A DNA stretch of 61,905 bases, counting the filler, from Stramenopiles sp. TOSAG23-6 (taxonomy: Eukaryota), in the NCBI GenBank assembly GCA_900128565.1. It is 24 parts of 24 records of this genome, joined end to end, with 100 filler letters (N's around TTAATTAATTAA, not from the genome) between each part and the next. Parts side by side here need not be neighbours in the genome. Positions count along the whole stretch, not along the records: positions 5,205 to 7,705 come from LT638009.1; 23 more parts are not named here. The stretch is one strand, 5' to 3'. The notes beneath the pieces were generated by a model, which saw only the letters and a program-made list of their open reading frames with translations, did not search any database and had not been told where the DNA came from. Of the stretch, positions 1 to 61,905 are shown one piece after another. Positions within the stretch are counted from its first letter, which is position 1, and each line of letters starts with the position of its first letter. The position numbers and the translations under genes were made by a program.

Positions 1-14
1 GAAATAATTAAGGT

Positions 15-1484
15 ATGTTTTGCACTTTTCTTCTAGCATCCTTGTATATTTTTACAACTTCGTTTGCGGCGATACTGCCTTATGGAAATGATCGACAATT
101 GGCCCTTGAAAAACTCGAAAGGAATGGTTTAGCGTTGGAATTTCTTCCAGAATATCAAGGCGACGTTTATCTTGTAGATGCTGCCGTATTTCAGAATCCT
201 GATGCTATCCAATTTGCTTCTTCACTTGTAAAAGAGCAATATAAATTACGAGATGAAGAGCAAAGGGCTACATTTAAAAAAAATGCTGAACAAAGAGAGC
301 AAAAGGAGAAAGCTTTAAAAAGGGAAAGTCGCCTATTGGCATTTGAAAAGGGTGCGATGTCGTTTGAAGACCTCAAAGAAGAGGAAAAAAATGATCCAGA
401 ATTTCTACTTGCTGCAGTGAAAATCGGACAATTTCATTCAGATGCATTGCCAGACAAATATAAGAGCGATGTAAATTTGGCGAAACCTTTCGTTCACCAA
501 AATTTCAAATTTCTCGAGAAATGTGCAATGTCTATTAAAAATGACAAGAACGTTGTGTTAGAGGCGTGTAGGATGAGTCAATTAAAAAAGATGCAGGGTG
601 GAAATGGTAGTTTTAAGGCATTTAAGTATGCTAGTCTTGACTTAAGAAATGATGAAGATACAGTAACTGAAGCAATAAGAATTGATTTTCGAACTTTTCA
701 ATTTGCTTCAGATAAACTCAAATCAAACTTAGATGTAATGGTGCGTCTATATCAAGTTGAACCTCGCGTCTTAAAATTCTGTCATAACTCAAAAGTACTT
801 CTGTATTTTATACAAAAAGTAGGTTATCAAGTGTTTGAGCTTGGTAGTAGAGATTTAAGAAATAATGAAAATATAGTAACTGAAGCAATAAGAATTGATT
901 ATCGAACTTTTCAATTTGCTCCAAAGAAATTCAAATCGAGCATAGATGTGATGATGCGTCTATATCAAGTTGAACCTCGCATATTAAATTTCTATGACAA
1001 CCCAAAATATATTCTTCACCTTATTACAAAAAACGGCTACAAGGCATTTGAATATGCAAGTCGTGATTTGAAAGAAGATGAAGATACTGTAACTAAAGCA
1101 ATGAGAATTGATTTTCGAACTTTTCAATTTGCTTCAGAGAAACTTAAATGGAACATAGATGTGATGATGCGTCTATATCAAGTTGAGCGTCGCATACTAA
1201 AATTCTGTCATAACTCAAAAGTTCTTCTGTATTTTGTACAAAAAGAGGGTTATCAAGAGTTTGCGATTGGTAATTTAGGGTTAAGAAATGATGAAAATAC
1301 AGTTACTAAAGCAATAAGAATTGATTATCGAACTTTTCAATTTGCTTCAAAGAAACTCAAATTAAATACAGATGTCGTGATGCGTCTCTATCAAGTTGAG
1401 CCTCGGATATTACAGTTTGTACATAATGCGATAGTGTTTNCCCCNGAATTTTTTTTNTGCANATTNTTGCGAAGGAGGGCTTGA
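15..1484 (+). CDS. DUF4116-like repeat protein with N-terminal hydrophobic segment; 3' end obscured by Ns
   Basis: Repeated ~73-aa units (AFKYASxDLRNDEDTVTEAIRIDFRTFQFAS); motifs such as LALEF and KNDKNVVLEA are typical of DUF4116 repeats. Confidence 0.65.
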   Translation: MFCTFLLASLYIFTTSFAAILPYGNDRQLALEKLERNGLALEFLPEYQGDVYLVDAAVFQNPDAIQFASSLVKEQYKLRDEEQRATFKKNAEQREQKEKALKRESRLLAFEKGAMSFEDLKEEEKNDPEFLLAAVKIGQFHSDALPDKYKSDVNLAKPFVHQNFKFLEKCAMSIKNDKNVVLEACRMSQLKKMQGGNGSFKAFKYASLDLRNDEDTVTEAIRIDFRTFQFASDKLKSNLDVMVRLYQVEPRVLKFCHNSKVLLYFIQKVGYQVFELGSRDLRNNENIVTEAIRIDYRTFQFAPKKFKSSIDVMMRLYQVEPRILNFYDNPKYILHLITKNGYKAFEYASRDLKEDEDTVTKAMRIDFRTFQFASEKLKWNIDVMMRLYQVERRILKFCHNSKVLLYFVQKEGYQEFAIGNLGLRNDENTVTKAIRIDYRTFQFASKKLKLNTDVVMRLYQVEPRILQFVHNAIVFXXEFFXCXXLRRRA

Positions 1485-1957
1485 TAGACATTTTCAAGTC
1501 AAGCGAAGTAATTTGGATAAAATTATTTAAAGATCAAAACTTTTCCTCCTCAGATCAAAGAAAAGCTGAAATTGTGCTCTATTTGATGAATCAAATCAAA
1601 TACGATAGAAGTTTCCTTCCAAATCCTCTTTCAACAGAAATGTGGCGTCTTGTCATGTTTGCGAACTTTATGATTGATCTTTTAAAGCCTGTACCAACGG
1701 ATCCCCGTGTTCCGGAAAAAGCTGTTGCGAAAGAAATGCCCCTAAATAAGAAAAGAAATAGTATTACACAGGATTCTTCTGTTCAACGTGCTGAGGAAGA
1801 TTCTGAAGCAGTGTCAAAGAAAAGAAAGGTGGAACACTTGACGGGACAGATAATGGATTCTTTTGAAATGAAGTCTCTTATTCGACGTGCTACGGAAGAT
1901 GCTGTCGAAAAAANAANGCAAAANTATCAAAAAAAAAANGCTANTGNATNCTTTTGA
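1481..1957 (+). CDS. Hypothetical ORF, possibly a continuation of the upstream CDS across the N-containing junction
   Basis: 158-aa open frame abutting the previous ORF at ambiguous bases. Confidence 0.35.
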   Translation: MIDIFKSSEVIWIKLFKDQNFSSSDQRKAEIVLYLMNQIKYDRSFLPNPLSTEMWRLVMFANFMIDLLKPVPTDPRVPEKAVAKEMPLNKKRNSITQDSSVQRAEEDSEAVSKKRKVEHLTGQIMDSFEMKSLIRRATEDAVEKXXQXYQKKXAXXXF

Positions 1958-2119
1958 AATGGAGTCTCTTCTTTGACGTGTTACAGAAGATGCTGTCGAA
2001 AAAAAAATGCAAAAGTATAAAAATCACTGTGTGTAGTATAAAAACATATCAATCATATATCCTTCATAATCTTTATTCTTGAAATTATTAAGTGTTATAT
2101 CTTTCACCATTAAAGTCTG

Positions 2120-2503
2120 TTAAAAAGGCCTTGATGTTGAAGGGTCATTTCCTGTATTGTAACGTAGAAAATGACTTGCATCTCCACGAGAAAGTGCATT
2201 ATTCACATTACCATTATATTGCTGGTATGGAAATTGAACATTTTGCTGCGACACAAATTGATGACTGTTATTAGGTGTATTCGGCATTACTCTTGATTGT
2301 GGTGGCATATACGGCGGTGCAAAAGAATTATTATATTGCATGTTTGGTAGATTTGACACATGTGGTGGTCTGTACTGTTGATGGGAGAAGCGACTATTAG
2401 TCATTTGGTGGTGAATTGCTTGAAAATTACCCTGTCTAAATGAACGAGGATTCATATTCTGATTCATATTTTGATGCATATTCTGATTCATATTCTGATT
2501 CAT
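2120..2503 (-). CDS. C-terminal fragment of a Q/N/P-rich low-complexity protein
   Basis: MNQN repeats, open frame running into the contig end. Confidence 0.45.
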   Translation of the reverse strand: MNQNMNQNMHQNMNQNMNPRSFRQGNFQAIHHQMTNSRFSHQQYRPPHVSNLPNMQYNNSFAPPYMPPQSRVMPNTPNNSHQFVSQQNVQFPYQQYNGNVNNALSRGDASHFLRYNTGNDPSTSRPF

Positions 2504-2603
2504 NNNNNNNNNNNNNNNNNNNNNNNNNNNNNNNNNNNNNNNNNNNNTTAATTAATTAANNNNNNNNNNNNNNNNNNNNNNNNNNNNNNNNNNNNNNNNN
2601 NNN
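2504..2603. other. Artificial contig spacer (Ns-TTAATTAATTAA-Ns); recurs about every 2.58 kb
   Basis: Identical 100-nt linker with stops in all six frames between contigs of decreasing length. Confidence 0.98.
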
Positions 2604-2658
2604 TGTACCTAACAAATATTTTTAGATTTTTTTTTTGAAATATTTTTCCAAAATACAT

Positions 2659-4520
2659 CCATAAACGGTCGTCTTGTAGGACATATTGGCGTTCAAATCA
2701 GATTAGATAATTATATATTTGATATGAATTTTTCTCAGGAAATAAAATCAAGATGGCCCAAAAAATTACACACAAATAACTCAAATAATGATAGTGAGAG
2801 TGATGGACTTGAATCGCCTAGTAGTACCAATAGTATGAATAGCACTAATAGAAGTCGAGTATCGAGTTTTTGTAGTGAACGATTTGCGGAGGAAGAAGTC
2901 CTATTAGAAAGTTCGACGCATTACTTTTGTTTTCCAAGAGGATTGTATTTTAGTAGGAATACTTCACCTGGTATATTAAAAACAAATACAGCAGATTCTG
3001 CATTAAGTGGAAATTCAGAGAAACGAAGGCGTGTACTTACTCTTCCATTAGCAACTGTTCGATATGGCGATGGTGACGGAAAAGTAAGCAGTTTTGTTAT
3101 GACAGACGCATCTAGGAAAAATACGTATGGTCATTATGTCATACAATGGAAAAAAGTTGTAGGTGAGAGACGAAAACTTTTACAAAGTTGTATGGTGGAT
3201 GAACAAGTATGTGTTTGTATATACGAACCTTTTGTTACTGTAGTACTCACACGAAGTGTTCGACATGCGACATTTATATCAAGTCTATATAATTTTTGTA
3301 AAGTTTTTCCATGGAATGATTCAAAAGCTTCACATGAAAACACGGATTTCCCAAGCGTAGGTTACCTGGGAGTCCTTCATCGAGCAATGTTGAAAGAATT
3401 AGACTTATCTAAATCTGGTAAAAAAGACTTAAACATTAAGAATGGCAAAATTATGAATTATCTTGATTCTGATGTGAAATATTTATCATTTGATGCTTCA
3501 CCTCCACGGGCACCATTAGATCGACGTGGATCTCTAGTACATCTACCAGGCTCAAAAATGACTGGAGCTTGGCAGAAAATGCAACAAAATAGTGTTGGGG
3601 CGCATAGGTTGCCTGCAACTGATGTGGACTTTCGAGCGTTAGTTGATGCAGTCCCTTCGCATTTACTTGTAATGTTATGGGGTGCATTGGTGGCCCAACG
3701 AAGTGTCGTAGTGAGTTATACTCATCATGGTAGACTAACATCAATTATTGAAGCAGCTTTATGTTTACTTTGGCCTTTAGAATGGAATGGGGTATATATA
3801 CCTTTGCTCCCACTTGATGATATGTTTTTAGGTGTCTTGAATGCACCGGTTCCCTTTTTAGTTGGGGTTCCGTCTACAAGTAACATACCTGCATCTCGTT
3901 TACAGGCAGCACTTGAAGATGAATGTGAAGAGTTAGTTTGGATAGACTTGGATCGTCAGGAAATAATACCACCTCCAAATCCACCTCTACCTCCAGATGT
4001 GTTTCGATTTTTACTTTTAAATTTAGAAGATTGTTTTGGTTCAGAATCTACTCTACTATCAACGGAACCACCGGAAGCGAGATGGAGGCAAGTTCGATGG
4101 GTCTTTGCATTGGGTATGGCAAGTATACTACGAAGATATAGAAAATTTATCGTAAATACTCAAGATTACTTGGATGATGTACATGAAAATGGCGATTTTG
4201 ATGAATATATTTATGATAACATCATTCTTCCCTTTGATCAGAAATCTTTTCTAGCACAGTTCTCAGCGGAGCATTTGTATCTTTCTCAGAGATTCGTAGA
4301 AACACAAATATTTGAAGAATTCATTAGCCGAGTCGCGTCTACTACTCCGGAGCAGCGACGCTCTGAAGATAATTTGTTTGATGTTTTGTGCAGAGATCAT
4401 TCAAATTTAGTAGATCCATGCTCTTGGATTGGTGAAGGACGAAATGGTCCTCGAGAAACTAATACTGAAAATGTTGATGTTTCGAATCGGTTGAGTGTAA
4501 AGAGAAGATTAAGTCCATAA
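2659..4520 (+). CDS. DENN-domain protein (Rab GEF family), last exon; 5' partial
   Basis: FCFPRG, FVMTD..YG, LLWPLEWNGVYIPLLP, APVPFLVG and FVETQIFEEFI are DENN motifs; frame is open from the family acceptor AAAATACAT| at 2658. Confidence 0.9.
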
Positions 4521-4595
4521 TAATTTTATTTTATACCTCTTACTATACTTACATATAAATACATTCTTGATCATTGCTGTTAGTAGTAAGGTTTA

Positions 4596-5062
4596 TTATT
4601 TATACCTCTTGCATATAAATAAACCTGTAATCATTGCTGTCAGTGTCAAGGGTATACATACTTTACATATTGTTTTCAAAAAAGATATTTTTTCACCACG
4701 AGTTTTTATATCTGTATGAAGATATTGCTTTTGATCATTACCAGAGCCATAGTCTTTACTACAATGACCATCATTCCCAGTACTTTTTAGAATGTATCTA
4801 TACGTTAGAAGACCATCTACTCCAACAGGACCTCTAGCATGTATTTTATTAGTCGAAATTCCAACTTCTGCACCAAAGCCATATCGAAATCCATCAGCAA
4901 ATCGCGTAGAGGCATTAATAAAAGCACCAGCAGTATCAACTGAAGCAACAAACTTATTTGCAGCATTTTCATCATCGGTGATAATACAATCTGTATGCCC
5001 TGAGCCGTGAGTATTTATATGTTTTACTGCATCTTCTAGGGAATCAACAACTTTTACCGCCA
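4596..5062 (-). CDS. proA: Gamma-glutamyl phosphate reductase / P5CS C-terminal exon
   Basis: HINTHGSGHTDCI, NASTRFADGFRYGFGAEVGIST, HARGPVG; preceded by a family intron ending ATACAT. Confidence 0.92.
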
Positions 5063-5280
5063 ATGTATTTTGGAAAAATATTTCAAAAAAATATTCGTTA
5101 GGTANNNNNNNNNNNNNNNNNNNNNNNNNNNNNNNNNNNNNNNNNNNNTTAATTAATTAANNNNNNNNNNNNNNNNNNNNNNNNNNNNNNNNNNNNNNNN
5201 NNNNAAAAAAAAAAAAAAAATTGAAATTTTTTTTCGTTAGGTACAAAATTTCGTATAAAAAAATAAAATGTAGGAAATAC

Positions 5281-5961
5281 GACAAACAATCTCCACTTCC
5301 AGCCGATGCAAGAATTGATCCTAACCAAGATACACTTCTGACAGTTCCATCGTGTCCAGCTAAAATGACGTCATTTTCTTTGCTCGATGTTAATTTCAAT
5401 TTTTCATTATTTCGTGTTTTTGTTGAATGTTTCAATTTTTCATTATTATCCGTAGGGTTAGGGTTAGGGTTTGGTACATCATTTGGATGTTCACTGACAC
5501 GAATGACACGTATCATTTTATCATTAGATGCAGATGCCACACACGTATTATCATTTGAAAAGTGTACTGAATATATACTATACACAATATTAAAAAAAAA
5601 AAAAATCTTTTTAGTTTAGGTACAAAATTTCTTAAAAAATTTCGTAAAAAAAAAAAAAAAAAAAAAAAAATGAAATTCATGATGAAAACATACAAACAGA
5701 TCCTAAATGATGATTCTCTCTTTCTAAAAGTATACTACCATCAAATGCATCACATATTGTTATTTTTTTTGAGTTTGTACCAAAAACAACGAATTTGCCA
5801 TTTCTTGAGTAAGACACAGATCTTCGATACTATACAACAATATTTTTTTTTTTTTAAATGTTTTTTGTTAGGTACGAAATTTACTACGAAAAAAAAAATG
5901 ATTTTTTTTTTTTTTTTTTTTAATTTTTTTTTTTAGGTACGAAATTTACTACGAAAAAAAA

Positions 5962-5997
<36 letters not shown>

Positions 5998-6482
5998 TTT
6001 TTGTTAGGTACGAAATTTACTACGAAAAAAAAAGTTGATTTTTTTTTTTTTTAAATTATTACATACATTGCTTGGGTGTCTTTTGCTAAAGTAAACTGTT
6101 CAAAATCACTCAAACACAATATATCAGAGTTTCCGATAGTAGATGAATTTTCATCTGAATGTAACGAACTGGAATTGTCCTAAAATGTGAAGAATAAATC
6201 CATATTTTTTTAGATTGAGAATTTTTTTTTACGAAAAAAAAAAAAAAAAAAAAAAAAAATTAAAAAAAAAAAAAAAANNNNNNNNNNNNNNNNNNNNNNN
6301 NNNNNNNNNNNNNNNNNNNNNNNNNNNNNNNNNNNNNNNNNNNNNNNNNNNNNNNNNNNNNNNNNNNNNNNNNNNNNNNNNNNNNNNNNNNNNNNNNNNN
6401 NNNNNNNNNNNNNNNNNNNNNNNNNNNNNNNNNNNNNNNNNNNNNNNNNNNNNNNNTTTTTTTTTTTATTTTAAGAAAAAAA

Positions 6483-6518
<36 letters not shown>

Positions 6519-7630
6519 TACACCCAATAGATCCATCAACATCAACAAAATATGTTTCATACAAAATTTTCATACAAATTGAGTTTGGCACAGGACGCAA
6601 ACCTGTCATGGCTACAGCTCTGCTAAAAGACGAAAACGGTAATTGACAATATTGGAATCCATTGGTGTACCGGGTACCTTGAATGGTTGAAAAAGTATTT
6701 GGTTTTTTTTCTGTTTTTTTCTTCAATTTTGTTTGAAAATCTAAAATTTCTGTAAATAACGAAGATGTTATAATTGAATTATTGACAATTACTTTTTTTT
6801 CAGAATTTTTTTTTTGATTTTTTTGATTTTTTTGATGTTTCAAATTTTTTTTTTTTTGGTAAAAAAATTTTTGATTTTTTTCTAGGGTTAGGGCTTCATG
6901 TTTTTTCTTTTGTTCTTTTTCATTTCGTTTTGTTTCATATAATTGAATACGTTGTTGTAAATGTGGTGGAAGAGGAATCGGCGAATGTTTTGATTCATCA
7001 TGATCTTTGTTATTTTTGTTATTTTTGTTATTTTTGTTATTTTTGTTATTTTTGTTATTTTTGTTGTTAGGGTTAGGGTTTTCATTTGAAGTACTACGAA
7101 TTTTTGTACTTGAGGGAATTTCCCAAGTCTCTGCTGGTTTCAACTGATTTTGTTTGGGTTGTATTTGAATCATATTTTCTGTATTTTCTGTATTTTCTGT
7201 ATACATCTTATTCAATGTAGTTGGAATAAAATGTTGTATTTTTTTTTCAAAAATTTTTTTTTTTTCAAAATTTTTTTTTTCTTCAAAAATATTTTTTTTT
7301 TCAAAATTTTTTTTTTCATCAAAAATATTTTTTTTTTCATCATTTCCAACAGAATGAGAAAACATACAGCCAGAACGTTGTAAGATATCCTTCACTTGTT
7401 TATATTCTGTGATATTTCTACTTTGATTGCCCAGGTGTTTCATATTATCGATATTTCGTGTATTCATTGAAATTTCAATGTCATGATTTTTTTGTACAGT
7501 TTCAAAATGTTTGTTAGAATTCGTGTTATTAGGGTTAGGGTTTAAACACAGTGCATTTCTCATTCCAATACTACAATTTTTTGCTCTAAATTTGACATGT
7601 CGATTATCAATTGGATAATCATCACCTCGG
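5281..7630 (-). CDS. WDR47: WDR47-like WD40 protein, partial; inferred exons 7630-6522, 6179-6067, 5824-5694, 5572-5281 (internal gap 6278-6456)
   Basis: Spliced sequence DTQAIRSVSYS..GTNSKKITIC..HHLGSVYSVHFS..ASASNDK..HDGTVR..ASAGSGDC follows the WDR47 WD40 region as I recall it. Confidence 0.75.
5573..5693 (-). other. Non-canonical intron GT-AT
   Basis: GTATGT...TGTACCTAAA...TATAGTATAT|; restores GSVYSVHFS; the AG 5 nt upstream gives a frameshift and stop. Confidence 0.8.
5825..6066 (-). other. Non-canonical intron, probably GT-CG, with three branch-point cassettes
   Basis: GTATGT...TATAGTATCG|; restores DTQAIRSV. Confidence 0.6.
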
Positions 7631-7652
7631 ATGTTTTTTGGAAAAATATTTC

Positions 7653-7701
<49 letters not shown>

Positions 7702-7805
7702 TTTTNNNNNNNNNNNNNNNNNNNNNNNNNNNNNNNNNNNNNNNNNNNNTTAATTAATTAANNNNNNNNNNNNNNNNNNNNNNNNNNNNNNNNNNNNNNN
7801 NNNNN

Positions 7806-7852
<47 letters not shown>

Positions 7853-7929
7853 CAATTTTTTTTTCATAGTAAATTTTGTACCTAACAAAAAAAACAAAAA
7901 AAAAAATGATATATTTTTCAAAAATACAT

Positions 7930-8686
7930 ACAAACCAGATTTTCATGGGTGGATTAAACACAATGGTGATGCATAATACATGTGAAGATTCGTTATTGGC
8001 TGCTCCTTTGATTTTGGATTTGGTCATTTTAACTGAACTTATGGAACGTATTTCTGTTAAAACACAGTCAAATGGTGAATTTGAACGATTTCATCCTGTG
8101 TTGTCTATTTTATCATACCTTCTCAAGGCACCAATGTATGTTTTTTTTTTTTTTTGAAAAATCTTTTTTTTTCATACGAAATTTCGTACCTAACAATTTT
8201 TTTTTTTTTTCAAATATTTTTTTTAGTATAGGGTCGCTGAAAACACACCTGTTGTGAATGCATTATTTGCTCAACGTGAATCGATTGTGAATGTACTACG
8301 AGCATGTTCTGGTTTAAACCCTAATCATCACATGGGTTTGGAACATAAAGTGTACGTTTATATATTATGAATTTTAAATTTATTTATTTTTTTTTTGGTT
8401 TTCATACAAAATTTTGTACCTAACAAAAAAAATTAAATTTTTTTTTTTTTTTATTTTTTTATTTTTGTTTTCTTTCTAAAAAAAATGATACTATAATTAA
8501 TAATTAATAATGAGTAAATAATAACAAATTTTTTAAAATGACTATATTGTTTCATAATACAGGTCATGTGCTGGAACAAACATGTCTATGGCATGTGCTG
8601 CTGCAAAGAGTTCTTCTGTTATTTTCAAAAATAAGGAAAATAATTGTATGGTGAATTCGAGATCTTCTTCTGTTCCTATCTTGTAA
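7930..8686 (+). CDS. INO1: myo-inositol-1-phosphate synthase, 3' part; exons 7930-8135, 8232-8351, 8563-8686
   Basis: [39 protein letters not shown]. Confidence 0.95.
8136..8231 (+). other. Family intron with GT-AG ends
   Basis: GTATGT...ATACGAAATTTCGTACCTAAC...TTAGTATAG|; restores [14 protein letters not shown]. Confidence 0.9.
8352..8562 (+). other. Family intron with GT-AG ends
   Basis: GTACGT...TTGTACCTAAC...AATACAG|; leads in frame to the stop at 8686. Confidence 0.75.
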
Positions 8687-8904
8687 GAGAAAAATGTACA
8701 AAAATCACTATACTATTATATTGTATTGTTATTTATACAATATATATATATATATACGATATTTTTATACGATTATTTTTATACAATATAATGTAATTTT
8801 GTATAGTGTGATAGAAGTATGTTTTCAAAATTAATTTTTTTTTTTTTTTTTTTTTTTAAATTNNNNNNNNNNNNNNNNNNNNNNNNNNNNNNNNNNNNNN
8901 NNNN

Positions 8905-8947
<43 letters not shown>

Positions 8948-8984
8948 TTTTTTATAAAAACAGGATAGAAATAGAATGTAAATT

Positions 8985-9339
8985 CTGAGTGAAATGGATT
9001 TGGCGATAGGTGGTTTTTATATTGATTCTAGTTGTTGTTGTTGTAAATACTGAGTGAAATGGATTTGGCGATAGGTGGTGTTTATATCTAATCATTAGAA
9101 TAACTATTTCTATATCATGTATGTTGTTTGTTTGTATCATGAATTTTTTAACATTATTGTTTTTTTTTTTTCATACAAAATTTTGTACCAAAACAATTTT
9201 TTTTTTTTGAGTATATACGGTTTTATCATTTTTTTTTCATACAAATTTTCCTACCTAACAATTGTTTTTAACCAATTTTAAATTTCTATTCTTTTTGATA
9301 ATACATGAACTGAGTGAAATGGATTTGGCGATAGGTGGT
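8985..9339. repeat. Three copies of a 30-bp sequence CTGAGTGAAATGGATTTGGCGATAGGTGGT
   Basis: Copies at 8985, 9050 and 9310. Confidence 0.85.
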
Positions 9340-9482
9340 TTGTGACTTCTATTTTTATGTTAAGAAAAATAAATTCTTTTAATTTCAATTTTTTTATTTT
9401 TTTTTTTAATATTCTGAAATAATTTATTTTTGATGATCCCTATTTTATTGATAGGAATTAAAATAATAATTATGGAAAATAT

Positions 9483-9996
9483 TTAGAAAAGACATCTTTT
9501 TGCACTAGTATTTCCGGCATTAGCAGATGAAAAAAAATATTCAGCAAGATTTTGTTTTGCTTCACTATTACCTAAATTAGCAGATTTAGTAAACCACTTT
9601 TTAGCTTCATTTACGTCTTGAGCAACACCAATACCATGAAAATAGCATTCACCAAGATTATGTTGTGCCATACTATTACCTAAATTAGCCGATTTAGTAA
9701 ACCACTTGAAAGCTTCTTTTTTGTCTTCAGCAACACCATGACCATGAAAATAGCATCGACCAATATAAAATTGAGCATAACTATAATCACTATTATCCAT
9801 ACACATCTTAAATGCTTTTTTATCATCCATTTTATAACCATTCCAACCCCAAAATGTACATAATGCAATAGCCGTTGGAAAACCAGCTATAGCTGCAGAT
9901 TCAATCATTCGTATTCCATTCTCTCTATCCTCAGTCTGAAAATCTATGCCATAATATTTTGCATAACCAAGTTCAAATAAATTCTGTGCACCTTTA
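9483..9996 (-). CDS. Sel1-repeat protein, 5' truncated by fold-back
   Basis: AQFYIGRCYFHGHGVAEDKKEAFKWFTKSANLGN repeats. Confidence 0.9.
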
Positions 9997-10302
9997 TAAA
10001 GGTGCACAGAATTTATTTGAACTTGGTTATGCAAAATATTATGGCATAGATTTTCAGACTGAGGATAGAGAGAATGGAATACGAATGATTGAATCTGCAG
10101 CTATAGCTGGTTTTCCAACGGCTATTGCATTATGTACATTTTGGGGTTGGAATGGTTATAAAATGGATGATAAAAAAGCATTTAAGATGTGTATGGATAA
10201 TAGTGATTATAGTTATGCTCAATTTTATATTGGTCGATGCTATTTTCATGGTCATGGTGTTGCTGAAGACAAAAAAGAAGCTTTCAAGTGGTTTACTAAA
10301 TC
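9691..10302. repeat. Spacerless inverted duplication (306-bp arms), likely amplification chimera
   Basis: Centre CCTTTA|TAAAGG at 9996/9997; identical ORF on both strands; ends at the contig end. Confidence 0.9.
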
Positions 10303-10402
10303 NNNNNNNNNNNNNNNNNNNNNNNNNNNNNNNNNNNNNNNNNNNNTTAATTAATTAANNNNNNNNNNNNNNNNNNNNNNNNNNNNNNNNNNNNNNNNNN
10401 NN

Positions 10403-11666
10403 GGTAACTGGATCTTCAAAATTATTTATATCTTGGTGGGTAACTGGATCTTCAAAATTATTATTTTCGTCATTACTTCTACATTCTGTCGAAACAAGTG
10501 CTACACTGGACTCCACTGAACTGATTTTTGTACCAGACATTTTTAATGTGTCTTGATCCGTAATATTTAGAGTGTTGGTTTCATAGGAATCATTTTCATT
10601 GAGAACATCAATTTCTTGAAAAGCAACTCGTTGCTCAAGCTCAGATAAAGCAGCATTTGAGTGAGCTAGTTGTTCTACTTGGCGGTTTAATAAAGCTTCC
10701 TTTGCTTTCAACTCGGCCTTCAAACGCGAATTTTCCTTTTCAGTTTCATGTGTAGTGAAAATTATTTTAAACTTGAAATTCGTTAGGTACAAAATTTGGT
10801 ACAAAACAATTTAGGTAAAAAAATTAATTTTGAAAACGTACATGCCTATCTGATTCCAACACCGAAAGAAATTTAGATTCTTTAGTAATATCGGTAAATA
10901 TTTTAGCTGTAGTGTTATTAGATTTACTCGAAACACTTTCAACAATGATGTCACTATTTAAAACAACATTTTGGTCAATTTGTAAAGCCGTTGCCAGATT
11001 AGATAAATTCATATCGCGAAATTGGTCCTGAGCAAGTGCACGATCCTGCTGTGTCACTGCTTCACCATCGAGCATTTCTAGGCGAAAAAGTCTCATTATT
11101 GCAAAGTTTCTCGCTTGCGGCAGTGTAGATATTTGGTTTGATGTCCAGCTAAAAGAGAGTAACTTTGTTAGTGTTGCCAAACTATTAAGGTCATTGAGAC
11201 AGGATAACTTATTATCATCGATACGAAAAACGGTCAAGTTTTTTAATTTTTCAAATGACGATGGTATTCTTTTGATGTAATTTTCTGATAAATCTAGAGC
11301 CTGAAGCAGCTGTAAATGAAAAATTCCAGTAATGGATGAGATTTGGTTCCCTGAAAGGTTCAGACGGAGGAGGTTGTGTAAAGACTCGAAGCCCTCTATA
11401 CATTTAATCATATTACCACCCAAATCTAAATCTTCTAGTGCACTCATGCTTGAAAGACCTTCAATTTTATAAAATTTTCCATGTGAACGGTGTTTGTAAC
11501 GAAGCGACAGTGTCTTTATCTTTTCAACACTGGGTGGACCATCTTTAGCGCCCACATTTTCTTTTTTTGAAGCAGCGGCAAAGTTTGCCAGTATAACGGG
11601 GGTTGTAATATAACGGACACAATCTTTTTTGAAATTTGACTTACACAATGTTGAATCTCTCGTCAT
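10403..11666 (-). CDS. SDS22-like leucine-rich-repeat plus coiled-coil protein (centriolin-like), 3' partial; intron 10748-10841
   Basis: LEDLDLGGNMI, LRLNLSGNQI and LEMLDG LRR cap, followed by coiled coil. Confidence 0.8.
10748..10841 (-). other. Non-canonical intron GT-AT
   Basis: CAT|GTACGT...TTGTACCTAAC...TACACAT|GAA joins two open frames (DRH|ETEK). Confidence 0.8.
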
Positions 11667-12255
11667 TATACTTGCTCGCGATGATTTACTCAACTAATCT
11701 GAAATCATTGTCAATAATATCGTGCACAAAAAGGAAAGAGTACTAAACTTGCTGTTGCACTTGCACTGTTGGTGCACAGCATCAAATTAAATCGATTTCA
11801 AAAATTTTGGCGCGCAAAAAGAAGGAATCTTAAACGGTTCTAACGCACGCATACCTTGCGCCGCGTATCTATTACATCTGAAAGCTCTGCAAACAAAATG
11901 TTTATTGTTTTTACAAAAATAATATTGTTTTTACAAAAATAATAAAAAAAAATTCCCCATAACCTGCTACCCAAATGTTCCCTTCCACCCTTGGTATAAA
12001 CAGTGCTTAACCTAACTCGGAATATGTTCAATTGCTGGGAGCGTAAAAGTACCCTTATATTGGAGTAAACTTTTTTTGAATTATTAGGTTATTTAGGTAC
12101 GAAATTTGGTACAAAAAATGATTGTTTCAGCCCCTTACATCATGCTATGGGCATGCTTCCCACGGTATACCAGGCACTTGCAACCACCTGACAGTCAACG
12201 TTGCCGGCCTGTGGGAGAGGGAGGGGTGAGGCATTCCAGTGGTGTACCCCTTCCC

Positions 12256-12898
12256 TCACTCCTCTTCTCCTGAAGCTCTTCCTTTCCGTTTCTCTTCCTC
12301 CTTATCCGGGGCTGTCTGGTCTGCGTTGGGTGCTTGAGGGCGGAGTGGGGACGTGGTGGGGTCCTGGGGTTCAGGGTTTGGGCGCAGTCGGCCCGCATTG
12401 GCCCTGAGCTGCCTGCCTGGGGCATCACTGGCAACGTATTGGGGATGCTTCACCACATCAATCACGACAGGACTTCCAATATTTGAGTTAGTATCACGGA
12501 ACAAAGCACGGACACTAGGAAGATCTATACAACCATCACCATGTACATCATATTTACGAAATGCTCGAGCAAGACTGTCATCTTGTGATGGTATATCACG
12601 TCTCTCATTAGGTATTCTCTCATAACGTCTCTCAGAAAGTATTCTCTCATGACCCCTCTCAGACGGTATTCTCTCATAACGTCTCTCATCATGACCCCTC
12701 TCAGACGGTATTCTCTCATAACGTCTCTCATCATAACCCCTCTCAGACGGTATTCTCTCATAACGTCTCTCATCATAACCCCTCTCAGAAGGTCTTCTCT
12801 CATAACGTCTCTCATCATAACCCCTCTCAGAAGGTCTTCTCTCATAACGTCTCTCATCATAACCCCTCTCAGAAGGTCTTCTCTCATAACGTCTCTCA
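12256..12898 (-). CDS. Partial protein with 14-aa R/E-rich repeats followed by an EF-hand; C-terminus runs into a GC-rich island
   Basis: Frame ERRYERRPSERGYD(n)...LARAFRKYDVHGDGCIDLPSVRALF, open from the contig end and only partly captured by the ORF track. Confidence 0.6.
12600..12898. repeat. 42-bp coding tandem repeat
   Basis: Unit TCTCTCATAACGTCTCTCATCATAACCCCTCTCAGAAGGTCT and variants. Confidence 0.9.
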
Positions 12899-13073
12899 NN
12901 NNNNNNNNNNNNNNNNNNNNNNNNNNNNNNNNNNNNNNNNNNTTAATTAATTAANNNNNNNNNNNNNNNNNNNNNNNNNNNNNNNNNNNNNNNNNNNNAA
13001 AAAACTAAAATTTGTTAGGTACAAAATTTCGTACGAAAAATAAATTCAAAATTGAAAAAAAAATAAAACATAC

Positions 13074-13737
13074 TTACACCTCCCTCTTGCATCAGTTGCT
13101 TCATCATATCACGAGTTGGCAATTGCCCTACAATACAACGTGTACTTTTACCTTTTAAATCACCCCAAATATCATCCATAGGGAAATAAATTTCATTCCA
13201 AAGACAAAAGTTTGTACGACTATTCTTTAAACTTGAGGCGAACATTTGCCTTTCAACAAAAGTAGATCTTGCTAATTTGACTGTACCGACGAAATCATCA
13301 ATAACCTGACGAAGACGGTGCCTGCCTTTCATTTTACAATCGATTGCATATGTAAGAAGCTGTTTCAAGAAAAGGCTGAAGAAACTTACGTGAAAGTCCA
13401 ACAACCAGATTGGTTTCTTCACAATATCAGAGTTACTCAGTTTTTCAGGAAACTTTTTTGCGAAATATTCCGTAAATTTTTTAATGTCTGGATTGAAATA
13501 TACGCTAAACTCGGATAATTGCCGTCTGCAGCAATTAAAATCATTCAAAGTTCGTGTAATAAAAAAACTGCTCGGTACTAAGGCCTTTGAAACTTTTCCA
13601 TCAGTGTAATCCGTGTCCAAACCTGTGAAGCCAACTTCAATTTCAAGTTCTATGGTTCCTCCTGCGATGAATTTTCCGGAAGCAACATGAAAACTCGAAA
13701 TTCGTCGATATCCAGGGGGACAAATAAAATCATCCAT
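13074..13737 (-). CDS. First exon of a hypothetical protein, possibly PX-domain-like
   Basis: ATG-initiated frame ending at family donor GTATGTTTTATT; ITRTLNDF...FPEK...LKQLL pattern weakly resembles PX. Confidence 0.55.
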
Positions 13738-14096
13738 GATGGTTTCTAACTTTCGTTGTGTATAGAAACTTGTCGTCGCAACTAAGAAAGCTAAGAATAT
13801 ATATTATATATCGAATGAATTGAATAATTATTAATTACATTAGTATCAAATTTTGCTAGTCAAAATTTTTTCACTAAAAACGTGAACAAACCTGCTTGCA
13901 TACGAATGATGACGCTTCGGAGCTATTTTTTTCAAATTCTGCTGGTGGTGGCCCCTCAACAATCCCTCTAGTACGTAATTAGGTTAAAAAATAGTAATTC
14001 AAATGTGTTCCTCGACCATATGTACGACATCTCTGTGATACGTTGTATTCCAAATAATAGCAATATAGATTGCTTAGTATCTTGAGCTCAGATAGA

Positions 14097-15493
14097 ATGA
14101 TATACTCTCTTTTATACAGTATATATCTTATATTTATTGCAACATTCGTTTGTTCAGTAGCTCCTCTAAATAGTAAAGATGATCACACAAAGTCTTTAAG
14201 TCCTCATTTATTACGAGCAAATTTCCAGGAGTCGTGGTTATCAGCGATTGCTCCAGTTTTACAAGCTAGAGAAACAGAAGTGTTGCGATATAGAGGAGCA
14301 TTGATAAATTTAGAATTCCAGAAACCAATGTGTCAAAATGGATTCTTCAGTAAGGGAGGAATGACAACTAGTAAAGGAAAATTAGAGAGTAAGAACTTTT
14401 CTCGAGCTAATATTGATACCGCATTCAAACTCGCCAAACGATTTATGGATAATAAACCTGAAGATTCTAATAAATCTACTGAAAATATCGAAAATAGGGT
14501 AAAGGATAAGATTGTATCTTTACTTAGTGGCTTGAACAGTAACAAAAATAGTGAAATGTTAGATTGCGTTGATTTTAATGCTTCAACACGAGTTCAACTT
14601 TCTTGTCCAAATCAGCTTCAGTCTCCAGTATGGGTTCATGCTCGAAATGATATTACAGCAAATGACGATAGAAAACAAAACAAGAATGAATCTATTGTAA
14701 TTTTTAATAGTGCAGACAATCCAATTGCAAACATTTTTCAGGTGATGTTTACACGAAAAAGTAACACTATCAAAAAAAAACACTACTATTCAATATTACT
14801 ATTGGCTAGATCAGATGTTTATTGGCCAATACTAAGTAAGTGCACAGTAGGAATCGATCCTATCCCAATCAAAGATAGTGTTGATCTGAAGTTAAGTCGT
14901 TTTCAAGATGTACCCCTAGTCGCAGCAAATATTGAGGATTGGATGGGTGGTGAGAAAAAAAAATTGAAAGAAAATCATTCTAGCCAAGTTAATGCTGCTG
15001 GTGAATCTTTAAGCCGTGCACAAAACTTGATTGGTCTCAGTTTAGCGCTTGTTAATAATGCAGAGAACAACACAATGTATAGCGATATGCAGAAAGGTAA
15101 ATATTATTCGGACAAACCGAAGCCAATGAAAGTAAATACAAAAGATTTGCTTAAAAAGAAACCGAAGCCAATGAAAGTAAATACAAAAGATTTGCTTAAA
15201 AAGAAACCGAAGCCAATGAAAGTAAATACAAAAGATTTGCTTAAAAAGAAACCGAAGCCAATGAAAGTAAATACAAAAGATTTGCTTAAAAAGAAACCGA
15301 AGCCAATGAAAGTAAATACAAAAGATTTGCTTAAAAAGAAACCGAAGCCAATGAAAGTAAATACAAAAGATTTGCTTAAAAAGAAACCGAAGCCAATGAA
15401 AGTAAATACAAAAGATTTGCTTAAAAAGAAACCGAAGCCAATGAAAGTAAATACAAAAGATTTGCTTAAAAAGAAACCGAAGCCAATGAAAGT
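14097..15493 (+). CDS. Predicted secreted protein with a Lys-rich 14-aa tandem repeat, 3' partial
   Basis: Hydrophobic N-terminus MIYSLLYSIYLIFIATFVCS; KPKPMKVNTKDLLK repeats. Confidence 0.7.
15114..15493 (+). repeat. Perfect 42-bp tandem repeat (about 9 copies, truncated)
   Basis: AAACCGAAGCCAATGAAAGTAAATACAAAAGATTTGCTTAAAAAG-type unit. Confidence 0.95.
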
Positions 15494-15593
15494 NNNNNNN
15501 NNNNNNNNNNNNNNNNNNNNNNNNNNNNNNNNNNNNNTTAATTAATTAANNNNNNNNNNNNNNNNNNNNNNNNNNNNNNNNNNNNNNNNNNNN

Positions 15594-18086
15594 TAGACGC
15601 AATAAATGAATTAGAATCCGAAATTATTGCCCTGGTCAAAGATAAAGAACGACTTCGCAATCTTTGGCATATGATTGATTTTAATGGAAATGGAAAGGTC
15701 TCTCTTGCTGAAATTGATAGACTTATAACCGAGGCATATCCCATTCTTGATAACAAGCTTGCAACAATGCGAGCATATAGAATTACAATAAAAACGGGTG
15801 ATGGTGATGCATGGGTTGAACAACACGAATTTCGATCACTCCTTCGTAATCTTTTTTATTTTAACAAACTCAGTGTCATGTTTGATAAAATTGATTCTAA
15901 TCATGACAGACGTATGAGTTTTGACGAATTCTACAAAAGTCTTGATCTACTGGATCTACAACTAGCTAAACAAGAAGCTCGTGAAGAATTTGAACTAATG
16001 GATCAGAATCACGGGGGTATGGTTTTATTCGATGAGTTTTGTAAGTGGTATGCTGAAATTACAATGCCTATTCCCAGGGATAGAGGTTATAATAAAAAAG
16101 TACCAAAGGATGGAAATGATTCAATCCCAGGAAAGTGGTTCATTGATAAATTCAAGAATTTGGATAATGGAGAAACGAAAAAAAAAGTTAGTCTTCCCCC
16201 ACCCCCGGTACCAAAAAAAGGTTCCGTAAAATCTGTTGAAGTCTCAGGTGTATATAAGGCCAAATGTTACGTTGGTATGGAAAATGAAATATTCAAATTG
16301 TTACGTGACTCCGAAAGATTAGGTAAGCTCTGGTACGGACTGGATCCTAAAAATATGGGCAGTGTAACAATGGAGAAGGTAATAGATATACTCATTTCAG
16401 CATTTCCTCTACTTGGTAATCATGTAGCAATATACTGGGCATATAACATGACTATTAAGCGTCCAAGAAAATTGATGGGTCCAAGAAATTTTATTACTGG
16501 AAAACATGCTAAATTCAAACTTTTGACAGAAACTATTACCCGGAAATATTTTCCCTCCCTTATTCGAAATATATATTACTTTCACCGGGGTTTGTTAACA
16601 TTTGGTATTGAATGCATAAATCATAATCGCAAGATTCATTTCCAAACTTTTGCGAAGAAAGCATCACTTTTAGGAGTATCAGATTTAATCGAAGACATTG
16701 CCAGATCTGAATTTCGCGAAGTTCAATCTGTATACGATCATAAAGGCTTTATCACATATGAAGAGTTATTCGAATGGGTGGGTCTTTTTCAGCTTTCTGA
16801 CACCCAAGCGTCTGTCTTAGTTGATCCAGCAGAGTTTCCAAATGGAAGAGATGTTGGTGTTAGGATTGTGTCGGCTCGTGGTCTTACTAATCGAGATACT
16901 ATTGGTACATCTGATCCTTATGCTGTTTTGTTACTTCACACGTGGAGTGACTGTGATGGAGGTGTATCCTTTAAGAAGAAATGGTATTCTGAGCATGCAA
17001 AGAAAAAGAAAGATCATTGGGGTAAAACAAAGCGATATAAAAATTGCTCAGCTCCTGAATTCGATGAAATTTTATGGTTATCATCAGGGCGTGATCCCTT
17101 AGCAAAATCTCGTAGTAGAATAGGAATTCACCTTCTAGTTATGGACCATGACATGTTTGAGCTTGAAATGCTTGGGGGTGATTATTTAGGTGAGCTTCGA
17201 ATGGAACTCGGTAGTATAACTAAAGCACCCCCTAAAGATTTTGGCGAGATAAAAGAATATGCATTGAATGGTAAGGATGGGCAACCGAATGGTGCATATG
17301 TTACTCTCTCGTGGGCTGCGAGTTTTCTTTGTTCACATGGATGTGGAAAGCGTACTCTTTTATATAGAGACATTCTCACACACGAGCAAAAATGCTCTCT
17401 AAAAGTAACTAAACCAAACCAAAAAATAGAGAATATCAAAAAGAAAGTCAGTAAATCGAAATTAGAAGAACATACACCAGAAAAAGTAAAAGTTCAGAAA
17501 GTATTGAACTCCCAAAAAGAAGAAGAAGTTATTGGAGCACTTTTGGAAGTTGACCATCAAATTCACTTACAAACAGAACATGTTTCACAAGATGTGTTGA
17601 AAAGTAAAAAAAAATCGTCAGAATCTCTGAGTAAAGTGATCGAAATCGAGAATGTTGTAGTCCCAAATGAAGGACTTAGTGCAGGCGAAGATAATTCATC
17701 ATCAACATCCAATGGACTTGCGTCTCTTCTCAACTCTAGTATGCTTACATGGTCAATATCTGATTGGATCATACATGCCAAAGTTAGGAAAATATTACAG
17801 AAAGCAAATGCAACTGAGCCATGTGCTTGGGTTGAAGTATGGAGTGAGGACAATAGAATGTACTACTTTTGGAATTCTGTTTCGCAAGAAACAACATGGA
17901 AACAACCAAATGATTATAGAATGAAAGCTGATGCCACGACTCTTCTAGCAACGTTGCGGATACAAAACTGGATCCGAGTACTCAATAATGCTCTCCGTCA
18001 CAAAAAAGCCGCTCTTGCAGGGAAGGATATCGCAATGTGTAAAGATAAATTGTTTCTTCAAGACACAGTTGAAAGTGCCTCAGCAA
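15594..18086 (+). CDS. Calflagin-like EF-hand + C2 + WW + IQ-like multidomain protein, partial at both ends
   Basis: DFNGNGKVSLAE, DSNHDRRMSFDEF and DQNHGGMVLFDEF EF-hands; SARGL..D..GTSDPY C2; WVEVWS..YYFWNSVSQETTWKQP WW; RIQNWIR. Confidence 0.85.
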
Positions 18087-18186
18087 NNNNNNNNNNNNNN
18101 NNNNNNNNNNNNNNNNNNNNNNNNNNNNNNTTAATTAATTAANNNNNNNNNNNNNNNNNNNNNNNNNNNNNNNNNNNNNNNNNNNN

Positions 18187-20676
18187 GAGCCAATCTAACA
18201 CATGATTGAACTTCTTTGCAGCTATTAATTGCATGTTTTGCAGCTGTAGCAGAAGCTAATTTCATCGCGATGAGTGCGTTTTCTTTTACTGTAGCGTTTA
18301 GAATTTCTTGAGACCTGTGTTTTTCTCTTTCTAGATTTCGGTTTACCCTCAATACTTCAACATCTTTCCGTGCACAAAATCCACGACCCATCGTAGCAAT
18401 CAAAGTAGCAGCATTATTCTTCTTAGCTATCTGGTCTACAACATCAACTGCTGTCCGCCAGCTTGAAAGTGCATCTTTCACTGATTCACATGCACTCAAT
18501 GATGCATTCTTCGATGCAATACGACAAGCATTGATTTCCTCGCGCTCCCATAAAGCATCAGCAACAGCTTTCAATGCACACACGACAAACTTTTCAACTT
18601 CATTTGCTACTTTGCTACATTGAATAGCCGCTTCCCACGATGCACTTGCAGAACAACCCCTTAAAAAAATCTAGTGGACACTAAAGAATAATGAAATTCC
18701 GCTCGATTTACAGCTTCATTTGAAGCAGCTACAGCTGCTTTTGAATATTGTGCAGCTTCTTTTAAGGCAATACCACATAAATAAAATCTAACAGCTTCAA
18801 TGGATACACGAGCATATTCAAATGCTGCGCGTGTGCTAATACGAGAGACAAGAGCAGATGTAGCCAGTGCAGCCCCAATGGTCTCCTTCTGGCGTAGCAT
18901 CAGACATCTACTAGTTACAAGATTTGCACTTGAACTCGCGCTTGCTGCCACAAAAGCAGCAACCTTTATTGCGCTCTTTATCTCTCGTACAATTTGGCGA
19001 CGATTTTCTACATGCTTTTCTGTTTCATTTTTAGATTTCTCTTCAGCCATCCTATGCAATAATGATTTAACTTTCAAACGATCTCTATTACCTCGGTATA
19101 ATCCTGATATTTTTGATGCTGCATTATCTTCTTTACACCATTTCATGATTGTATCTTCGGCACATTCCGCAACTTTAAATGCATGTGACATTGCCATATG
19201 TGCCACTAGTGATACTTTTCCTAATATTTTTTGCATATGAAGAAGATGTTTCTGCTTTCGCAATGCATCATTCGCTGCGTCAATAGCATTTTCACTTGTG
19301 GTTTGAATAAATTTAGATGCAGAAAGGGCAATTAAAGCTGCAGTAGCAACAACTTCACGCTGGTGTGTTGCTGTTTTTCTAAATATCACTAAGTCCCTCT
19401 GAAATATCGCTTTTTTTAAGAAATCATTTGCTTGGAACATACATCTTGCTGCTTGGAATGCAGCACGACCCGCCGCAAGCTTAGTCTTTCCACGCTCTAC
19501 ATCCAAACGTGCTTCATTTGCTATCTCTCGACACGTTGCTGCTGCTTTTAGCCCAACTCGGGCACTCACAGCAGACTGGAAAGCCGCAGCGCCTTCTTTT
19601 GCTGCTATTGCACGTTCTTGTGTAAGTTCGAAAAATGCGAATGCATCTTTAGCAGCCCCAATTGTAGCGGCTATCGCAGCTTCATTTGCCAAGCTGTGCA
19701 ACTTCAAGAGCAGTGCGCTCGGCAGCAATTGCAATAAAATACGCCTTTTGATTGGCTTTGGCAGTAAGTTCAGCTTTCTTCTCATCAATTGCCACTTGTG
19801 CTTCAACATGTGAAGATGTTGCACACATTGCTGAAGCATTTGCTGCAGCGTGTGCTGCTTCTATTGTATCTACCATGTTTTTGTATAACAATACAGCATC
19901 GTTAACTTCTTTATCCATTATTGTGTTTGTTTCTTCTATTGAAGTACATGCAGATTTGACAGTTAATGCTGCAAGGGTCAATGCAGCCTTCAACTTATTC
20001 TCCATTTCAATTTTCATATGCACGCTACATTTTACTAGTACACCCTTGTCATATAAAATTTCTTTTTTATCAGCACTTTTTGTATCTAATTGCAATTTTG
20101 TAAAGGTAGTCACACATCCACATGGTAATGTTTGTGTGCGTGTACCCGATACATGTGTTACAGTTTTAACACCATCGGTAGATGTTTCCGTGTGCACTCC
20201 ATCTGGGTGTTCACATATAGATCTTCCATCTTCAAAAGTTGTTGTTTTTGTACCATCACTAAGAGTTTCTACTTTTATACCATCCGTTTGTTCGCAAACG
20301 ACTCTTCCATCTGAATATGTTGTTATTTTTGTACCATCACTGAGGGTCTCTACCTTTAAACCATCTATTTGTTCACACACAACTCTCCCATCAGTATACG
20401 TTGTTGTTTTTGTGCCATCACTGAGGGTTTCTGCAACTACACCATGTGATTGCTCACACACGACTCTCCCATCAGCAAATGTTGTTGTTTTTGTACCATC
20501 ACTCAAACTTTCTATCTTTGTACCATCTGTTTGTTCACATACAACTTTTCCATCAGTATATGTTGTTACTTTTGTACCATCAATAGAGATTTTTCTAACT
20601 GTACCATCTATTTGCTCACATACGACTCTCCCATCAGGATATGTTGTTGTTTTTGTACCATCACTGAGAGTTTCAA
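18187..20676 (-). CDS. Large Ala-rich helical protein with 23-aa DGTKTTT repeats and IQ-like motifs; two frameshifts (~19685, ~18665)
   Basis: Three abutting ORFs of the same composition; AASKISGLYRG and AATLIATMGRGFCARK are IQ-like. Confidence 0.6.
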
Positions 20677-21167
20677 NNNNNNNNNNNNNNNNNNNNNNNN
20701 NNNNNNNNNNNNNNNNNNNNTTAATTAATTAANNNNNNNNNNNNNNNNNNNNNNNNNNNNNNNNNNNNNNNNNNNNTTAATTATTAATATTCTTCCTCCT
20801 CTCTTCTTTTTCTCTTCTTTATTCTTCCTTCTTATTATATATTTATGTGCAGTTTCATTTGCCTTACTATTGTTATATTATCCACTACTTTAGAGATAAT
20901 CATAGGATATTTTAAAACAGTATATCAATAAATATACTTTTAATTGAAAATGAAAAATGTGAAAAGAAATAAAATATGAATAAACACAGCATACGTATAT
21001 AAAAAAATAGAATGAAGAGAGACGAAGCAAAACGTTTGTTTAATCAACTGCTTTTCTACAGTAATTTCAACAAGAGATATTGGATTTCCAAAAGTTAAGT
21101 GTAAATAAAAACAATGCATAAAAGAAATCAACTCTTTAAAGACATCAAAGCACAATCAAATTAAATC

Positions 21168-22427
21168 ATGGATCTAAGCAACCAAGACGTACGGAATCTT
21201 CTGCCATATTTTATATTAATTGAAATCATTGAAGACAATGAGGAGGAGGTGGAAGATTTGATAATGCTGAATGCCGTGCTCCGCACAAGAACATTTGAGA
21301 GAATGGACTACATACCGGTCACAAGCCCTGTTTATTCTGGTTTCTATAACTCGCCGTTGCACAGAGGGTTAGGAAATTCTGCGTTTTATATGAAATTCTT
21401 GAAAATGACAACAACCACCTTTGCAAAATTGGCGGCAATTTTTTCTCCTATTCATCGGTATGCAAAGATTAATCACCAGGGCAAGTTGGCTTTTTATAAA
21501 AGGGAGCCCCCATCCACAACGTTATGCTCATCTGATTGCTTGGCTTGTTTCTTGTTTTGGTTTTATAATTGCGCAAACCAAGAAACATGCAGCCTATTGT
21601 TTGGGATACACCCCAGAAAAACCAGCCGTATCTTAGTCCTTGCTAGGGCGGTACTTCTTGCCGCACTTCTTGATCACCCTGATTCAAGAGTGACCTTTCC
21701 ATCTTCTGATGAGAGGGCAGTGCTAGCTGATATTGCGTCAGAGAAATACCGTGGCCTCATTGGAGATGAGCAGGTGTGGGGTTTTATTGATGGGTGCAAA
21801 TTAAATGTGGTTAGATCAGGCGACCAAGACATACAAAATGCTCATCACAGTGGCTGGTTAAAGCGACAGGTGGTAAACAATGTCATCCTATTTGATGTCA
21901 CGGGGCGAATTCGTTGGTACAATGTGAATCTTCTTGGGAATACTCATGATTCAGCTGCAACTCTACCCCTCTACTCACATTTAAGAACATGTAACCCAGT
22001 GGAAAAAATATTGGCAGACAAAGCCTTTGCCGACGTTTCAGGAATGCTCCCGCTAAATAAAACGCGCCTTGAAGCAACGGACAATGGCCCTGCATTGGTT
22101 TCGTTGCGACAATCCGTAGAACATGGCATGCGCATTTTCCAAGAGCCAGGAACACTCAAGATGAAGTTGTGTCATGATCCGGTCAAGCGCCAAGAACTGT
22201 TGCAACTTTCTTGCTTGTTGAATAATTTTAAAACAGTTCATGACAAGAACCAAATTTCGTCGACATTTGTTGGCAACATGTCTGATGCACTATTGGAGAT
22301 GGAGTTTGAGCACATTTGCTACGCAAACGAACAGGCACAACAGGAAAATCAGTTACTTGCCCCGTTCCAACAAGGACTGGAAGTGATGTTGCGGAACGAG
22401 ATTACCAAACGTGGGCTAAATTTCTAA
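21168..22427 (+). mobile_element. PIF/Harbinger (IS5/PHIS superfamily, DDE_Tnp_4-like) transposase ORF; element ends not identified
   Basis: GFIDG, SGW, GNTHDS, ILADKAF and LRQSVEHGM catalytic-region motifs; intact, intronless, more GC-rich than its flanks. Confidence 0.85.
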
Positions 22428-22740
22428 TATATATTTAGCGAAAATTGTTGATTAATCTACTATTTGCTTATATATATATACAGCACCTTTTATTTATAAC
22501 GTTATACAGCATCCGTATAGGAAATATATACTTTAAAATACGACATAGTATAATATGAATTTATACATAGGAATAAATATGAACTATATGAACTAGTACA
22601 ACTTGGCAATTTCTATTTGGGTTCTAATTATTTTATCTTGAAAACCGGGAAAATATGCCTGCCTTAAAACCTTCATCATAGGTATAACAAAGTTTCCTAA
22701 ATATAAACAAGTGTATACTAAAACCAATTTTTAAATAGAT

Positions 22741-22826
22741 AAAACAAAAGTGTCATAAATATAAAAATGTGTATACTAAAATTATTTTAAGTATACAAGT
22801 GTTTATACTTATGACACTTTCGTTTT
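22741..22826. repeat. Imperfect inverted repeat (37-bp arms, 5 mismatches) downstream of the transposase
   Basis: AAAACAAAAGTGTCATAAATATAAAAATGTGTATACT versus the reverse complement of 22790-22826. Confidence 0.85.
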
Positions 22827-23428
22827 CACTATTTACAAAACAACTTTTAAATAGCTAAACGAACGAGATCTAATTACAGAAATATCATATAGTTAAATTA
22901 TACGATATTTCGTCAAGTATATGGTCTTCTTATACTTAACTTCATCACGTTTTGCCTATACCTACAAAACAGGATATTTTACAATAAACAGCCTAAATTT
23001 TAGATCTATTCAGAAATACAAGCTCACAATACAACTTTTATACTTATAAAGCGTTTCGGTGTTTCCTATGACTGTGTTTTCGGCAAACGTTCGTTGTCAG
23101 CTCTCTATTTTATTGCATTTTCTTCAAGTGGAATATTTGGTAATTATTTTTTACCCCTATAAAAATGGATATCTTTGTAGTGTCTAAGTATAAATCATAT
23201 AGGCTGTGTTATTTAAGTAATTAAAATTAGTGTACTGCGAACTGAACTCTAGATTTAGAGTTCNNNNNNNNNNNNNNNNNNNNNNNNNNNNNNNNNNNNN
23301 NNNNNNNTTAATTAATTAANNNNNNNNNNNNNNNNNNNNNNNNNNNNNNNNNNNNNNNNNNNNGTTAGGTACAAAATTTCGTATGAAAAATAAATTCGAT
23401 TTTTTTGTAAAAAAAAAATAAAACATAC

Positions 23429-25760
23429 TTTTTCGCGAATGTAATCCACACGATTCAGGAGAGCAGTCTCAAATTTTACTCGGAGCGAAGATTTATCCCC
23501 ATTTTTTGATTCCAGTGCGTGTTCCATTATGTGGCGTTCCCGAAGTGCTGTGGAGTCTTCCATTGCTTTCATATCAAGGTCTGCTTTTTCTGCAATTGCT
23601 TCAAGTTCCATTTTTGAAATTTCTGATTGACAAGAAAAATAACTCTGCCATTCAAATTTCAAACGTTTCAGTGTATTTTGCTGCACAGTTTGAAGTTCAT
23701 TAGCATTGGCTCGTTTGGCAGCATTTTCTAGGGCTAGCATTTCTTTTGAATAGTTGACGCGAAGTGATTTCATTCCTTTGGCATATTTTTCATCAATGCC
23801 AATCAATGTTCTCAATTTATGCGCCTGCTCAATTTTCAATTGAAATTGAGTGGATATAAGCTTTACTTCTTCATTGCGGCATTCCTCAGTAAACAACGAT
23901 TTTTCCTTGAGTTTTCTCAGATTTTTGTATGCTTCTTGTTCCATTTTTTTTAATTTTGTCATATCTTTTAAAACCATCTCTTTAGACTCGGCTTCAACTC
24001 TCTTTAGCTCTTGCTCATTTGCATCTAACTTTGCCTCTTGTTTTGTAAATGCGTCTTTGATTTCACATAACTTTTCACCAGTAAGTTTCCCTATCCATAA
24101 GTTAGCTCGAGTCCTCATTTCCATTCTGGTTTGCTCTTCACTCTCTTTTTTATAATCTCTCTCATGACTTCGGAGTAATAATTCGTTCTCAAGTAGCATT
24201 TGGTACCAGTCACGCTGCAAAAGCTCATGCTCATAGACTGCGTATTTTTGTACCTCTAAAATATTCCGATGGATTGCTTCTCGTCTTTTTTTTATTTGCA
24301 TTTGAAAGAATTTTACTTTTGGGATGAAATTTGCTGATATTTTAGTACTCGCATCAGGGTTTTTCATTTCTGTTTTCAATCGAATAAGTTCATGGTCATT
24401 CTTAGCTTCTTCCGTAAACAAAGCATGTATTTTGGTATTAAATACAGCAACTTCATTTCGTTCGCGAGAAGTTATTTGTTTTTCACGAATCTTTTGTGCT
24501 TGTGCTGTAGAGTTCTTCTGTTTGAAAAATATATCTCGACGCAGACAATCAATTTTAGAGACTCGGCTACCCCATTTATTATCAACTTCATTTTGTAATG
24601 CTCTCATGTGCAGATTACCAATTCTGATCTCTTCATTTTGCACTTGAAGTTCAATTTCTTCAAGCTGGCGTTTATACTGAGTTTGTAACAATGATTTTTC
24701 TTCAAGTGCTAATTTTGCGATAGTCGAATTAGCACCACGTGCTAATTTCACCATAGTCGACTTTGGACTACCTTTCAAATCGCCGCTTTTATTTGTTGCA
24801 CTATTAAACTGTTCTACTTCTTCATCTATTTTGCTATGCGACTCTGTCAATTCTTTCTCGATAGTTGCGCAAATACCTTTATGATATTCAAAATTAGTTT
24901 TTGCAAGACTATCTAGCTTTGTTATCCATAATTCGTTGATGTTGCGTCTTAATTGTTGACCATATTTTTTACACTCTCGCTGTTTTGTTTCTAATTTAAT
25001 GTACAACGCCCAAAGATCATTTTCCCATTTCAATTGTGTCCGTTTTTTATCATCTTGAGCAGATCTACGGTCATCTAATAGTTTTCTTTCATATTGGTCT
25101 CTTTTTTCTATGATACTGTGACGCTCTTTTTCTAAAGTTAACCGTCGAGCTTCTGATTTTTGTATTGTATCAAAATGTCCAATATTTATATGTTCGATTT
25201 CTGGATTCGTAAATATACTTTGCATCCTAGAATCATGTGACATTTTCTTTTTCGAAACATTTTCTTTCTTTTCCGATACGAGCTCGTTGGCTTCTTTGGT
25301 ATCAAAGACACCAGCATCTGAAATTGCTTGATCGATAAGCTGCAGAGTATGTTTAAACTTCATACCTCCTTCTAAACCTTTATTAATGAGCTGATGTTCT
25401 AGCGACTCTAGTGCTGCAATTTTTTGATCATACTCAAGTGTTATGCGCTGTAGAGCTTTGGAAAAATCATCTTGAGAATCGCTACTTAGCTTATCAACTT
25501 TTGATGCAAAACCTTTCATGAAAACGACTTCCAAGTCCTTCATGTAATTGGTCCGTGTATTTTGGAAAAATATTTCATAAAAAAAATGTTAGGTACGAAA
25601 TTTCATACCAAAAAAATTAAAAAAAAAAAATTAGAAATTCATATAAAACATACGTGTCCTATATTCTTGTTCCAAAACATGCATTTCATGTTCTTCTAAT
25701 TTTCGTTCCCATCGATCGTGGAGCATCATTTTTTGTTGTTCTGCGCGCAGCTTTTGATCC
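23429..25760 (-). CDS. Long coiled-coil protein, internal exons 25760-25654 and 25554-23429
   Basis: E/K/Q-rich heptad composition; frame kept across family introns. Confidence 0.8.
25555..25653 (-). other. Non-canonical intron GT-AC
   Basis: ACAC|GTATGT...TTCGTACCTAAC...CCAAAATACAC|GG; phase 1 join gives CGG. Confidence 0.8.
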
Positions 25761-25850
25761 ATGTATTTTGGAAAAATATTTCAAAAAAAAACGTTAGGTA
25801 CAAAATTTCGTACGAAAATAAATTCGAAATTGAAAAAAAATAAAACATAC
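25761..25850 (-). other. Non-canonical intron GT-AT
   Basis: Full family consensus; starts exactly at the contig edge. Confidence 0.75.
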
Positions 25851-26221
25851 NNNNNNNNNNNNNNNNNNNNNNNNNNNNNNNNNNNNNNNNNNNNTTAATT
25901 AATTAANNNNNNNNNNNNNNNNNNNNNNNNNNNNNNNNNNNNNNNNNNNNTTTTTTTATTTTTTTTGTTTTTATGGATTTTGTAGAGGAATTTGTAGATT
26001 GTACCTTACGATTTTAAAGAAGATCTTGGCTTGCTGCACATTGCAAACCTTATAACGGCCGCACCCAAAACGGCCGGCCCAAACAGGTACCGGGTAACCT
26101 TTTTTTTGAGTGACACGTCATCGATGACTCGTGTTTGTGTGTGATGAGATATTGTCTACCTCTCTCTTTCTTTCGCCTGCGCTGCTTTTTTTTCTTTTGT
26201 AATTAGACACATTTAGTTACA

Positions 26222-26434
26222 ATGACTTTCGGACTAGCATCATTTGGTAAATTCTTAGGAGAGGAAGCAGCGCGTCCTCAAGGACGTATATTTCTTATGG
26301 GATTAGGTGCTGCTTTTATGGCACTTGGTGTACCTTTCATGCATGCGTCACAGGATGACCTCAAGGCAAGTAAGTGGGCTAAAAAGAATCTCTCAGAACA
26401 TATTAAAGACGATTTACCTTCCAAATCACACTAA
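26222..26434 (+). CDS. Small single-TM protein, possibly mitochondrial ATP synthase 6-kDa (i/j-like) subunit
   Basis: 70 aa with coding-like composition; F..E..R..FL.G-TM-S.DD.K.S.W pattern resembles the plant 6-kDa subunit as I recall it. Confidence 0.5.
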   Translation: MTFGLASFGKFLGEEAARPQGRIFLMGLGAAFMALGVPFMHASQDDLKASKWAKKNLSEHIKDDLPSKSH

Positions 26435-26801
26435 ATTGATGCAGAGTACTTTATAATGTTTTTATTGTATTCTATGAAATTGTGTTGAGTTAAATTCAGT
26501 CGATATTTCTCCCAATATGTCAGTGCGCAGAAGCAAATTCACGGAAACGAAACTAGTTGATGTTGATAGAATATTGTTTGTATGAAAGGTGTATTCTACA
26601 ATGTGATTCGACAATGTTATGGAATGTGCATGTATTTGATTTTAATGCTTTATTTATATAATAATTACATTACAAAAAAGTTTTATGTTTCAATATTGTT
26701 TAAGTTCTTTAAAAGTGTGTTTTGTTTTTCTTCCATTTTCAAAGTAAGTTCTAAAATTCTAGAGCAGATATAATAATTCAATATATGTAATAATTGACCA
26801 T

Positions 26802-26838
<37 letters not shown>

Positions 26839-26879
26839 NAGAGACAATCTAAAATCTTAATATTTCACGTTTATTATGT

Positions 26880-28112
26880 TTAATGATGATTGGCAACTGG
26901 TGGGCCAATATTTTCAAAACATTTAATTTCACCTTTAGATGACGATACAACGATAATTTGTCTCGTTACATTATCCAAGTTAAAAGAGTTGCTACAAATA
27001 GAACATTTTTTACGAATATCATTTGGCAATTCATTTGCTGATGACTTCCATGCATCACGAAGAAATGACATTTCAAGATAGCTTGGGTGCCCAGGAGGAC
27101 GTACACGGGATATAGCAGTAGGAGGCATAAAAATAGCAACAGTTGCTGCAACTTTTGACGTCTCTTCTTCTTTTTCTTTTTCAAAATCTTCTTCGGATAC
27201 GGCAGTACTAATACCTAATACAGTAGTATCAGATAGCACTTCATTTTCATCAAATGCAGAAAATGTTTCATAACTATAATTTTTTCCTCGATATTCACGT
27301 TTTAATAACGAATATTTGGAATATGAACTTTCATTTTTAGTTCTCCATAAATAAATATTTGAGGTTTGTGATCCACAAATAATATGTTCATTACTTTCAT
27401 CTAATGATGCAGCAATCATACCACGTTCTGTATTCAACAATCCTTTATATTTCCACATTGTTGAAAAGTCATCCATTCGAATATATCGAAGTCGACTATC
27501 ATTTGTTGTAACAAGCAGTTCTGTTCCAGCAGATGAAAATTGTAACCCAGTGACTTTTTTACNTTTTTTGTNTCGTCCACTTCGATTACGACATTCAATT
27601 TGTGTATAATATCGCATACGTTTCTCCATATAAAAAAAACANTGTCCATCGTACAAACCTGCTACAACCATATCACCTTTCACATTATATGCAGCAGCTG
27701 TGATTGGACAAGGAGCTAACGCCCATTTGACAACACGACCATCAGGGATGTACCATACTCTTAATTTTTTATCAAAACAACCTGTTAAACAATAACCATC
27801 TTTTTTTGGATGAAATGCAACAGAGGTTACAACACTAGAATGAAGAAATTTACTTAAACATTCAGGACGTGTTGTATGCCATAAACGAACAGTTTTGTCC
27901 ATTGATGCACTCAGTAAAAAATTACCTTTAGACCAAGCTAGATCAATTACATGCTTTGTATGTCCTTTAAAAACACGAAATGGCTTCCCATTCAAAACAG
28001 CATCAGCTTTTAAACGATGTAATTTTAATTCTTCTCTTTCTCGATCTTCTTCAACAGAAACAAGTGAATGTCTTTTTTCTAATGATGCAGAATTCATACG
28101 ACGATGACGGGC
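26880..28112 (-). CDS. WDR44: WDR44-like WD40 protein, last exon
   Basis: GHTKHVIDLAWSKGNFLLSASMDKTVRLWH, VTSVAFHP, LLVTTNDSRLR; family acceptor ATACAT| at 28113. Confidence 0.85.
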   Translation of the reverse strand, partial: ARHRRMNSASLEKRHSLVSVEEDREREELKLHRLKADAVLNGKPFRVFKGHTKHVIDLAWSKGNFLLSASMDKTVRLWHTTRPECLSKFLHSSVVTSVAFHPKKDGYCLTGCFDKKLRVWYIPDGRVVKWALAPCPITAAAYNVKGDMVVAGLYDGXCFFYMEKRMRYYTQIECRNRSGRXKKXKKVTGLQFSSAGTELLVTTNDSRLRYIRMDDFSTMWKYKGLLNTERGMIAASLDESNEHIICGSQTSNIYLWRTKNESSYSKYSLLKREYRGKNYSYETFSAFDENEVLSDTTVLGISTAVSEEDFEKEKEEETSKVAATVAIFMPPTAISRVRPPGHPSYLEMSFLRDAWKSSANELPNDIRKKCSICSNSFNLDNVTRQIIVVSSSKGEIKCFENIGPPVANHH

Positions 28113-28380
28113 ATGTATTTTGAAAAAATATTTCGGAAAAAAAATCGTTAGGTACGAAATTTCGTACGAAAAAAAAACAATTTGAAAAAAAATTATTGTT
28201 TTGAAAAAATATAATGTTAGATATTTGTTGGATATGAAATTTTTCTACATGTCTGTTCCAAGAAAATGAACTATATACTTGTTGAAGAATACATTTGAAG
28301 AATTTCTTATAAAAAAATAAATTCGAAATTCACAATTAAAAAAAAAAATCATTAGGTACAAAATTTTAAAAATTTTGTCC

Positions 28381-28425
<45 letters not shown>

Positions 28426-28612
28426 TTTTTTTTGACNNNNNNNNNNNNNNNNNNNNNNNNNNNNNNNNNNNNNNNNNNNNTTAATTAATTAANNNNNNNN
28501 NNNNNNNNNNNNNNNNNNNNNNNNNNNNNNNNNNNNGATTTTTTTTTCGTACGAAATTTTGTACCTAACAAATTTAAGTTTTTTTTTTTTTAAATATTCT
28601 TCCAAAATACAT

Positions 28613-30936
28613 GCTGTTGATTCTTCTTCGAAACAACTTTGTGAAAATACAAAAAATACTTTTCCAATCCCTAAAAACTCCAACTCTAATCCTTCAACTA
28701 GTTCTTCGAAAACAACAGAGAAAGTATCATCATCAAAAATATCATCTGAAGGGAAACTACATGTATGTTTTATTTTTTTTTCAATTTTTTCAATTTCGAA
28801 TTTATTTTTTTATAAAAATTTTGTACCTAACAAATATTTTTTTTAAATAATTTTCCAAAATACATGTAGCAAATGGTGTTCATCAAAGTATTTTTCCTTT
28901 ACCACAAAATTCAACAGAAATATCTAAAACGTCATGTATAGTTGCATCACCTATTAAACCTATTGAAGCTCTCTCTAAAGATGACAACCATGAGGGAATG
29001 AGTAAAGATGACAACCATGAGGAAACGAGTAAAGATGACAACCATGAGGAAATGAGTACTATGAATAATGAAAAATTTCAAGTGAACACTGAAAATCGTA
29101 CTGAGAATCGGACTGAAAGGGCAGGTACATTTGATGATGAAATTAGGTCACTTCAAATTGCACCAAATGGATCTACTTTTACACCCCAACGGAAATTAAA
29201 GAGATCAACTCCGCCTGGAGATGCGGTCTTTGGAAATTTGCTCCTGAATACACCAAATGCAATTATGATGATGGATCCTTTCTTTACTAAAAGTGTTTGT
29301 AGTAGTATTTCACATGGTACTTCAACAGGTCGACCTCCACGGCCCGAAGCTTCAATACAAAAGTATAAAGATTCTGTCAATGGGAAATATATTCATAATA
29401 GTGTGACCAAATTAGAATCATCGGCACAAAAAAACGATGTAAAAGAAAAAGAGAACCAAAACAGCCATCAGTCACAAAGATGTAAAAATACTATTAATGT
29501 AAAACGCCGAGATCGTACTGACTCAGGACCAGGCAGGATGATACGTGTCGTTTCACGTTCTCCAATATCGGATGGGGGTAACACTGTGAGTGTAACCAAT
29601 GTATGTTTTATTTTTTTTCAAATTCGATGTTTTTTTTTATAGTAAATTTTGTACCTAACGTTTTTTTTTCAAATATTTTTCCAAAATACATCCGGCACAA
29701 AATGAAATTGAGTCCAGTAAAGTTTCATCTGTCGTACTTTTTCATTATGAATTTCATTTTGTTTTTGTTTTTGTTTTTGTTACGAAAATGTATACTTAAC
29801 GAGTTTTTTTAATATATTTTTCACAATACATGCGGCTTCCATCGCAAGCACTGAAAGTCTTCCTGTAGGTTCATTGGGAGCATCTGCACGTGATGGTTTG
29901 ATAATTTCGTCTTCTTTACTTAAATCGCGATCAAATGCGTCGTTGAAGAATGGCGACAACTCTTGTGTAGTTTCTCTCGTTCAGTGTATGGAAAAGAATA
30001 CAATATCAGCCATGTCTTCGAAAATATCTAAAACTACAACAAAATCCAATGGAAATGATATAGATAATAATAACAATAATATTAATGATAACGAAGTTGA
30101 AAAATCTAATTTTCTACAAGAAACAATGAATCCACCAGCAGTTTCTTCATCGCCAAAGTCTATTACTTCGAGTCACGAATTTGAAACAAATCCTCTACGG
30201 TTGAATCGGTCTTTATCGTTTAGCGATGCTGTTTCAAATCGGAGTCCACTAAGACGAACAAATAGACATTTGTCATTTAGTGAAGCGGCAGAGGTTGGTA
30301 ATAGTCCTCCAGTTGAAAGTTATGCTCGTCGTGCGGCGGAATTATGCACTTTAGATGACGTCACTGGTCTTTCCCACTCATTTAGTGAAGATCATACAGT
30401 AAGAAATAATGGTCGAGATAAAGAGCAATTAGTTCAATTGGGAGAAGTGATGAAAAGATTTCAACGTGAACAAGATTATGAATATGAGGAAACTAAAAAT
30501 AGTACAAGTAAATCAATCGATACAATTCCAAAAAATGAAAATAAAGAAGTCTTTAATGCCGATATTGAATGTAAATATAAAGATGGAATTATTTGTGATG
30601 ATAAAAGTAGTCTTGTTGAAAAACATATGAAACGTAATGATCTATACGATGAAAACAAGATGAATGCACGATCAGAAAATACAAATGTTTCGGATGACAG
30701 TGATCAAGATATTAATGATCCGTATGGTACGTTTTCATTATGAATTTCAAATTTATTTTTTTTTTGGTTTTCATACGAAATTTTATACCTAACAAATTTC
30801 GAATTTAATTTTTTTTACAATACATGTGGTGTTCGTCGAATAAGATGTGAGTTAGATGCATCTTTTGCATGCGCGGCATTGGAAAGCTCAACACCTCATG
30901 AAAAGTTGTCCAGACGTCCTGATCCCTCAAAATCAT
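28613..30936 (+). CDS. S/N/T-rich low-complexity protein; exons 28613-28762, 28866-29600, 29692-29733, 29832-30726, 30826-30936
   Basis: Removing four GT-AT introns gives one uninterrupted frame. Confidence 0.75.
28763..28865 (+). other. Non-canonical intron GT-AT
   Basis: TACAT|GTATGT...AAAATACAT|GTA; TACATGTA is present at both junctions. Confidence 0.8.
29601..29691 (+). other. Non-canonical intron GT-AT
   Basis: Family consensus, phase 0. Confidence 0.8.
29734..29831 (+). other. Non-canonical intron GT-AT
   Basis: GTACTT...TATACTTAAC...CAATACAT|, phase 0. Confidence 0.7.
30727..30825 (+). other. Non-canonical intron GT-AT
   Basis: GTACGT...TATACCTAAC...CAATACAT|, phase 1. Confidence 0.7.
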
Positions 30937-31220
30937 GTATGTTTTATTTTTTTTCAAATTCGATTTTTTTTTTATAAAAATTTTGTACCTAACGATTTTT
31001 TTTTTGAAATATTTTTCCAAANNNNNNNNNNNNNNNNNNNNNNNNNNNNNNNNNNNNNNNNNNNNTTAATTAATTAANNNNNNNNNNNNNNNNNNNNNNN
31101 NNNNNNNNNNNNNNNNNNNNNGGTGTTTTAAAAAAAAAATTTTTTTTTTTTTTTTTTTTTTGTAGTAAATTTTGTACCTAACAAAAAACAAAAAAAAAAA
31201 AATATTTTTGTACAACACAT

Positions 31221-31627
31221 CAAAAGAACAACAAAAAATGATTATTGTTGATGTTCTACAAGCTGAATTAAATAATTTGCGGAATTTACAAACCACTCGA
31301 TGTCAATTAGAAAAAGAAAATATAACAATATTAGAAAAAAAAACTCAATTGGATAGAAATTTAGTCGTTGCCAAGGCAAAAATTGATGTACGTTTTTTTT
31401 TTTTAGTATGAATTTTTAGTATTAGGGTTAGGGTTTCAATTTTTTTTTTTTTTTTAAAAAGATTCTAAAATCTCTTTTTAAATGAAATATTATTATAAAA
31501 GTATGCAGAAAGAAAATCTTTAGCTGAATTAAATCAAAAAATTGAGAGTTTGACTGAGCTGAGTGGAAATAAAGGAAGAAAAATGACAAAAAAAATTGAT
31601 TTTAGTTTGAGAAAAAAAAGTATATAA
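31221..31627 (+). CDS. C-terminal exons of a coiled-coil protein (intron from 31388, acceptor near 31501-31504 ambiguous)
   Basis: Open frames KEQQKMII..AKAKID and AERKSLAELNQK..SI*. Confidence 0.5.
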
Positions 31628-32124
31628 AAATTATAGAATTTTTTTTTTTTTTTTTCCACTTTTTTTCAATTTTTTTTCCACTTTTTGTTGTTACAATATA
31701 TACTAGGGTTGGGGATTTGTCTACATTTTTTCTTCCCTGTTCAATATATTTTTAGGGCTATTTGTGGTACACTACTAGCAGCTCTAGTAGTCAATACAAT
31801 TTGAATTAAGAAACTTGTAATTTTCAATCTGTTTTTGGAAATATTTTGTACCAAATATTTTGTACCTAATAGTCTTATATACGAAAAAATGGTACGGATA
31901 CTGAAAAACCAAATGTAAACGGCAAATAAACGGATTCTTGTTCTGGACAACGTCAAAATGTAACTGTATTTTTGCAGTACGTACTGATTTATAGTATAAA
32001 TAGTATAAATATATACTTTTCATAGTTATTACAAGGGTTAGGTGCACAATTACCGTTTATATTCAAAACAACAGAAAAGAATGCTAAACAACTGAATTAT
32101 ACTACAAAAATACATTTTTTTATC

Positions 32125-33050
32125 ATGGTTATATCACAGAGTATTCTTGTTGTACTCTTTCTATTAACCCTAACCCTATTAGTCAGTGACAATGCAACGG
32201 CTAATGACGTCACTGAACCTGGTAGTTTGTTACCGTCTAATCTTCCCTCCGCACCAGCGAGTAATCATCCTCTATCAAACACATGTGGACATGGTATGCA
32301 ATGGAATGATTGTGGTTCTCCTTGTATTACTACATGTCATTATAAACCTGACTATAACGCTGATTCACAATGTGCAGCAACGGAATGCATCCCACGTTGT
32401 GAATGTCCAGTCGATCCAAATGCTTTACGAGAAGGTGACCGATTTGTCTGGGATAGAGTGCTTGGGTGTATGCCATGTACTGATTGTCCACCACGATTGC
32501 CATTAGTATCTGTAAAAAATAAAATGGTTGGTATAGATCCTATGAGCGATCCGAGAGACTGGGATATTAGTACAGTTAAATCTTGTATGTTTTTTCTTTT
32601 CAATTTCGAATTTATTTTTTTTTTTTGTAGGGAATTTTGTACCTAACAAATTTTACCAAAAAAAAAAAATTTAATATTTTCTCACAATATTTGGTTAAGT
32701 CAAGTTGTGAAAACAAATGGCGAAAAAGCTAGTGCTTATGCAAATTCTATTTTAGGTGTGTATACTGGTAAAGTATTGTATAAATTTACACGAACTGAAA
32801 TGTACGTTACACCTAACCCTAACCCTAATTCAAAACATTCAAAAAATTGTGAAATTAAAAATATTATAAAAAAAAAAAATTCAAAATATCAAACCTAACA
32901 AAAAATGTTTTTTTTATTATTTTTACAAAATACATGAATGTTTTACTTGAACGAGAAGATCCATTAGAAGGACAACACATTTTTGATATATTACATGATG
33001 TAATCTGTCCTTTTCACTGCTCTTGTGATTATTATGTTGAAACATTTTAA
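32125..33050 (+). CDS. Secreted protein with TIL (trypsin-inhibitor-like Cys-rich) domain and SAM-like C-terminus; exons 32125-32584, 32693-32801, 32936-33050
   Basis: Signal peptide; WNDCGSPCITTC..C..CIPRCECP..GC...DC; spliced PRDWDISTVKSWL..YTGKVL. Confidence 0.7.
32585..32692 (+). other. Non-canonical intron GT-TT
   Basis: TCTT|GTATGT...TTGTACCTAAC...CACAATATTT|GG; restores W in W..STV..WL. Confidence 0.7.
32802..32935 (+). other. Non-canonical intron GT-AT
   Basis: AT|GTACGT...ACCTAAC...AAAATACAT|G. Confidence 0.75.
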
Positions 33051-33135
33051 ATGTTTTTTTCACTGCTCTTGTGATTATTATGTTGAAACATTTTAAATGT
33101 TTTTTCACTGCTCTTGTGATTATTATGTTGAAACA
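33011..33135. repeat. ~45-bp tandem triplication overlapping the stop codon
   Basis: TTTTCACTGCTCTTGTGATTATTATGTTGAAACA three times. Confidence 0.85.
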
Positions 33136-33438
33136 AAATAAAAAAATTTAAAATATATTTTAAAATATTTTAAAATATTTTTTTTTCTTTCAATAAAAAA
33201 TTGAAATTTTTTTTTTTTTTTTTAATTTTTTATTTTGTTTCAATTTTTTTTCGATGAAATTCCAAATGGTACATTATATTTCGGAAAAACAAAACCACTT
33301 GATTGATGTGCAATTATTGACGGCTTTGGTGGTAACATTACGGGGAACCGGGTAATATTACCACAAGATTGTCCTTCGCCATATTGTGTTGAATTTGCAA
33401 TTTGTCTGGCACGTACTGCATTCATTGTGAAAAATATA

Positions 33439-33485
<47 letters not shown>

Positions 33486-33539
33486 ATTTTTTTAAATTTT
33501 TTTCAAAAAAAAAAAAAAAAATTTTTAAAAAAATTTTTA

Positions 33540-33578
<39 letters not shown>

Positions 33579-33874
33579 CGTAAAAAAATTTCGTACCTAA
33601 CAANNNNNNNNNNNNNNNNNNNNNNNNNNNNNNNNNNNNNNNNNNNNTTAATTAATTAANNNNNNNNNNNNNNNNNNNNNNNNNNNNNNNNNNNNNNNNN
33701 NNNAAATAATAATAAAATCAAAGTATCAAAATTGTCTACATTTTTTTTTTTTTTTTTTTTTTTTTGTAAAAAAAAAAAAAAAATTTTTACCTAAAAATTT
33801 TTTTTTTTTTTTCGTAAAAAAAAAAAAAAATTTGTACCTAACAATTTTTTTTGATAATTTTTTTTACAATATAT

Positions 33875-34424
33875 GTTTAAAAAAGAAACAACGTCAAGTT
33901 TTCCAGGAAAATATGGAATTAAAAGATGAACAGGAGCGACTTGAAGGGGAAGTGAAACGCTTGAAAAAAAAACTGTTTAACCCTAACCCTAATGACATAT
34001 GTTTTATTTTTTTTTTCACAAAAAATCGAATGTTTTTTTTTCGTACGAAATTTTGTACCTAACAAAAAAAATTTTAAAGAAAATTTTGAAATATTTTTCC
34101 AAAATACACGTTGCTACAAAAAAAGGCGTAGAAGGTATAAAATGGTTATCAAAATGTGCAAATGCAGGTAATAGTGAAGCTCAATACGAATTGGGTGATC
34201 GTTTTTTTGAAGGTGATGGTATTGAGGAAGATAAACAAGAAGCTATCAAATGGTATCGTCAATCGGCAACTGGAGGAAATCGAGAAGCACAATTCTGGCT
34301 AGGTAAATGTTATTGTTTAGGTGATGGTGTTGATGAAGACGAACAAGAAGCTATTAAGTGGTTGACTGAAGCTGCTAATGCTGGCCATCCGGACGCACAA
34401 GAAATGCTTGATGAAGAATTTTAA
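33875..34424 (+). CDS. Sel1-repeat protein, last exons 33875-33996 and 34110-34424
   Basis: AQYELGDRFFEGDGIEEDKQEAIKWYRQSA repeats. Confidence 0.85.
33997..34109 (+). other. Family intron with AT-AC termini
   Basis: GAC|ATATGTTTTATTTT...GTACGAAATTTTGTACCTAAC...CCAAAATACAC|GTT, phase 0 in frame. Confidence 0.7.
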
Positions 34425-34851
34425 ATGTTTTGTATCGTATTTCTCTGATTGAAATTTCATAGTATTTTTGTTATTTTTGATATACAAACAGAATATTCAA
34501 TAAAACATTTGAAAATATCGTATTACATAGATAAAAATCAACAAAATTGTTTTTTCTTTTTACACTGTTACAATGGTAATTTAAAAAAAAAACAAAGTAC
34601 AAATACAAAACTAAAAAACTAAAAAACTAAAAAAGTAAAAAACTAAATCATCAATTTTTTTAATGTTTACAATATTTCATATATTTGAAATTTGTCAAGT
34701 AAAAATACAAAACTAAATTATCAAATGTAAGTAAGAAACAAATTTTTGTTCTCCAAACATTTTCCATCTTTATGTTTTTCTTTTTTTTACGGTCAAATAT
34801 TAGTCAAATGTTATTCAAATGTTAGTCAAATGTTATTCAAATGTTTGTAGT

Positions 34852-36081
34852 TTAATCAGACTCATCATCATCATCATCAGACTCATCATCATTTTCTTGA
34901 ATGAATGTAATCCATTCCAATGTTTGAACACGTGCTTCCACACGGCCTTTTAAGGTTTCACTTTTATCATCAGACCAATCAACAAATGCCTCTTCAGATA
35001 TAATATCATTATCATACAATGTCATAAAAATCACTTCAATCAATCCTTTCGGAAACTTAATTTCATAACAAAATGATTGAACTGTAAATACACCATTTTT
35101 CATTGTCTTTTTACAGGATTTTCCAAGAGTACTATATAAAACACGATAAAAGTCTCCACCTTCAGCAATTTCTGAAATAACATTTTCATCATCTTCATTC
35201 TTAGATACCATTGATGCAAAATTACCTTTCGATTTCTTTAGTAAATGTAATAAAACAGCAGTTAAAACATCAACACCACAACTGCCTTTTAATTTTTTAC
35301 GAAGTTCCTTATCAACGATTCCTGAAGAGATCAAATCGAAGATTTCAGAGTTGACTGGAATGTTTTCTATCGCATCTGTCACAATTTTCGGAAGTGGAAT
35401 AAAACTGTCCAATAATTCTTTTGCTTTGGTATTTAGTGTAGAACAATCAACATACGATTTAGAAATTATTTCCTTCAAAACATCTTGAAATATTTCTGGT
35501 GCCTGTTTTTTGAAAAATATTGTAAAAAACATGTTGTACAGATGAGTTTTTTTTTTTTGAGATTTTTTTTTTTTGAGATTTTTTTTTTTTTGTAGTGGGG
35601 AAAAAAATGTAAACATAAAAAAAATAAATGTTTCAGGCGGAAACAATCAGTCATCCGTAGGTTATCTAGGCCTACATTCAGAGGGCTTGGAATAGAAAGT
35701 TTGTCCTCATTAACATTCAAAAATTCAAAAATTCAGATGTAAAAAAAAATCTGAAAAAAAATTGAAAAAAAAATTGAAAAAAAAAATGAAAAAAAAATTT
35801 GAAAATAAAAAATCTAAACAATAAAAATTTGATAATAAAAAACGTACCTTAGGGGCATCCATTGCTAAGTCTTCCATTTGATCAGCTACTTGATTAATAA
35901 CAGCAATTAAACATTCTGAATCAATCGTTTTTTCACGTAATTTTGGAAATAGTTTTTTTAAAGCCTCTCGTTCACTACTTTTAAATCCTTCGACCACTGA
36001 CAATAAAATTGTAACAAGAATTGTTTGATAATAAGGTCTACATTCAAGCTCTTCCATACAAAGAATGAATTCTGTCACATC
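34852..36081 (-). CDS. eIF4G-like C-terminus (MA3 + W2 domains); exons 36081-35848 and 35502-34852
   Basis: DLAMDAPK|APEIF (MA3); LYDNDIISEEAFVDW...WI.FI.E + acidic tail (W2). Confidence 0.8.
35503..35847 (-). other. Canonical GT-AG intron lacking the family hairpin/branch cassette; hosts a snoRNA
   Basis: AAG|GTACGT...AAACAG|GCA, phase 0. Confidence 0.85.
35627..35717 (-). ncRNA. Intronic box C/D snoRNA candidate
   Basis: Terminal stem AATGTT/AACATT, box C ATGAGGA, D' CTGA, C'-like GGATGA, box D CTGA; complex sequence embedded in a poly-T intron. Confidence 0.7.
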
Positions 36082-36350
36082 ATGTATTTTGTAAAAATAT
36101 TTCAAAATTTTTTTTTTTTTTTTTGGTAAAAAAAAATTTTTAGGTAAAAAATTTCGTACGAAAAAAAAAAAAAAAAAAAAAANNNNNNNNNNNNNNNNNN
36201 NNNNNNNNNNNNNNNNNNNNNNNNNNTTAATTAATTAANNNNNNNNNNNNNNNNNNNNNNNNNNNNNNNNNNNNNNNNNNNNACAGATATTGTTGTTTGT
36301 TTGTACTACTTGTTGAAGTTTGAAATTTTGAAATTTTTGAAATTAAAAAA

Positions 36351-37202
36351 TTATGAATTTTTATTTCTTATATTTTTCATTGCATTTAAATGAGCTTCAC
36401 CACCCCACAATGTTTCAAATTCTCGAGCTTCAGTATCAAAAGTATTACAATTATTATAATAACTTGCAATAATTCTTTTATTTGCACGAACTGCTGTTGG
36501 GCTCATTCTTTCTTTCTGAAAATTTTCCTTTAAAAATTGTACGCTTGCAGTAATGGTCTGGCCTGGTACACAAATTTGATCACATATTCCTACAGTAACG
36601 GCTCTTTCAGGGTGTATTACTTCTGCGCCAGCAAGTATTTTACAAGCATCATTCCTAGATACGATGCTACAAAGTCGAGAAGCACCACCCCAACCTGGTG
36701 TTAGTCCCATTGTAGAATGGACCATTTGAAAAATAGTATCCGATGAGAATAATCTAAAATCACAAGACAATGCTAGTTCTGTGCCACCTCCTATAACGGA
36801 TCCTTCAACGGCAGCTATAGTAATTAAGTCTAACCCACGCCAACATTCAAGATAATGTGTCATAAATTGTCGCATTTCTTTACCAAAGTCCTCAGGTATA
36901 GATGTGTCTTTAACTACACTGAGATCTGCACCTGAACAAAAATGTGTTCCTGACCCTGCTAAAATTACACCTAGGCAATCGTTATTATTGCTACTAATGT
37001 CTTCTAATTTTTCTATTGCTGAAGCAAGTTCCGTCATCATTTTACCACTGATTGCATTTCTTCGGCTTTCATTATGTAATGTGACTGTATATATACCTGG
37101 TAAAGCTTCATTCAACGCAACATGACCTCCGCCTAAACGACGTAGTTTTGGGAAGGTTCGTGCAGCTGTTTTACGACAAAGGTATGATATCGGTATCGAC
37201 AT
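36351..37202 (-). CDS. ECHDC1: Enoyl-CoA hydratase/crotonase family, ECHDC1 (ethylmalonyl-CoA decarboxylase)-like
   Basis: RRNAISGKMM, FCSGADL, IGGGTELALSCDFR, MGLTPGWGGASRL, LWGGEAH. Confidence 0.85.
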   Translation of the reverse strand: MSIPISYLCRKTAARTFPKLRRLGGGHVALNEALPGIYTVTLHNESRRNAISGKMMTELASAIEKLEDISSNNNDCLGVILAGSGTHFCSGADLSVVKDTSIPEDFGKEMRQFMTHYLECWRGLDLITIAAVEGSVIGGGTELALSCDFRLFSSDTIFQMVHSTMGLTPGWGGASRLCSIVSRNDACKILAGAEVIHPERAVTVGICDQICVPGQTITASVQFLKENFQKERMSPTAVRANKRIIASYYNNCNTFDTEAREFETLWGGEAHLNAMKNIRNKNS

Positions 37203-37413
37203 CTAAACAACAAAAATGATCATGGTTGCTTAAGGAACATAAAGAATGAAGAACAAGTTTTTTATTTTTTTAACTTTGTACGCGAAAATGACCAGTTCGA
37301 GTTGCCATCAAAAACATCAAAAACATCAAAAACATCAAATCTCGTTTTTTTCCCAAGTCAAGTTCTCTTTTTTGTTCAAAACAATAATAAATACTACGTA
37401 CTTCTTCAAAAAG

Positions 37414-38761
37414 ATGGTAAGAGATAAATGTTTTGGTCTCTCCTGTGATACTGTATTTGCGTACAATACATCCAAAACCGTTGTAATAAGAGACCGCCGT
37501 GTTGGATGTCTCAGAATTTTTTTCCTGGCAGTAATTTTTATTTACATTGTCGTGTTTAAGATTCTGTATCAAAACGGTGGCTACACTTATGAACCACCAG
37601 TAGGCACAATACGCTTTGAGCTTCGTGCACCAGTTGTTGATAATTGTAATCCATACAAAGCAAACTGTGATAATAATTTTCTTCCTTTGACTAAATTACC
37701 ATACTGTTTGCAAAATCAAGAAAAGCGTCCAATTCCTGGGCAAAACGCTACGTTAGACAATTTCAACTGTGCCTATCTGGATTCGTTAGAAGCTGGTAAA
37801 GATGATTCTTTCTCCGTATATTTGACCACTTTCTTGAAAAGGTATACCCAAACACGAATGTGTAGCAATATTATATTGCAATCTAAAGTACCATCGAATA
37901 CAACTTCTTGTACACAAATGTTTAAAACGACAGCAACAGACCAGTATTTTGTTACACAACCTGAAAAATTTACGTTATTATTAGATCATAGTGCAACTGC
38001 ACCATTATTAGGAATAACTAGTATTGGACGTACCACAAATGGACGTCTAAAAATAAAAGAAGGAAATGATCAATTGTGTCTACATCCACCAAAAGGTCAT
38101 GTCGCATATAAATATGCTCTTGGGGAAGAAAATAGTCCTACAAAAGCACCATGTATCTTTTTATTGTAATCCGTAATACTTTTTTTTTTTTTGGTTTTCA
38201 TACGAAATTTTGTACCTAAAGAAAAAAAATTAATTTTTTTTTTTTTTGAACTTTTATATTTTTTACAATGTATGTTATATTGAGCCAGTACATCCGCCGT
38301 ATCCAAATAACCATTTAGATGTATTTTCAATTGAAACATTACTCTCAGCTGCAGGGCTTGGCTTGGATACTGTGGCATATCAAACAGGGAACAAACCTGA
38401 TAGTGTACGAAAACGTGGAGGTATAGTTATGTACATTTTCATTATGAATATTGTACCAATTTTGAAATTATTTTTTTTTTTTTTTTTNTAAAAAAATTTT
38501 NTACCTAAANAAAAANAAAAAAAAAAAAAAAAATTACAGTGTCAATATACGATATTCATTATTTAAATAATCATTAATCATCATTTAAATCATCATTTAA
38601 ATGATTATTAAATAATTTCAAATTTTTGTAAAATATATATATATATATCCACAATACATTGTGTCCATATCATATGAAAATACACTACCATGGATGCAAA
38701 CAACAACGCCATTTTATACTTATGAATTATCTACTTTACCACATACTGAATTTAAAACACA
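37414..38761 (+). CDS. P2X purinoreceptor-like cation channel, 3' partial; exons 37414-38152, 38274-38430, 38660-end
   Basis: FAYNTSK (YxTxK) + VIRDRRVG + TM1; FTLLLDHS; spliced R.RGGIVIVSISYEN. Confidence 0.85.
38153..38273 (+). other. Non-canonical intron GT-AT
   Basis: AT|GTATCT...TTGTACCTAAA...CAATGTAT|GT; KAPCYIEP. Confidence 0.75.
38431..38659 (+). other. Non-canonical intron GT-AT
   Basis: AT|GTACAT...CCACAATACAT|T; restores GGIVIVSISYEN. Confidence 0.75.
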
Positions 38762-38929
38762 NNNNNNNNNNNNNNNNNNNNNNNNNNNNNNNNNNNNNNN
38801 NNNNNTTAATTAATTAANNNNNNNNNNNNNNNNNNNNNNNNNNNNNNNNNNNNNNNNNNNNACAGATATTGTTGTTTGTTTGTACTACTTGTTGAAGTTT
38901 GAAATTTTGAAATTTTTGAAATTAAAAAA

Positions 38930-39781
38930 TTATGAATTTTTATTTCTTATATTTTTCATTGCATTTAAATGAGCTTCACCACCCCACAATGTTTCAAATT
39001 CTCGAGCTTCAGTATCAAAAGTATTACAATTATTATAATAACTTGCAATAATTCTTTTATTTGCACGAACTGCTGTTGGGCTCATTCTTTCTTTCTGAAA
39101 ATTTTCCTTTAAAAATTGTACGCTTGCAGTAATGGTCTGGCCTGGTACACAAATTTGATCACATATTCCTACAGTAACGGCTCTTTCAGGGTGTATTACT
39201 TCTGCGCCAGCAAGTATTTTACAAGCATCATTCCTAGATACGATGCTACAAAGTCGAGAAGCACCACCCCAACCTGGTGTTAGTCCCATTGTAGAATGGA
39301 CCATTTGAAAAATAGTATCCGATGAGAATAATCTAAAATCACAAGACAATGCTAGTTCTGTGCCACCTCCTATAACGGATCCTTCAACGGCAGCTATAGT
39401 AATTAAGTCTAACCCACGCCAACATTCAAGATAATGTGTCATAAATTGTCGCATTTCTTTACCAAAGTCCTCAGGTATAGATGTGTCTTTAACTACACTG
39501 AGATCTGCACCTGAACAAAAATGTGTTCCTGACCCTGCTAAAATTACACCTAGGCAATCGTTATTATTGCTACTAATGTCTTCTAATTTTTCTATTGCTG
39601 AAGCAAGTTCCGTCATCATTTTACCACTGATTGCATTTCTTCGGCTTTCATTATGTAATGTGACTGTATATATACCTGGTAAAGCTTCATTCAACGCAAC
39701 ATGACCTCCGCCTAAACGACGTAGTTTTGGGAAGGTTCGTGCAGCTGTTTTACGACAAAGGTATGATATCGGTATCGACAT
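38930..39781 (-). CDS. ECHDC1: ECHDC1-like crotonase (duplicate copy)
   Basis: Identical to 36351-37202. Confidence 0.85.
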   Translation of the reverse strand: MSIPISYLCRKTAARTFPKLRRLGGGHVALNEALPGIYTVTLHNESRRNAISGKMMTELASAIEKLEDISSNNNDCLGVILAGSGTHFCSGADLSVVKDTSIPEDFGKEMRQFMTHYLECWRGLDLITIAAVEGSVIGGGTELALSCDFRLFSSDTIFQMVHSTMGLTPGWGGASRLCSIVSRNDACKILAGAEVIHPERAVTVGICDQICVPGQTITASVQFLKENFQKERMSPTAVRANKRIIASYYNNCNTFDTEAREFETLWGGEAHLNAMKNIRNKNS

Positions 39782-39992
39782 CTAAACAACAAAAATGATC
39801 ATGGTTGCTTAAGGAACATAAAGAATGAAGAACAAGTTTTTTATTTTTTTAACTTTGTACGCGAAAATGACCAGTTCGAGTTGCCATCAAAAACATCAAA
39901 AACATCAAAAACATCAAATCTCGTTTTTTTCCCAAGTCAAGTTCTCTTTTTTGTTCAAAACAATAATAAATACTACGTACTTCTTCAAAAAG

Positions 39993-41340
39993 ATGGTAAG
40001 AGATAAATGTTTTGGTCTCTCCTGTGATACTGTATTTGCGTACAATACATCCAAAACCGTTGTAATAAGAGACCGCCGTGTTGGATGTCTCAGAATTTTT
40101 TTCCTGGCAGTAATTTTTATTTACATTGTCGTGTTTAAGATTCTGTATCAAAACGGTGGCTACACTTATGAACCACCAGTAGGCACAATACGCTTTGAGC
40201 TTCGTGCACCAGTTGTTGATAATTGTAATCCATACAAAGCAAACTGTGATAATAATTTTCTTCCTTTGACTAAATTACCATACTGTTTGCAAAATCAAGA
40301 AAAGCGTCCAATTCCTGGGCAAAACGCTACGTTAGACAATTTCAACTGTGCCTATCTGGATTCGTTAGAAGCTGGTAAAGATGATTCTTTCTCCGTATAT
40401 TTGACCACTTTCTTGAAAAGGTATACCCAAACACGAATGTGTAGCAATATTATATTGCAATCTAAAGTACCATCGAATACAACTTCTTGTACACAAATGT
40501 TTAAAACGACAGCAACAGACCAGTATTTTGTTACACAACCTGAAAAATTTACGTTATTATTAGATCATAGTGCAACTGCACCATTATTAGGAATAACTAG
40601 TATTGGACGTACCACAAATGGACGTCTAAAAATAAAAGAAGGAAATGATCAATTGTGTCTACATCCACCAAAAGGTCATGTCGCATATAAATATGCTCTT
40701 GGGGAAGAAAATAGTCCTACAAAAGCACCATGTATCTTTTTATTGTAATCCGTAATACTTTTTTTTTTTTTGGTTTTCATACGAAATTTTGTACCTAAAG
40801 AAAAAAAATTAATTTTTTTTTTTTTTGAACTTTTATATTTTTTACAATGTATGTTATATTGAGCCAGTACATCCGCCGTATCCAAATAACCATTTAGATG
40901 TATTTTCAATTGAAACATTACTCTCAGCTGCAGGGCTTGGCTTGGATACTGTGGCATATCAAACAGGGAACAAACCTGATAGTGTACGAAAACGTGGAGG
41001 TATAGTTATGTACATTTTCATTATGAATATTGTACCAATTTTGAAATTATTTTTTTTTTTTTTTTTNTAAAAAAATTTTNTACCTAAANAAAAANAAAAA
41101 AAAAAAAAAAAATTACAGTGTCAATATACGATATTCATTATTTAAATAATCATTAATCATCATTTAAATCATCATTTAAATGATTATTAAATAATTTCAA
41201 ATTTTTGTAAAATATATATATATATATCCACAATACATTGTGTCCATATCATATGAAAATACACTACCATGGATGCAAACAACAACGCCATTTTATACTT
41301 ATGAATTATCTACTTTACCACATACTGAATTTAAAACACA
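39993..41340 (+). CDS. P2X receptor-like (duplicate copy)
   Basis: Identical to 37414-38761. Confidence 0.85.
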
Positions 41341-41526
41341 NNNNNNNNNNNNNNNNNNNNNNNNNNNNNNNNNNNNNNNNNNNNTTAATTAATTAANNNN
41401 NNNNNNNNNNNNNNNNNNNNNNNNNNNNNNNNNNNNNNNNTTTTATTTTTTTTCAAATTCGATTTTTTTTTTTATAAAAATTTTGTACCTAACAAATGTT
41501 TTTTCAAATATTTTTCCATAATACAT

Positions 41527-42625
41527 TAAACGTTGCAAAGCAATCTGCAATACAGCATTCAATGAAGAATCTAAGAAACATGGATTCAGAATACCCAGAA
41601 AAAGACGCTTGCTACTCACAGGATGAAGAAATGGAATGCACAAATAATATAAAAATTCAATTAATTGAAGCTGGAATTGATCTCCACAAGTTTGACCCAA
41701 CCGTAACAAAACCTATTATTCCAAAAAATGACTCTGAAATACTTGTTGGATTTGTTGGAAGACTTGTAGAACAAAAACGACCGTTAGAATTTGTTAAAAT
41801 GGCTTCTGTAATACAGCAACGTTTGAATACTGTTTTCAATATTAATAGTAGTAAAGAATATACTTTAAAACAAATTTGCCATAGTATAGAAAATGTTCAA
41901 ACTAAAGATAATGAAAAAATATCCCAGAATTACCCCACAAAGAGTATATCCAAATATATTCGATTTATTATGGTTGGTTCAGGAGGTGCGTCAACTTCCA
42001 TTGTAAACTTGGCCAAATCGTTGGGAGTGAATATTGAATTTTTTGATTCAACAGAACATGTACCACAAGTACTATCATCTTTAGATATGTGCGTTTTCAT
42101 CATTTTAATTTCAAAATTTGAATTATAATTTTTTTTTCGGACCTAATTCAAATCCGATATTTTTTTATATCTAACAAATTTCAAACTTTTAAATATATGT
42201 TTTCGCTTTACATTTTTATCCATCTATCAGTTTGGGACACTGCGGCGTATGTACGTTTCATTTTTTTTCAATTTCTAATTTATTTTTCGTACGGAATTTT
42301 GTACCTAACGTTTTTTTTGAAATATTTTTCCAAACTACATGCTGTGCGCGAGGCAATGGCAATGAAACTTCCTGTAGTTGCTCTTAGTACAAATTTAGGA
42401 GTTTCTGATTATGTTGAACACGAAAAATCTGGATTACTAGTAAATTCTCTCAATGAAGAAGAAGTTGCTTCAGCTGTGCTAAAATTAGTTTGTAATAAAA
42501 AAAAACGAGAAGAATTTGGATATAACGGAAGATTAGTCATTGAGAACATTGCGCCAATTGATAGATTTGTAGATGAACACGCCGCTTTATACGTCAAATT
42601 GTGGCGAAATCGTACACGTACGTAA
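41527..42625 (+). CDS. GT-B (GT4-like) glycosyltransferase, 3' part; exons 41527-42088, 42214-42250, 42341-42625
   Basis: GFVGRLVEQK, spliced DIFIHLSVWDTAAYAVREAMAMKLPVVA, SGLLV. Confidence 0.88.
42089..42213 (+). other. Non-canonical intron GT-AT
   Basis: AT|GTGCGT...ATCTAAC...TTTACAT|T; restores LDIFIHLS. Confidence 0.75.
42251..42340 (+). other. Non-canonical intron GT-AT
   Basis: TAT|GTACGT...GTACGGAATTTTGTACCTAAC...CAAACTACAT|GCT; retention would insert 30 aa into the GT4 signature. Confidence 0.8.
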
Positions 42626-42935
42626 TTAAATAGCGTATATGAAAGGTTGTTCTTGCTTTTTTATGCATTTTGTGGGATTCAATATTTGTTTTTTTATTTA
42701 ATGATCAAGTAATAAAAATTGATTGTAAGGACATAATAATACAAAAAAGTAATTTGAAAAAGAAAGGTGTACGGCAGAAATTGATTTTTTATCATTTTTT
42801 CTTTAACTTTAGAAAAAGGAAGATTGGAAAACAAACAATCATTTCACTGAAAATCTTTTATTCAAATAAAAATCTTTCTACTCAATATACCCTTCTCAAA
42901 TACCGCTAGTTGAACTATCACTAAAACCAATATTA

Positions 42936-43918
42936 TTATATAGCAGGAGTCCAGAAGAAATCTGCAGGTGGTTCCGGTTCAATACCTTCATCCTTATCTT
43001 CAGCTGCGCCAATACTGAGAGGTTTCACTACCACAAGATCCTCCTCCACATCAGGAGTTCCATCACTTAAAACCACAATACCTAGATTACGACACGAATT
43101 CTTGAGCACTGGAGTGTATCGTTGCCCACTAGGAATACTTATAAAGGATTGTTGTCGTCTAGTAATTCGCTGAGGATTTGACACATCAAAAAACTCTGGT
43201 TCAGGAGTTTCGTCAACTTTTTCTTTTTCTTTCTTTTCTTCCTCTTTCTTTTCTTCCTCTTTTTTTTCTGTTTTCGAATCAACTGATTTCGAAGTATCCA
43301 CTTCCATATCATCTTTGGATTCTTCAGAAGTTTCAGAAGTATTCGTATCAACTCCAGCATCACGATCTTTCTTTTTTTGTCGTGCTTTCTCTTTTGCTGT
43401 TGTTGAAAGAGCAACAGTTTCAATTCTTTTTTTCTCTGCTTCTACTTCAACTTTAAGTTTTTCAGGATACGCAAATAAGGACGGACGAGCATTACACTTC
43501 AAACTGAACCCTTTTGGCATTTTCATATTCTTATTAATACCAATGATACCTGTAGGAGTGAATGAAAAAGACAAATTGGGTACCAATACCAGTGCTGAAG
43601 AAATAGAGCCATACCAACAACTGCACTCAGACGCTTAAAACCTGCATTTGATGCAAGTGTAATCGTAGTATTACAACCACCTGCATTAAGAATACCTGTC
43701 GCTAGTACTGCACCCATTTTCGCCATAGTTGGCTGGTGTTTATCAGGTATAACTTTAGTAAGCGATTCACGAAAACCTTTGAGGATAGGTTCGGCCGCCT
43801 CTGTTTCTTGAATTAATACCATAGATAAAGCAAGCATGGCACCTTGACGTACATAATCCACTTTATCCTTAACTAAACGATTCAACAATTTTAGAGCACT
43901 CGGTAATGCAGTTCCAGC
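42936..43918 (-). CDS. RPN2: 26S proteasome regulatory subunit RPN2/PSMD1, C-terminal part, with a frameshift near 43575
   Basis: VDYVRQGA, GILNAGG.N, QHWYWYP, SFTPT, LSTTAK, NP.R. Confidence 0.92.
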
Positions 43919-44018
43919 NNNNNNNNNNNNNNNNNNNNNNNNNNNNNNNNNNNNNNNNNNNNTTAATTAATTAANNNNNNNNNNNNNNNNNNNNNNNNNN
44001 NNNNNNNNNNNNNNNNNN

Positions 44019-44915
44019 GATCACTTTAAGAACCGGCTCTGCCACATTGGGTGCTGGAGGTAGTGTCAGCGTTGTTGTTGGGAGCGGAACTGTATCAAAT
44101 GGAGGTCGCATTTCTATAACAGCTGGAGAAAGTACTTCTGCTACTGGTGGTTCATTTTCAATCATATCTGGATATGGTAGAAGTAAATCTAGTGGTAGTT
44201 TTAGTATTAAAACTGCGAATGCAGGAACCAGTGGCGTATCTGGATCTCTAAGTTTAACATCAGGAACAAGCACAACAGGAAGCAGTGGTGATATTATACT
44301 TCGTACAGGATCTGCGACTGGTGGTACTGGTGGAAATATTAGTATTGTTGTTGGAAGTGGAAATGGAGCTTCTACTGAAGGAGAAGATACTGGTACTGGA
44401 GGTAGTGTCGTTGTAAGTGCTGGAGAAAGCACAACACTGACTGGAGGAGCTATCTCCATCATATCTGGATACGGAAACGCGACATCCAGTGGTTCATTTA
44501 GTATAAGTACATCTAGTGGTGGGACTTCCGGAGTATCAGGAACAATATCAGTTACAACAGGAAATGTTTCAACTGGTGGTAGTTCGGGTATGATCACTCT
44601 AAGAACCGGCTCTGCCACTTTGGGAGCTGGAGGTAGTGTCAGCGTTGTCGTTGGTAGTGGAAATGTATCAAATGGAGGTCGCATTACCTTGACAGCTGGT
44701 GAAAGTACTTCTGCTACTGGTGGTGCATTTTCAATGATATCTGGATATGGTAGAAGTAAATCTAGTGGAAGTTTCAGCATTAAAACTTCAAATGCTGGAA
44801 GCAACGGTGTATCTGGATCTCTAAGTTTAACATCAGGAACNAGCACNANGGGAAGCAGTGGTGATATTATNCTTCGTACAGGATCTGCGACTAGTGGTAC
44901 TGGTGGAAACATTAG
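44019..44915 (+). CDS. Gly/Ser/Thr-rich repeat protein fragment (beta-solenoid-like)
   Basis: Regular ~18/54-aa repeats GGSVSVVVGSG..GGRISITAGEST..SSGSFSI. Confidence 0.65.
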
Positions 44916-46495
44916 TACCTTTCGATGCCTTACCTGATGCCAACGTTATCTGTCCACTGCTTCCTTCAGTTGCATGCCCCGTTTTGAGTGTGAGAGAACC
45001 TGATACACCATTATCTCCAGCATTTGCAGAAATAATACTAAACGCGCCACTTGACGATGATCTCCCGTAACCTGTTATCATTGATATGCTACCACCTGTT
45101 AAATCAGTGCTCTCTCCTGCATTTATGATGACACGTCCTCCTGTTGTTTTGCTTCCACTACCTACAGCGATGCTAATACTACCAGCAGCACCAAGTGTTG
45201 CAGACCCTGATTTAATCAAAATAGCCCCACTATTACCTTTTGAGGATGTACCAGTGACAACGGTTAATATTCCAGATATACCTTGATTGCCACTGTTTGC
45301 AGTACGAATACTGAATGATCCACTTGAAGTTGAGGAACCATACCCACTTACAATAGATATAGAGCCACCAGTCAAATCAGTACTTTCTCCTGCAGTGATT
45401 ACAACTCGGCCACCTACATTTAAATTCCCTCGACCAACGATCACGCTGACACTACCACCTGTCCCTTTCTTTGCTGAACCCGTTCGAAGGATAATACTAC
45501 CACTGTTACCAAAAGTTGCGTCACCTGAATTGAGTGTTAAATTACCCGTAGTTCCATTTTCACCTGCATTCGCAGTGCGAATGCTAAATGAACCACTTGA
45601 TGTTGAAATTCCGTAACCCGAAATCATAGAGATATCCCCACCAACCCCAGTGGTGCTCTCACCGGCATTCATCTGAATGCGTCCACCTGAATTTAAATTA
45701 CCCCTACCAATTACTACACTGATACTACCCCCTGTGCCTTTCTCTGCAGAACCTGTCCGAATCGTGATCATGCCACTGCTTCCCTTTTTCGTTGTACCTG
45801 ATGTTAATGACAAGTTCCCAGAAACACCGTGCGTACCAGAATCTCCAGTCCTGATGCTGAAACTTCCACTTGAACTTTTTGTTCCATACCCTGAAACTAT
45901 AGAAACTGCTCCCCCAGTTTCAGCACCCTCATCTGGTTCTCCTGTTGAACCTGCGTGGACTACAACTCTCCCTCCAGCACCATCATTTCCACCTCCAATG
46001 ACCATGCTAATACTACCAGAAGTACCATTTAAAGAATTTCCGCTTCTCAAAGTGATAGACCCGCTACCACCATTAGCCGCAACACCCGTGGTAAGTGCAA
46101 TGGAACCAGACACGCCANNNCGTATACTAAAAGTACCACTCGAAGAAGCTGAGCCATAACCGGAAGTCATAGATATTGCTCCTCCTGTTACGGTTGTACT
46201 CCCCCCTGCACTTACATTAACTCGTCCACCGACATTCACATTTCCACTTCCAATGACAATACTAATAGACCCACTGGTGCCCTTAGTTGCTGACCCTGTT
46301 CGAATAGTGATCATCCCGGAGCTACCATGGTCACTTACATTTCCTGTTTTTAATGTTATTGATCCTGAAATACCATTAGTGCCTGCATTTCCAGTACGGA
46401 TACTGAAAGATCCACTTGAGGTATTAGTACCATAGCCAGATATTACTGAAATAGCACCACCTGTTGAGGTTGTACTCTCTCCTGCATTAACAACA
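44916..46495 (-). CDS. Gly/Ser/Thr-rich repeat protein fragment, same family, opposite strand
   Basis: Same repeat grammar; collides with the + fragment near 44915 without a proper stop. Confidence 0.65.
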
Positions 46496-46595
46496 NNNNN
46501 NNNNNNNNNNNNNNNNNNNNNNNNNNNNNNNNNNNNNNNTTAATTAATTAANNNNNNNNNNNNNNNNNNNNNNNNNNNNNNNNNNNNNNNNNNNN

Positions 46596-48915
46596 AAATA
46601 TACAATAAAAATGATACGAATGTAATAAAACTAAATTGTGGTGAAATTCGGCCTAGTACCGCATTAATACATATAAACGCAAACACAGCGAGAACGAGTT
46701 GTGTAGCCTGTTTTTTGGAAAAATATTTTCTACGTTTGAAATTTGTTAGGTACAAAATTTCGTATGAAAAAAATAAATGACATCTATGATGAAAACGTAC
46801 ATGTAATATTTTACACACCGATCCAGCAACAGCAAATGTTGATAGAAAATGAAAGAAAATATTGTTTCCTACAACAATTCTTCCAAATTCATCTTCTACA
46901 CATTGATCAGCAAATAGCCCGTAACTTTGAAGACTGCTCCAAAGTATGATTACATCTAATAGTAAGACCATTATTAAATCCATTTGAAATAATTTCAAGG
47001 TCAAAGTCATCACTCGGCGTTCTATTTTTTGTCTATTCAAGAAAAATTCACGTCTTTTGATTTCTAATGCCTTTTTCGCTTGTTCTTCTCTCTGTTGAGA
47101 TAGAATTGCAGCATGTCGCCGATCTTCAGATTCTATAAATTCTCTATGACGTAATTGTTTCTTCCTACATTCTTTTTCCCATGCTCTAGCTTTTTTCTCC
47201 GCATGTAATCTTTTTGCTTCAGCATCTGCAAACCATTTTTGTCTATCATCTTTTCTTAATTCACTTGCACGACGATTTATCTCACGCTGGGTTCTTTCCC
47301 ACTGAACGCGATCGGTTCGTTGCGTCACTAAAAGTTTCTTCATCTCTATATCATGAGCTAGCATTCGATCAAATACTACTTTACGTGCTTCAGCTTCGTC
47401 AACACCTAATTGGGCAGCACGGGCGACCATTACCTCCACATCAGTTGGAGTCGCATTTGTGGAAATAATAGGCTTACTATTAAGATTGTCCTTACCCGTA
47501 TGAATAATTTCCGTTTGTGGATTTTCACTGTCATAATCACCTAATAACAAAGGTCGTTTTTTTTCACCATTGCAAATATTTTCTAAAGGGTTGACATTAT
47601 GTAACTTCGTTTGAGCATCAATCAATTGTTTTTCTTCAGTTTTTACTGTGTGTCGATCTAAACATTCCTGTAACGATAGTAATGTAGACATTCCTTTTTT
47701 AACTGAGGGTAAATGAGCAAATCCAGATTCATATGCAGCTTCAACAGCAACTTTTAGAACCGGTGCAATTAATACAAATTGTGCAATATCAGAAGTATCT
47801 GGAATATCATTATCTAATTCTTCATTTGTATACTGTATCTTGGATAAAGCAGCCTCACAGTCTTTAGATACGATATCACCAACTCGTAATTGACTACAAA
47901 TTTTCGTCGTTGTTTCATCAATTTCTTCGTGAAATTTCAGCATAAATTCTAATATTGCATTTGCTGTATGTGTATTATGTTCTATATATGCCGCACGGTG
48001 AAGTGCAAGTCTAAGTGAATTTCGTAAATGACTCAACTTTGTGAATTCATTTTTGATACTTTCTGATATTTTCAATAGATTTGAAGTGAGATAAACTTTG
48101 CGGCCAACAACACTTCCTTTTCTATATGATTTCAATGAATATGAAAAATCAGATAAAGCTTCTGTAAGATATCCAACAGTGTCAATAAGTTCTGTAAATG
48201 TTTTAGCACCCAAAGGAAGACATATATGCTCAGTAGTATACGTCGTATTGGGCTCTTCTCTTGACTCTTTTGACTCCTTTGACTCATTTACATCTGAGCA
48301 GGATGAATGGGACTTTACATGACATACGGAATCAGTCATCTTCCGAATTTTCATTATATCCAACACTACAGCTTCTAACTTCTTCACAATCATTGGTGAT
48401 TCTACAGTTGTCGACGAAGAGGAAACTGCGATATTCGATTGACTTGTATCTAGAGATAACGTAGAACTGGCATCCAAAGTCAGCCCAAAACTAGAACAGA
48501 CAGTCTGTTCCGTCAGATTAGGATCAGATAATATTTGACAAATTTGGCGAATAGTTACCTTCAAGTCACCGAGTACACTGCATCGATGTAATTCGGCAGC
48601 GTTCATAGAGGTTGTTGCGAGTCCAGTTTTAACCATCCAAACAAAAGTAAGCACTAAACTACAAAACATACCTACTATAACAACGTACTGATTCCACGTT
48701 TCGAAAGATATGGCTTTCATTTTTGATGGAATAGACTCTATGGTGGATAGCAGATTAGAAGCTTTCTGTCGTAACGGGACGGGAGCTCGCTCGTGGGCGT
48801 CCTCAGAGAAAATATCGAAAAAGTCGTCTTCGAGCTCAAAAACATCAAAATCCTGAACGGCGTAAACGTGACTAAACACCACCATAAAAATTAGCAAATG
48901 TGAAAAGAAACTCAT
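46596..48915 (-). CDS. Signal-peptide, membrane and coiled-coil hypothetical protein, 3' partial; intron 46708-46800
   Basis: Long ORF, hydrophobic N-terminus, TM segments. Confidence 0.75.
46708..46800 (-). other. Family intron with GT-AG ends (93 nt, in frame)
   Basis: CAT|GTACGT...ATACGAAATTTTGTACCTAAC...CCAAAAAACAG|GCT. Confidence 0.8.
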
Positions 48916-49219
48916 ACTTCATACATCTATTCGTATACTCACTAAAACTATCAATAACTAGTCTGATGTAAAATCAATTCATTGAGGTTGTTCATTCGAA
49001 AGAATTTGAATTTGAAGGAGAAAAAATTCTTGCAGTCAGTCAGTGCTCTCTATTTTTTTGGAAGTTTTGNNNNNNNNNNNNNNNNNNNNNNNNNNNNNNN
49101 NNNNNNNNNNNNNTTAATTAATTAANNNNNNNNNNNNNNNNNNNNNNNNNNNNNNNNNNNNNNNNNNNNAAACACGAAAAATAATAAAAATAATAAAAAA
49201 AATGAAATGTATTGTAAAA

Positions 49220-49921
49220 CAGTTGCTCGCCTAATAATTTAATCCTTTGATGATTTTCTAATAATCTTGTTTTTATCGTATTTACATTATTTCGTGTTTT
49301 TTCAAAATGTCCACGTCGATCATTTGTAATCATTTGAATACCTTTTTCCTTATATAAATCTTGACAAATGGATAAAAAAACACGAAAAGTAATGTTTTTT
49401 TTTTTCGTACCAAAATCTGTACCTAAGGAATATTTTTTCACATTTGGATTTTTTTCAATTTCATGTTTTTGAAATATTTCTAAACGGTTTAAAGCATCAA
49501 TAAGTTCATTATAAGTTAATGTACCTGTAAAATCAACATCAGTCAGTGTAAATAAATCATGTAATTCTCGAACTGTTTTACAATACATTTCATTTTTTTT
49601 ATTATTTTTATTATTTTTCGTGTTTTTTGTGTTTTTTGTATTGTCCAATGAAATTTCATCCATAACTTGAGACAATGCATTGATACATTGTTCGAGATCA
49701 ACATATTGTCCATCATTGTATGCTAGTATATTAATAATTCTATTTCTTTGATGTTGACTAAAGAAAGTCTTTAATGAAGGATCTTGTAATACACTCGAAA
49801 TCATTTGAGTTGGAATTTCGTCTGGATCAATTTGACTTTTTTGAATAATTTGTTGGAAGATGTTTGATACTTTTTCTGCCATATTTATCTTTGATGATTT
49901 TGGATCTATGCCTGTTGCCAT
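49220..49921 (-). CDS. EF-hand protein, first exon (3' boundary approximate)
   Basis: LHDLFTLTDVDFTGTLTYNEL...ITFRVFL. Confidence 0.65.
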
Positions 49922-50364
49922 TCTAGTATATTATCCTATCTTATCTTATATGTACTGTATAATATAATTAGATGTAGAGTAGAGAGAGAGATTGTATTGT
50001 TTATAGTAAGTACAGCAAGTAGTAGTAGTAGTAGTAGTAGTAATTTAATATAGAAGAAGAAGACAAAAAAGACGAAAAATAACGGATGACAATTTGAGAG
50101 AAATTGAGAAATTGAGAAATTAAATTGAGAAATTGAGATTGAACATTGCGATATTTGTATTTTTTTGAACTTGTTTTTTTTTCTACCTCTTTTTTTTTTA
50201 TTTTTTACTCCTCTTTTATTTAGATTATAGTATTGATATATTGTAAAAAGCAGTACTATTATTCATCGTCAATATACAAAAACATCACTGTATAGCACTC
50301 TCTAGTATATGTACAACAATTCAAGCATAACAAAACAAAAAAAAAAGAGAAACAATCATAAAAT

Positions 50365-51515
50365 ATGAGTTCTATGAAGAGTCTAATTCAACGAAATGTG
50401 AGCGGTCTTGTCTTTCTCATTGGTGTTCTTTGTTATTCAAACATTTTCCCAGGTGAGTTCATATACGATGATTTCAAGGCCGTGTTACAAAACCCCGATA
50501 CAACGGGTCAACGTCCCTTTATGGAACTCTTTAAGCACGACTTTTGGGGGGAACGAATCGATTCTTTATACAGTCACAAGTCATGGAGACCTCTGACAAT
50601 TATTACATATAGACTTCAATATATGCTACATGGAGCTTCAGCAGCACCGTATCGAGCAGGTAATGTGCTATTACATGGTATTTGTTCAACACTAGTCGTT
50701 TGTATTTGTCAGAATGTTTTATTTATGCCCTTTCACAAAACGTTTGCTGCAGGAATTTTATTTGCTTTACACGTTCGTTTGTACTAGATTGATTTTTTTT
50801 GAAAATTTTTTTTGAAATTTTTTTTGAAATTTTTTTGAAAATTTTTTTTCGTACGAAATTCCGTACCTAACAATTTTTTTTTTTTTTTTTGAAATATTTT
50901 CCTACAACACATCCAATTCATACTGAAAGTGTTAATTGTATTGTCGGACGAGCTGAGTTATTATCAGCAATGTTTGCATTATTTTCACTATTATCTTATG
51001 CCAAAGGCGTCATTTTACTACGAAAGATTGCAAATCAAAATCAATATTTTAAAACTAACCCTAACCCTAAACAGAACAATGAAAAATACACGAAATATGA
51101 AAAATACACGAAATACGAAACATGGAAAAGTTTTTTTTTTATTTTTTTAACTTTTGTATTATCATTTTTATCAATGATTTCAAAAGAGCAGGGTATAACA
51201 ATTTTAGGTGTTTGTGGATTATTTGATATGTTTTATTCAACATCACGAGCAGGTTTGTTGTATGATATTTTTTATTTTTTGAAACATTTGATAAAAATAT
51301 TTCAAAAAAAAACAAAAAAAAAAATTGAAAAAAAAAAAATTGAAAAAAAAATCGAATTTGAAAGAAAACAATTTTCATTGTTTGTGATTCGTGGCATTAT
51401 TTTATTTATAGGCTTACTATGCATTTTATCATTTCGCTGGTGTGTCATGGGTGGACGTCCACCATCTACACGTGTTTTTTCAAATTTTGATAATCCTGCC
51501 GCTCATACACAAAAT
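50365..51515 (+). CDS. TMTC: TMTC-family protein O-mannosyltransferase, 5' part; exons 50365-50772 and 50913-51515
   Basis: FIYDD, DFWG, SHKSWRPL, spliced LFALHPIHTESV..IVGRAELL, SKEQGIT, FDNPAA. Confidence 0.92.
50773..50912 (+). other. Non-canonical intron GT-AT
   Basis: CAC|GTTCGT...CGTACCTAAC...ACAACACAT|CCA; the first downstream AG is out of frame and would delete PIHTE. Confidence 0.88.
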
Positions 51516-51793
51516 GTATGTTTTTTTTTTTTTGATTTTTTTTTTTTTGAATTTTTTTTTTTTGAATTTTTTTTTTTTGAATTTTTTTTTTTAGATTTTT
51601 TAGATTTTTTTGATTTTTTTACTTTTTTTGATTTTTTTNNNNNNNNNNNNNNNNNNNNNNNNNNNNNNNNNNNNNNNNNNNNTTAATTAATTAANNNNNN
51701 NNNNNNNNNNNNNNNNNNNNNNNNNNNNNNNNNNNNNNTCGTACGAAATTTTGTACCTAACAAATTTCGAATTTAATTTTTTTTACAATACAT

Positions 51794-53932
51794 GTCTGGT
51801 TGAGAACATTTCAAAACCAAATAAACTTACTAGAATATCAACGGACCATCTCTGTGTCCTTTGGTGTGCGCAAGTATTAAAACCAATTACTCAGGGTCTT
51901 TTAGAACTCACGAAATTACGGAAAAAAAATAAAAATAAAAAAAATGTAAAAAGGAATGAAATATCTGCAAAAGATGGGTCGAAAACGTTTCAAAAATATA
52001 TGGTTCGTAGTTATGTATGTTTTATTTTTTTTCAAATTCGAATTTTTTTTTTTATAAAAATTTTGTACCTAACGATTTTTTTTTAAATATTTTTCCAAAA
52101 TACATTCGCCTTCAAATATTGTGCTTGAAAATAATGTAGTGTTGAAAGGATTTGATACAAAGGTGAGGAATGTCGATTTAAATTCTGGTTTTGGAGCTTT
52201 CGTTGTACGTTTTCAAAATTGAAGTTTTACATTTTTGTTCATACGAAATTTTGTACCTAACAAATATTTTTACACCAAAAAACAAATATTTTTTCACAAT
52301 ACTGAGTGATTGGTTGCGTTATAATGTTGAATCTATTATGGCGATGCTTGTTGTTATACCTCTTCTTGTATTTGTACATTTGATACCATTATTACGAGAA
52401 TCTAAATGGCGTGGAGCAACGTCGAAGAATCGCGTCAAGGGTGCATTAGTTATTAGAGGTCTTCGTTATGGTGCTGATGCAGGTATATGGTTGTTACTCT
52501 CCCCGGCGTCTCATTTACCTTTGCATGCCTTATATTTGTTTTTGAGCAAAATGACAAAGAAATCTGAATTTAATCATTTAATGACAACTATTTTAGTATC
52601 CATTGGTGTCTACACGGGTTTACACTCCTCGAGTGATTTTTGTCCTGTTTTAATTCTACCAGCTGTTCAATGGGTCCTTTGGTCTATGAATGAAGTAAAG
52701 GGATGTATTACTCAAATGGGAATGCGTTTATTCAGTATGCTGTCGATTCCTACAATATATGATTTCGTGTCACTTTTAGCATCTTATTTCGTGGCATTAT
52801 CTATTTTGGTTGCATTAGCCTGTGCACTAGAAATGTTTCATCAGTACATTGGAATTCGTATACATAAAATTGTACTTAAATTGGCGAATTATTCAATTGT
52901 CTCGAAAATATCAAAGGTATCTATGACATACTGGAGTTTACTAGTAATTGTTACGTTTTATGTAGCGATACATGTACGTTTTCAAAATTGAATTTGTTTT
53001 ACGTAAATTTTTTTTTCAAGTATATTATGTACCTAACGATTTTTTTACAAAAAAAAAACAATTTACAATACATATACGAATGGTGAAGCCTGCTATTGAG
53101 TATAGAAGTATTACTCTATTGAGAGAGATTTCTTGTCTTTTTATTCTTGTCTTTATCGTTCATCTTATATCTTTGGTATTAATAATTGTATACCCTTGCA
53201 TGTCAGACAATGCAAAAAGAATCTATCAACAAATAACTCTCATGCTGTATTTACCTAGTCTACCTATTTGGATGGGAAGTGTTATTCATATTTCTTCCAT
53301 TATGTTGGGCCCTGCAGGTGCAGATACATCTGGATCGTTTAACACTGTTATTTTATCATTGTTTTTCATCAGTGTTTCAAGTATGCATACCGTCTCCGTC
53401 ATGTATGTTGCGTTTACTACAAAATTGTATACCTAAGACTTTTTCTACTACATTTTTTTTACCTTTTTTTTTTTTACAATGAAAAATTTTACCTAACAAA
53501 TTTCGAAATGTAAAAACATATTTTTTCACAGTATATGCGTTTTACATTACCAGATGCAGATTTGGATGACAGTGAGAGTCTTGAATCATCGAGCAACCCT
53601 AACCCTAATTTATCAAAGTATAGAAATCCAAACAATTCTAGAAATAATAATCGATATTTAAATAAATATGATTTGAAAAGAGGTGAAAATACGAATTGCG
53701 AAAAGTGTCTATGTGTACGTTTCTAAAATTGAATTTCGAATTTACTTTTTGTTACTATGAAATATTTGTACCTAACGATTTCTTTTACGAAAAAAACAAA
53801 ATATTTTTCACCATGCATCCTTATGCTGAGTATGAAGCTATAGCACCAAATTCATGTGGTAAAACTCGAATTCATCGCTTTAAAGATGGAGAAGAAATAG
53901 TTCTAGGTCCTTCATTTCGTGTCGTTTGGTGT
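51794..53932 (+). CDS. Multi-pass membrane protein; exons 51794-52014, 52106-52204, 52305-52973, 53074-53402, 53537-53714, 53819-53932
   Basis: Five family introns (four GT-AT, one GT-TG) join six exons into one frame. Confidence 0.75.
52205..52304 (+). other. Non-canonical intron, probably GT-TG
   Basis: GTT|GTACGT...CACAATACTG|AGT; the adjacent AG is out of frame. Confidence 0.6.
53403..53536 (+). other. Non-canonical intron GT-AT skipping a CAG
   Basis: AT|GTATGT...TTCACAGTATAT|G; using the CAG leads to a premature TAA. Confidence 0.7.
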
Positions 53933-53974
53933 GTATGTTTTTATCATTCCAATTTCAAATTTATCATTTCAATT

Positions 53975-54206
53975 TCAAATTTATTGTTCAAATTTATTGT
54001 TCAAATTTATTGTTCAAATTTATTGTTCAAATTTATTGTTCAAATTTATTGTTCAAATTTATTGTTCAAATTTATTGTTCAAATTTATTGTTCAAATTTA
54101 TTGTTCAAATTTATTGTTCAAATTTATTGTTCAAATTTATTGTTCAAATTTATTGTTCAAATTTATTGTTCAAATTTATTGTTCAAATTTATTGTTCAAA
54201 TTTATT
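53975..54206. repeat. 13-bp intronic minisatellite (CAAATTTATTGTT)n
   Basis: Perfect tandem array running to the contig end. Confidence 0.95.
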
Positions 54207-54371
54207 NNNNNNNNNNNNNNNNNNNNNNNNNNNNNNNNNNNNNNNNNNNNTTAATTAATTAANNNNNNNNNNNNNNNNNNNNNNNNNNNNNNNNNNNNNN
54301 NNNNNNAAAATCGTTAGGTACAAAATTTCGTACGAAAAATAAATTCAAAATTGAAAAAAAATAAAACGTAC

Positions 54372-54783
54372 ATTTGCATTGATCATTTTGCCAATTACCG
54401 TAGGACTACACCACCCTGCCCAAGCAAAGTGTTCCATCGGGTAGTACCATAATAAACTTAGCGACTGAGCTCGTAAAAGAAAAATCTGAATTGTACTCTT
54501 CCAACCTTCAAGAAAAGTTAAATTTCGAAAATTATCTATTTCAACTAGAATACCACTATCACCACCACAAACACGACCAGCATAACGAGCAAGTGATAAC
54601 GATGATGCTAAGTTGGCAAAGCCGACGTGAAAGCTATATGGCAGCCAAAAGAGCAAGGGCATGGGTGATTGTCTTCAAAAAGTTATCTGCACCTGACTGT
54701 GATTTGTGTAGCGAAATGATATACCGGAGCGCTACATCGAAGCGAGAAAGGTTTTTATCTCGTGTAGAAGATGAATATTTCAT
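54372..54783 (-). CDS. PEX11-like protein, first exon, with an apparent +1 frameshift near 54635
   Basis: GADNFLKTI in one frame and FANLASSLSLARYAGR in the next resemble PEX11 N-terminal motifs; ends at a family donor. Confidence 0.5.
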
Positions 54784-55034
54784 TTGCTTCAACTACACTA
54801 GTTAGACTTCAATATTTACACCATGAATTTTTATTCTAAATGTGATTTGTTATTTTAATTGTAATTGAAATGCAATGTTGAATATAATATTTATGTGTAA
54901 CTTGTTCAAAACGTCGTGTTTGTTGTTCGTTAGTTCGAAGTTCGTTTTTTTGACCTCAAAAAAAACAAAAATCCATCAATTATTTTTCGTTATTTTTCGT
55001 TAAACATTCGACTTGTTCATAATAATCATAATTT

Positions 55035-56140
55035 ATGCTCGTATTACATTTACAGTCAAGTAGAATAATTAATCTGCCTAATAGAATAGTTAAACATGCG
55101 CAACGAGTTAGAATAAGAAACTTCTCGGCAGTGAGTGAGTCATGGGTCCCACGCAGTGTAAAAATTGTAGAGGTTGGTCCGAGAGATGGCTTACAGAGCG
55201 AGAAACTCCCAATCTCTTTAGCAACTAAGATAAAATTTATAGACAAACTTTCTAAAACTGGATTGACAGTAATTGAATCTGGCTCTTTTGTTTCAGCCAA
55301 AGCTGTACCTCAAATGGCAGATACGGGCGAAATCATGAGGCAAATTGTACGTGCAGAAAATGTGAATTACCCCGTTCTTGTGATGAATGAAAAGGGTCTT
55401 GAAGCTGCAGTTGAAGCAGGTGCAAAAGAAGTTGCTGTATTTGCTTCAGCTTCGGATGCTTTCTGCATCGCCAATACACGAATATCCATGCATGAGGGGT
55501 TAGAAAATGCTAAAAAGGTAACAAAAAAAGCAATTAACTTCGGATGTAAAGTTCGAGGTTATGTTTCGTGTGTTCTTGGATGTCCATATGAAGGTAATAT
55601 AGAGAAAGCGTCCGTTGCTAAAACAGCAGTTGAACTTTATGAAAGTGGTTGTTATGAAATTTCTCTTGGCGATACAATTGGAGTGGGTACACCTTTGAAA
55701 ACAAAATCTTTAGTACAAACTGTATCAAAGGTAATTCCAGTGGCAGCCATTGCTGGTCACTTTCACAATACCTATGGTCAAGCTCTGGCAAACACATTAG
55801 CTGCTTTAGAAGAAGGTGTTACGGTGATTGATTCATCTGTTGCTGGACTTGGTGGATGTCCTTATGCAAAAGGCGCTAGTGGTAACCTCGCTACAGAAGA
55901 TCTAGTGTATGTTTTATTTTTCTTTCAATTTCGCATTTATTTTTTTTTCATACGAAATTTCGTACTTCACAAATTGTACAAAAAAATATTTTTCAACAAT
56001 ATATGTATATGTTAGACGGGATGGGAATTGAAACGGGTGTTGACATTAACGCACTCATTGATGCTGGTGAATTCATTATGACAGAAATTGGACGTCCTAC
56101 AGATTCTCTTGTTGCAAAAGCAATGCTTGCAAAACGGTAA
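55035..56140 (+). CDS. HMGCL: Hydroxymethylglutaryl-CoA lyase; exons 55035-55906 and 56005-56140
   Basis: VEVGPRDGLQ, EISLGDTIGVGTP, GLGGCPYAKGASGNLATEDLV|YMLDGMGIETGVD. Confidence 0.96.
55907..56004 (+). other. Non-canonical intron GT-AT
   Basis: GT|GTATGT...CGTACTTCAC...CAACAATATAT|G; I found no GT-AG pair that restores TEDLVYML. Confidence 0.88.
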
Positions 56141-56436
56141 CATTTAACTTTCAATCTCTCGAACTCATTCAGAACTCAATAACCCTAACCCTAATCAATG
56201 AATCAACAGAAGAGTATAGTTAGAACTAACATACTTTAATAGAATTTTGTTATTAAAAAACAAATAAAAATATATTCATCGTTGTTCATAAATCGTTTAT
56301 AATTGTAATAATAGATACAATGTCATACACTTCACTCTTTCACTTGCTATACTACTCACCGTAGCTTTCATCTTTCATTTAGGTTCTCAAAACCGTTTTT
56401 GGAATCGTTTTTGAAGCTATTCCTTCGGAGTTAAAT

Positions 56437-56774
56437 TTATATGTTTTTGACCAGGTAATTTTGGGTGACAAGGTATTTGATAAGCAGTTGGTTGACACTG
56501 TGAGTGCAGTGACATTCCCTTGGTGACATGTTGGGCGCTTGTTGACCAGGAAACGTTGAGACTTGGGAGGTCAATGTTTTTGTTGGCATTAAAGCCGATA
56601 CAGGGACTTGTGGTACATTTATATTTGTTTGCGGTGGTGCCACCATAGGTACTAGATGGTTGGGTCTAAAGTGTTTATGATTTCGCAGAAATTCAGTCAA
56701 ACTACTTACTACAAAAGAAACCTCTTTCGACGTCGTGCCAACAGAGAGTGACTTTGTACTTTCCGTAACACCAG
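56437..56774 (-). CDS. C-terminal fragment of a hypothetical protein
   Basis: Open frame from the contig end, coding-like composition. Confidence 0.35.
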
Positions 56775-56876
56775 NNNNNNNNNNNNNNNNNNNNNNNNNN
56801 NNNNNNNNNNNNNNNNNNTTAATTAATTAANNNNNNNNNNNNNNNNNNNNNNNNNNNNNNNNNNNNNNNNNNNNAA

Positions 56877-57155
56877 GAGAATAACTTTCGCTTCAATAAA
56901 GAAACAGCTAAACGAGTTGGTGTAAAATCTCACGAATCCTCCGCTACCTTTGGTCAAGCTGGTCGGCATATTAGAGGTGAATATCATCTTGTTCAAGCAA
57001 CTCAAGAAGGGAAAGTTGTTGTAGTTCGTGGTATCAAAATGTCTGGTATGTCACTTGAACCAAAGATGATTGATTTACCAAGCGATAAACCATTATCTGT
57101 CTTGGAATTAAGAAAATTTGCAAAGTCTACGAAATTTGATGAAGAAGAAGAATAA
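56877..57155 (+). CDS. C-terminal fragment of a hypothetical protein (not in ORF track)
   Basis: Open frame ENNFRFNKETAKR...KFDEEEE* from the contig start. Confidence 0.55.
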   Translation, partial: ENNFRFNKETAKRVGVKSHESSATFGQAGRHIRGEYHLVQATQEGKVVVVRGIKMSGMSLEPKMIDLPSDKPLSVLELRKFAKSTKFDEEEE

Positions 57156-57209
57156 CCGAAATATAAACAGTATCTTCCATTTGATTGAATAGTTATATAG
57201 TCATTTTTA

Positions 57210-59340
57210 TTATTGAATTTCTTTCCGAACCAAAACTCTCGGCATCACAGTTACATCAAATTCATCATGAGTTGCTTCCTGTATTAAATTATATAATGAT
57301 TCTTCTAAAACCCTTGAACATAAATCAGCAATACTTGGATCTTTTAGTAATTCTCGCTCTATACTTTCATCTTTTTCTACATTTTGATCATTATTAGTTT
57401 GTGTCCACAATTTGATTTCTTCTTCACTGTTTGCTGCACGAGTAGAGCTATCTGATCTCGAGGACATCTGCAAAAATAATGGTGGTTGTGAAGGTTCAGC
57501 ACATAGCTTTTTGAACTCATTTGAAATTGTGACGTCACCAAGTACGTCGGTCAAAACATCATCAAGAACATCTAGCATGACAGATTGCTGTTCTGGTTCA
57601 GCAGCGTCAGGATCCACTGTTGTACTTTGTCTCATTGTAAAGTGTTCCATAGCTCGTTTATCAAGTGGAATATACATTTGATCAAAATCTCCGCCTTCAT
57701 TTACAAATTGACGTCCACAGCAAGATGTACCAATAATTCGTACATAAAGTGTGACTGGAGCTGGACCTTTTGAAAGATTTAAACTATTTCGTTTTTGAAC
57801 AGATTTTAATAATGAAGGTTCCCGATTTGATACGTCTAATCCAGCATTTGCTGAATCTTTAGCGACTTTTTTCATTCGATTATCCATAGAACTCGTGCTA
57901 CGACTCACAACAGATTGTCTTTTTGTTTTTGGGCGCTTCAACAACGCAGCAACACTAGTATCTTTCACTTCACCTGTCATAACTTTTCCGTTATTGGTTA
58001 GAGGAACTATTTTACACGAANNNNNNNNNNNNNNNNNNNNNNNNNNNNNNNNNNNNNNNNNNNNNNNNNNNNNNNNNNNNNNNNNNNNNNNNNNNNNNNN
58101 NNNNNNNNNNNNACCATCTTTCAGTAACCGCTCTTTTATAGACCACTCATAAGAAAAGCGAACATTTCGTGTACTTCTGAGTATAAGTACACGGAGTATT
58201 TTACTTCCAATAGGTGAAATGCCAAAATTAATAATATCTGTATGAAAAGCAGCAGGTTGGCCGCTCAAATGGAGTAGTGGTGTATCAGGAAGTTTATACT
58301 TGCTAGTTGTGATACGAGTTTCTTGTTTGTCAAGATTATTTGGATCAAGTCCCCAACTAAAGAGTCTGATATCGACTGAATCATTCAAACTAATTTCTTG
58401 AGTTGTTCGACGTCCTCGAGTACCTGAAGCACCGTACATTATTGTTGTAGAAACATTATATAGTTTATCTTCCAGAGGCTTGAACTTAAANNNNNNNNNN
58501 NNNNNNNNNNNNNNNNNNNNNNNNNNNNNNNNNNNNNNNTTTCAAAGTTGTAGTTCTTTTTAGTGAGGGCTACTAGTGGATCAGAATCCAATTCGTATCG
58601 GCACGGTGAGTCACCAGCATTGAAATATTCCACATATTGCCACTGTGGTTCACTACTTCCAATTGGTATGGGCTCAAGACGGTGATTGTTGGTCAATGAA
58701 ACTAGGTATGGTTTATTAGGAGGGAGGGTTCGACCACGTAATAACAATCGAATTTGTTTTCCATGTTTCAATGCAAATACGACTGGAAGCACATGTTCTT
58801 CTCCTAAAAGAGGATCTGTTGTGACGTATGCATATGTAAATGTCACATCGACAGACTCTCCAGCACTTAACTTACCTTCTTTTGGGTATATTTCAAATAG
58901 TCCATTATCTAATATTCCGTCAAGGCGAATTTGTTCTTCTGTAGGTTCCCCTGCATCTGCCCAAAGTTCAACCTCAACTTGGACATCCCGGAAATTTAGT
59001 AAAGAAAATTCTACTTCTAATGCTGATGTATTTGTGAGTTTTAACTGAACCATTGATTTTTTGGAATCAATTACAGCTGGCATGAAACAAACATCAAATG
59101 CTTTTAATGTTTTTGGATCCTGTTTTAGCCCACTTGTGTTATTGTAAATAATATCTTTTTTAGTGAGAGGCTTTGTTAATTCTTCATTGATAGATGAAAC
59201 TGAAAACCGTTCCCAAAGCCATTTGGCAGAACACCCTCCATCCAAGGATCGAATATCTTGAAACGTCAATGAAGGATATCCAGAAATACCCACAACATCA
59301 CAAAATAATGGATTTCCTCTCAGATCATGGTCATTTGGTG
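57210..59340 (-). CDS. CFAP65: CFAP65-like cilia/flagella protein, C-terminal part with N gaps
   Basis: YP.L...D.R, LWERFS, EVELWA..EPTEEQ, LFEIYPKEGKL, LPVVF..GKQI.L.L.G.T (ASH/Ig-like domains). Confidence 0.7.
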
Positions 59341-59540
59341 NNNNNNNNNNNNNNNNNNNNNNNNNNNNNNNNNNNNNNNNNNNNTTAATTAATTAANNNN
59401 NNNNNNNNNNNNNNNNNNNNNNNNNNNNNNNNNNNNNNNNTTTTCCTAAAAATTTTTTTTTTTTTTTTTTGGTAGAAAATTTTGTACCTAACGATTTTTT
59501 TTACTAAAAACAGAAAAAAAAAATATTCTTTCACAAAATA

Positions 59541-61821
59541 GTATTTAATTCTATGTTGGATTGTATTATCGAAAGTGGAGGCTTATTTTCAGGTCAAATA
59601 GAAATGCCAACAGTACCTCTTGAAGCACATCAAGAAAAAAAAATAAATTATGATAGAACTTTTTCTATACGAAAAATCATGCCTAAACAGAAATTGAAAA
59701 AATTGAAAACAAATATGAATAAATCTGAAATTGCATTACGTTGGCTCATTGGGATGAAGACTGAATTTGGTATAAATCCAGACACTGTCACATTAAATAC
59801 GATTCTACGCAAAAATGATTTTCTCCCACACGAAATGTTCGATTTTTTTCATCAAGCCACTTCCGAAAAACATGAAAAACATGAAAAACAACTCGGGATA
59901 AAACCTAATGTTTGGAGTTTTAATTTTATGATTAACAATTGTGAACAATGCAATGATTGGCCTGCAGCTCTAAAAGTATTTACATTAATGTCAAAGAAAA
60001 ACATAAATCCACAACCAACAACATATTCTCATTTAATATCAATGGCTGGAAGAAATAATTTATATAGTGAAATTTGTGATATAGTACAGTCAAAAATACA
60101 TTTGATGTCGCATGAATGCTTGGAATGGGCCGTTCATGCTGCTCACCGGACCCATAAATGGAATAATGTACATTATTTTATCGATAGAATGCTTGATATT
60201 GGAATAATTCCACAAAATGCAAATTTTAAAAGTGCTTTATTAGCATGTCATTATTCAAGTCCGTCTGGCGGTCCTTGTGTTGACACAGTATTTCGTTATA
60301 TTGAAACAGCTGAAAGATTAAATATTGGGATGAATAAGTTATACTCACCAGCCATTTCAGTTTGTGCAAGTGCTGGTGATTTCAATTCTGTGCGTATTGT
60401 ATGGGATAAGATGTTATCAAATGGTGTAAAACCGATGTATGTTTTATTTTTTTTTACGATGATTTTTTTTCGTACGAAATTTTGTACCTAAGATATTTTT
60501 TTTCAAATATTTTTCCAAAATACATTAGCGTTGATTATTCTGTGTGCATTCGACACTTAGTGAATACTGGGCATTGGCCTGAAGTACTGAAAGTTTTGAA
60601 TCATTTTGCAACAAGTACTGCGCCAGCGTCTTCTTGTGGATTTGGTAACATTGATCAACCACGATTTATTCGAGACAAATCACTGAGTGCATTTATATTC
60701 AGTTTGCCTCTGATTTCGTTAGCTTCATTAGTAGACAAAAGAAAAGTAAGCTCAATAGTTTCACTAGATAAAAATGTAGATATGAATGATGAAAGAAAAG
60801 AGACAAGTATTTATGTTCGTTTTATTTTTTTCAAATTCGATTTTTTTTTGTACGAAATTTCGTACCTAACAAATTTAAGTTTTTTTTTTTTGAAATATTT
60901 TTCCAAAATACATAGTTCATGACCCATTTTCTTCGAGACAATTTATCAAACACGAAATATATAGAAATAGTATTACAGGAAATGAAAAAATAGAAAATTA
61001 TAATTATAATAGGGTAGGAAATATTCATAGTAAAAATATAATGATTCATGATACTCATGATAATCCGTATATTGCCCTGTGTGTACGTTTTATTTTTTTT
61101 TTGAATTTCTAATTTTTTTTTCATACGAAATTTTGTACCTAACGAATTAAAAAAAANTATTTTTTCACAATGCATGCGGTGAGCGATTCAATGCTTCTTA
61201 CATTTTCTTCGGTAATGACGTCACCAGCTCCACAATATTCTAAATTACTTAGCAAAACTTTAAATAAAAGTATTAAAGGATTTTTAGCTGCTGGTAACGT
61301 TGNTGGAGCATGTATGTTTTATTTTTTTTTCAATTTTGAATTTTTTTTTTCGTACGAAATTTTGTACCTAACAAATATTTTTAGATTTTTTTTGTGAAAT
61401 ATTTTTCCAAAATACATTACGATTTAAGCGAACATTTGATACGAGTAATGTACGCATTCGCACCAATGACATGTTGCATATTATAGATAATTTATCAAAA
61501 GCAAGTCTATTTTCATCAGTGAATACTCCTCAAGTCGCATTAGAAATGTACTTTTTCATTTGAATTTCGAATTTATTTATTTATTTTCGTACGAAATTTT
61601 GTACCTAACAAATTTTTTTAGTTTTTTTTTTGAAATATTTTTTCATACTCCATGTTTCTCTCCGACATAGAATGTAAAAAATGGATACAAAGGACTTCAC
61701 AAAAAATACACAAAATACAAAATTTTGAATCGAGAGATGGTATACGGAATATACATACTACACATAATTTACATAATATACACGATACGTTACTTTGGAA
61801 GAAAAACAAACAGTGTGGAAT
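59541..61821 (+). CDS. Pentatricopeptide-repeat protein, partial; family introns at 60437-60525, 60815-60913, 61083-61175, 61312-61417, 61548-61653
   Basis: GINPDTVTLNTIL, GIKPNVWSFNFMI, PTTYSHLI PPR motifs; phase across 60815-60913 does not reconcile. Confidence 0.8.
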
Positions 61822-61905
61822 GTACGTTTTTATTATGAATTTCAAATTTATTTTTTTTTTTTTTGGTAAAAAAATTTTGTACCTAACAAATTTTTTTAGA
61901 TTTTT

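Follow-up and report, generated by a model that had tools for sequence, protein, structure and literature searches.

A family of introns recurs in unrelated genes of this stramenopile genome, with the branch-point-like box on the coding strand in all 24 complete copies, a strong and ordinary 5′ end, and a 3′ end that in most copies is not AG. Four of these introns carry an AG shortly before the position at which their relatives end. In one of the four, which interrupts an inositol-3-phosphate synthase gene, homologous proteins place the junction exactly, five nucleotides beyond the AG that an ordinary spliceosome would be expected to take. On balance, we favor the explanation that these introns are diverged copies of an intron-making mobile element (introner/MITE-like) that are cut at the family-homologous position, with the AG skipped. 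The skipping of AG appears to belong to a larger feature of this genome, one that is apparently undescribed.

The window, by which we mean the whole stretch of 61,905 nucleotides that was analyzed, is AT-rich and consists of about 25 scaffolds of about 2.5 kb each, ordered by length and joined by N blocks around a 12-nt linker. The scaffolds are merely concatenated, so genes that adjoin here need not adjoin in the genome. Two of the scaffolds (36283-38761 and 38862-41340) are identical across all 2479 bases, which points to a duplicate record in the assembly. The gene that contains the 5573 intron encodes a WD40 protein and lies on the minus strand of scaffold 5205-7705, and the 3′ part of the synthase gene lies on the plus strand of scaffold 7806-10302. 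The WD40 gene had been called WDR47 in a sequence-only reading of this DNA. That name is not supported: Pfam recognizes WD40 and nothing else, and the top hits in database searches are WD40 proteins of a generic kind. An Rfam scan of the whole window returned no match.

The family is marked by an 8-mer box, GTACCTAA, which has 47 matches in the window, most of them within a stereotyped intron of about 90-120 nt. The layout runs from GTATGT or GTACGT through a T-run, an inner palindromic piece, the box TACCTAAC, a further T-run, and an AAATATT box to an end of the form ..CCAAAATAC plus two nucleotides. The 3′ end thus reads ..AATAC plus two nucleotides and follows a TACCTAAC-like box that resembles a branch point. 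When 21 copies are aligned, conservation stands out in the box and at either end. Moreover, the start and the end of the family are inverted repeats, with GTAT(G)TTTT mirroring AAAATAC. The intron ends could also pair with each other, +1 to +4 with -6 to -3, and the AGTAT variant would keep this pairing through G-U; by eye, GTAC donors have no matching change at -6. The presence of the box on the coding strand of the flanking frames (24 of 24 copies), together with a strong donor and a strong box, favors splicing from RNA by a U2-type spliceosome over excision from DNA. The window also contains, at 21165-22424, an open frame with a DDE_Tnp_4 (PIF/Harbinger-type) transposase domain (E 3.7e-9), which is a possible source of transposase.

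Our counts come from a table of 24 complete family copies, in which donors and ends were placed by reading coordinates. Automatic placement of the 3′ end by an 8-mer consensus failed on diverged copies, and these ends were read by eye. The donor was taken as the first base of GTAYGT and the cut as the family end plus two nucleotides. Under these rules a GTAYGT-like start occupies the homologous column in all 24 introns, and 23 of them start with GT. The termini are GT/AT in 16 introns and GT/AG in three, and GT/AC, AT/AC, GT/TT, GT/TG, and GT/CG occur once each. A non-AG acceptor is therefore found in 21 of the 24. In 15 of the 24, the intron closes with the same two bases as the preceding exon, and rare pairs are represented among them, AC/AC in two copies and TT/TT in one. 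The introns with an imperfect duplication include 5573, 50773-50912, 52205-52304, 53715-53818, and 61083-61175. An exact 2-nt repeat that extends to the rare ends is the mark of a 2-bp target-site duplication.

Other features of the 3′ end are more constant than its final dinucleotide. The last three intron bases are Y-A-Y in 18 of 24 introns, Y-A-G in three, and something else in three, so that Y-A-N describes 21 overall. An A stands at -2 in 21 of 24 introns, and the intron that ends at 5825, with its CG end, has no such A. Box and cut are 33-55 nt apart in all but two of the 24 introns, and the distance reaches up to 140 nt over the full set. On the exon side, the base at -3 is C in 11 of 28 donors by hand count. 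The sole copy that starts with ATATGT instead of GT (33997-34109) has AC as its final dinucleotide. AT-AC introns tolerate an initial A combined with a final C; here the combination is a single case and may be due to chance.

The family introns respect the reading frames that they interrupt. When the donor and cut rules were applied against the longest flanking open reading frames, the frame was kept in 21 of 24 introns, a count that is partly circular in that the ends of diverged copies were placed with the frame already known. One intron was out of frame and two were undecidable, 29601-29691 on account of a short exon and 61312-61417 on account of an N just upstream. Among the ten copies with at most one mismatch to the 8-mer end consensus, seven were in frame, one was out, and two were undecidable, where chance would give one-third in frame. 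The single exception, 60815-60913, in other respects a textbook copy of the family (..ATACAT), is one base out of frame with both of its long flanking frames; the offset reflects either a cut one nucleotide later (..ACATA) or an indel in the assembly.

Among the 24 complete family introns, only four carry an AG at positions -7/-6. The sequence-only reading had picked out all four, and its letters and coordinates are correct. On the minus strand, the 121-nt intron at 5573-5693 begins with the donor GTATGT (5693-5688) and ends ..GTGTATAG-TATAT (short form ..TATAG-TATAT). Its bypassed AG lies at 5578-5579 and its branch-point-like box GTACCTAA at 5616-5623, which puts the presumed branch A 44 nt from the cut. 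This intron is in frame with an upstream open reading frame of 45 codons and a downstream one of 122 codons. The 242-nt intron at 5825-6066, also on the minus strand, ends ..TATAG-TATCG with its AG at 5831/5830. It contains three tandem copies of an inner unit of about 65 nt, each with its own branch-like box (5875, 5940, and 6011). On the plus strand, the synthase intron at 8136-8231 ends TTTTTTAG-TATAG, where the AG at 8225/8226 is skipped and the second AG is used, and the intron at 53403-53536 ends ..CACAG-TATAT with its AG at 53530/53531.

A GTATGT donor joined to the upstream AG produces a frameshift, as the sequence-only reading had stated for 5573, and a cut five nucleotides later keeps the frame and yields ..HHLGSVYSVHFSNDNT.., with GSVYSVHFS at the 5573 junction. 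What the four introns have in common is that the cut falls at the family-homologous position. Their AGs all align with the AA of the family end ..AAAATACAT, and the alignment suggests that each arose by an A-to-G change at -6, coupled with a C-to-T change at -3. An unused AG between box and cut is not itself rare, being present in 12 of 24 introns. Most of these AGs lie 10-20 nt past the box, a range in which ordinary spliceosomes also skip AGs. The AGs at -6 in the four introns are 38-44 nt past the box and fully exposed. Three of the four introns also offer an in-frame canonical alternative, at +6 for 5573, at +3 for 5825, and by a shifted GT-AG pair for 53536; none of the three alternatives had been pointed out in the sequence-only reading.

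The strongest test of the cut position comes from the synthase gene. In alignment with the solved homologue 9m53_A, the last residue of exon 7933-8133 corresponds to residue 476 and residue 3 of exon 8233-8349 to residue 480; with 9f2k_A, the last residue of the first exon corresponds to 471 and residue 4 of the second to 476. Both solved homologues therefore leave exactly one residue between the exons, which makes the 8231 junction exact. A wider set of 119 homologues, of which 95 carry a KAP landmark and 105 a DEY/IFMGG landmark, gives the same answer. The residue after KAP (n=95) is L in 59, M in 24, V in 5, I in 2, C in 2, and A, Q, or N in one each, and it is never R. Six residues and then V[VI]NA follow in 94 of the 95. 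Removal of the intron 8136-8231 (GT..TATAG) gives M plus six residues, so the AG that follows eight Ts is skipped and the AG five nucleotides later is used. Moreover, a full-length relative (P0005) that is 91% identical over the query exon has the same length at 8231.

Two further junctions in this gene, both on the plus strand, agree with the family rule. The family intron at 8352-8562 (GTACGT..ATACAG) leaves EHK-V-SCAGT, as in the 91%-identical relative. At 7878-7929, the 3′ part of another family intron ends ..ATACAT directly before the synthase exon TNQIFMGG. All 105 homologues that bear the DEY and IFMGG landmarks have three residues between them. TNQ is encoded directly after ..ATACAT, the stretch from the box to the exon is free of AG, and the next AG, 9 nt inside the exon, would delete TNQ. 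Thus TNQ must be exonic, and with no AG upstream a non-AG acceptor is required. All three synthase junctions fit the homologues exactly.

A EukProt CDS (P0004) whose name begins GSMAST32 is 100% identical to the synthase exon, a hint that the organism is a MAST-3 marine stramenopile. This CDS uses the 8231 junction and reads through the family introns on both sides. It corresponds to window positions 7806-8862, starts inside one family intron (MIYFSKIH..), and runs into the next (..EHKVYVYIL). The read-through indicates that the annotation pipeline did not model these introns.

The WD40 gene allows a test of a different kind. Its exon at 5694-5824 (minus strand) encodes RSVSYS..HHLGSV plus one base, and its exon at 5288-5572 (minus strand) opens with 22 residues that match Pfam WD40 profile positions 16-37. 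The translations that flank the 5573 intron read ..ERENHHLGSV and SVHFSNDNTCVASASNDKMIRV.., and with exon residue 1 at profile position 16 there is presumably space for H, then three residues, V, and a single junction residue. We scored alternative joined products against 150 WD40 proteins that had been chosen by the downstream exon alone. At 5573, the family position had a mean full score of 117.6 versus 76.0 for the CAG at +6, and its best-domain score was higher in 146 of 150 comparisons. Other alternatives there (cuts at +3 or -3, and a donor at 5697 with a cut at 5571) scored 87-97, and the only close one was a same-length product with I for V (115.2). At 5825, the family position averaged 35.7, as against 22.6 for the AAG at +3 (best-domain score higher in 138 of 150) and 24.5 for a register that gives R (higher in 146 of 150).

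Closer relatives of the WD40 protein were also sought. A protein search with exon 5289-5570 found none among proteins of near length, two weak generic WD40 proteins among longer ones, and 268 generic WD40 proteins with no orthologue among representative proteins; a scan of metagenome contigs with the WD40 exon found no relative. For the gene at 53536, no family or homologue was found, and its exon 53077-53400 had no relative among metagenome contigs. There, the cut at 53536 with the donor at 53403 is in frame and has an intact AT/AT duplication. At a glycosyltransferase junction (42251-42340), the upstream exon alone matched nothing and so gave no residue-level check.

These results separate what holds in the sequence-only reading from what does not. 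Its central claim, that an available AG is passed over, stands at 8231, where homology shows it, and is likely at 5573 and 5825 from the WD40 register; at 53536, the family alignment favors 53403/53536, but splicing as an ordinary GT-AG intron is possible. The broader statement that AG is ignored as such fails at 8231, which uses an AG. The description of the skipped site as the first AG after the branch point breaks down at 5573, where an AAG about 10 nt after the box comes first. The suggestion that the cut falls two bases after a TAY triplet describes 17 of 24 introns and does not work as a selector. The skipped TATAG at 5573 and at 5825 satisfies both this rule and Y-A-N, so neither rule explains the choice at these two introns.

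How might such introns arise and be removed? We propose that the mobile element would supply both a strong 5′ site (GTAYGT) and a TACCTAAC-like branch box. The element would end in the inverted repeat ..AATAC, followed by two bases that copy the end of the exon as a 2-bp target-site duplication, mostly AT. If the spliceosome removes the element together with the downstream duplicate, the mRNA would regain its pre-insertion sequence. The family-homologous position would then set the cut regardless of which two bases come last, be they AT, AC, TT, TG, CG, or AG. The AG of the four introns would have been made by an A-to-G change at -6 with a C-to-T change at -3, and it would go unused while the cut column stays the same. 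The 3′ site may thus be read from context, either the element end or Y-A-N after it, and not from the first AG. Candidate cues are the element end itself, spacing relative to the AAATATT box, or a protein that binds in this region. More tentatively, the second splicing step may pick the 3′ site by position relative to the element-derived intron end and not by AG, a trait that would have originated independently outside animals and alveolates and with a U2-type spliceosome. We see this last proposal as possible, somewhat short of probable.

Direct RNA evidence is sparse. Only two RNA runs (X1 and X2) contained parts of the WD40 stretch. The X1 contig, 221 nt from a marine poly(A) metatranscriptome, covers 5287-5429 with four differences (about 97% identity). 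It leaves the genome at 5288/5287, and its 78 further letters, which are off the scaffold, read on in frame to ..AVRLWDIEK, the end of a WD40 repeat. This shows that the WD40 gene is expressed and that a joint exists at the donor of the following family intron; that donor is a GT if the exon ends at 5288. The X2 contig covers 5359-5562 and ends 10 nt before the 5573 junction. A comparison of RNA contigs from four runs with 5205-6277 revealed no joint, and no RNA contig crosses any of the four introns. In runs X3 and X5, only 31-nt low-complexity words at 5833-5870 matched. No transcript of the WD40 gene or of exon 53077-53400 turned up in two metagenome contig scans and protein searches.

Could the four introns be spliced in a more ordinary way? 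The canonical AGs just downstream might be the acceptors at 5573 (CAG at 5567-5569, minus strand, +6) and at 5825 (AAG at 5822, +3), with proteins that are two and one residues shorter. Each of these AGs keeps the frame when paired with its GTATGT donor. The presence of a nearby in-frame AG in two of two introns is suggestive, and the CG end at 5825 is odd. However, the WD40 register scores both downstream AGs lower in nearly all comparisons, the Pfam profile and the family alignment agree on the cut at 5573, and for 11 of the 21 family introns with a non-AG end, the interval from -20 to +21 offers no in-frame AG. Use of the downstream AGs is thus an improbable account. We consider it quite unlikely that the upstream AG is the real acceptor and that the donor is shifted by five nucleotides. 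Such a shift would make 53536 an ordinary GT-AG intron, from GTCATG at 53398 to a CACAG that comes after a U-tract, with frame and length kept, and it would fit the close score of the I-for-V product at 5573. It would also give 5573 and 5825 the donors TG and AG. Against it, GTCATG, TG, and AG starts match no pattern here, whereas all 24 copies have a GTAYGT-like start at the homologous column, and use of the first AG at 8231 is excluded by homology.

Both sites might also be used, with productive mRNA coming from the family position and the upstream AG yielding frameshifted products that undergo decay. At 8226 and 8231 the AG belongs in each case to a UAG, and the two lie five nucleotides apart, which would suit such a scheme; yet metatranscriptome contigs, from which rare forms drop out, show neither form, and we think dual use unlikely. 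A subtler alternative concerns the register of the cut. If the upstream duplicate were removed with the element (AT-GTATGT..ATAC, of the AT-AC type), the cut would come directly after TAY, as in Fritillaria, and an intact duplication, present in 15 of 24, would make the mRNA identical in either register. The difference between the registers is purely synonymous at 5573, 50863, and 52253; the mRNA at 5573 would read ..CTGTTTATTCAG.. in the GT register and ..CTGTATATTCAG.. in the shifted one, with the same protein. Where the registers do differ in protein, however, the GT register wins. It gives M and not R at 8231, where R occurs in 0 of 95 homologues; V as in the 91%-identical relative, and not R, at 8352-8562; and I and not R at 5825, with a higher score in 146 of 150. 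GTAYGT, moreover, matches the usual 5′ site in the GT register alone. This makes a two-base shift very unlikely, and we retain the GT register with the cut at the family-homologous position.

Non-canonical introns of Fritillaria were reportedly described by Henriet and colleagues in 2019. Fritillaria provides the closest published parallel to the introns described here. Work on F. borealis and F. pellucida describes non-canonical, transposon-derived introns, most of which are not GT/AG (Soo et al. 2026, PMC13326754; PMC11282704). A 3′ AT is the commonest end in both species, at 44% in F. pellucida and 34% in F. borealis, and the introns have a Y-A-Y last triplet, inverted repeats, target-site duplications, and a similar exon triplet before the intron (PMC13326754). 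The same source gives AG/AC and AG/AT as the main classes in F. borealis and reports a duplication of U2AF in Fritillaria (PMC13326754). The introns of this stramenopile share the Y-A-Y ends, the prevalence of 3′ AT, and a common C at exon -3. In contrast, their 5′ end is a normal, strong GTAYGT, and no AG/AC or AG/AT intron is among the 24. They differ also in having a yeast-like branch box, a 2-nt duplication, one dominant family, and a host that is a stramenopile and not an animal.

Introners are said to have been presented as intron-creating transposable elements by Huff and colleagues in 2016. Later surveys describe them in the same way (Gozashti et al. 2022, PMC9860276; 2025, PMC12130899). 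Like introners, the present family comprises many near-identical short sense introns at unrelated positions. Its element would carry one splice site, the other would be made with the duplication, and mRNA length would stay unchanged. Unlike the introners described so far (GY..AG), it has a duplication that is mostly AT, so its 3′ end is not AG. Families with unfamiliar ends were discarded or re-checked in introner surveys (PMC12130899). The introner elements of Amoebophrya (Farhat et al. 2021, PMC7789003) have duplications of 3-5 nt and variable ends on both sides, as summarized in PMC11282704. Amoebophrya is likewise a marine protist whose intron borders bear inverted repeats and short duplications and whose intron ends are non-canonical; in our family, only the 3′ end departs from the rule.

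Other known systems are more distant. U12-type introns have the 5′ motif RTATCCTT and a branch box about 10-26 nt from the 3′ end. They resemble the family (as AT-AC introns) in tolerating non-AG 3′ ends and in a strongly conserved branch box, but the donor here is GTAYGT and 22 of the 24 introns have 33-55 nt between box and cut. At ordinary tandem acceptors, the usual model has the first AG past the branch point and U-tract win. The four introns likewise offer two candidate sites a few bases apart, but here the second site wins, and in three of the four cases it is not an AG. Diplonemid non-canonical introns were considered as a match and rejected, as their ends are GC-rich and variable. We found no report of such introns in the main-text passages of MAST-3 genome papers and introner surveys that were searched.

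If junction reads confirm these introns, this would be the second kind of eukaryote after Fritillaria in which non-AG acceptors are the norm as the result of a single transposon wave. The donor and the branch box are textbook-like here, and the choice of the 3′ site can therefore be studied alone. The four skipped-AG introns serve as natural experiments in which the effect of "AG" can be told apart from that of "position". If the 3′ site is indeed read by position, the two bases that a transposon duplicates become the last two bases of an intron, and published gene sets of such genomes would be badly under-called. That the public CDS reads through two family introns indicates that gene callers that expect AG will truncate such genes or call them broken, and the gene sets of such genomes are probably under-called.

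A separate feature of the window is a telomere-like AACCCT motif, which occurs ten times in runs of two to three repeats. These lie on the minus strand at 5471, 7080, 7542, and 31435 and on the plus strand at 32166, 32815, 33979, 51057, 53595, and 56181. Seven read N-P-N-P within long open frames and two read T-L-T-L. The repeat strand is that of the longer open frame in nine of ten (equal at 5471, shorter at 53595), and AAT follows the repeat in six cases.

Follow-up and report, generated by a model that had tools for sequence, protein, structure and literature searches.

The palindrome at positions 28145-28172 of the window (the whole stretch of 61,905 nucleotides from Stramenopiles sp. TOSAG23-6 that was analysed) probably belongs to an introner-like family of introns whose 3' splice site is not AG; the palindrome would be a module inherited with the family, of which the branch-side arm alone is kept. 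The family would consist of short introns, 89-121 nt in full-length copies, with the palindrome at their centre, and it appears to have spread through the genes of an AT-rich eukaryote in the manner of introners, that is, of transposon-derived introns. Each copy would supply a GTAYGT 5' splice site, T-runs, a CTAAC box abutting the palindrome, and an ...ACA(T) 3' motif. The excised piece is predicted to start at the GT and to stop at a constant point of this 3' motif, with a last base that is mostly T and sometimes C or G. Its last two bases would repeat the exon bases before the GT, so that excision would restore an uninterrupted coding sequence; the two-base repeat may represent a 2-bp target-site duplication. 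The spliceosome would accept a 3' site without AG, and branching would take place at CUAAC. The 3' arm (TTTTGTAC), fused to the branch box, seems to be kept while the 5' arm decays, mainly at CpG sites, and the palindrome would be inherited sequence, not a selected RNA hairpin.

The palindrome, the branch box and the intron family

On the minus strand, positions 28145-28172 read TTTTCGTACGAAATTTCGTACCTAACGA. The features at this locus are as follows.

28152-28167, minus strand: the finding itself, perfect 16-bp palindrome GTACGAAATTTCGTAC, by direct reading
28147-28151, minus strand: CTAAC branch-type box abutting the 3' side of the palindrome (GTTAG on the plus strand)
28113-28181, minus strand: 3' part of the intron copy with the finding (profile positions 42 to 118), by profile
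26883-28112, minus strand: ORF of a WD40-repeat protein, the exon downstream of the finding (WD40, 68 bits vs a cut-off of 27)

The fusion of a perfect 16-bp palindrome with CTAAC is real: 28152-28167 runs directly into 28151-28147. Sequences with up to three mismatches to GTACGAAATTTCGTAC occur 37 times in the whole window vs 0.33 expected, the maximum in 100 shuffles being 3. Two of the copies are perfect (28152 and 60850), and 36 of the 37 occurrences lie inside copies of one intron family. The original prediction also held that an extended branch motif stands in for TACTAAC and usually lies about 30-50 nt from the 3' end, and that a second short palindrome precedes the acceptor. These statements were borne out by the counts. 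TACCTAAC was found 42 times (30 on the plus and 12 on the minus strand) vs two occurrences of TACTAAC; the distance from the second A of CTAAC to the intron 3' end is 25-54 nt (median 35, n=33); and AAATATTT is present within the final 41 nt of the intron in 22 of 34 copies. The box itself reads CTAAC in 40 of the 49 cores and CTAAA or CTAAG in seven. As to the statement that common variants of the palindrome keep pairing through G-U, it is correct for the commonest gene-sense form, GTACGAAATTTTGTAC (9/49 copies), which has one G-U pair, but not for the ATAC... variant: here the first base is A (15/49 copies), and the closing pair is lost to an A-C mismatch.

The copy with the finding has its 3' end, ...AAAATACAT, at 28113, and its 5' boundary was not located by the profile. 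The first ATG of the WD40 ORF is at 28097-28095, 15 nt past the intron end, so this intron belongs to the 5' leader and falls outside frame testing. A degenerate second copy is located just upstream of it, at about 28355.

A profile of the family was built from 19 copies and searched over the 59,486 non-N bases of the window, the 24 contigs of which, about 2.5 kb each and arranged by length, are joined by N44-TTAATTAATTAA-N44 linkers. This yielded 53 matches, 52 of them unique (about 0.9 per kb, a density at which thousands of copies would be expected genome-wide), and unique copies were found on 17 of the 23 unique contigs; contig 38862-41340 duplicates contig 36283-38761. The GC content varies between 20 and 44% across the window. 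Long ORFs in the standard code are present, with WD40, PPR, DENN, P2X, proteasome RPN2 C-terminal, and HMGL-like domains. The family resides in genes for HMG-CoA lyase, PPR and LRR proteins, inositol-3-phosphate synthase, a glycosyltransferase, and others. Many near-identical introns thus occupy unrelated gene positions, as is characteristic of introners. Many contigs start or stop within a copy, as would happen if assembly is interrupted at the repeat.

The sizes of the 22 unique full-length copies range from 89 to 121 nt. When copies are oriented by CTAAC, their flanks align over the entire length, which identifies them as one homologous family. In the 5' part of the layout, GTAYGTTTTAT is followed by a T-run, a CAATTTCGAAT-like piece, another T-run, the palindrome, and CTAAC. 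The 3' part consists of a variable A/T spacer, a T-run, and GAAATATTTTTCCAAAATACAT up to the exon; the T-run is followed by AAATATTT and then by ...ACAT. Subfamilies could be recognized: an ATAC arm is usually combined with an ...ACAAT... 3' end, a GTAC arm with ...CCAAA... (5/1 vs 1/9; Fisher p=0.0076). The arm type is tied to a 3'-end type located more than 40 nt away, which argues that the variants mark subfamilies and not an independent tuning of the stem.

The motif lies within introns, on the sense strand, immediately 5' of the CTAAC branch-type box, in agreement with what was originally proposed. A crude test based on the length of flanking ORFs scored 29 copies as sense, 5 as antisense, and 18 as unclear. 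By inspection, the antisense-scored copies at 5933 and 6000 are low-complexity read-through artefacts beside a minus-strand gene, those at 9157 and 9215 adjoin a convergent gene, and the one at 49394 is a partial match.

Intron borders and mode of removal

The 5' border mapped by the profile is GT in 29 of 30 copies, and GTAYGT in 25 of them (GTATGT in 14 and GTACGT in 11). The last three bases of the intron (n=34) are CAT in 25 copies, TAT in four, CAC in two, and TTT, CAG, and CTG in one each. An AG 3' end was therefore seen in 1 of 34 profile-mapped ends; two further AG-ending copies are supported by frame or homology, and three more appear by eye to have such an end. The individual introns are listed below, with exon-intron borders marked by a slash.

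5864-6035, minus strand: three tandem palindrome-plus-branch-box modules in a single intron, by profile and alignment
8136-8231, plus strand: inositol-3-phosphate synthase intron, ends ...TATAG (GT...AG), by homology to 9m53_A
10748-10841, minus strand: LRR gene intron, CAT/GT...CAT/, in frame
25555-25653, minus strand: family intron, CAC/GT...CAC/, in frame; the repeat follows the exon
25761-25850, minus strand: family intron at a contig end, by profile
28763-28865, plus strand: family intron with a destroyed 5' arm (TATAAAAATTTTGTAC)
29601-29691, plus strand: family intron with 5' arm ATAGTAAA
29734-29831, plus strand: family intron with an ACTTAAC box, out of frame at the profile boundaries
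30727-30825, plus strand: family intron of the ATAC subfamily, in frame
32585-32692, plus strand: family intron, CTT/GT...TTT/, in frame
33997-34109, plus strand: family intron, GAC/AT...CAC/, in frame
38153-38273, plus strand: family intron, in frame; the same intron is at 40732-40852 in the duplicate contig
42089-42203, plus strand: diverged family relative without the palindrome, GTGCGT...ATATAT, in frame by hand
42251-42340, plus strand: glycosyltransferase gene intron, GT...CAT
46708-46800, minus strand: family intron ending CAG, in frame
52015-52105, plus strand: family intron with a destroyed 5' arm, 2/6 pairs, still in frame
52205-52304, plus strand: family intron, in frame
52974-53073, plus strand: family intron with 1/6 stem pairs, still in frame
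53715-53818, plus strand: family intron with 2/6 stem pairs, still in frame
55907-56004, plus strand: HMG-CoA lyase intron, GT...AT, junction set by homology
60437-60525, plus strand: PPR gene intron, GT...CAT, in frame
60815-60915, plus strand: PPR gene intron, in frame only with the AG 2 nt past CAT
61083-61175, plus strand: PPR gene intron, GT...CAT, in frame
61312-61417, plus strand: PPR gene intron, GT...CAT, ambiguous in the automatic test (N at 61303), in frame by hand
61548-61653, plus strand: PPR gene intron, GT...CAT, in frame; skips an internal TAG 13 nt past the branch A

On both sides of 17 of the 22 unique full-length introns, a single open frame is clearly the longest, so these could be tested; the other five are unframed. 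Removal of GT...YAY/ keeps the frame in 15 of the 17 (binomial p=4.5e-6 vs one in three). With regard to the two misfits, the intron at 60815 fits an AG located two bases further on, and that at 29734 stays a misfit. By comparison, cutting at the first AG downstream would be in frame for only 5 of 16 in-frame rows. Several simple rules for choosing the 3' site after the branch were rejected: the first CAT fits 21 of 33 introns, the first CAY fits 19, and the first YAY and the first YAG fit none.

The HMG-CoA lyase gene offers a junction set by homology. Once 55907-56004 is removed, the product aligns without gaps to its relative P0001, through the junction and up to the stop; the alignment score is 1068 for the GT-AT model vs 925 for the first-AG model and 937 for the unspliced sequence. 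The alternative shifts of this junction are TG..TA, GT..AT, TA..TG, AT..GT, TG..TA, and GT..AT. Since GT...AG is not among them, a product matching P0001 is impossible under GT...AG. In the inositol-3-phosphate synthase gene, one exon ends at the equivalent of residue 476 of chain 9m53_A and the next starts at that of residue 478, which leaves exactly one split codon in between. The family copy located there has a TATAG end and is used as AG, which suggests that the cut is made at a fixed place of the 3' motif, where the last base is mostly T and otherwise C or G. Homology did not fix the glycosyltransferase junctions to a single base. Taken together, frames and homology imply that the copies are removed at GT...AT rather than GT...AG. 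The idea of a non-AG acceptor, put forward in the original prediction, is thus upheld: most introns lack an AG end, as indicated by the 25 CAT ends among 34, the reading frames, and the lyase homology.

Apart from the 3' end, the copies resemble U2-type introns. They display GT with an extended 5' consensus, a CURAY-type box, and downstream T-runs; the 3' AG is what they lack. Assignment to the minor (U12-type) introns, which tolerate non-AG 3' ends, is very improbable. Introns of this type with 3' ends other than AG are known, and ACCTAAC loosely resembles the U12 branch consensus, but the 5' end GTAYGT is not of the U12 type. A short distance between branch and 3' end is typical of U12 introns, and the branch A of the family, 25-54 nt from the 3' end, is placed far beyond it.

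For 14 of 21 introns, the last two bases are the same as those with which the preceding exon ends (permutation p=0.0014). The rare intron ends AC (two introns) and TT (one intron) also match the preceding exon ends. A three-base border repeat was found in 5 of 21 introns, which is non-significant (p=0.45). G is the first base of the following exon in 21 of 34 cases, so that the restored junction is often CAT/G. Given the repeat of the last two bases, the original coding sequence is regained once the element and one repeat are taken out. Judged from the sequence, the border match looks like a target-site duplication, and it is found at two bases. The terminal inverted repeat of the family is weak: GTAT.../...ATAC spans 4 nt, or 7 nt with flanks (CATGTAT/ATACATG).

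Sequences from RNA were sought in seawater metatranscriptomes. Five runs contained 5-9% of the sequence words of region 52000-61905. Comparison of four runs with 54307-56774 revealed thin cover of 55068-55284, 54406-54580, 56022-56208, 56454-56614, and 56678-56774, and the covered exon pieces differ from RNA contigs by 0-1 bases. Parts of the intron family reached a very high summed depth in these runs and were distributed among many contigs with differing flanks. None of the contigs from the four runs joined exons across 55907-56004, the exon cover being thin and family sequence abundant in these libraries.

This lack of spliced contigs in the four runs would fit segments that are not spliced at all, being either eliminated from DNA as in ciliates or never removed, as in pseudogenes. 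In ciliates, excision of eliminated sequences takes the element together with one copy of a short repeat, which resembles the loss proposed here. Nevertheless, we regard this explanation as hardly credible. The long ORFs are open in the standard code, the frame is kept in 15 of 17 framed introns across many genes, and GTAYGT, CTAAC, and T-runs give the copies a complete complement of spliceosomal signals. The bias towards the sense orientation (29 vs 5) is also not required by excision from DNA.

When other introns were sought with a permissive pattern, most of the 89 matches fell in coding sequence, and we do not claim that all introns of this organism are members of the family. A scan of the window against Rfam gave no matches, so no snRNA is located within it. 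A wider reading may be formulated, in which the spliceosome of a free-living marine stramenopile cuts most of its introns after AT. The site would be set by the hairpin-flanked GUACCUAAC box carried by the intron and by an A-rich ...ACAAUACAU end instead of AG recognition; U2, SF1, and U2AF would have changed to match, and this introner-driven choice of 3' sites without AG would have originated independently of those of Fritillaria and Amoebophrya. We consider this rather unlikely.

Conservation of the stem and origin of the palindrome

The original prediction offered two roles for the palindrome, namely an RNA structure that positions the branch site and replaces AG recognition, or a DNA palindrome bound by transposase. 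Neither of them is supported by the comparison of copies.

The first role would be played by an RNA hairpin, which presents the branch box and aids the spliceosome in choosing a non-AG 3' site. Several features speak for it. When folded alone, the perfect palindrome forms a 6-bp stem with a 4-nt loop (-6.5 kcal/mol, z -2.2), and CUAAC would stay single-stranded at the foot of this stem. For the commonest form, pairing is confined to the sense strand, where it makes use of one G-U pair, and all six pairs are kept in 13 of 49 unique cores in the sense orientation vs 7 of 49 in the antisense one. The hairpin is also present in the centroid fold of one full intron. However, it is missing from several minimum-energy intron folds, and six whole or near-whole introns gave z values between -1.6 and +0.4. 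Four or fewer of the six pairs remain in 20 of the 49 cores, including those of four in-frame introns, 30727, 52015, 52974, and 53715 (hits 30721, 52008, 52965, and 53709). The diverged relative at 42089-42203, which has no palindrome, still has AT ahead of GT and AT as the intron end.

The covariance analysis of aligned introns, which had been set beforehand as a check, also turned out against the hairpin. The core alignment contains no compensatory pairs with changes on both sides. Of the cells, 73.4% are paired (shuffles, 74.1 ± 0.8%), with a covariation score of 0.083 (shuffles, 0.093). Changes from the consensus in the 49 unique cores number 87 in the 5' arm vs 24 in the 3' arm, a difference inflated at two columns of the 3' arm by the anchor used for collecting cores, which demanded AC as the last two bases of the palindrome. 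With the perfect palindrome as reference, the 6 CpG columns among the 25 account for 127 of the 173 changes; 80 are CpG transitions if the perfect form is assumed to be ancestral. The CpG-type changes include the C-to-T change that gives the G-U form, the G-to-A changes that give ATAC... and ...ACAAAA..., and the difference between GTACGT and GTATGT. Overall, a functional RNA hairpin is not supported, and we judge its role in 3'-site choice to be quite improbable.

According to the second role, the palindrome is a binding or hairpin site for the copying enzyme at the DNA level, which is needed for spread only and decays after insertion. The transposon-like subfamilies and the 2-bp repeat at the borders are in line with this idea. 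So is the finding that stems are less intact in copies whose 3' block is more diverged (rho -0.38, p=0.036, n=31), which fits neutral decay and remains compatible with a role in young copies. The TATAAAAATTTTGTAC variant, which has no 5' arm, speaks against it. This variant is represented by four copies in four different contigs, three of which have a mapped 3' block with 0-1 mismatch to the consensus. Being near-consensus elsewhere, these copies seem to have spread without the palindrome. The one-sided decay of the arms is also at odds with such a site. The only transposase ORF in the window (21165-22424, DDE_Tnp_4) is located on a contig without inverted repeats resembling the family ends. 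A transposase site is therefore unsupported by the data from the window, and a DNA-level signal of this kind appears unlikely.

We thus favour inheritance of the palindrome as part of the intron module, with retention of the branch-side arm. The conserved remainder is (T)TTTGTAC-CTAAC. In the branch pairing known from yeast, only CUAAC fits the usual pattern, and the two bases before it do not. Retention of the 3' arm could reflect an extended contact with a protein or snRNA, or avoidance of change beside the branch. The example also calls for caution, as copying and CpG decay can yield a striking palindrome with 'G-U-preserving' variants, with no selected structure needed.

A metagenome scan with the 16-base piece made of the 3' arm and the box gave at least 118 loci, with no intron copy among the matches listed. 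At least 35 weak profile matches were also obtained (E 7e-6 to 1e-3). Six of these loci were inspected and match the family only around the 16-mer; these matches were read as chance similarity, not as intron copies.

Relation to known introns and gene models

Our literature search found no description of this family or of GT...AT introns in stramenopiles. In the main text of the paper on single-cell genomes of marine stramenopiles (PMC5778133), the word 'intron' is used twice and never with reference to splice sites, and 'stramenopile' and 'MAST' are absent from the excerpts of PMC9860276.

Introners of Micromonas pusilla and of a stramenopile are described in excerpts of PMC11282704 as MITE-like, with GT-AG borders, a 3-nt duplication, and clear terminal inverted repeats. 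As in these, many near-identical short introns with a short direct repeat at the border occur here in unrelated genes; one splice site comes from the element, the other border lies at the duplicated target, and the ORF is restored. Unlike them, the present family has a 3' end that is mostly AT, a 2-nt repeat, a weak terminal inverted repeat, and an internal palindrome fused to the branch box.

Fritillaria introns, according to excerpts of PMC13326754, often have YAY before the 5' site and nearly always at the end, AT and AC being the commonest 3' ends. A MITE origin with a 3' site derived from a duplicated exon triplet has been proposed for them (excerpts of PMC13326754 and PMC11282704). The family studied here has the same YAY at the intron end in 31 of 34 copies and at the exon end in 11 of 29 (CAT in seven, TAT in three, and CAC in one). 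F. borealis has mostly AG at the 5' ends of its introns, which vary widely in sequence and termini (excerpts of PMC13326754). Zinc-finger changes, duplication, or loss of U2AF1 are reported for Fritillaria (PMC13326754). In contrast to the AG/AC and AG/AT classes of Fritillaria, 29 of 30 copies start with GT here, the branch box is strong, one family is dominant, and the host is not an animal.

For introners of Amoebophrya, excerpts of PMC7789003 report non-canonical borders, direct repeats of 3-5 nt at the borders, and palindromic motifs predicted as hairpins. Repeated introns, non-canonical borders, border direct repeats, and palindromic motifs are common to both. The inverted repeats of Amoebophrya (8-20 nt), however, join the two intron ends, and the termini are highly variable (excerpts of PMC7789003), whereas the palindrome described here is a local one inside introns with uniform termini (GT...AY). 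Non-GT-AG borders and junction repeats resembling target-site duplications also occur in the nonconventional introns of euglenids. The latter have no pyrimidine tract and pair end to end (excerpts of PMC11282704); by contrast, the spliceosomal signals GTAYGT, CTAAC, and long T-runs are present here.

By analogy, the family seems to share a common logic with the known systems, in which duplication of the target creates the border where an invading element would be excised. Besides larvacean tunicates and a parasitic dinoflagellate, transposon-like introns cut at non-AG 3' sites would be known from a third kind of organism. The uniform form of these introns (GT...AT, one family, and a strong branch box) makes the 3'-site rule easier to study.

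The removal of these introns also has a bearing on gene models. Among database proteins, the one nearest to the HMG-CoA lyase ORF is the public gene model P0002, which represents the same gene and has a source name indicating a marine stramenopile group, the probable lineage of the organism. Its sole differences from the GT-AT model are two in-frame deletions, of 30 and 34 residues. The longer one covers the intron at 55907-56004 and takes out conserved residues, which suggests that gene sets of such genomes based on GT-AG may be short or broken.

Gene models and 3' splice-site choice in the repeated intron family

The HMG-CoA lyase gene (window 55032-56400) provides a case in which a public database protein, P0002, can be set beside our own model. 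The model with GT-AT intron borders is identical to P0002 apart from two in-frame deletions in the latter. One, of 34 residues, covers the family intron, with a loss of conserved residues; the other, of 30 residues, falls within unbroken coding sequence. Gene models built by the GT-AG rule appear damaged.

Individual introns and family copies with a branch-proximal AG
5864-6035, minus strand: intron with three tandem modules of palindrome and branch box (GTAGTAAATTTCGTAC-CTAAC/A)
61605-61653; 2609-2658; 61368-61417: family copies with TTTTTAG 13 nt past the branch A
35500-35846, minus strand: probable longer intron (>300 nt), 5' start GTACGTTTTTTATT, rich in T/A-runs

The modules of the first intron are spaced by 65-71 nt, with long A-runs between them, and its 3' end appears to be ...GTATAG. 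The branch-proximal AG seems to be skipped in the copies with TTTTTAG; in the 61540 copy, the frame-supported 3' end is CAT, 32 nt beyond this motif. The probable intron at 35500-35846, whose host gene encodes a W2 (eIF-type) domain, lacks both the palindrome and TACCTAAC. Some introns in the window are outside the profile-detectable family.

Window composition and a transposase ORF

The window is not a single locus; it consists of 24 contigs of 2,465-2,503 bases each, arranged in size order and separated by linkers of the form N44-TTAATTAATTAA-N44. The contig at 36283-38761 is duplicated by that at 38862-41340. One contig carries a transposase ORF.

21165-22424, plus strand: ORF of 420 residues; transposase domain DDE_Tnp_4 (PIF/Harbinger type)

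A profile search detected no family intron in this contig, and no inverted repeats resembling the family ends were found there.

CpG variation, RNA coverage and telomere-like runs

In the alignment of 49 unique palindrome/branch-box cores, CpG columns, which make up 6 of the 25 columns, hold 127 of the 173 changes counted relative to the perfect palindrome, the assumed ancestral state. At the family 5' splice site, GTACGT and GTATGT likewise differ by a change of this CpG kind. This concentration of sequence variation hints at CpG hypermutability in this organism and, because of that, possibly at cytosine methylation.

The intron-family parts at 54307-54389 and 55884-56049 displayed very high summed contig depth in four seawater RNA runs (X1, X2, X3, and X5), reaching about 17,800 in X3; the depth over adjoining exons was about 3-4. 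These matches comprise hundreds of RNA-library contigs with differing flanks. Unspliced RNA, excised introns that are stable, or carried-over DNA could account for the high depth.

Two to three units of TTAGGG or CCCTAA occur within or adjoining several introns, in both orientations.

Telomere-like runs (approximate positions)
5427-5544
7075-7090
31420-31440
32808-32826
34010-34025
56185-56234

The box CCTAAC is present inside the sequence CCCTAACCC.

Follow-up and report, generated by a model that had tools for sequence, protein, structure and literature searches.

Introner-type introns with mostly GT...AT ends and a flanking dinucleotide repeat in Stramenopiles sp. TOSAG23-6

The window analysed here, 61,905 nucleotides with filler included, is taken from assembly GCA_900128565.1 of Stramenopiles sp. 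TOSAG23-6 and consists of 24 unlinked contigs of ~2.5 kb, joined end to end, from an AT-rich marine eukaryote. An element of ~100 nt with the form GTAYGTTTT…TACCTAAC…CMAAWAC-AT occurs about 50 times within it (Table 1). Searching the 59.5 kb with an iterated nhmmer profile (E<=1e-3) gives 50 matches, whole or partial, on 20 of the 24 unlinked contigs; contigs 15 and 16 are duplicates of each other, and one copy is therefore counted twice. The 15-mer TTGTACCTAACAAAT is matched 33 times with up to two mismatches, when 0.53 matches are expected and the maximum across 100 shuffles is 3, and CCAAAATACAT is matched 26 times with up to one mismatch when 3.0 are expected. A looser motif scan, most of whose 289 sites were spurious, was set aside, and a search of metagenomes with an exact 19-mer core found only three contigs, of 38-44% GC and matching in the core only, which are taken as chance matches.

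The focal intron at 28763-28865 reads, in context, CTACAT/GTATGTTTTATTTT...TTTGTACCTAAC...TTTTCCAAAATACAT/GTAGCA and has 93% identity with the copy at 52015. The initial annotation described near-identical copies and regarded those at 28763, 29601, 30937, 52015, 61312 and 25761 as alignable end to end; alignment bears out the latter and there is indeed a repeat family, although "near-identical" is somewhat generous because the highest pairwise identities are only 0.87-0.94 over aligned columns. It is apparent that these elements are an introner-type repeat family, with many similar copies serving as introns of unrelated genes, and almost every intron seen in the window appears to belong to this one family. 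At least 16 contig ends lie inside a copy of the element, and in the DNA runs X1, X3 and X4 the bins over introns sum to 1e4-1e6 and unique exons have a depth of 4-32; the genome-wide copy number appears to be in the thousands.

Table 1. Copies, parts of copies and sequence blocks of the element in the window (a slash marks an exon-intron border)
Feature	Position	Strand	Support or remark
Focal intron, 103 nt, GT...AT, phase 0	28763..28865	+	open frames 225/240 nt
Exon-end AT, proposed first copy of 2-bp target duplication	28761..28762	+	
5' splice-site block GTATGTTTT (family consensus GTAYGTTTT)	28763..28771	+	alignment
Branch-point-like block TACCTAAC inside conserved TTTGTACCTAAC	28824..28831	+	
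3' terminal block CCAAAATAC, its end the reverse complement of GTATTTT	28855..28863	+	alignment
Final intron AT, proposed second target copy and non-AG 3' splice site	28864..28865	+	
3' part of copy at contig start	2604..2658	+	directly upstream of DENN-domain exon
3' part of copy at contig end	5063..5104	-	profile match
Copy, 3' end read ...ATA/G	5579..5693	-	boundaries uncertain by one base
Long copy, three tandem branch modules	5831..6066	-	boundaries uncertain
3' part of copy at contig start	7806..7929	+	profile match
AG-ended member, ending ATAG	8136..8231	+	frames
188-nt copy, inner part duplicated	9119..9306	+	frames; weak coding support
AT/GT...AT	10748..10841	-	frames
5' part of copy at contig end	12999..13073	-	49-nt exact stretch common with 54307-54371
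5' part of copy at contig end	23364..23428	-	
AC/GT...AC	25555..25653	-	frames
Whole copy at contig end, 3' end 31 nt before ATG; probably a 5'-UTR intron	25761..25850	-	profile match
Copy ending 15 nt before ATG of WD40 ORF	28113..28219	-	5' end uncertain
3' part of copy at contig start	28537..28612	+	profile match
AT/GT...AT	29601..29691	+	frames, alignment
TC/GT...AT (GTACTT type), after 42-nt exon	29734..29831	+	frames
TG/GT...AT (GTACG type)	30727..30825	+	ph1/lead2, 240/147 nt open
5' part of copy, rest cut by contig end	30937..31021	+	profile match
3' part of copy, ending 17 nt before ATG	31122..31220	+	
TT/GT...TT	32585..32692	+	sole 3' position fitting frame and consensus alignment
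AT-AC copy, AC/ATATGTTTT...ACAC	33997..34109	+	240/240 nt open
3' part of copy at contig end	36082..36182	-	profile match
GTATCT...GTAT after P2X-like exon	38153..38273	+	frames; identical copy 40732-40852 in duplicated contig
3' part of copy at contig start, before glycosyltransferase exon	41441..41526	+	profile match
Diverged copy GTGCGT...TTACAT, glycosyltransferase gene	42089..42213	+	junction LDI/FIH gap-free against homologues
GTACG...CTACAT, same glycosyltransferase gene as 42089	42251..42340	+	junction AAY/AVREAMA gap-free
Copy ending ACAG	46708..46800	-	frames
Degenerate copy, antisense within open minus-strand ORF, EF-hand-like loop	49389..49485	+	profile E=2.4e-7
AC/GTTCG...AT, expanded T/A-rich 5' half	50773..50912	+	frames
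3' part of copy	51739..51793	+	profile match; 32-nt exact stretch common with 30727-30825
AT/GT...AT	52015..52105	+	frames, alignment
TT/GT...TG	52205..52304	+	frames; AG two bases on is out of frame
AT/GT...AT	52974..53073	+	frames
AT/GT...AT, two branch-like blocks	53403..53536	+	frames
GT/GT...GCAT	53715..53818	+	frames
5' part of copy at contig end	54307..54371	-	
GT...ATAT, HMG-CoA lyase gene	55907..56004	+	480.1 bits for GT..AT
3' part of copy ending ATAG	59441..59536	+	end placed by alignment only
AT/GT...AT	60437..60525	+	frames
Copy misfitting frames as GT..AT	60815..60913	+	frames; fits as GT...AG at 60807-60915
GT/GT...GCAT	61083..61175	+	frames
AT/GT...AT	61312..61417	+	alignment; N at 61303 blocks upstream frame
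AT/GTACTT...CCAT	61548..61653	+	frames
5' part of copy at window end	61822..61905	+	profile match

Ordinary old introns that are not mobile might come to look alike if the splice signals of the lineage were long and strict, and the most conserved blocks are indeed those at the 5' site, the branch, the T-tract and the 3' end. Yet exact stretches of 30-49 nt are common to copies on separate contigs and include parts with no role as a splice signal, among them a 49-nt stretch ending ...CAATTTTGAATTTATTTTTCGTACGAAATTTTGTACCTAAC and the 32-nt stretch TACCTAACAAATTTCGAATTTAATTTTTTTTA that runs from the branch block into the next spacer. The family alignment also contains subfamilies with linked diagnostic variants, the assembly breaks within copies, and the covariation of exon and intron ends described below would have no place among old introns, which are thus a decidedly improbable explanation.

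The boundaries of the introns can be read from the coding sequence around them. At 28763-28865 the flanking open frames of 225 and 240 nt join only when exactly these 103 nt are removed, and the AG at 28869 was rejected as a 3' end as the frame then meets a stop. In 22 of 25 complete copies the best open frames are brought together when GT...XY is removed exactly, which supports the earlier proposal that the element is excised together with one copy of the flanking dinucleotide. At three junctions in conserved enzymes exact GT..AT removal gives the best fit to homologues and one that is free of gaps. Against a profile of 119 homologues, GT..AT removal gives the HMG-CoA lyase 480.1 bits, compared with 469-475 when the ends are shifted by +/-3, 421.1 with GT..AG and 428.7 when left unspliced; in the glycosyltransferase gene both junctions are free of gaps and the model reaches 161.3 bits, whereas 12 shifted variants reach 148.5-156.8. 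Alternatives based on AG fail at both of the junctions where they were tested, one by score and one by gapless alignment. The AT-AC copy at 33997 has its junction inside a linker, therefore the check there is of the frame; its removal gives a product that joins a coiled-coil part to Sel1 repeats.

Among 28 copies the 3' terminal dinucleotide is AT in 20 and AG in two, with AC, TT, TG and TA making up the others, hence the canonical AG end of U2-type introns is absent in most. The joined frames and the homologue fits therefore point to introns with a canonical 5' site, a branch-like motif and a non-AG 3' end; judged by the coding frames, the excision boundaries are exact and the 3' ends are non-AG, with removal probably carried out by the spliceosome. 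In the RNA run X5 no spliced joint was found for contig 12, where the exon at 30296-30716 is covered with no junction and the single X5 exon contig ends before the intron at 30727; the 15 joints listed, out of 468, all come from repeats and none skips exactly one element. X5 says nothing about splicing, because intron-like contigs are as over-represented there as in the DNA runs.

The dinucleotide that ends the upstream exon equals that which ends the intron in 16 of 25 curated complete copies (11.8 expected, P=0.005), in 17 of 28 when three copies are added (12.5 expected, P=0.004) and in 14 of 23 in a strict set (10.0 expected, P=0.007), and the matches other than AT, one of TT with TT and two of AC with AC, have P=0.002. 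It is apparent that the covariation of exon end and intron end exceeds what independent preferences for AT would give. The initial annotation, which called for this comparison, had counted 19 matches in 31 introns and 18 upstream exons ending in AT, and whilst the present counts differ slightly (17 of 28 for the exons) both the excess of repeats and the predominance of AT hold. The copies of GTATG type match in 11 of 13 cases and those of GTACG type in four of 10 (Fisher P=0.039), the exon context being [C/A]AT/G. No excess pointing to a longer duplication was seen at -3, at -4 or between intron start and exon-2 start in 25 copies. The covariation supports a putative 2-bp target-site duplication, although this hinges on three non-AT matches in a small sample of 25-28 introns. 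Eleven of 28 copies are without a match; of nine such copies listed, six have an intron ending in AT after an exon with another ending. The mean family identity, as hand-averaged per-copy means, is ~0.73 for matching and ~0.72 for non-matching copies; with no difference between them, the picture in which young copies match is not supported.

We lean towards the view that this is an introner family which inserts as DNA at a duplicated 2-bp target and is removed by the spliceosome. Each copy would carry the 5' splice site GTAYGTTTT, the branch-point-like TTTGTACCTAAC, a T-rich tract and a fixed 3' block ...TTTTTCMAAWAC. Insertion into genes would take place at the DNA level, at a staggered target of 2 bp that is usually AT, presumably by means of a transposase or other staggered nuclease, and would duplicate the target. 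The spliceosome would then cut before the G of the element and two bases beyond its terminal ...AC, so that one target copy would leave the RNA along with the element and the coding frame would be restored exactly. As the target duplication would supply the 3' end, the 3' splice site would mostly be AT and would otherwise follow the target (AC, TT). A DNA-transposon mechanism is probable rather than proven.

Nearly all copies are in the sense orientation relative to local ORFs. Spread at the level of RNA, by reverse splicing, reverse transcription and recombination, or by another route that leaves no duplication, would account for copies that are almost all sense and lie within or just upstream of coding sequence. 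The lineage would in this case splice MAT/GT...CAT/G in place of MAG/GT...YAG/G, with two separate preferences for AT, and the exon context resembles the usual protosplice site, T standing in place of G. The minimal inverted termini, the lack of a transposase partner in the window and the repeat missing from 11 of 28 copies also agree with this. However, an intron end spread in this way is inherited from the parent copy, and yet the TT and two AC ends follow the exon (P=0.002). One antisense copy is also present, and DNA insertion accounts for a copy antisense in an open ORF more readily than reverse splicing does. Spread through RNA is thus thought rather unlikely. The antisense copy is degenerate, and no clearly intergenic copy was identified in the window. 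A crude sense/antisense classifier that used the coding character of the flanks proved unreliable, as it mislabelled sense introns supported by their junctions, and its labels were not used.

The terminal inverted repeats that had been reported are real but short. GTAT(G)TTTT is complementary to AAAATAC over 4+3 bases, GTAT and TTT(T), with one extra 5' G, and these ~7 bases overlap the 5' splice-site consensus, which forms their 5' half, so the further reading of the element as a MITE is only putative. The alternative then offered, in which the intron ends (GUAUGUUUU and AAAAUAC) pair and by this pairing signal where the cuts fall, with a 2-nt overhang, would resemble the nonconventional introns of euglenids or the introners of Amoebophrya, and would fit both the complementary 4+3 bases and a 3' cut whose spacing from the terminal block stays constant for any final dinucleotide. 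When six copies were folded as RNA the ends were unpaired in all six minimum-energy structures, with energies no better than those of shuffles (z -1.95 to +0.41), and in one weak centroid of the six (-1.9 kcal/mol, 42251-42340) the ends do pair, with the two final bases left single-stranded. Copies of GTACG type lose the T4-A pair with no compensating 3' change, and end pairing as the determinant of the cuts is very improbable.

Only one transposase ORF lies in the window (21165-22427, Harbinger-like, DDE_Tnp_4); it was considered as a partner and rejected, having no profile match to the element and no termini in common with it, and no related autonomous element or transposase was found in the 59.5 kb. 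Presence/absence polymorphism, which the initial annotation had proposed to look for, was not seen, and all four introns of contig 12 are found in X3, an independent metagenome of 2024. That first interpretation is thus supported in part: the repeated intron family, its removal with one copy of the flanking dinucleotide, and the covariation stand. Environmental relatives of the glycosyltransferase, from contigs that may be DNA or RNA, have ORFs that are uninterrupted across both intron sites.

That the elements are cut from DNA in the manner of the internal eliminated sequences of ciliates, not spliced from RNA, is scarcely credible, even though they are short, AT-rich, interrupt coding sequence and have 2-bp direct repeats with tiny inverted ends. 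Against this, they bear the 5' splice site of canonical introns together with a branch-like block, the DNA contigs of three runs (X1, X3 and X4), two independent metagenomes included, have them in place, and the repeat is AT and not TA. To our knowledge nothing in this group suggests nuclear dualism.

It has also to be considered whether the introns, whatever their origin, are removed by a transformed and expanded minor (U12-like) spliceosome, which would explain the long 5' site, the strong branch block, the varied 3' ends and the AT-AC member. U12-type introns have the 5' consensus RTATCCTTT and the branch consensus TCCTTAAC, with the branch expected at a short distance from the 3' end, and Larue et al. 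in 2021 reportedly described an expanded set of them in Physarum. Like these, the present introns have a long 5' site conserved to +9 (GTAYGTTTT), a branch block TACCTAAC that resembles TCCTTAAC, 3' ends of AT, AC, TT, TG, TA and AG, and one copy of the form ATATGTTTT...AC. In the sections available of a survey preprint (10.1101/2022.09.24.509304), GT-AT and AT-AT are among the rare termini of minor introns, and Blastocystis, also a stramenopile, has hundreds of minor introns rich in AT-AC and in phase 0. However, the 5' RTATCCTT and a branch near the 3' end are not what is found, as +5/+6 are GT and not CC and in 37 copies the distance from the branch-like block to the intron end is 32-58 nt (median 38). 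A search for snRNA genes in the window gave no Rfam matches, and a U12-like machinery is considered improbable.

Bursts of intron gain are at present best explained by introners, and those of Micromonas pusilla and Aureococcus anophagefferens were reportedly described by Huff et al. in 2016 as transposon-derived introns. As PMC11282704 and PMC9860276 describe these introners, the present elements resemble them as short similar introns, apparently in thousands, in unrelated genes of a marine picoeukaryote and with a strong sense bias; under the proposed mechanism they would also share an element that gives one splice site and a flanking duplication that gives the other, with the element and one copy of the duplication removed and the frame restored. 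The duplication here is of 2 bp compared with 3 bp in M. pusilla, and the 3' site is non-AG (AT) where the Micromonas and Aureococcus introners have canonical termini. The inverted termini here, moreover, are of ~7 bases, and the introns are known here from DNA sequence alone.

Fritillaria borealis has non-canonical introns derived from MITEs (Henriet et al. 2019 via PMC11282704 and PMC13326754), and the excerpts of these sources describe a non-AG 3' dinucleotide (AC/AT) that comes from a duplicated exonic target, TAC in that case, and is tolerated by the host spliceosome, as it would be here in the proposed reading. The 5' ends in Fritillaria are described there as also non-canonical (AG-AC, AG-AT) and the boundaries as very diverse, whereas here there is a textbook GTAYGT 5' site with a yeast-like branch block, and one family provides almost all introns seen. 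Amoebophrya, another marine protist, similarly has repeated non-canonical introns with direct repeats at the junctions and inverted ends, and according to the available part of PMC7789003 its inverted repeats of 8-20 nt form hairpins, its direct repeats are of 3-5 nt and no dinucleotide is dominant. In contrast, the ends of the present introns form no stable pairing, their repeat is of 2 nt and their GT...AT signature is clear. The introner-like elements of fungi, reportedly described by van der Burgt et al. in 2012, are said to be canonical GT-AG introns with predicted stable folding and no flanking duplication reported. The present family is like them in being near-identical short introns with their own splice signals and no coding capacity, and differs in its GT-AT ends, its flanking 2-bp repeat and folding no better than that of shuffles.

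If the proposed origin is true, the perfect 5' site and the branch point come with the mobile element and the non-AG 3' end from the target duplication, and the family either forces or exploits a changed choice of 3' site by the spliceosome. This would link the chemistry of transposon insertion to the rules of splice sites in a way that is directly testable with existing ocean metatranscriptomes. A further and tentative proposal, which may well not hold, is that this introner complement is almost all the introns of the lineage, in which the spliceosome ignores AG and cuts where the terminal block of the element dictates, two bases past ...AYAC. Any target dinucleotide (AT, AC, TT, TG, TA, AG) could then become an intron end, and a mobile element would have driven a re-specification of the 3' splice site across a whole lineage, which gene predictors, by imposing GT-AG, would have concealed until now. 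The public protein that matches the HMG-CoA lyase of the organism omits coding sequence around such an intron, apparently with a GT-AG model forced around it, therefore the predicted proteomes of the group, which serve in reference sets for marine eukaryotes, may be systematically damaged. The long copy at 5831..6066 has a 3' end that reads ...ATA/G, that is GT..TA, or TA..AG with a shift of one base.

The sequence at 28763-28865 reads as the initial annotation gave it, ...CTACAT/GTATGTTTTATTTT...TTTGTACCTAAC...TTTTCCAAAATACAT/GTAGCA, and is one copy of an element that is found throughout the window. The core 15-mer of the element occurs 33 times with up to 2 mismatches, against 0.53 expected. 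For the 3' block the count is 26, with 3.0 expected, and an iterated nucleotide profile recovers 50 copies or fragments, about one per 1.2 kb in 59.5 kb of fragmented assembly. The copies that had been singled out as alignable end to end do align in this way, the best pairs being 0.87-0.94 identical. Exact stretches of 30-49 nt are common to different contigs, including parts without a signal role, and linked variants across several blocks distinguish subfamilies. At least 16 contig ends lie inside a copy, a pattern that assembly breaks at a high-copy repeat would produce. It is apparent that the copies are a repeat family, more than strict splice signals.

Contigs of three DNA sequencing runs were aligned to contig 12 (6,734 from X1, 5,551 from the 2024 metagenome X3 and 1,999 from X4), giving a depth on unique exons of 27-32, 6-8 and ~4 respectively, and summed bins over the introns of 3e5-1e6, 1e4-4e4 and 3e3-1.5e4. 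Summed depth over introns is not a copy number and gives an order of magnitude at most, which puts the family at thousands of copies. When a collection of metagenome contigs was scanned for the 19-mer core, only three matches came up, all due to chance.

Exact removal of GTAYGT...XY joins the longest flanking open frames in 22 of the 25 curated copies that have both ends within a contig, where one in three would be expected by chance. Of the other three, one is unreadable owing to an N at 61303, the coding flanks of the copy at 9119 are weak, and 60815-60913 is a misfit. The last fits instead as GT...AG at 60807-60915, 8 bases wider on the left and 2 on the right, and seems to be rescued by splicing around the element at canonical GT-AG sites, the GT being 8 bases upstream of the element start.

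Three intron junctions fall within conserved domains, one in an HMG-CoA lyase and two in a glycosyltransferase. The HMG-CoA lyase junction was scored against a profile built from 119 homologues (see table) and reads ATEDLV/YMLDGMGIETGV, where relatives have ATEELVYMLNGMGIRTNV and ATEDVVYMLHGLGIETGV. In the glycosyltransferase, removal of 42089-42213 and 42251-42340 gives ...LDI/FIHLSVWDTAAY/AVREAMAMKLPVV, a product that aligns without gaps to the environmental homologue LDIFLHLSVWDTAAYGVREAMAMRLPIV and has a model score of 161.3 bits, while twelve variants with one end shifted by 3 or 6 bases score 148.5-156.8. A usable AG is absent from all three introns, alternatives having been checked at two of the junctions. 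Judged by their predicted products, the copies are introns with GT...AT ends. The RNA run X5 covers the contig 12 exon 30296-30716 with no junction, and the joints listed (15 of 468) all come from repeats.

Profile scores of alternative models of the HMG-CoA lyase junction
Model	Score (bits)
GT..AT product	480.1
Both cuts two bases leftward	479.1
+/-3 shifts	469.4-474.8
Unspliced	428.7
Nearest GT..AG	421.1

The last two intron bases in 28 copies are AT (20), AC (2), AG (2), TA (2), TT (1) and TG (1), the boundary of the two TA-ended copies being uncertain by one base, and the copy at 33997-34109 starts with AT and ends with AC. The position of the 3' cut is constant relative to the terminal block ...TTTTTCMAAWAC just before these two bases, not relative to the branch-like block, a conserved motif resembling a branch point that lies 32-58 nt from the 3' end (median 38, 37 copies). 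Between the branch-like block and the 3' end AG is found 11 times against 20.9 in shuffled sequences, about half (P=0.005), it is nevertheless present in 11 of the 37 copies. AG seems still to have a role, yet is not required. Directly 5' of the branch-like block a short palindrome is seen in most copies, TTTCGTACGAAA (e.g. 61347-61362) or TTTTTATAAAAA, TTTCATACGAAA and TTTATAGTAAA, with the outer T/A pairs conserved and the centre variable as read from the alignment; it might form a small hairpin or be a site for a protein. In the long intron 5831-6066 (-) the branch module (...CGTAGTAAATTTCGTACCTAA...) is present as three tandem copies, with long A runs between them.

The proposal that the family arose by insertion at AT sites had been tied to a covariation of exon end and intron end beyond an AT preference at both, and such covariation is present, although few introns are behind it. 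The two dinucleotides are the same in 16 of 25 copies, against a mean of 11.8 when intron ends are shuffled among introns (P=0.005). With three further copies the figure is 17/28 against 12.5 (P=0.004), and without five doubtful copies 14/23 against 10.0 (P=0.007). The informative non-AT matches are TT/TT (32585), AC/AC (33997) and AC/AC (25653), three such having P=0.002. Neither exon positions -3 and -4 nor a comparison of the intron start with the start of exon 2 show an excess of matches. Covariation of exon end and intron end would be expected from a 2-bp target duplication. That insertion took place at the DNA level at all, and which enzyme carried it out, we infer. Matching differs with the 5' type, 11/13 for GTATG and 4/10 for GTACG (P=0.039). 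Mean identity is alike in matching (~0.73) and non-matching (~0.72) copies, as a hand average of per-copy means, which disfavours a simple picture of matches lost through ageing.

The initial annotation further saw in the termini the inverted repeat of a MITE or, alternatively, an end pairing that is itself a splicing signal. The first is not borne out, as the complementarity of GTAT(G)TTTT with AAAATAC extends over 4+3 bases, with splice-site consensus making up the 5' half. End pairing does appear in a single centroid structure of -1.9 kcal/mol, with the last two bases free, but the ends are unpaired in the minimum-energy RNA structure of all six copies folded, and these folds are no stabler than shuffles (z = 0.20, 0.41, -1.14, -1.60, -1.95 and 0.32), so this reading is not supported either. 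An intron-less ORF at 21165-22427 (+) encodes a DDE_Tnp_4 domain of the Harbinger/PIF type (E=3.7e-9) and lies alone on contig 9 between AT-rich flanks; it was considered as the partner of the family and rejected, having no likeness to the introns.

All copies passing the junction test are sense to their gene. The suggested search for antisense copies found one, degenerate, at 49389-49485 (E=2.4e-7), in frame within an open minus-strand ORF and adjoining an EF-hand-like loop, which seems to be translated and exonised. Presence/absence polymorphism, also suggested, is not seen at the four contig 12 introns, all of which are entered or crossed by contigs of X3. Three copies end 15-31 nt 5' of a likely start codon (31204-31240; 25725-25761 (-); 28095-28113 (-)) and look like 5'-UTR introns, which may be common in this GT...AT family. 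Two of the three leaders have AACAACAAAAAATG in common.

In the parts of PMC9860276 consulted, introner families are described in which the element brings one splice site and the duplication supplies the other. Passages of PMC11282704 give a 3-nt duplication for the introners of Micromonas, where the duplication proposed here is 2 bp, and derive the 3' end of the AG-AC and AG-AT introns of Fritillaria from a duplicated exonic TAC. Amoebophrya introners are characterised in sections of PMC7789003 by inverted repeats of 8-20 nt and direct repeats of 3-5 nt with no dominant dinucleotides, whereas the present family has a clear GT...AT signature. In it, a canonical 5' site and a branch block are combined with a 3' end from the proposed 2-bp duplication. 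The family is undescribed in the literature found: the main text of one genomics paper on this stramenopile group has "intron" twice, with nothing on splice sites or repeats, that of another lacks the word, "MAST" and "stramenopil" are absent from those of two large introner surveys, and a literature search for GT-AT in connection with introners or stramenopiles turned up nothing of relevance.

Public gene models for this organism have probably suffered widespread damage. The public protein P0001, which matches the HMG-CoA lyase (55032-56160) with 97% identity over the aligned parts, lacks GVTVID...LVYML, exactly the part that a gene model confined to GT-AG would need to leave out in order to avoid the GT-AT intron at 55907; a second coding stretch is also absent. 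Among the environmental relatives (P0122-P0139) of the glycosyltransferase at 41529-42622 is an 11-member cluster of ORFs of 192-284 residues, continuous across both intron sites of the window, and one 84-residue member departs after ...QQKQPL, where the window gene has no intron. This hints that intron positions may differ between relatives, whose assemblies could be of DNA or of RNA.

Judged by the source name of P0001, the organism is probably an uncultured MAST-3 stramenopile of marine origin, and the stretch is present in seawater metagenomes. The window has a GC content of ~31% and its ORFs are eukaryotic (DENN, EF-hand/C2/WW, WD40, LRR, Tcp10_C, P2X, PPR, enoyl-CoA hydratase, HMG-CoA lyase, glycosyltransferase family 1); snRNA genes are absent from it, with 0 Rfam matches. 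It is not one locus but 24 separate unplaced contigs, sorted by decreasing size from 2,503 to 2,465 bases and joined by N44-TTAATTAATTAA-N44 linkers (e.g. 2504-2603, 28437-28536). The host genes are therefore unrelated in the literal sense, as had been stated, because genes on adjacent contigs are unlinked. Contigs 15 and 16 (36283-38761, 38862-41340) are identical, with 0 differences in 2,479 bases, single Ns included; the same contig is present twice in the record.
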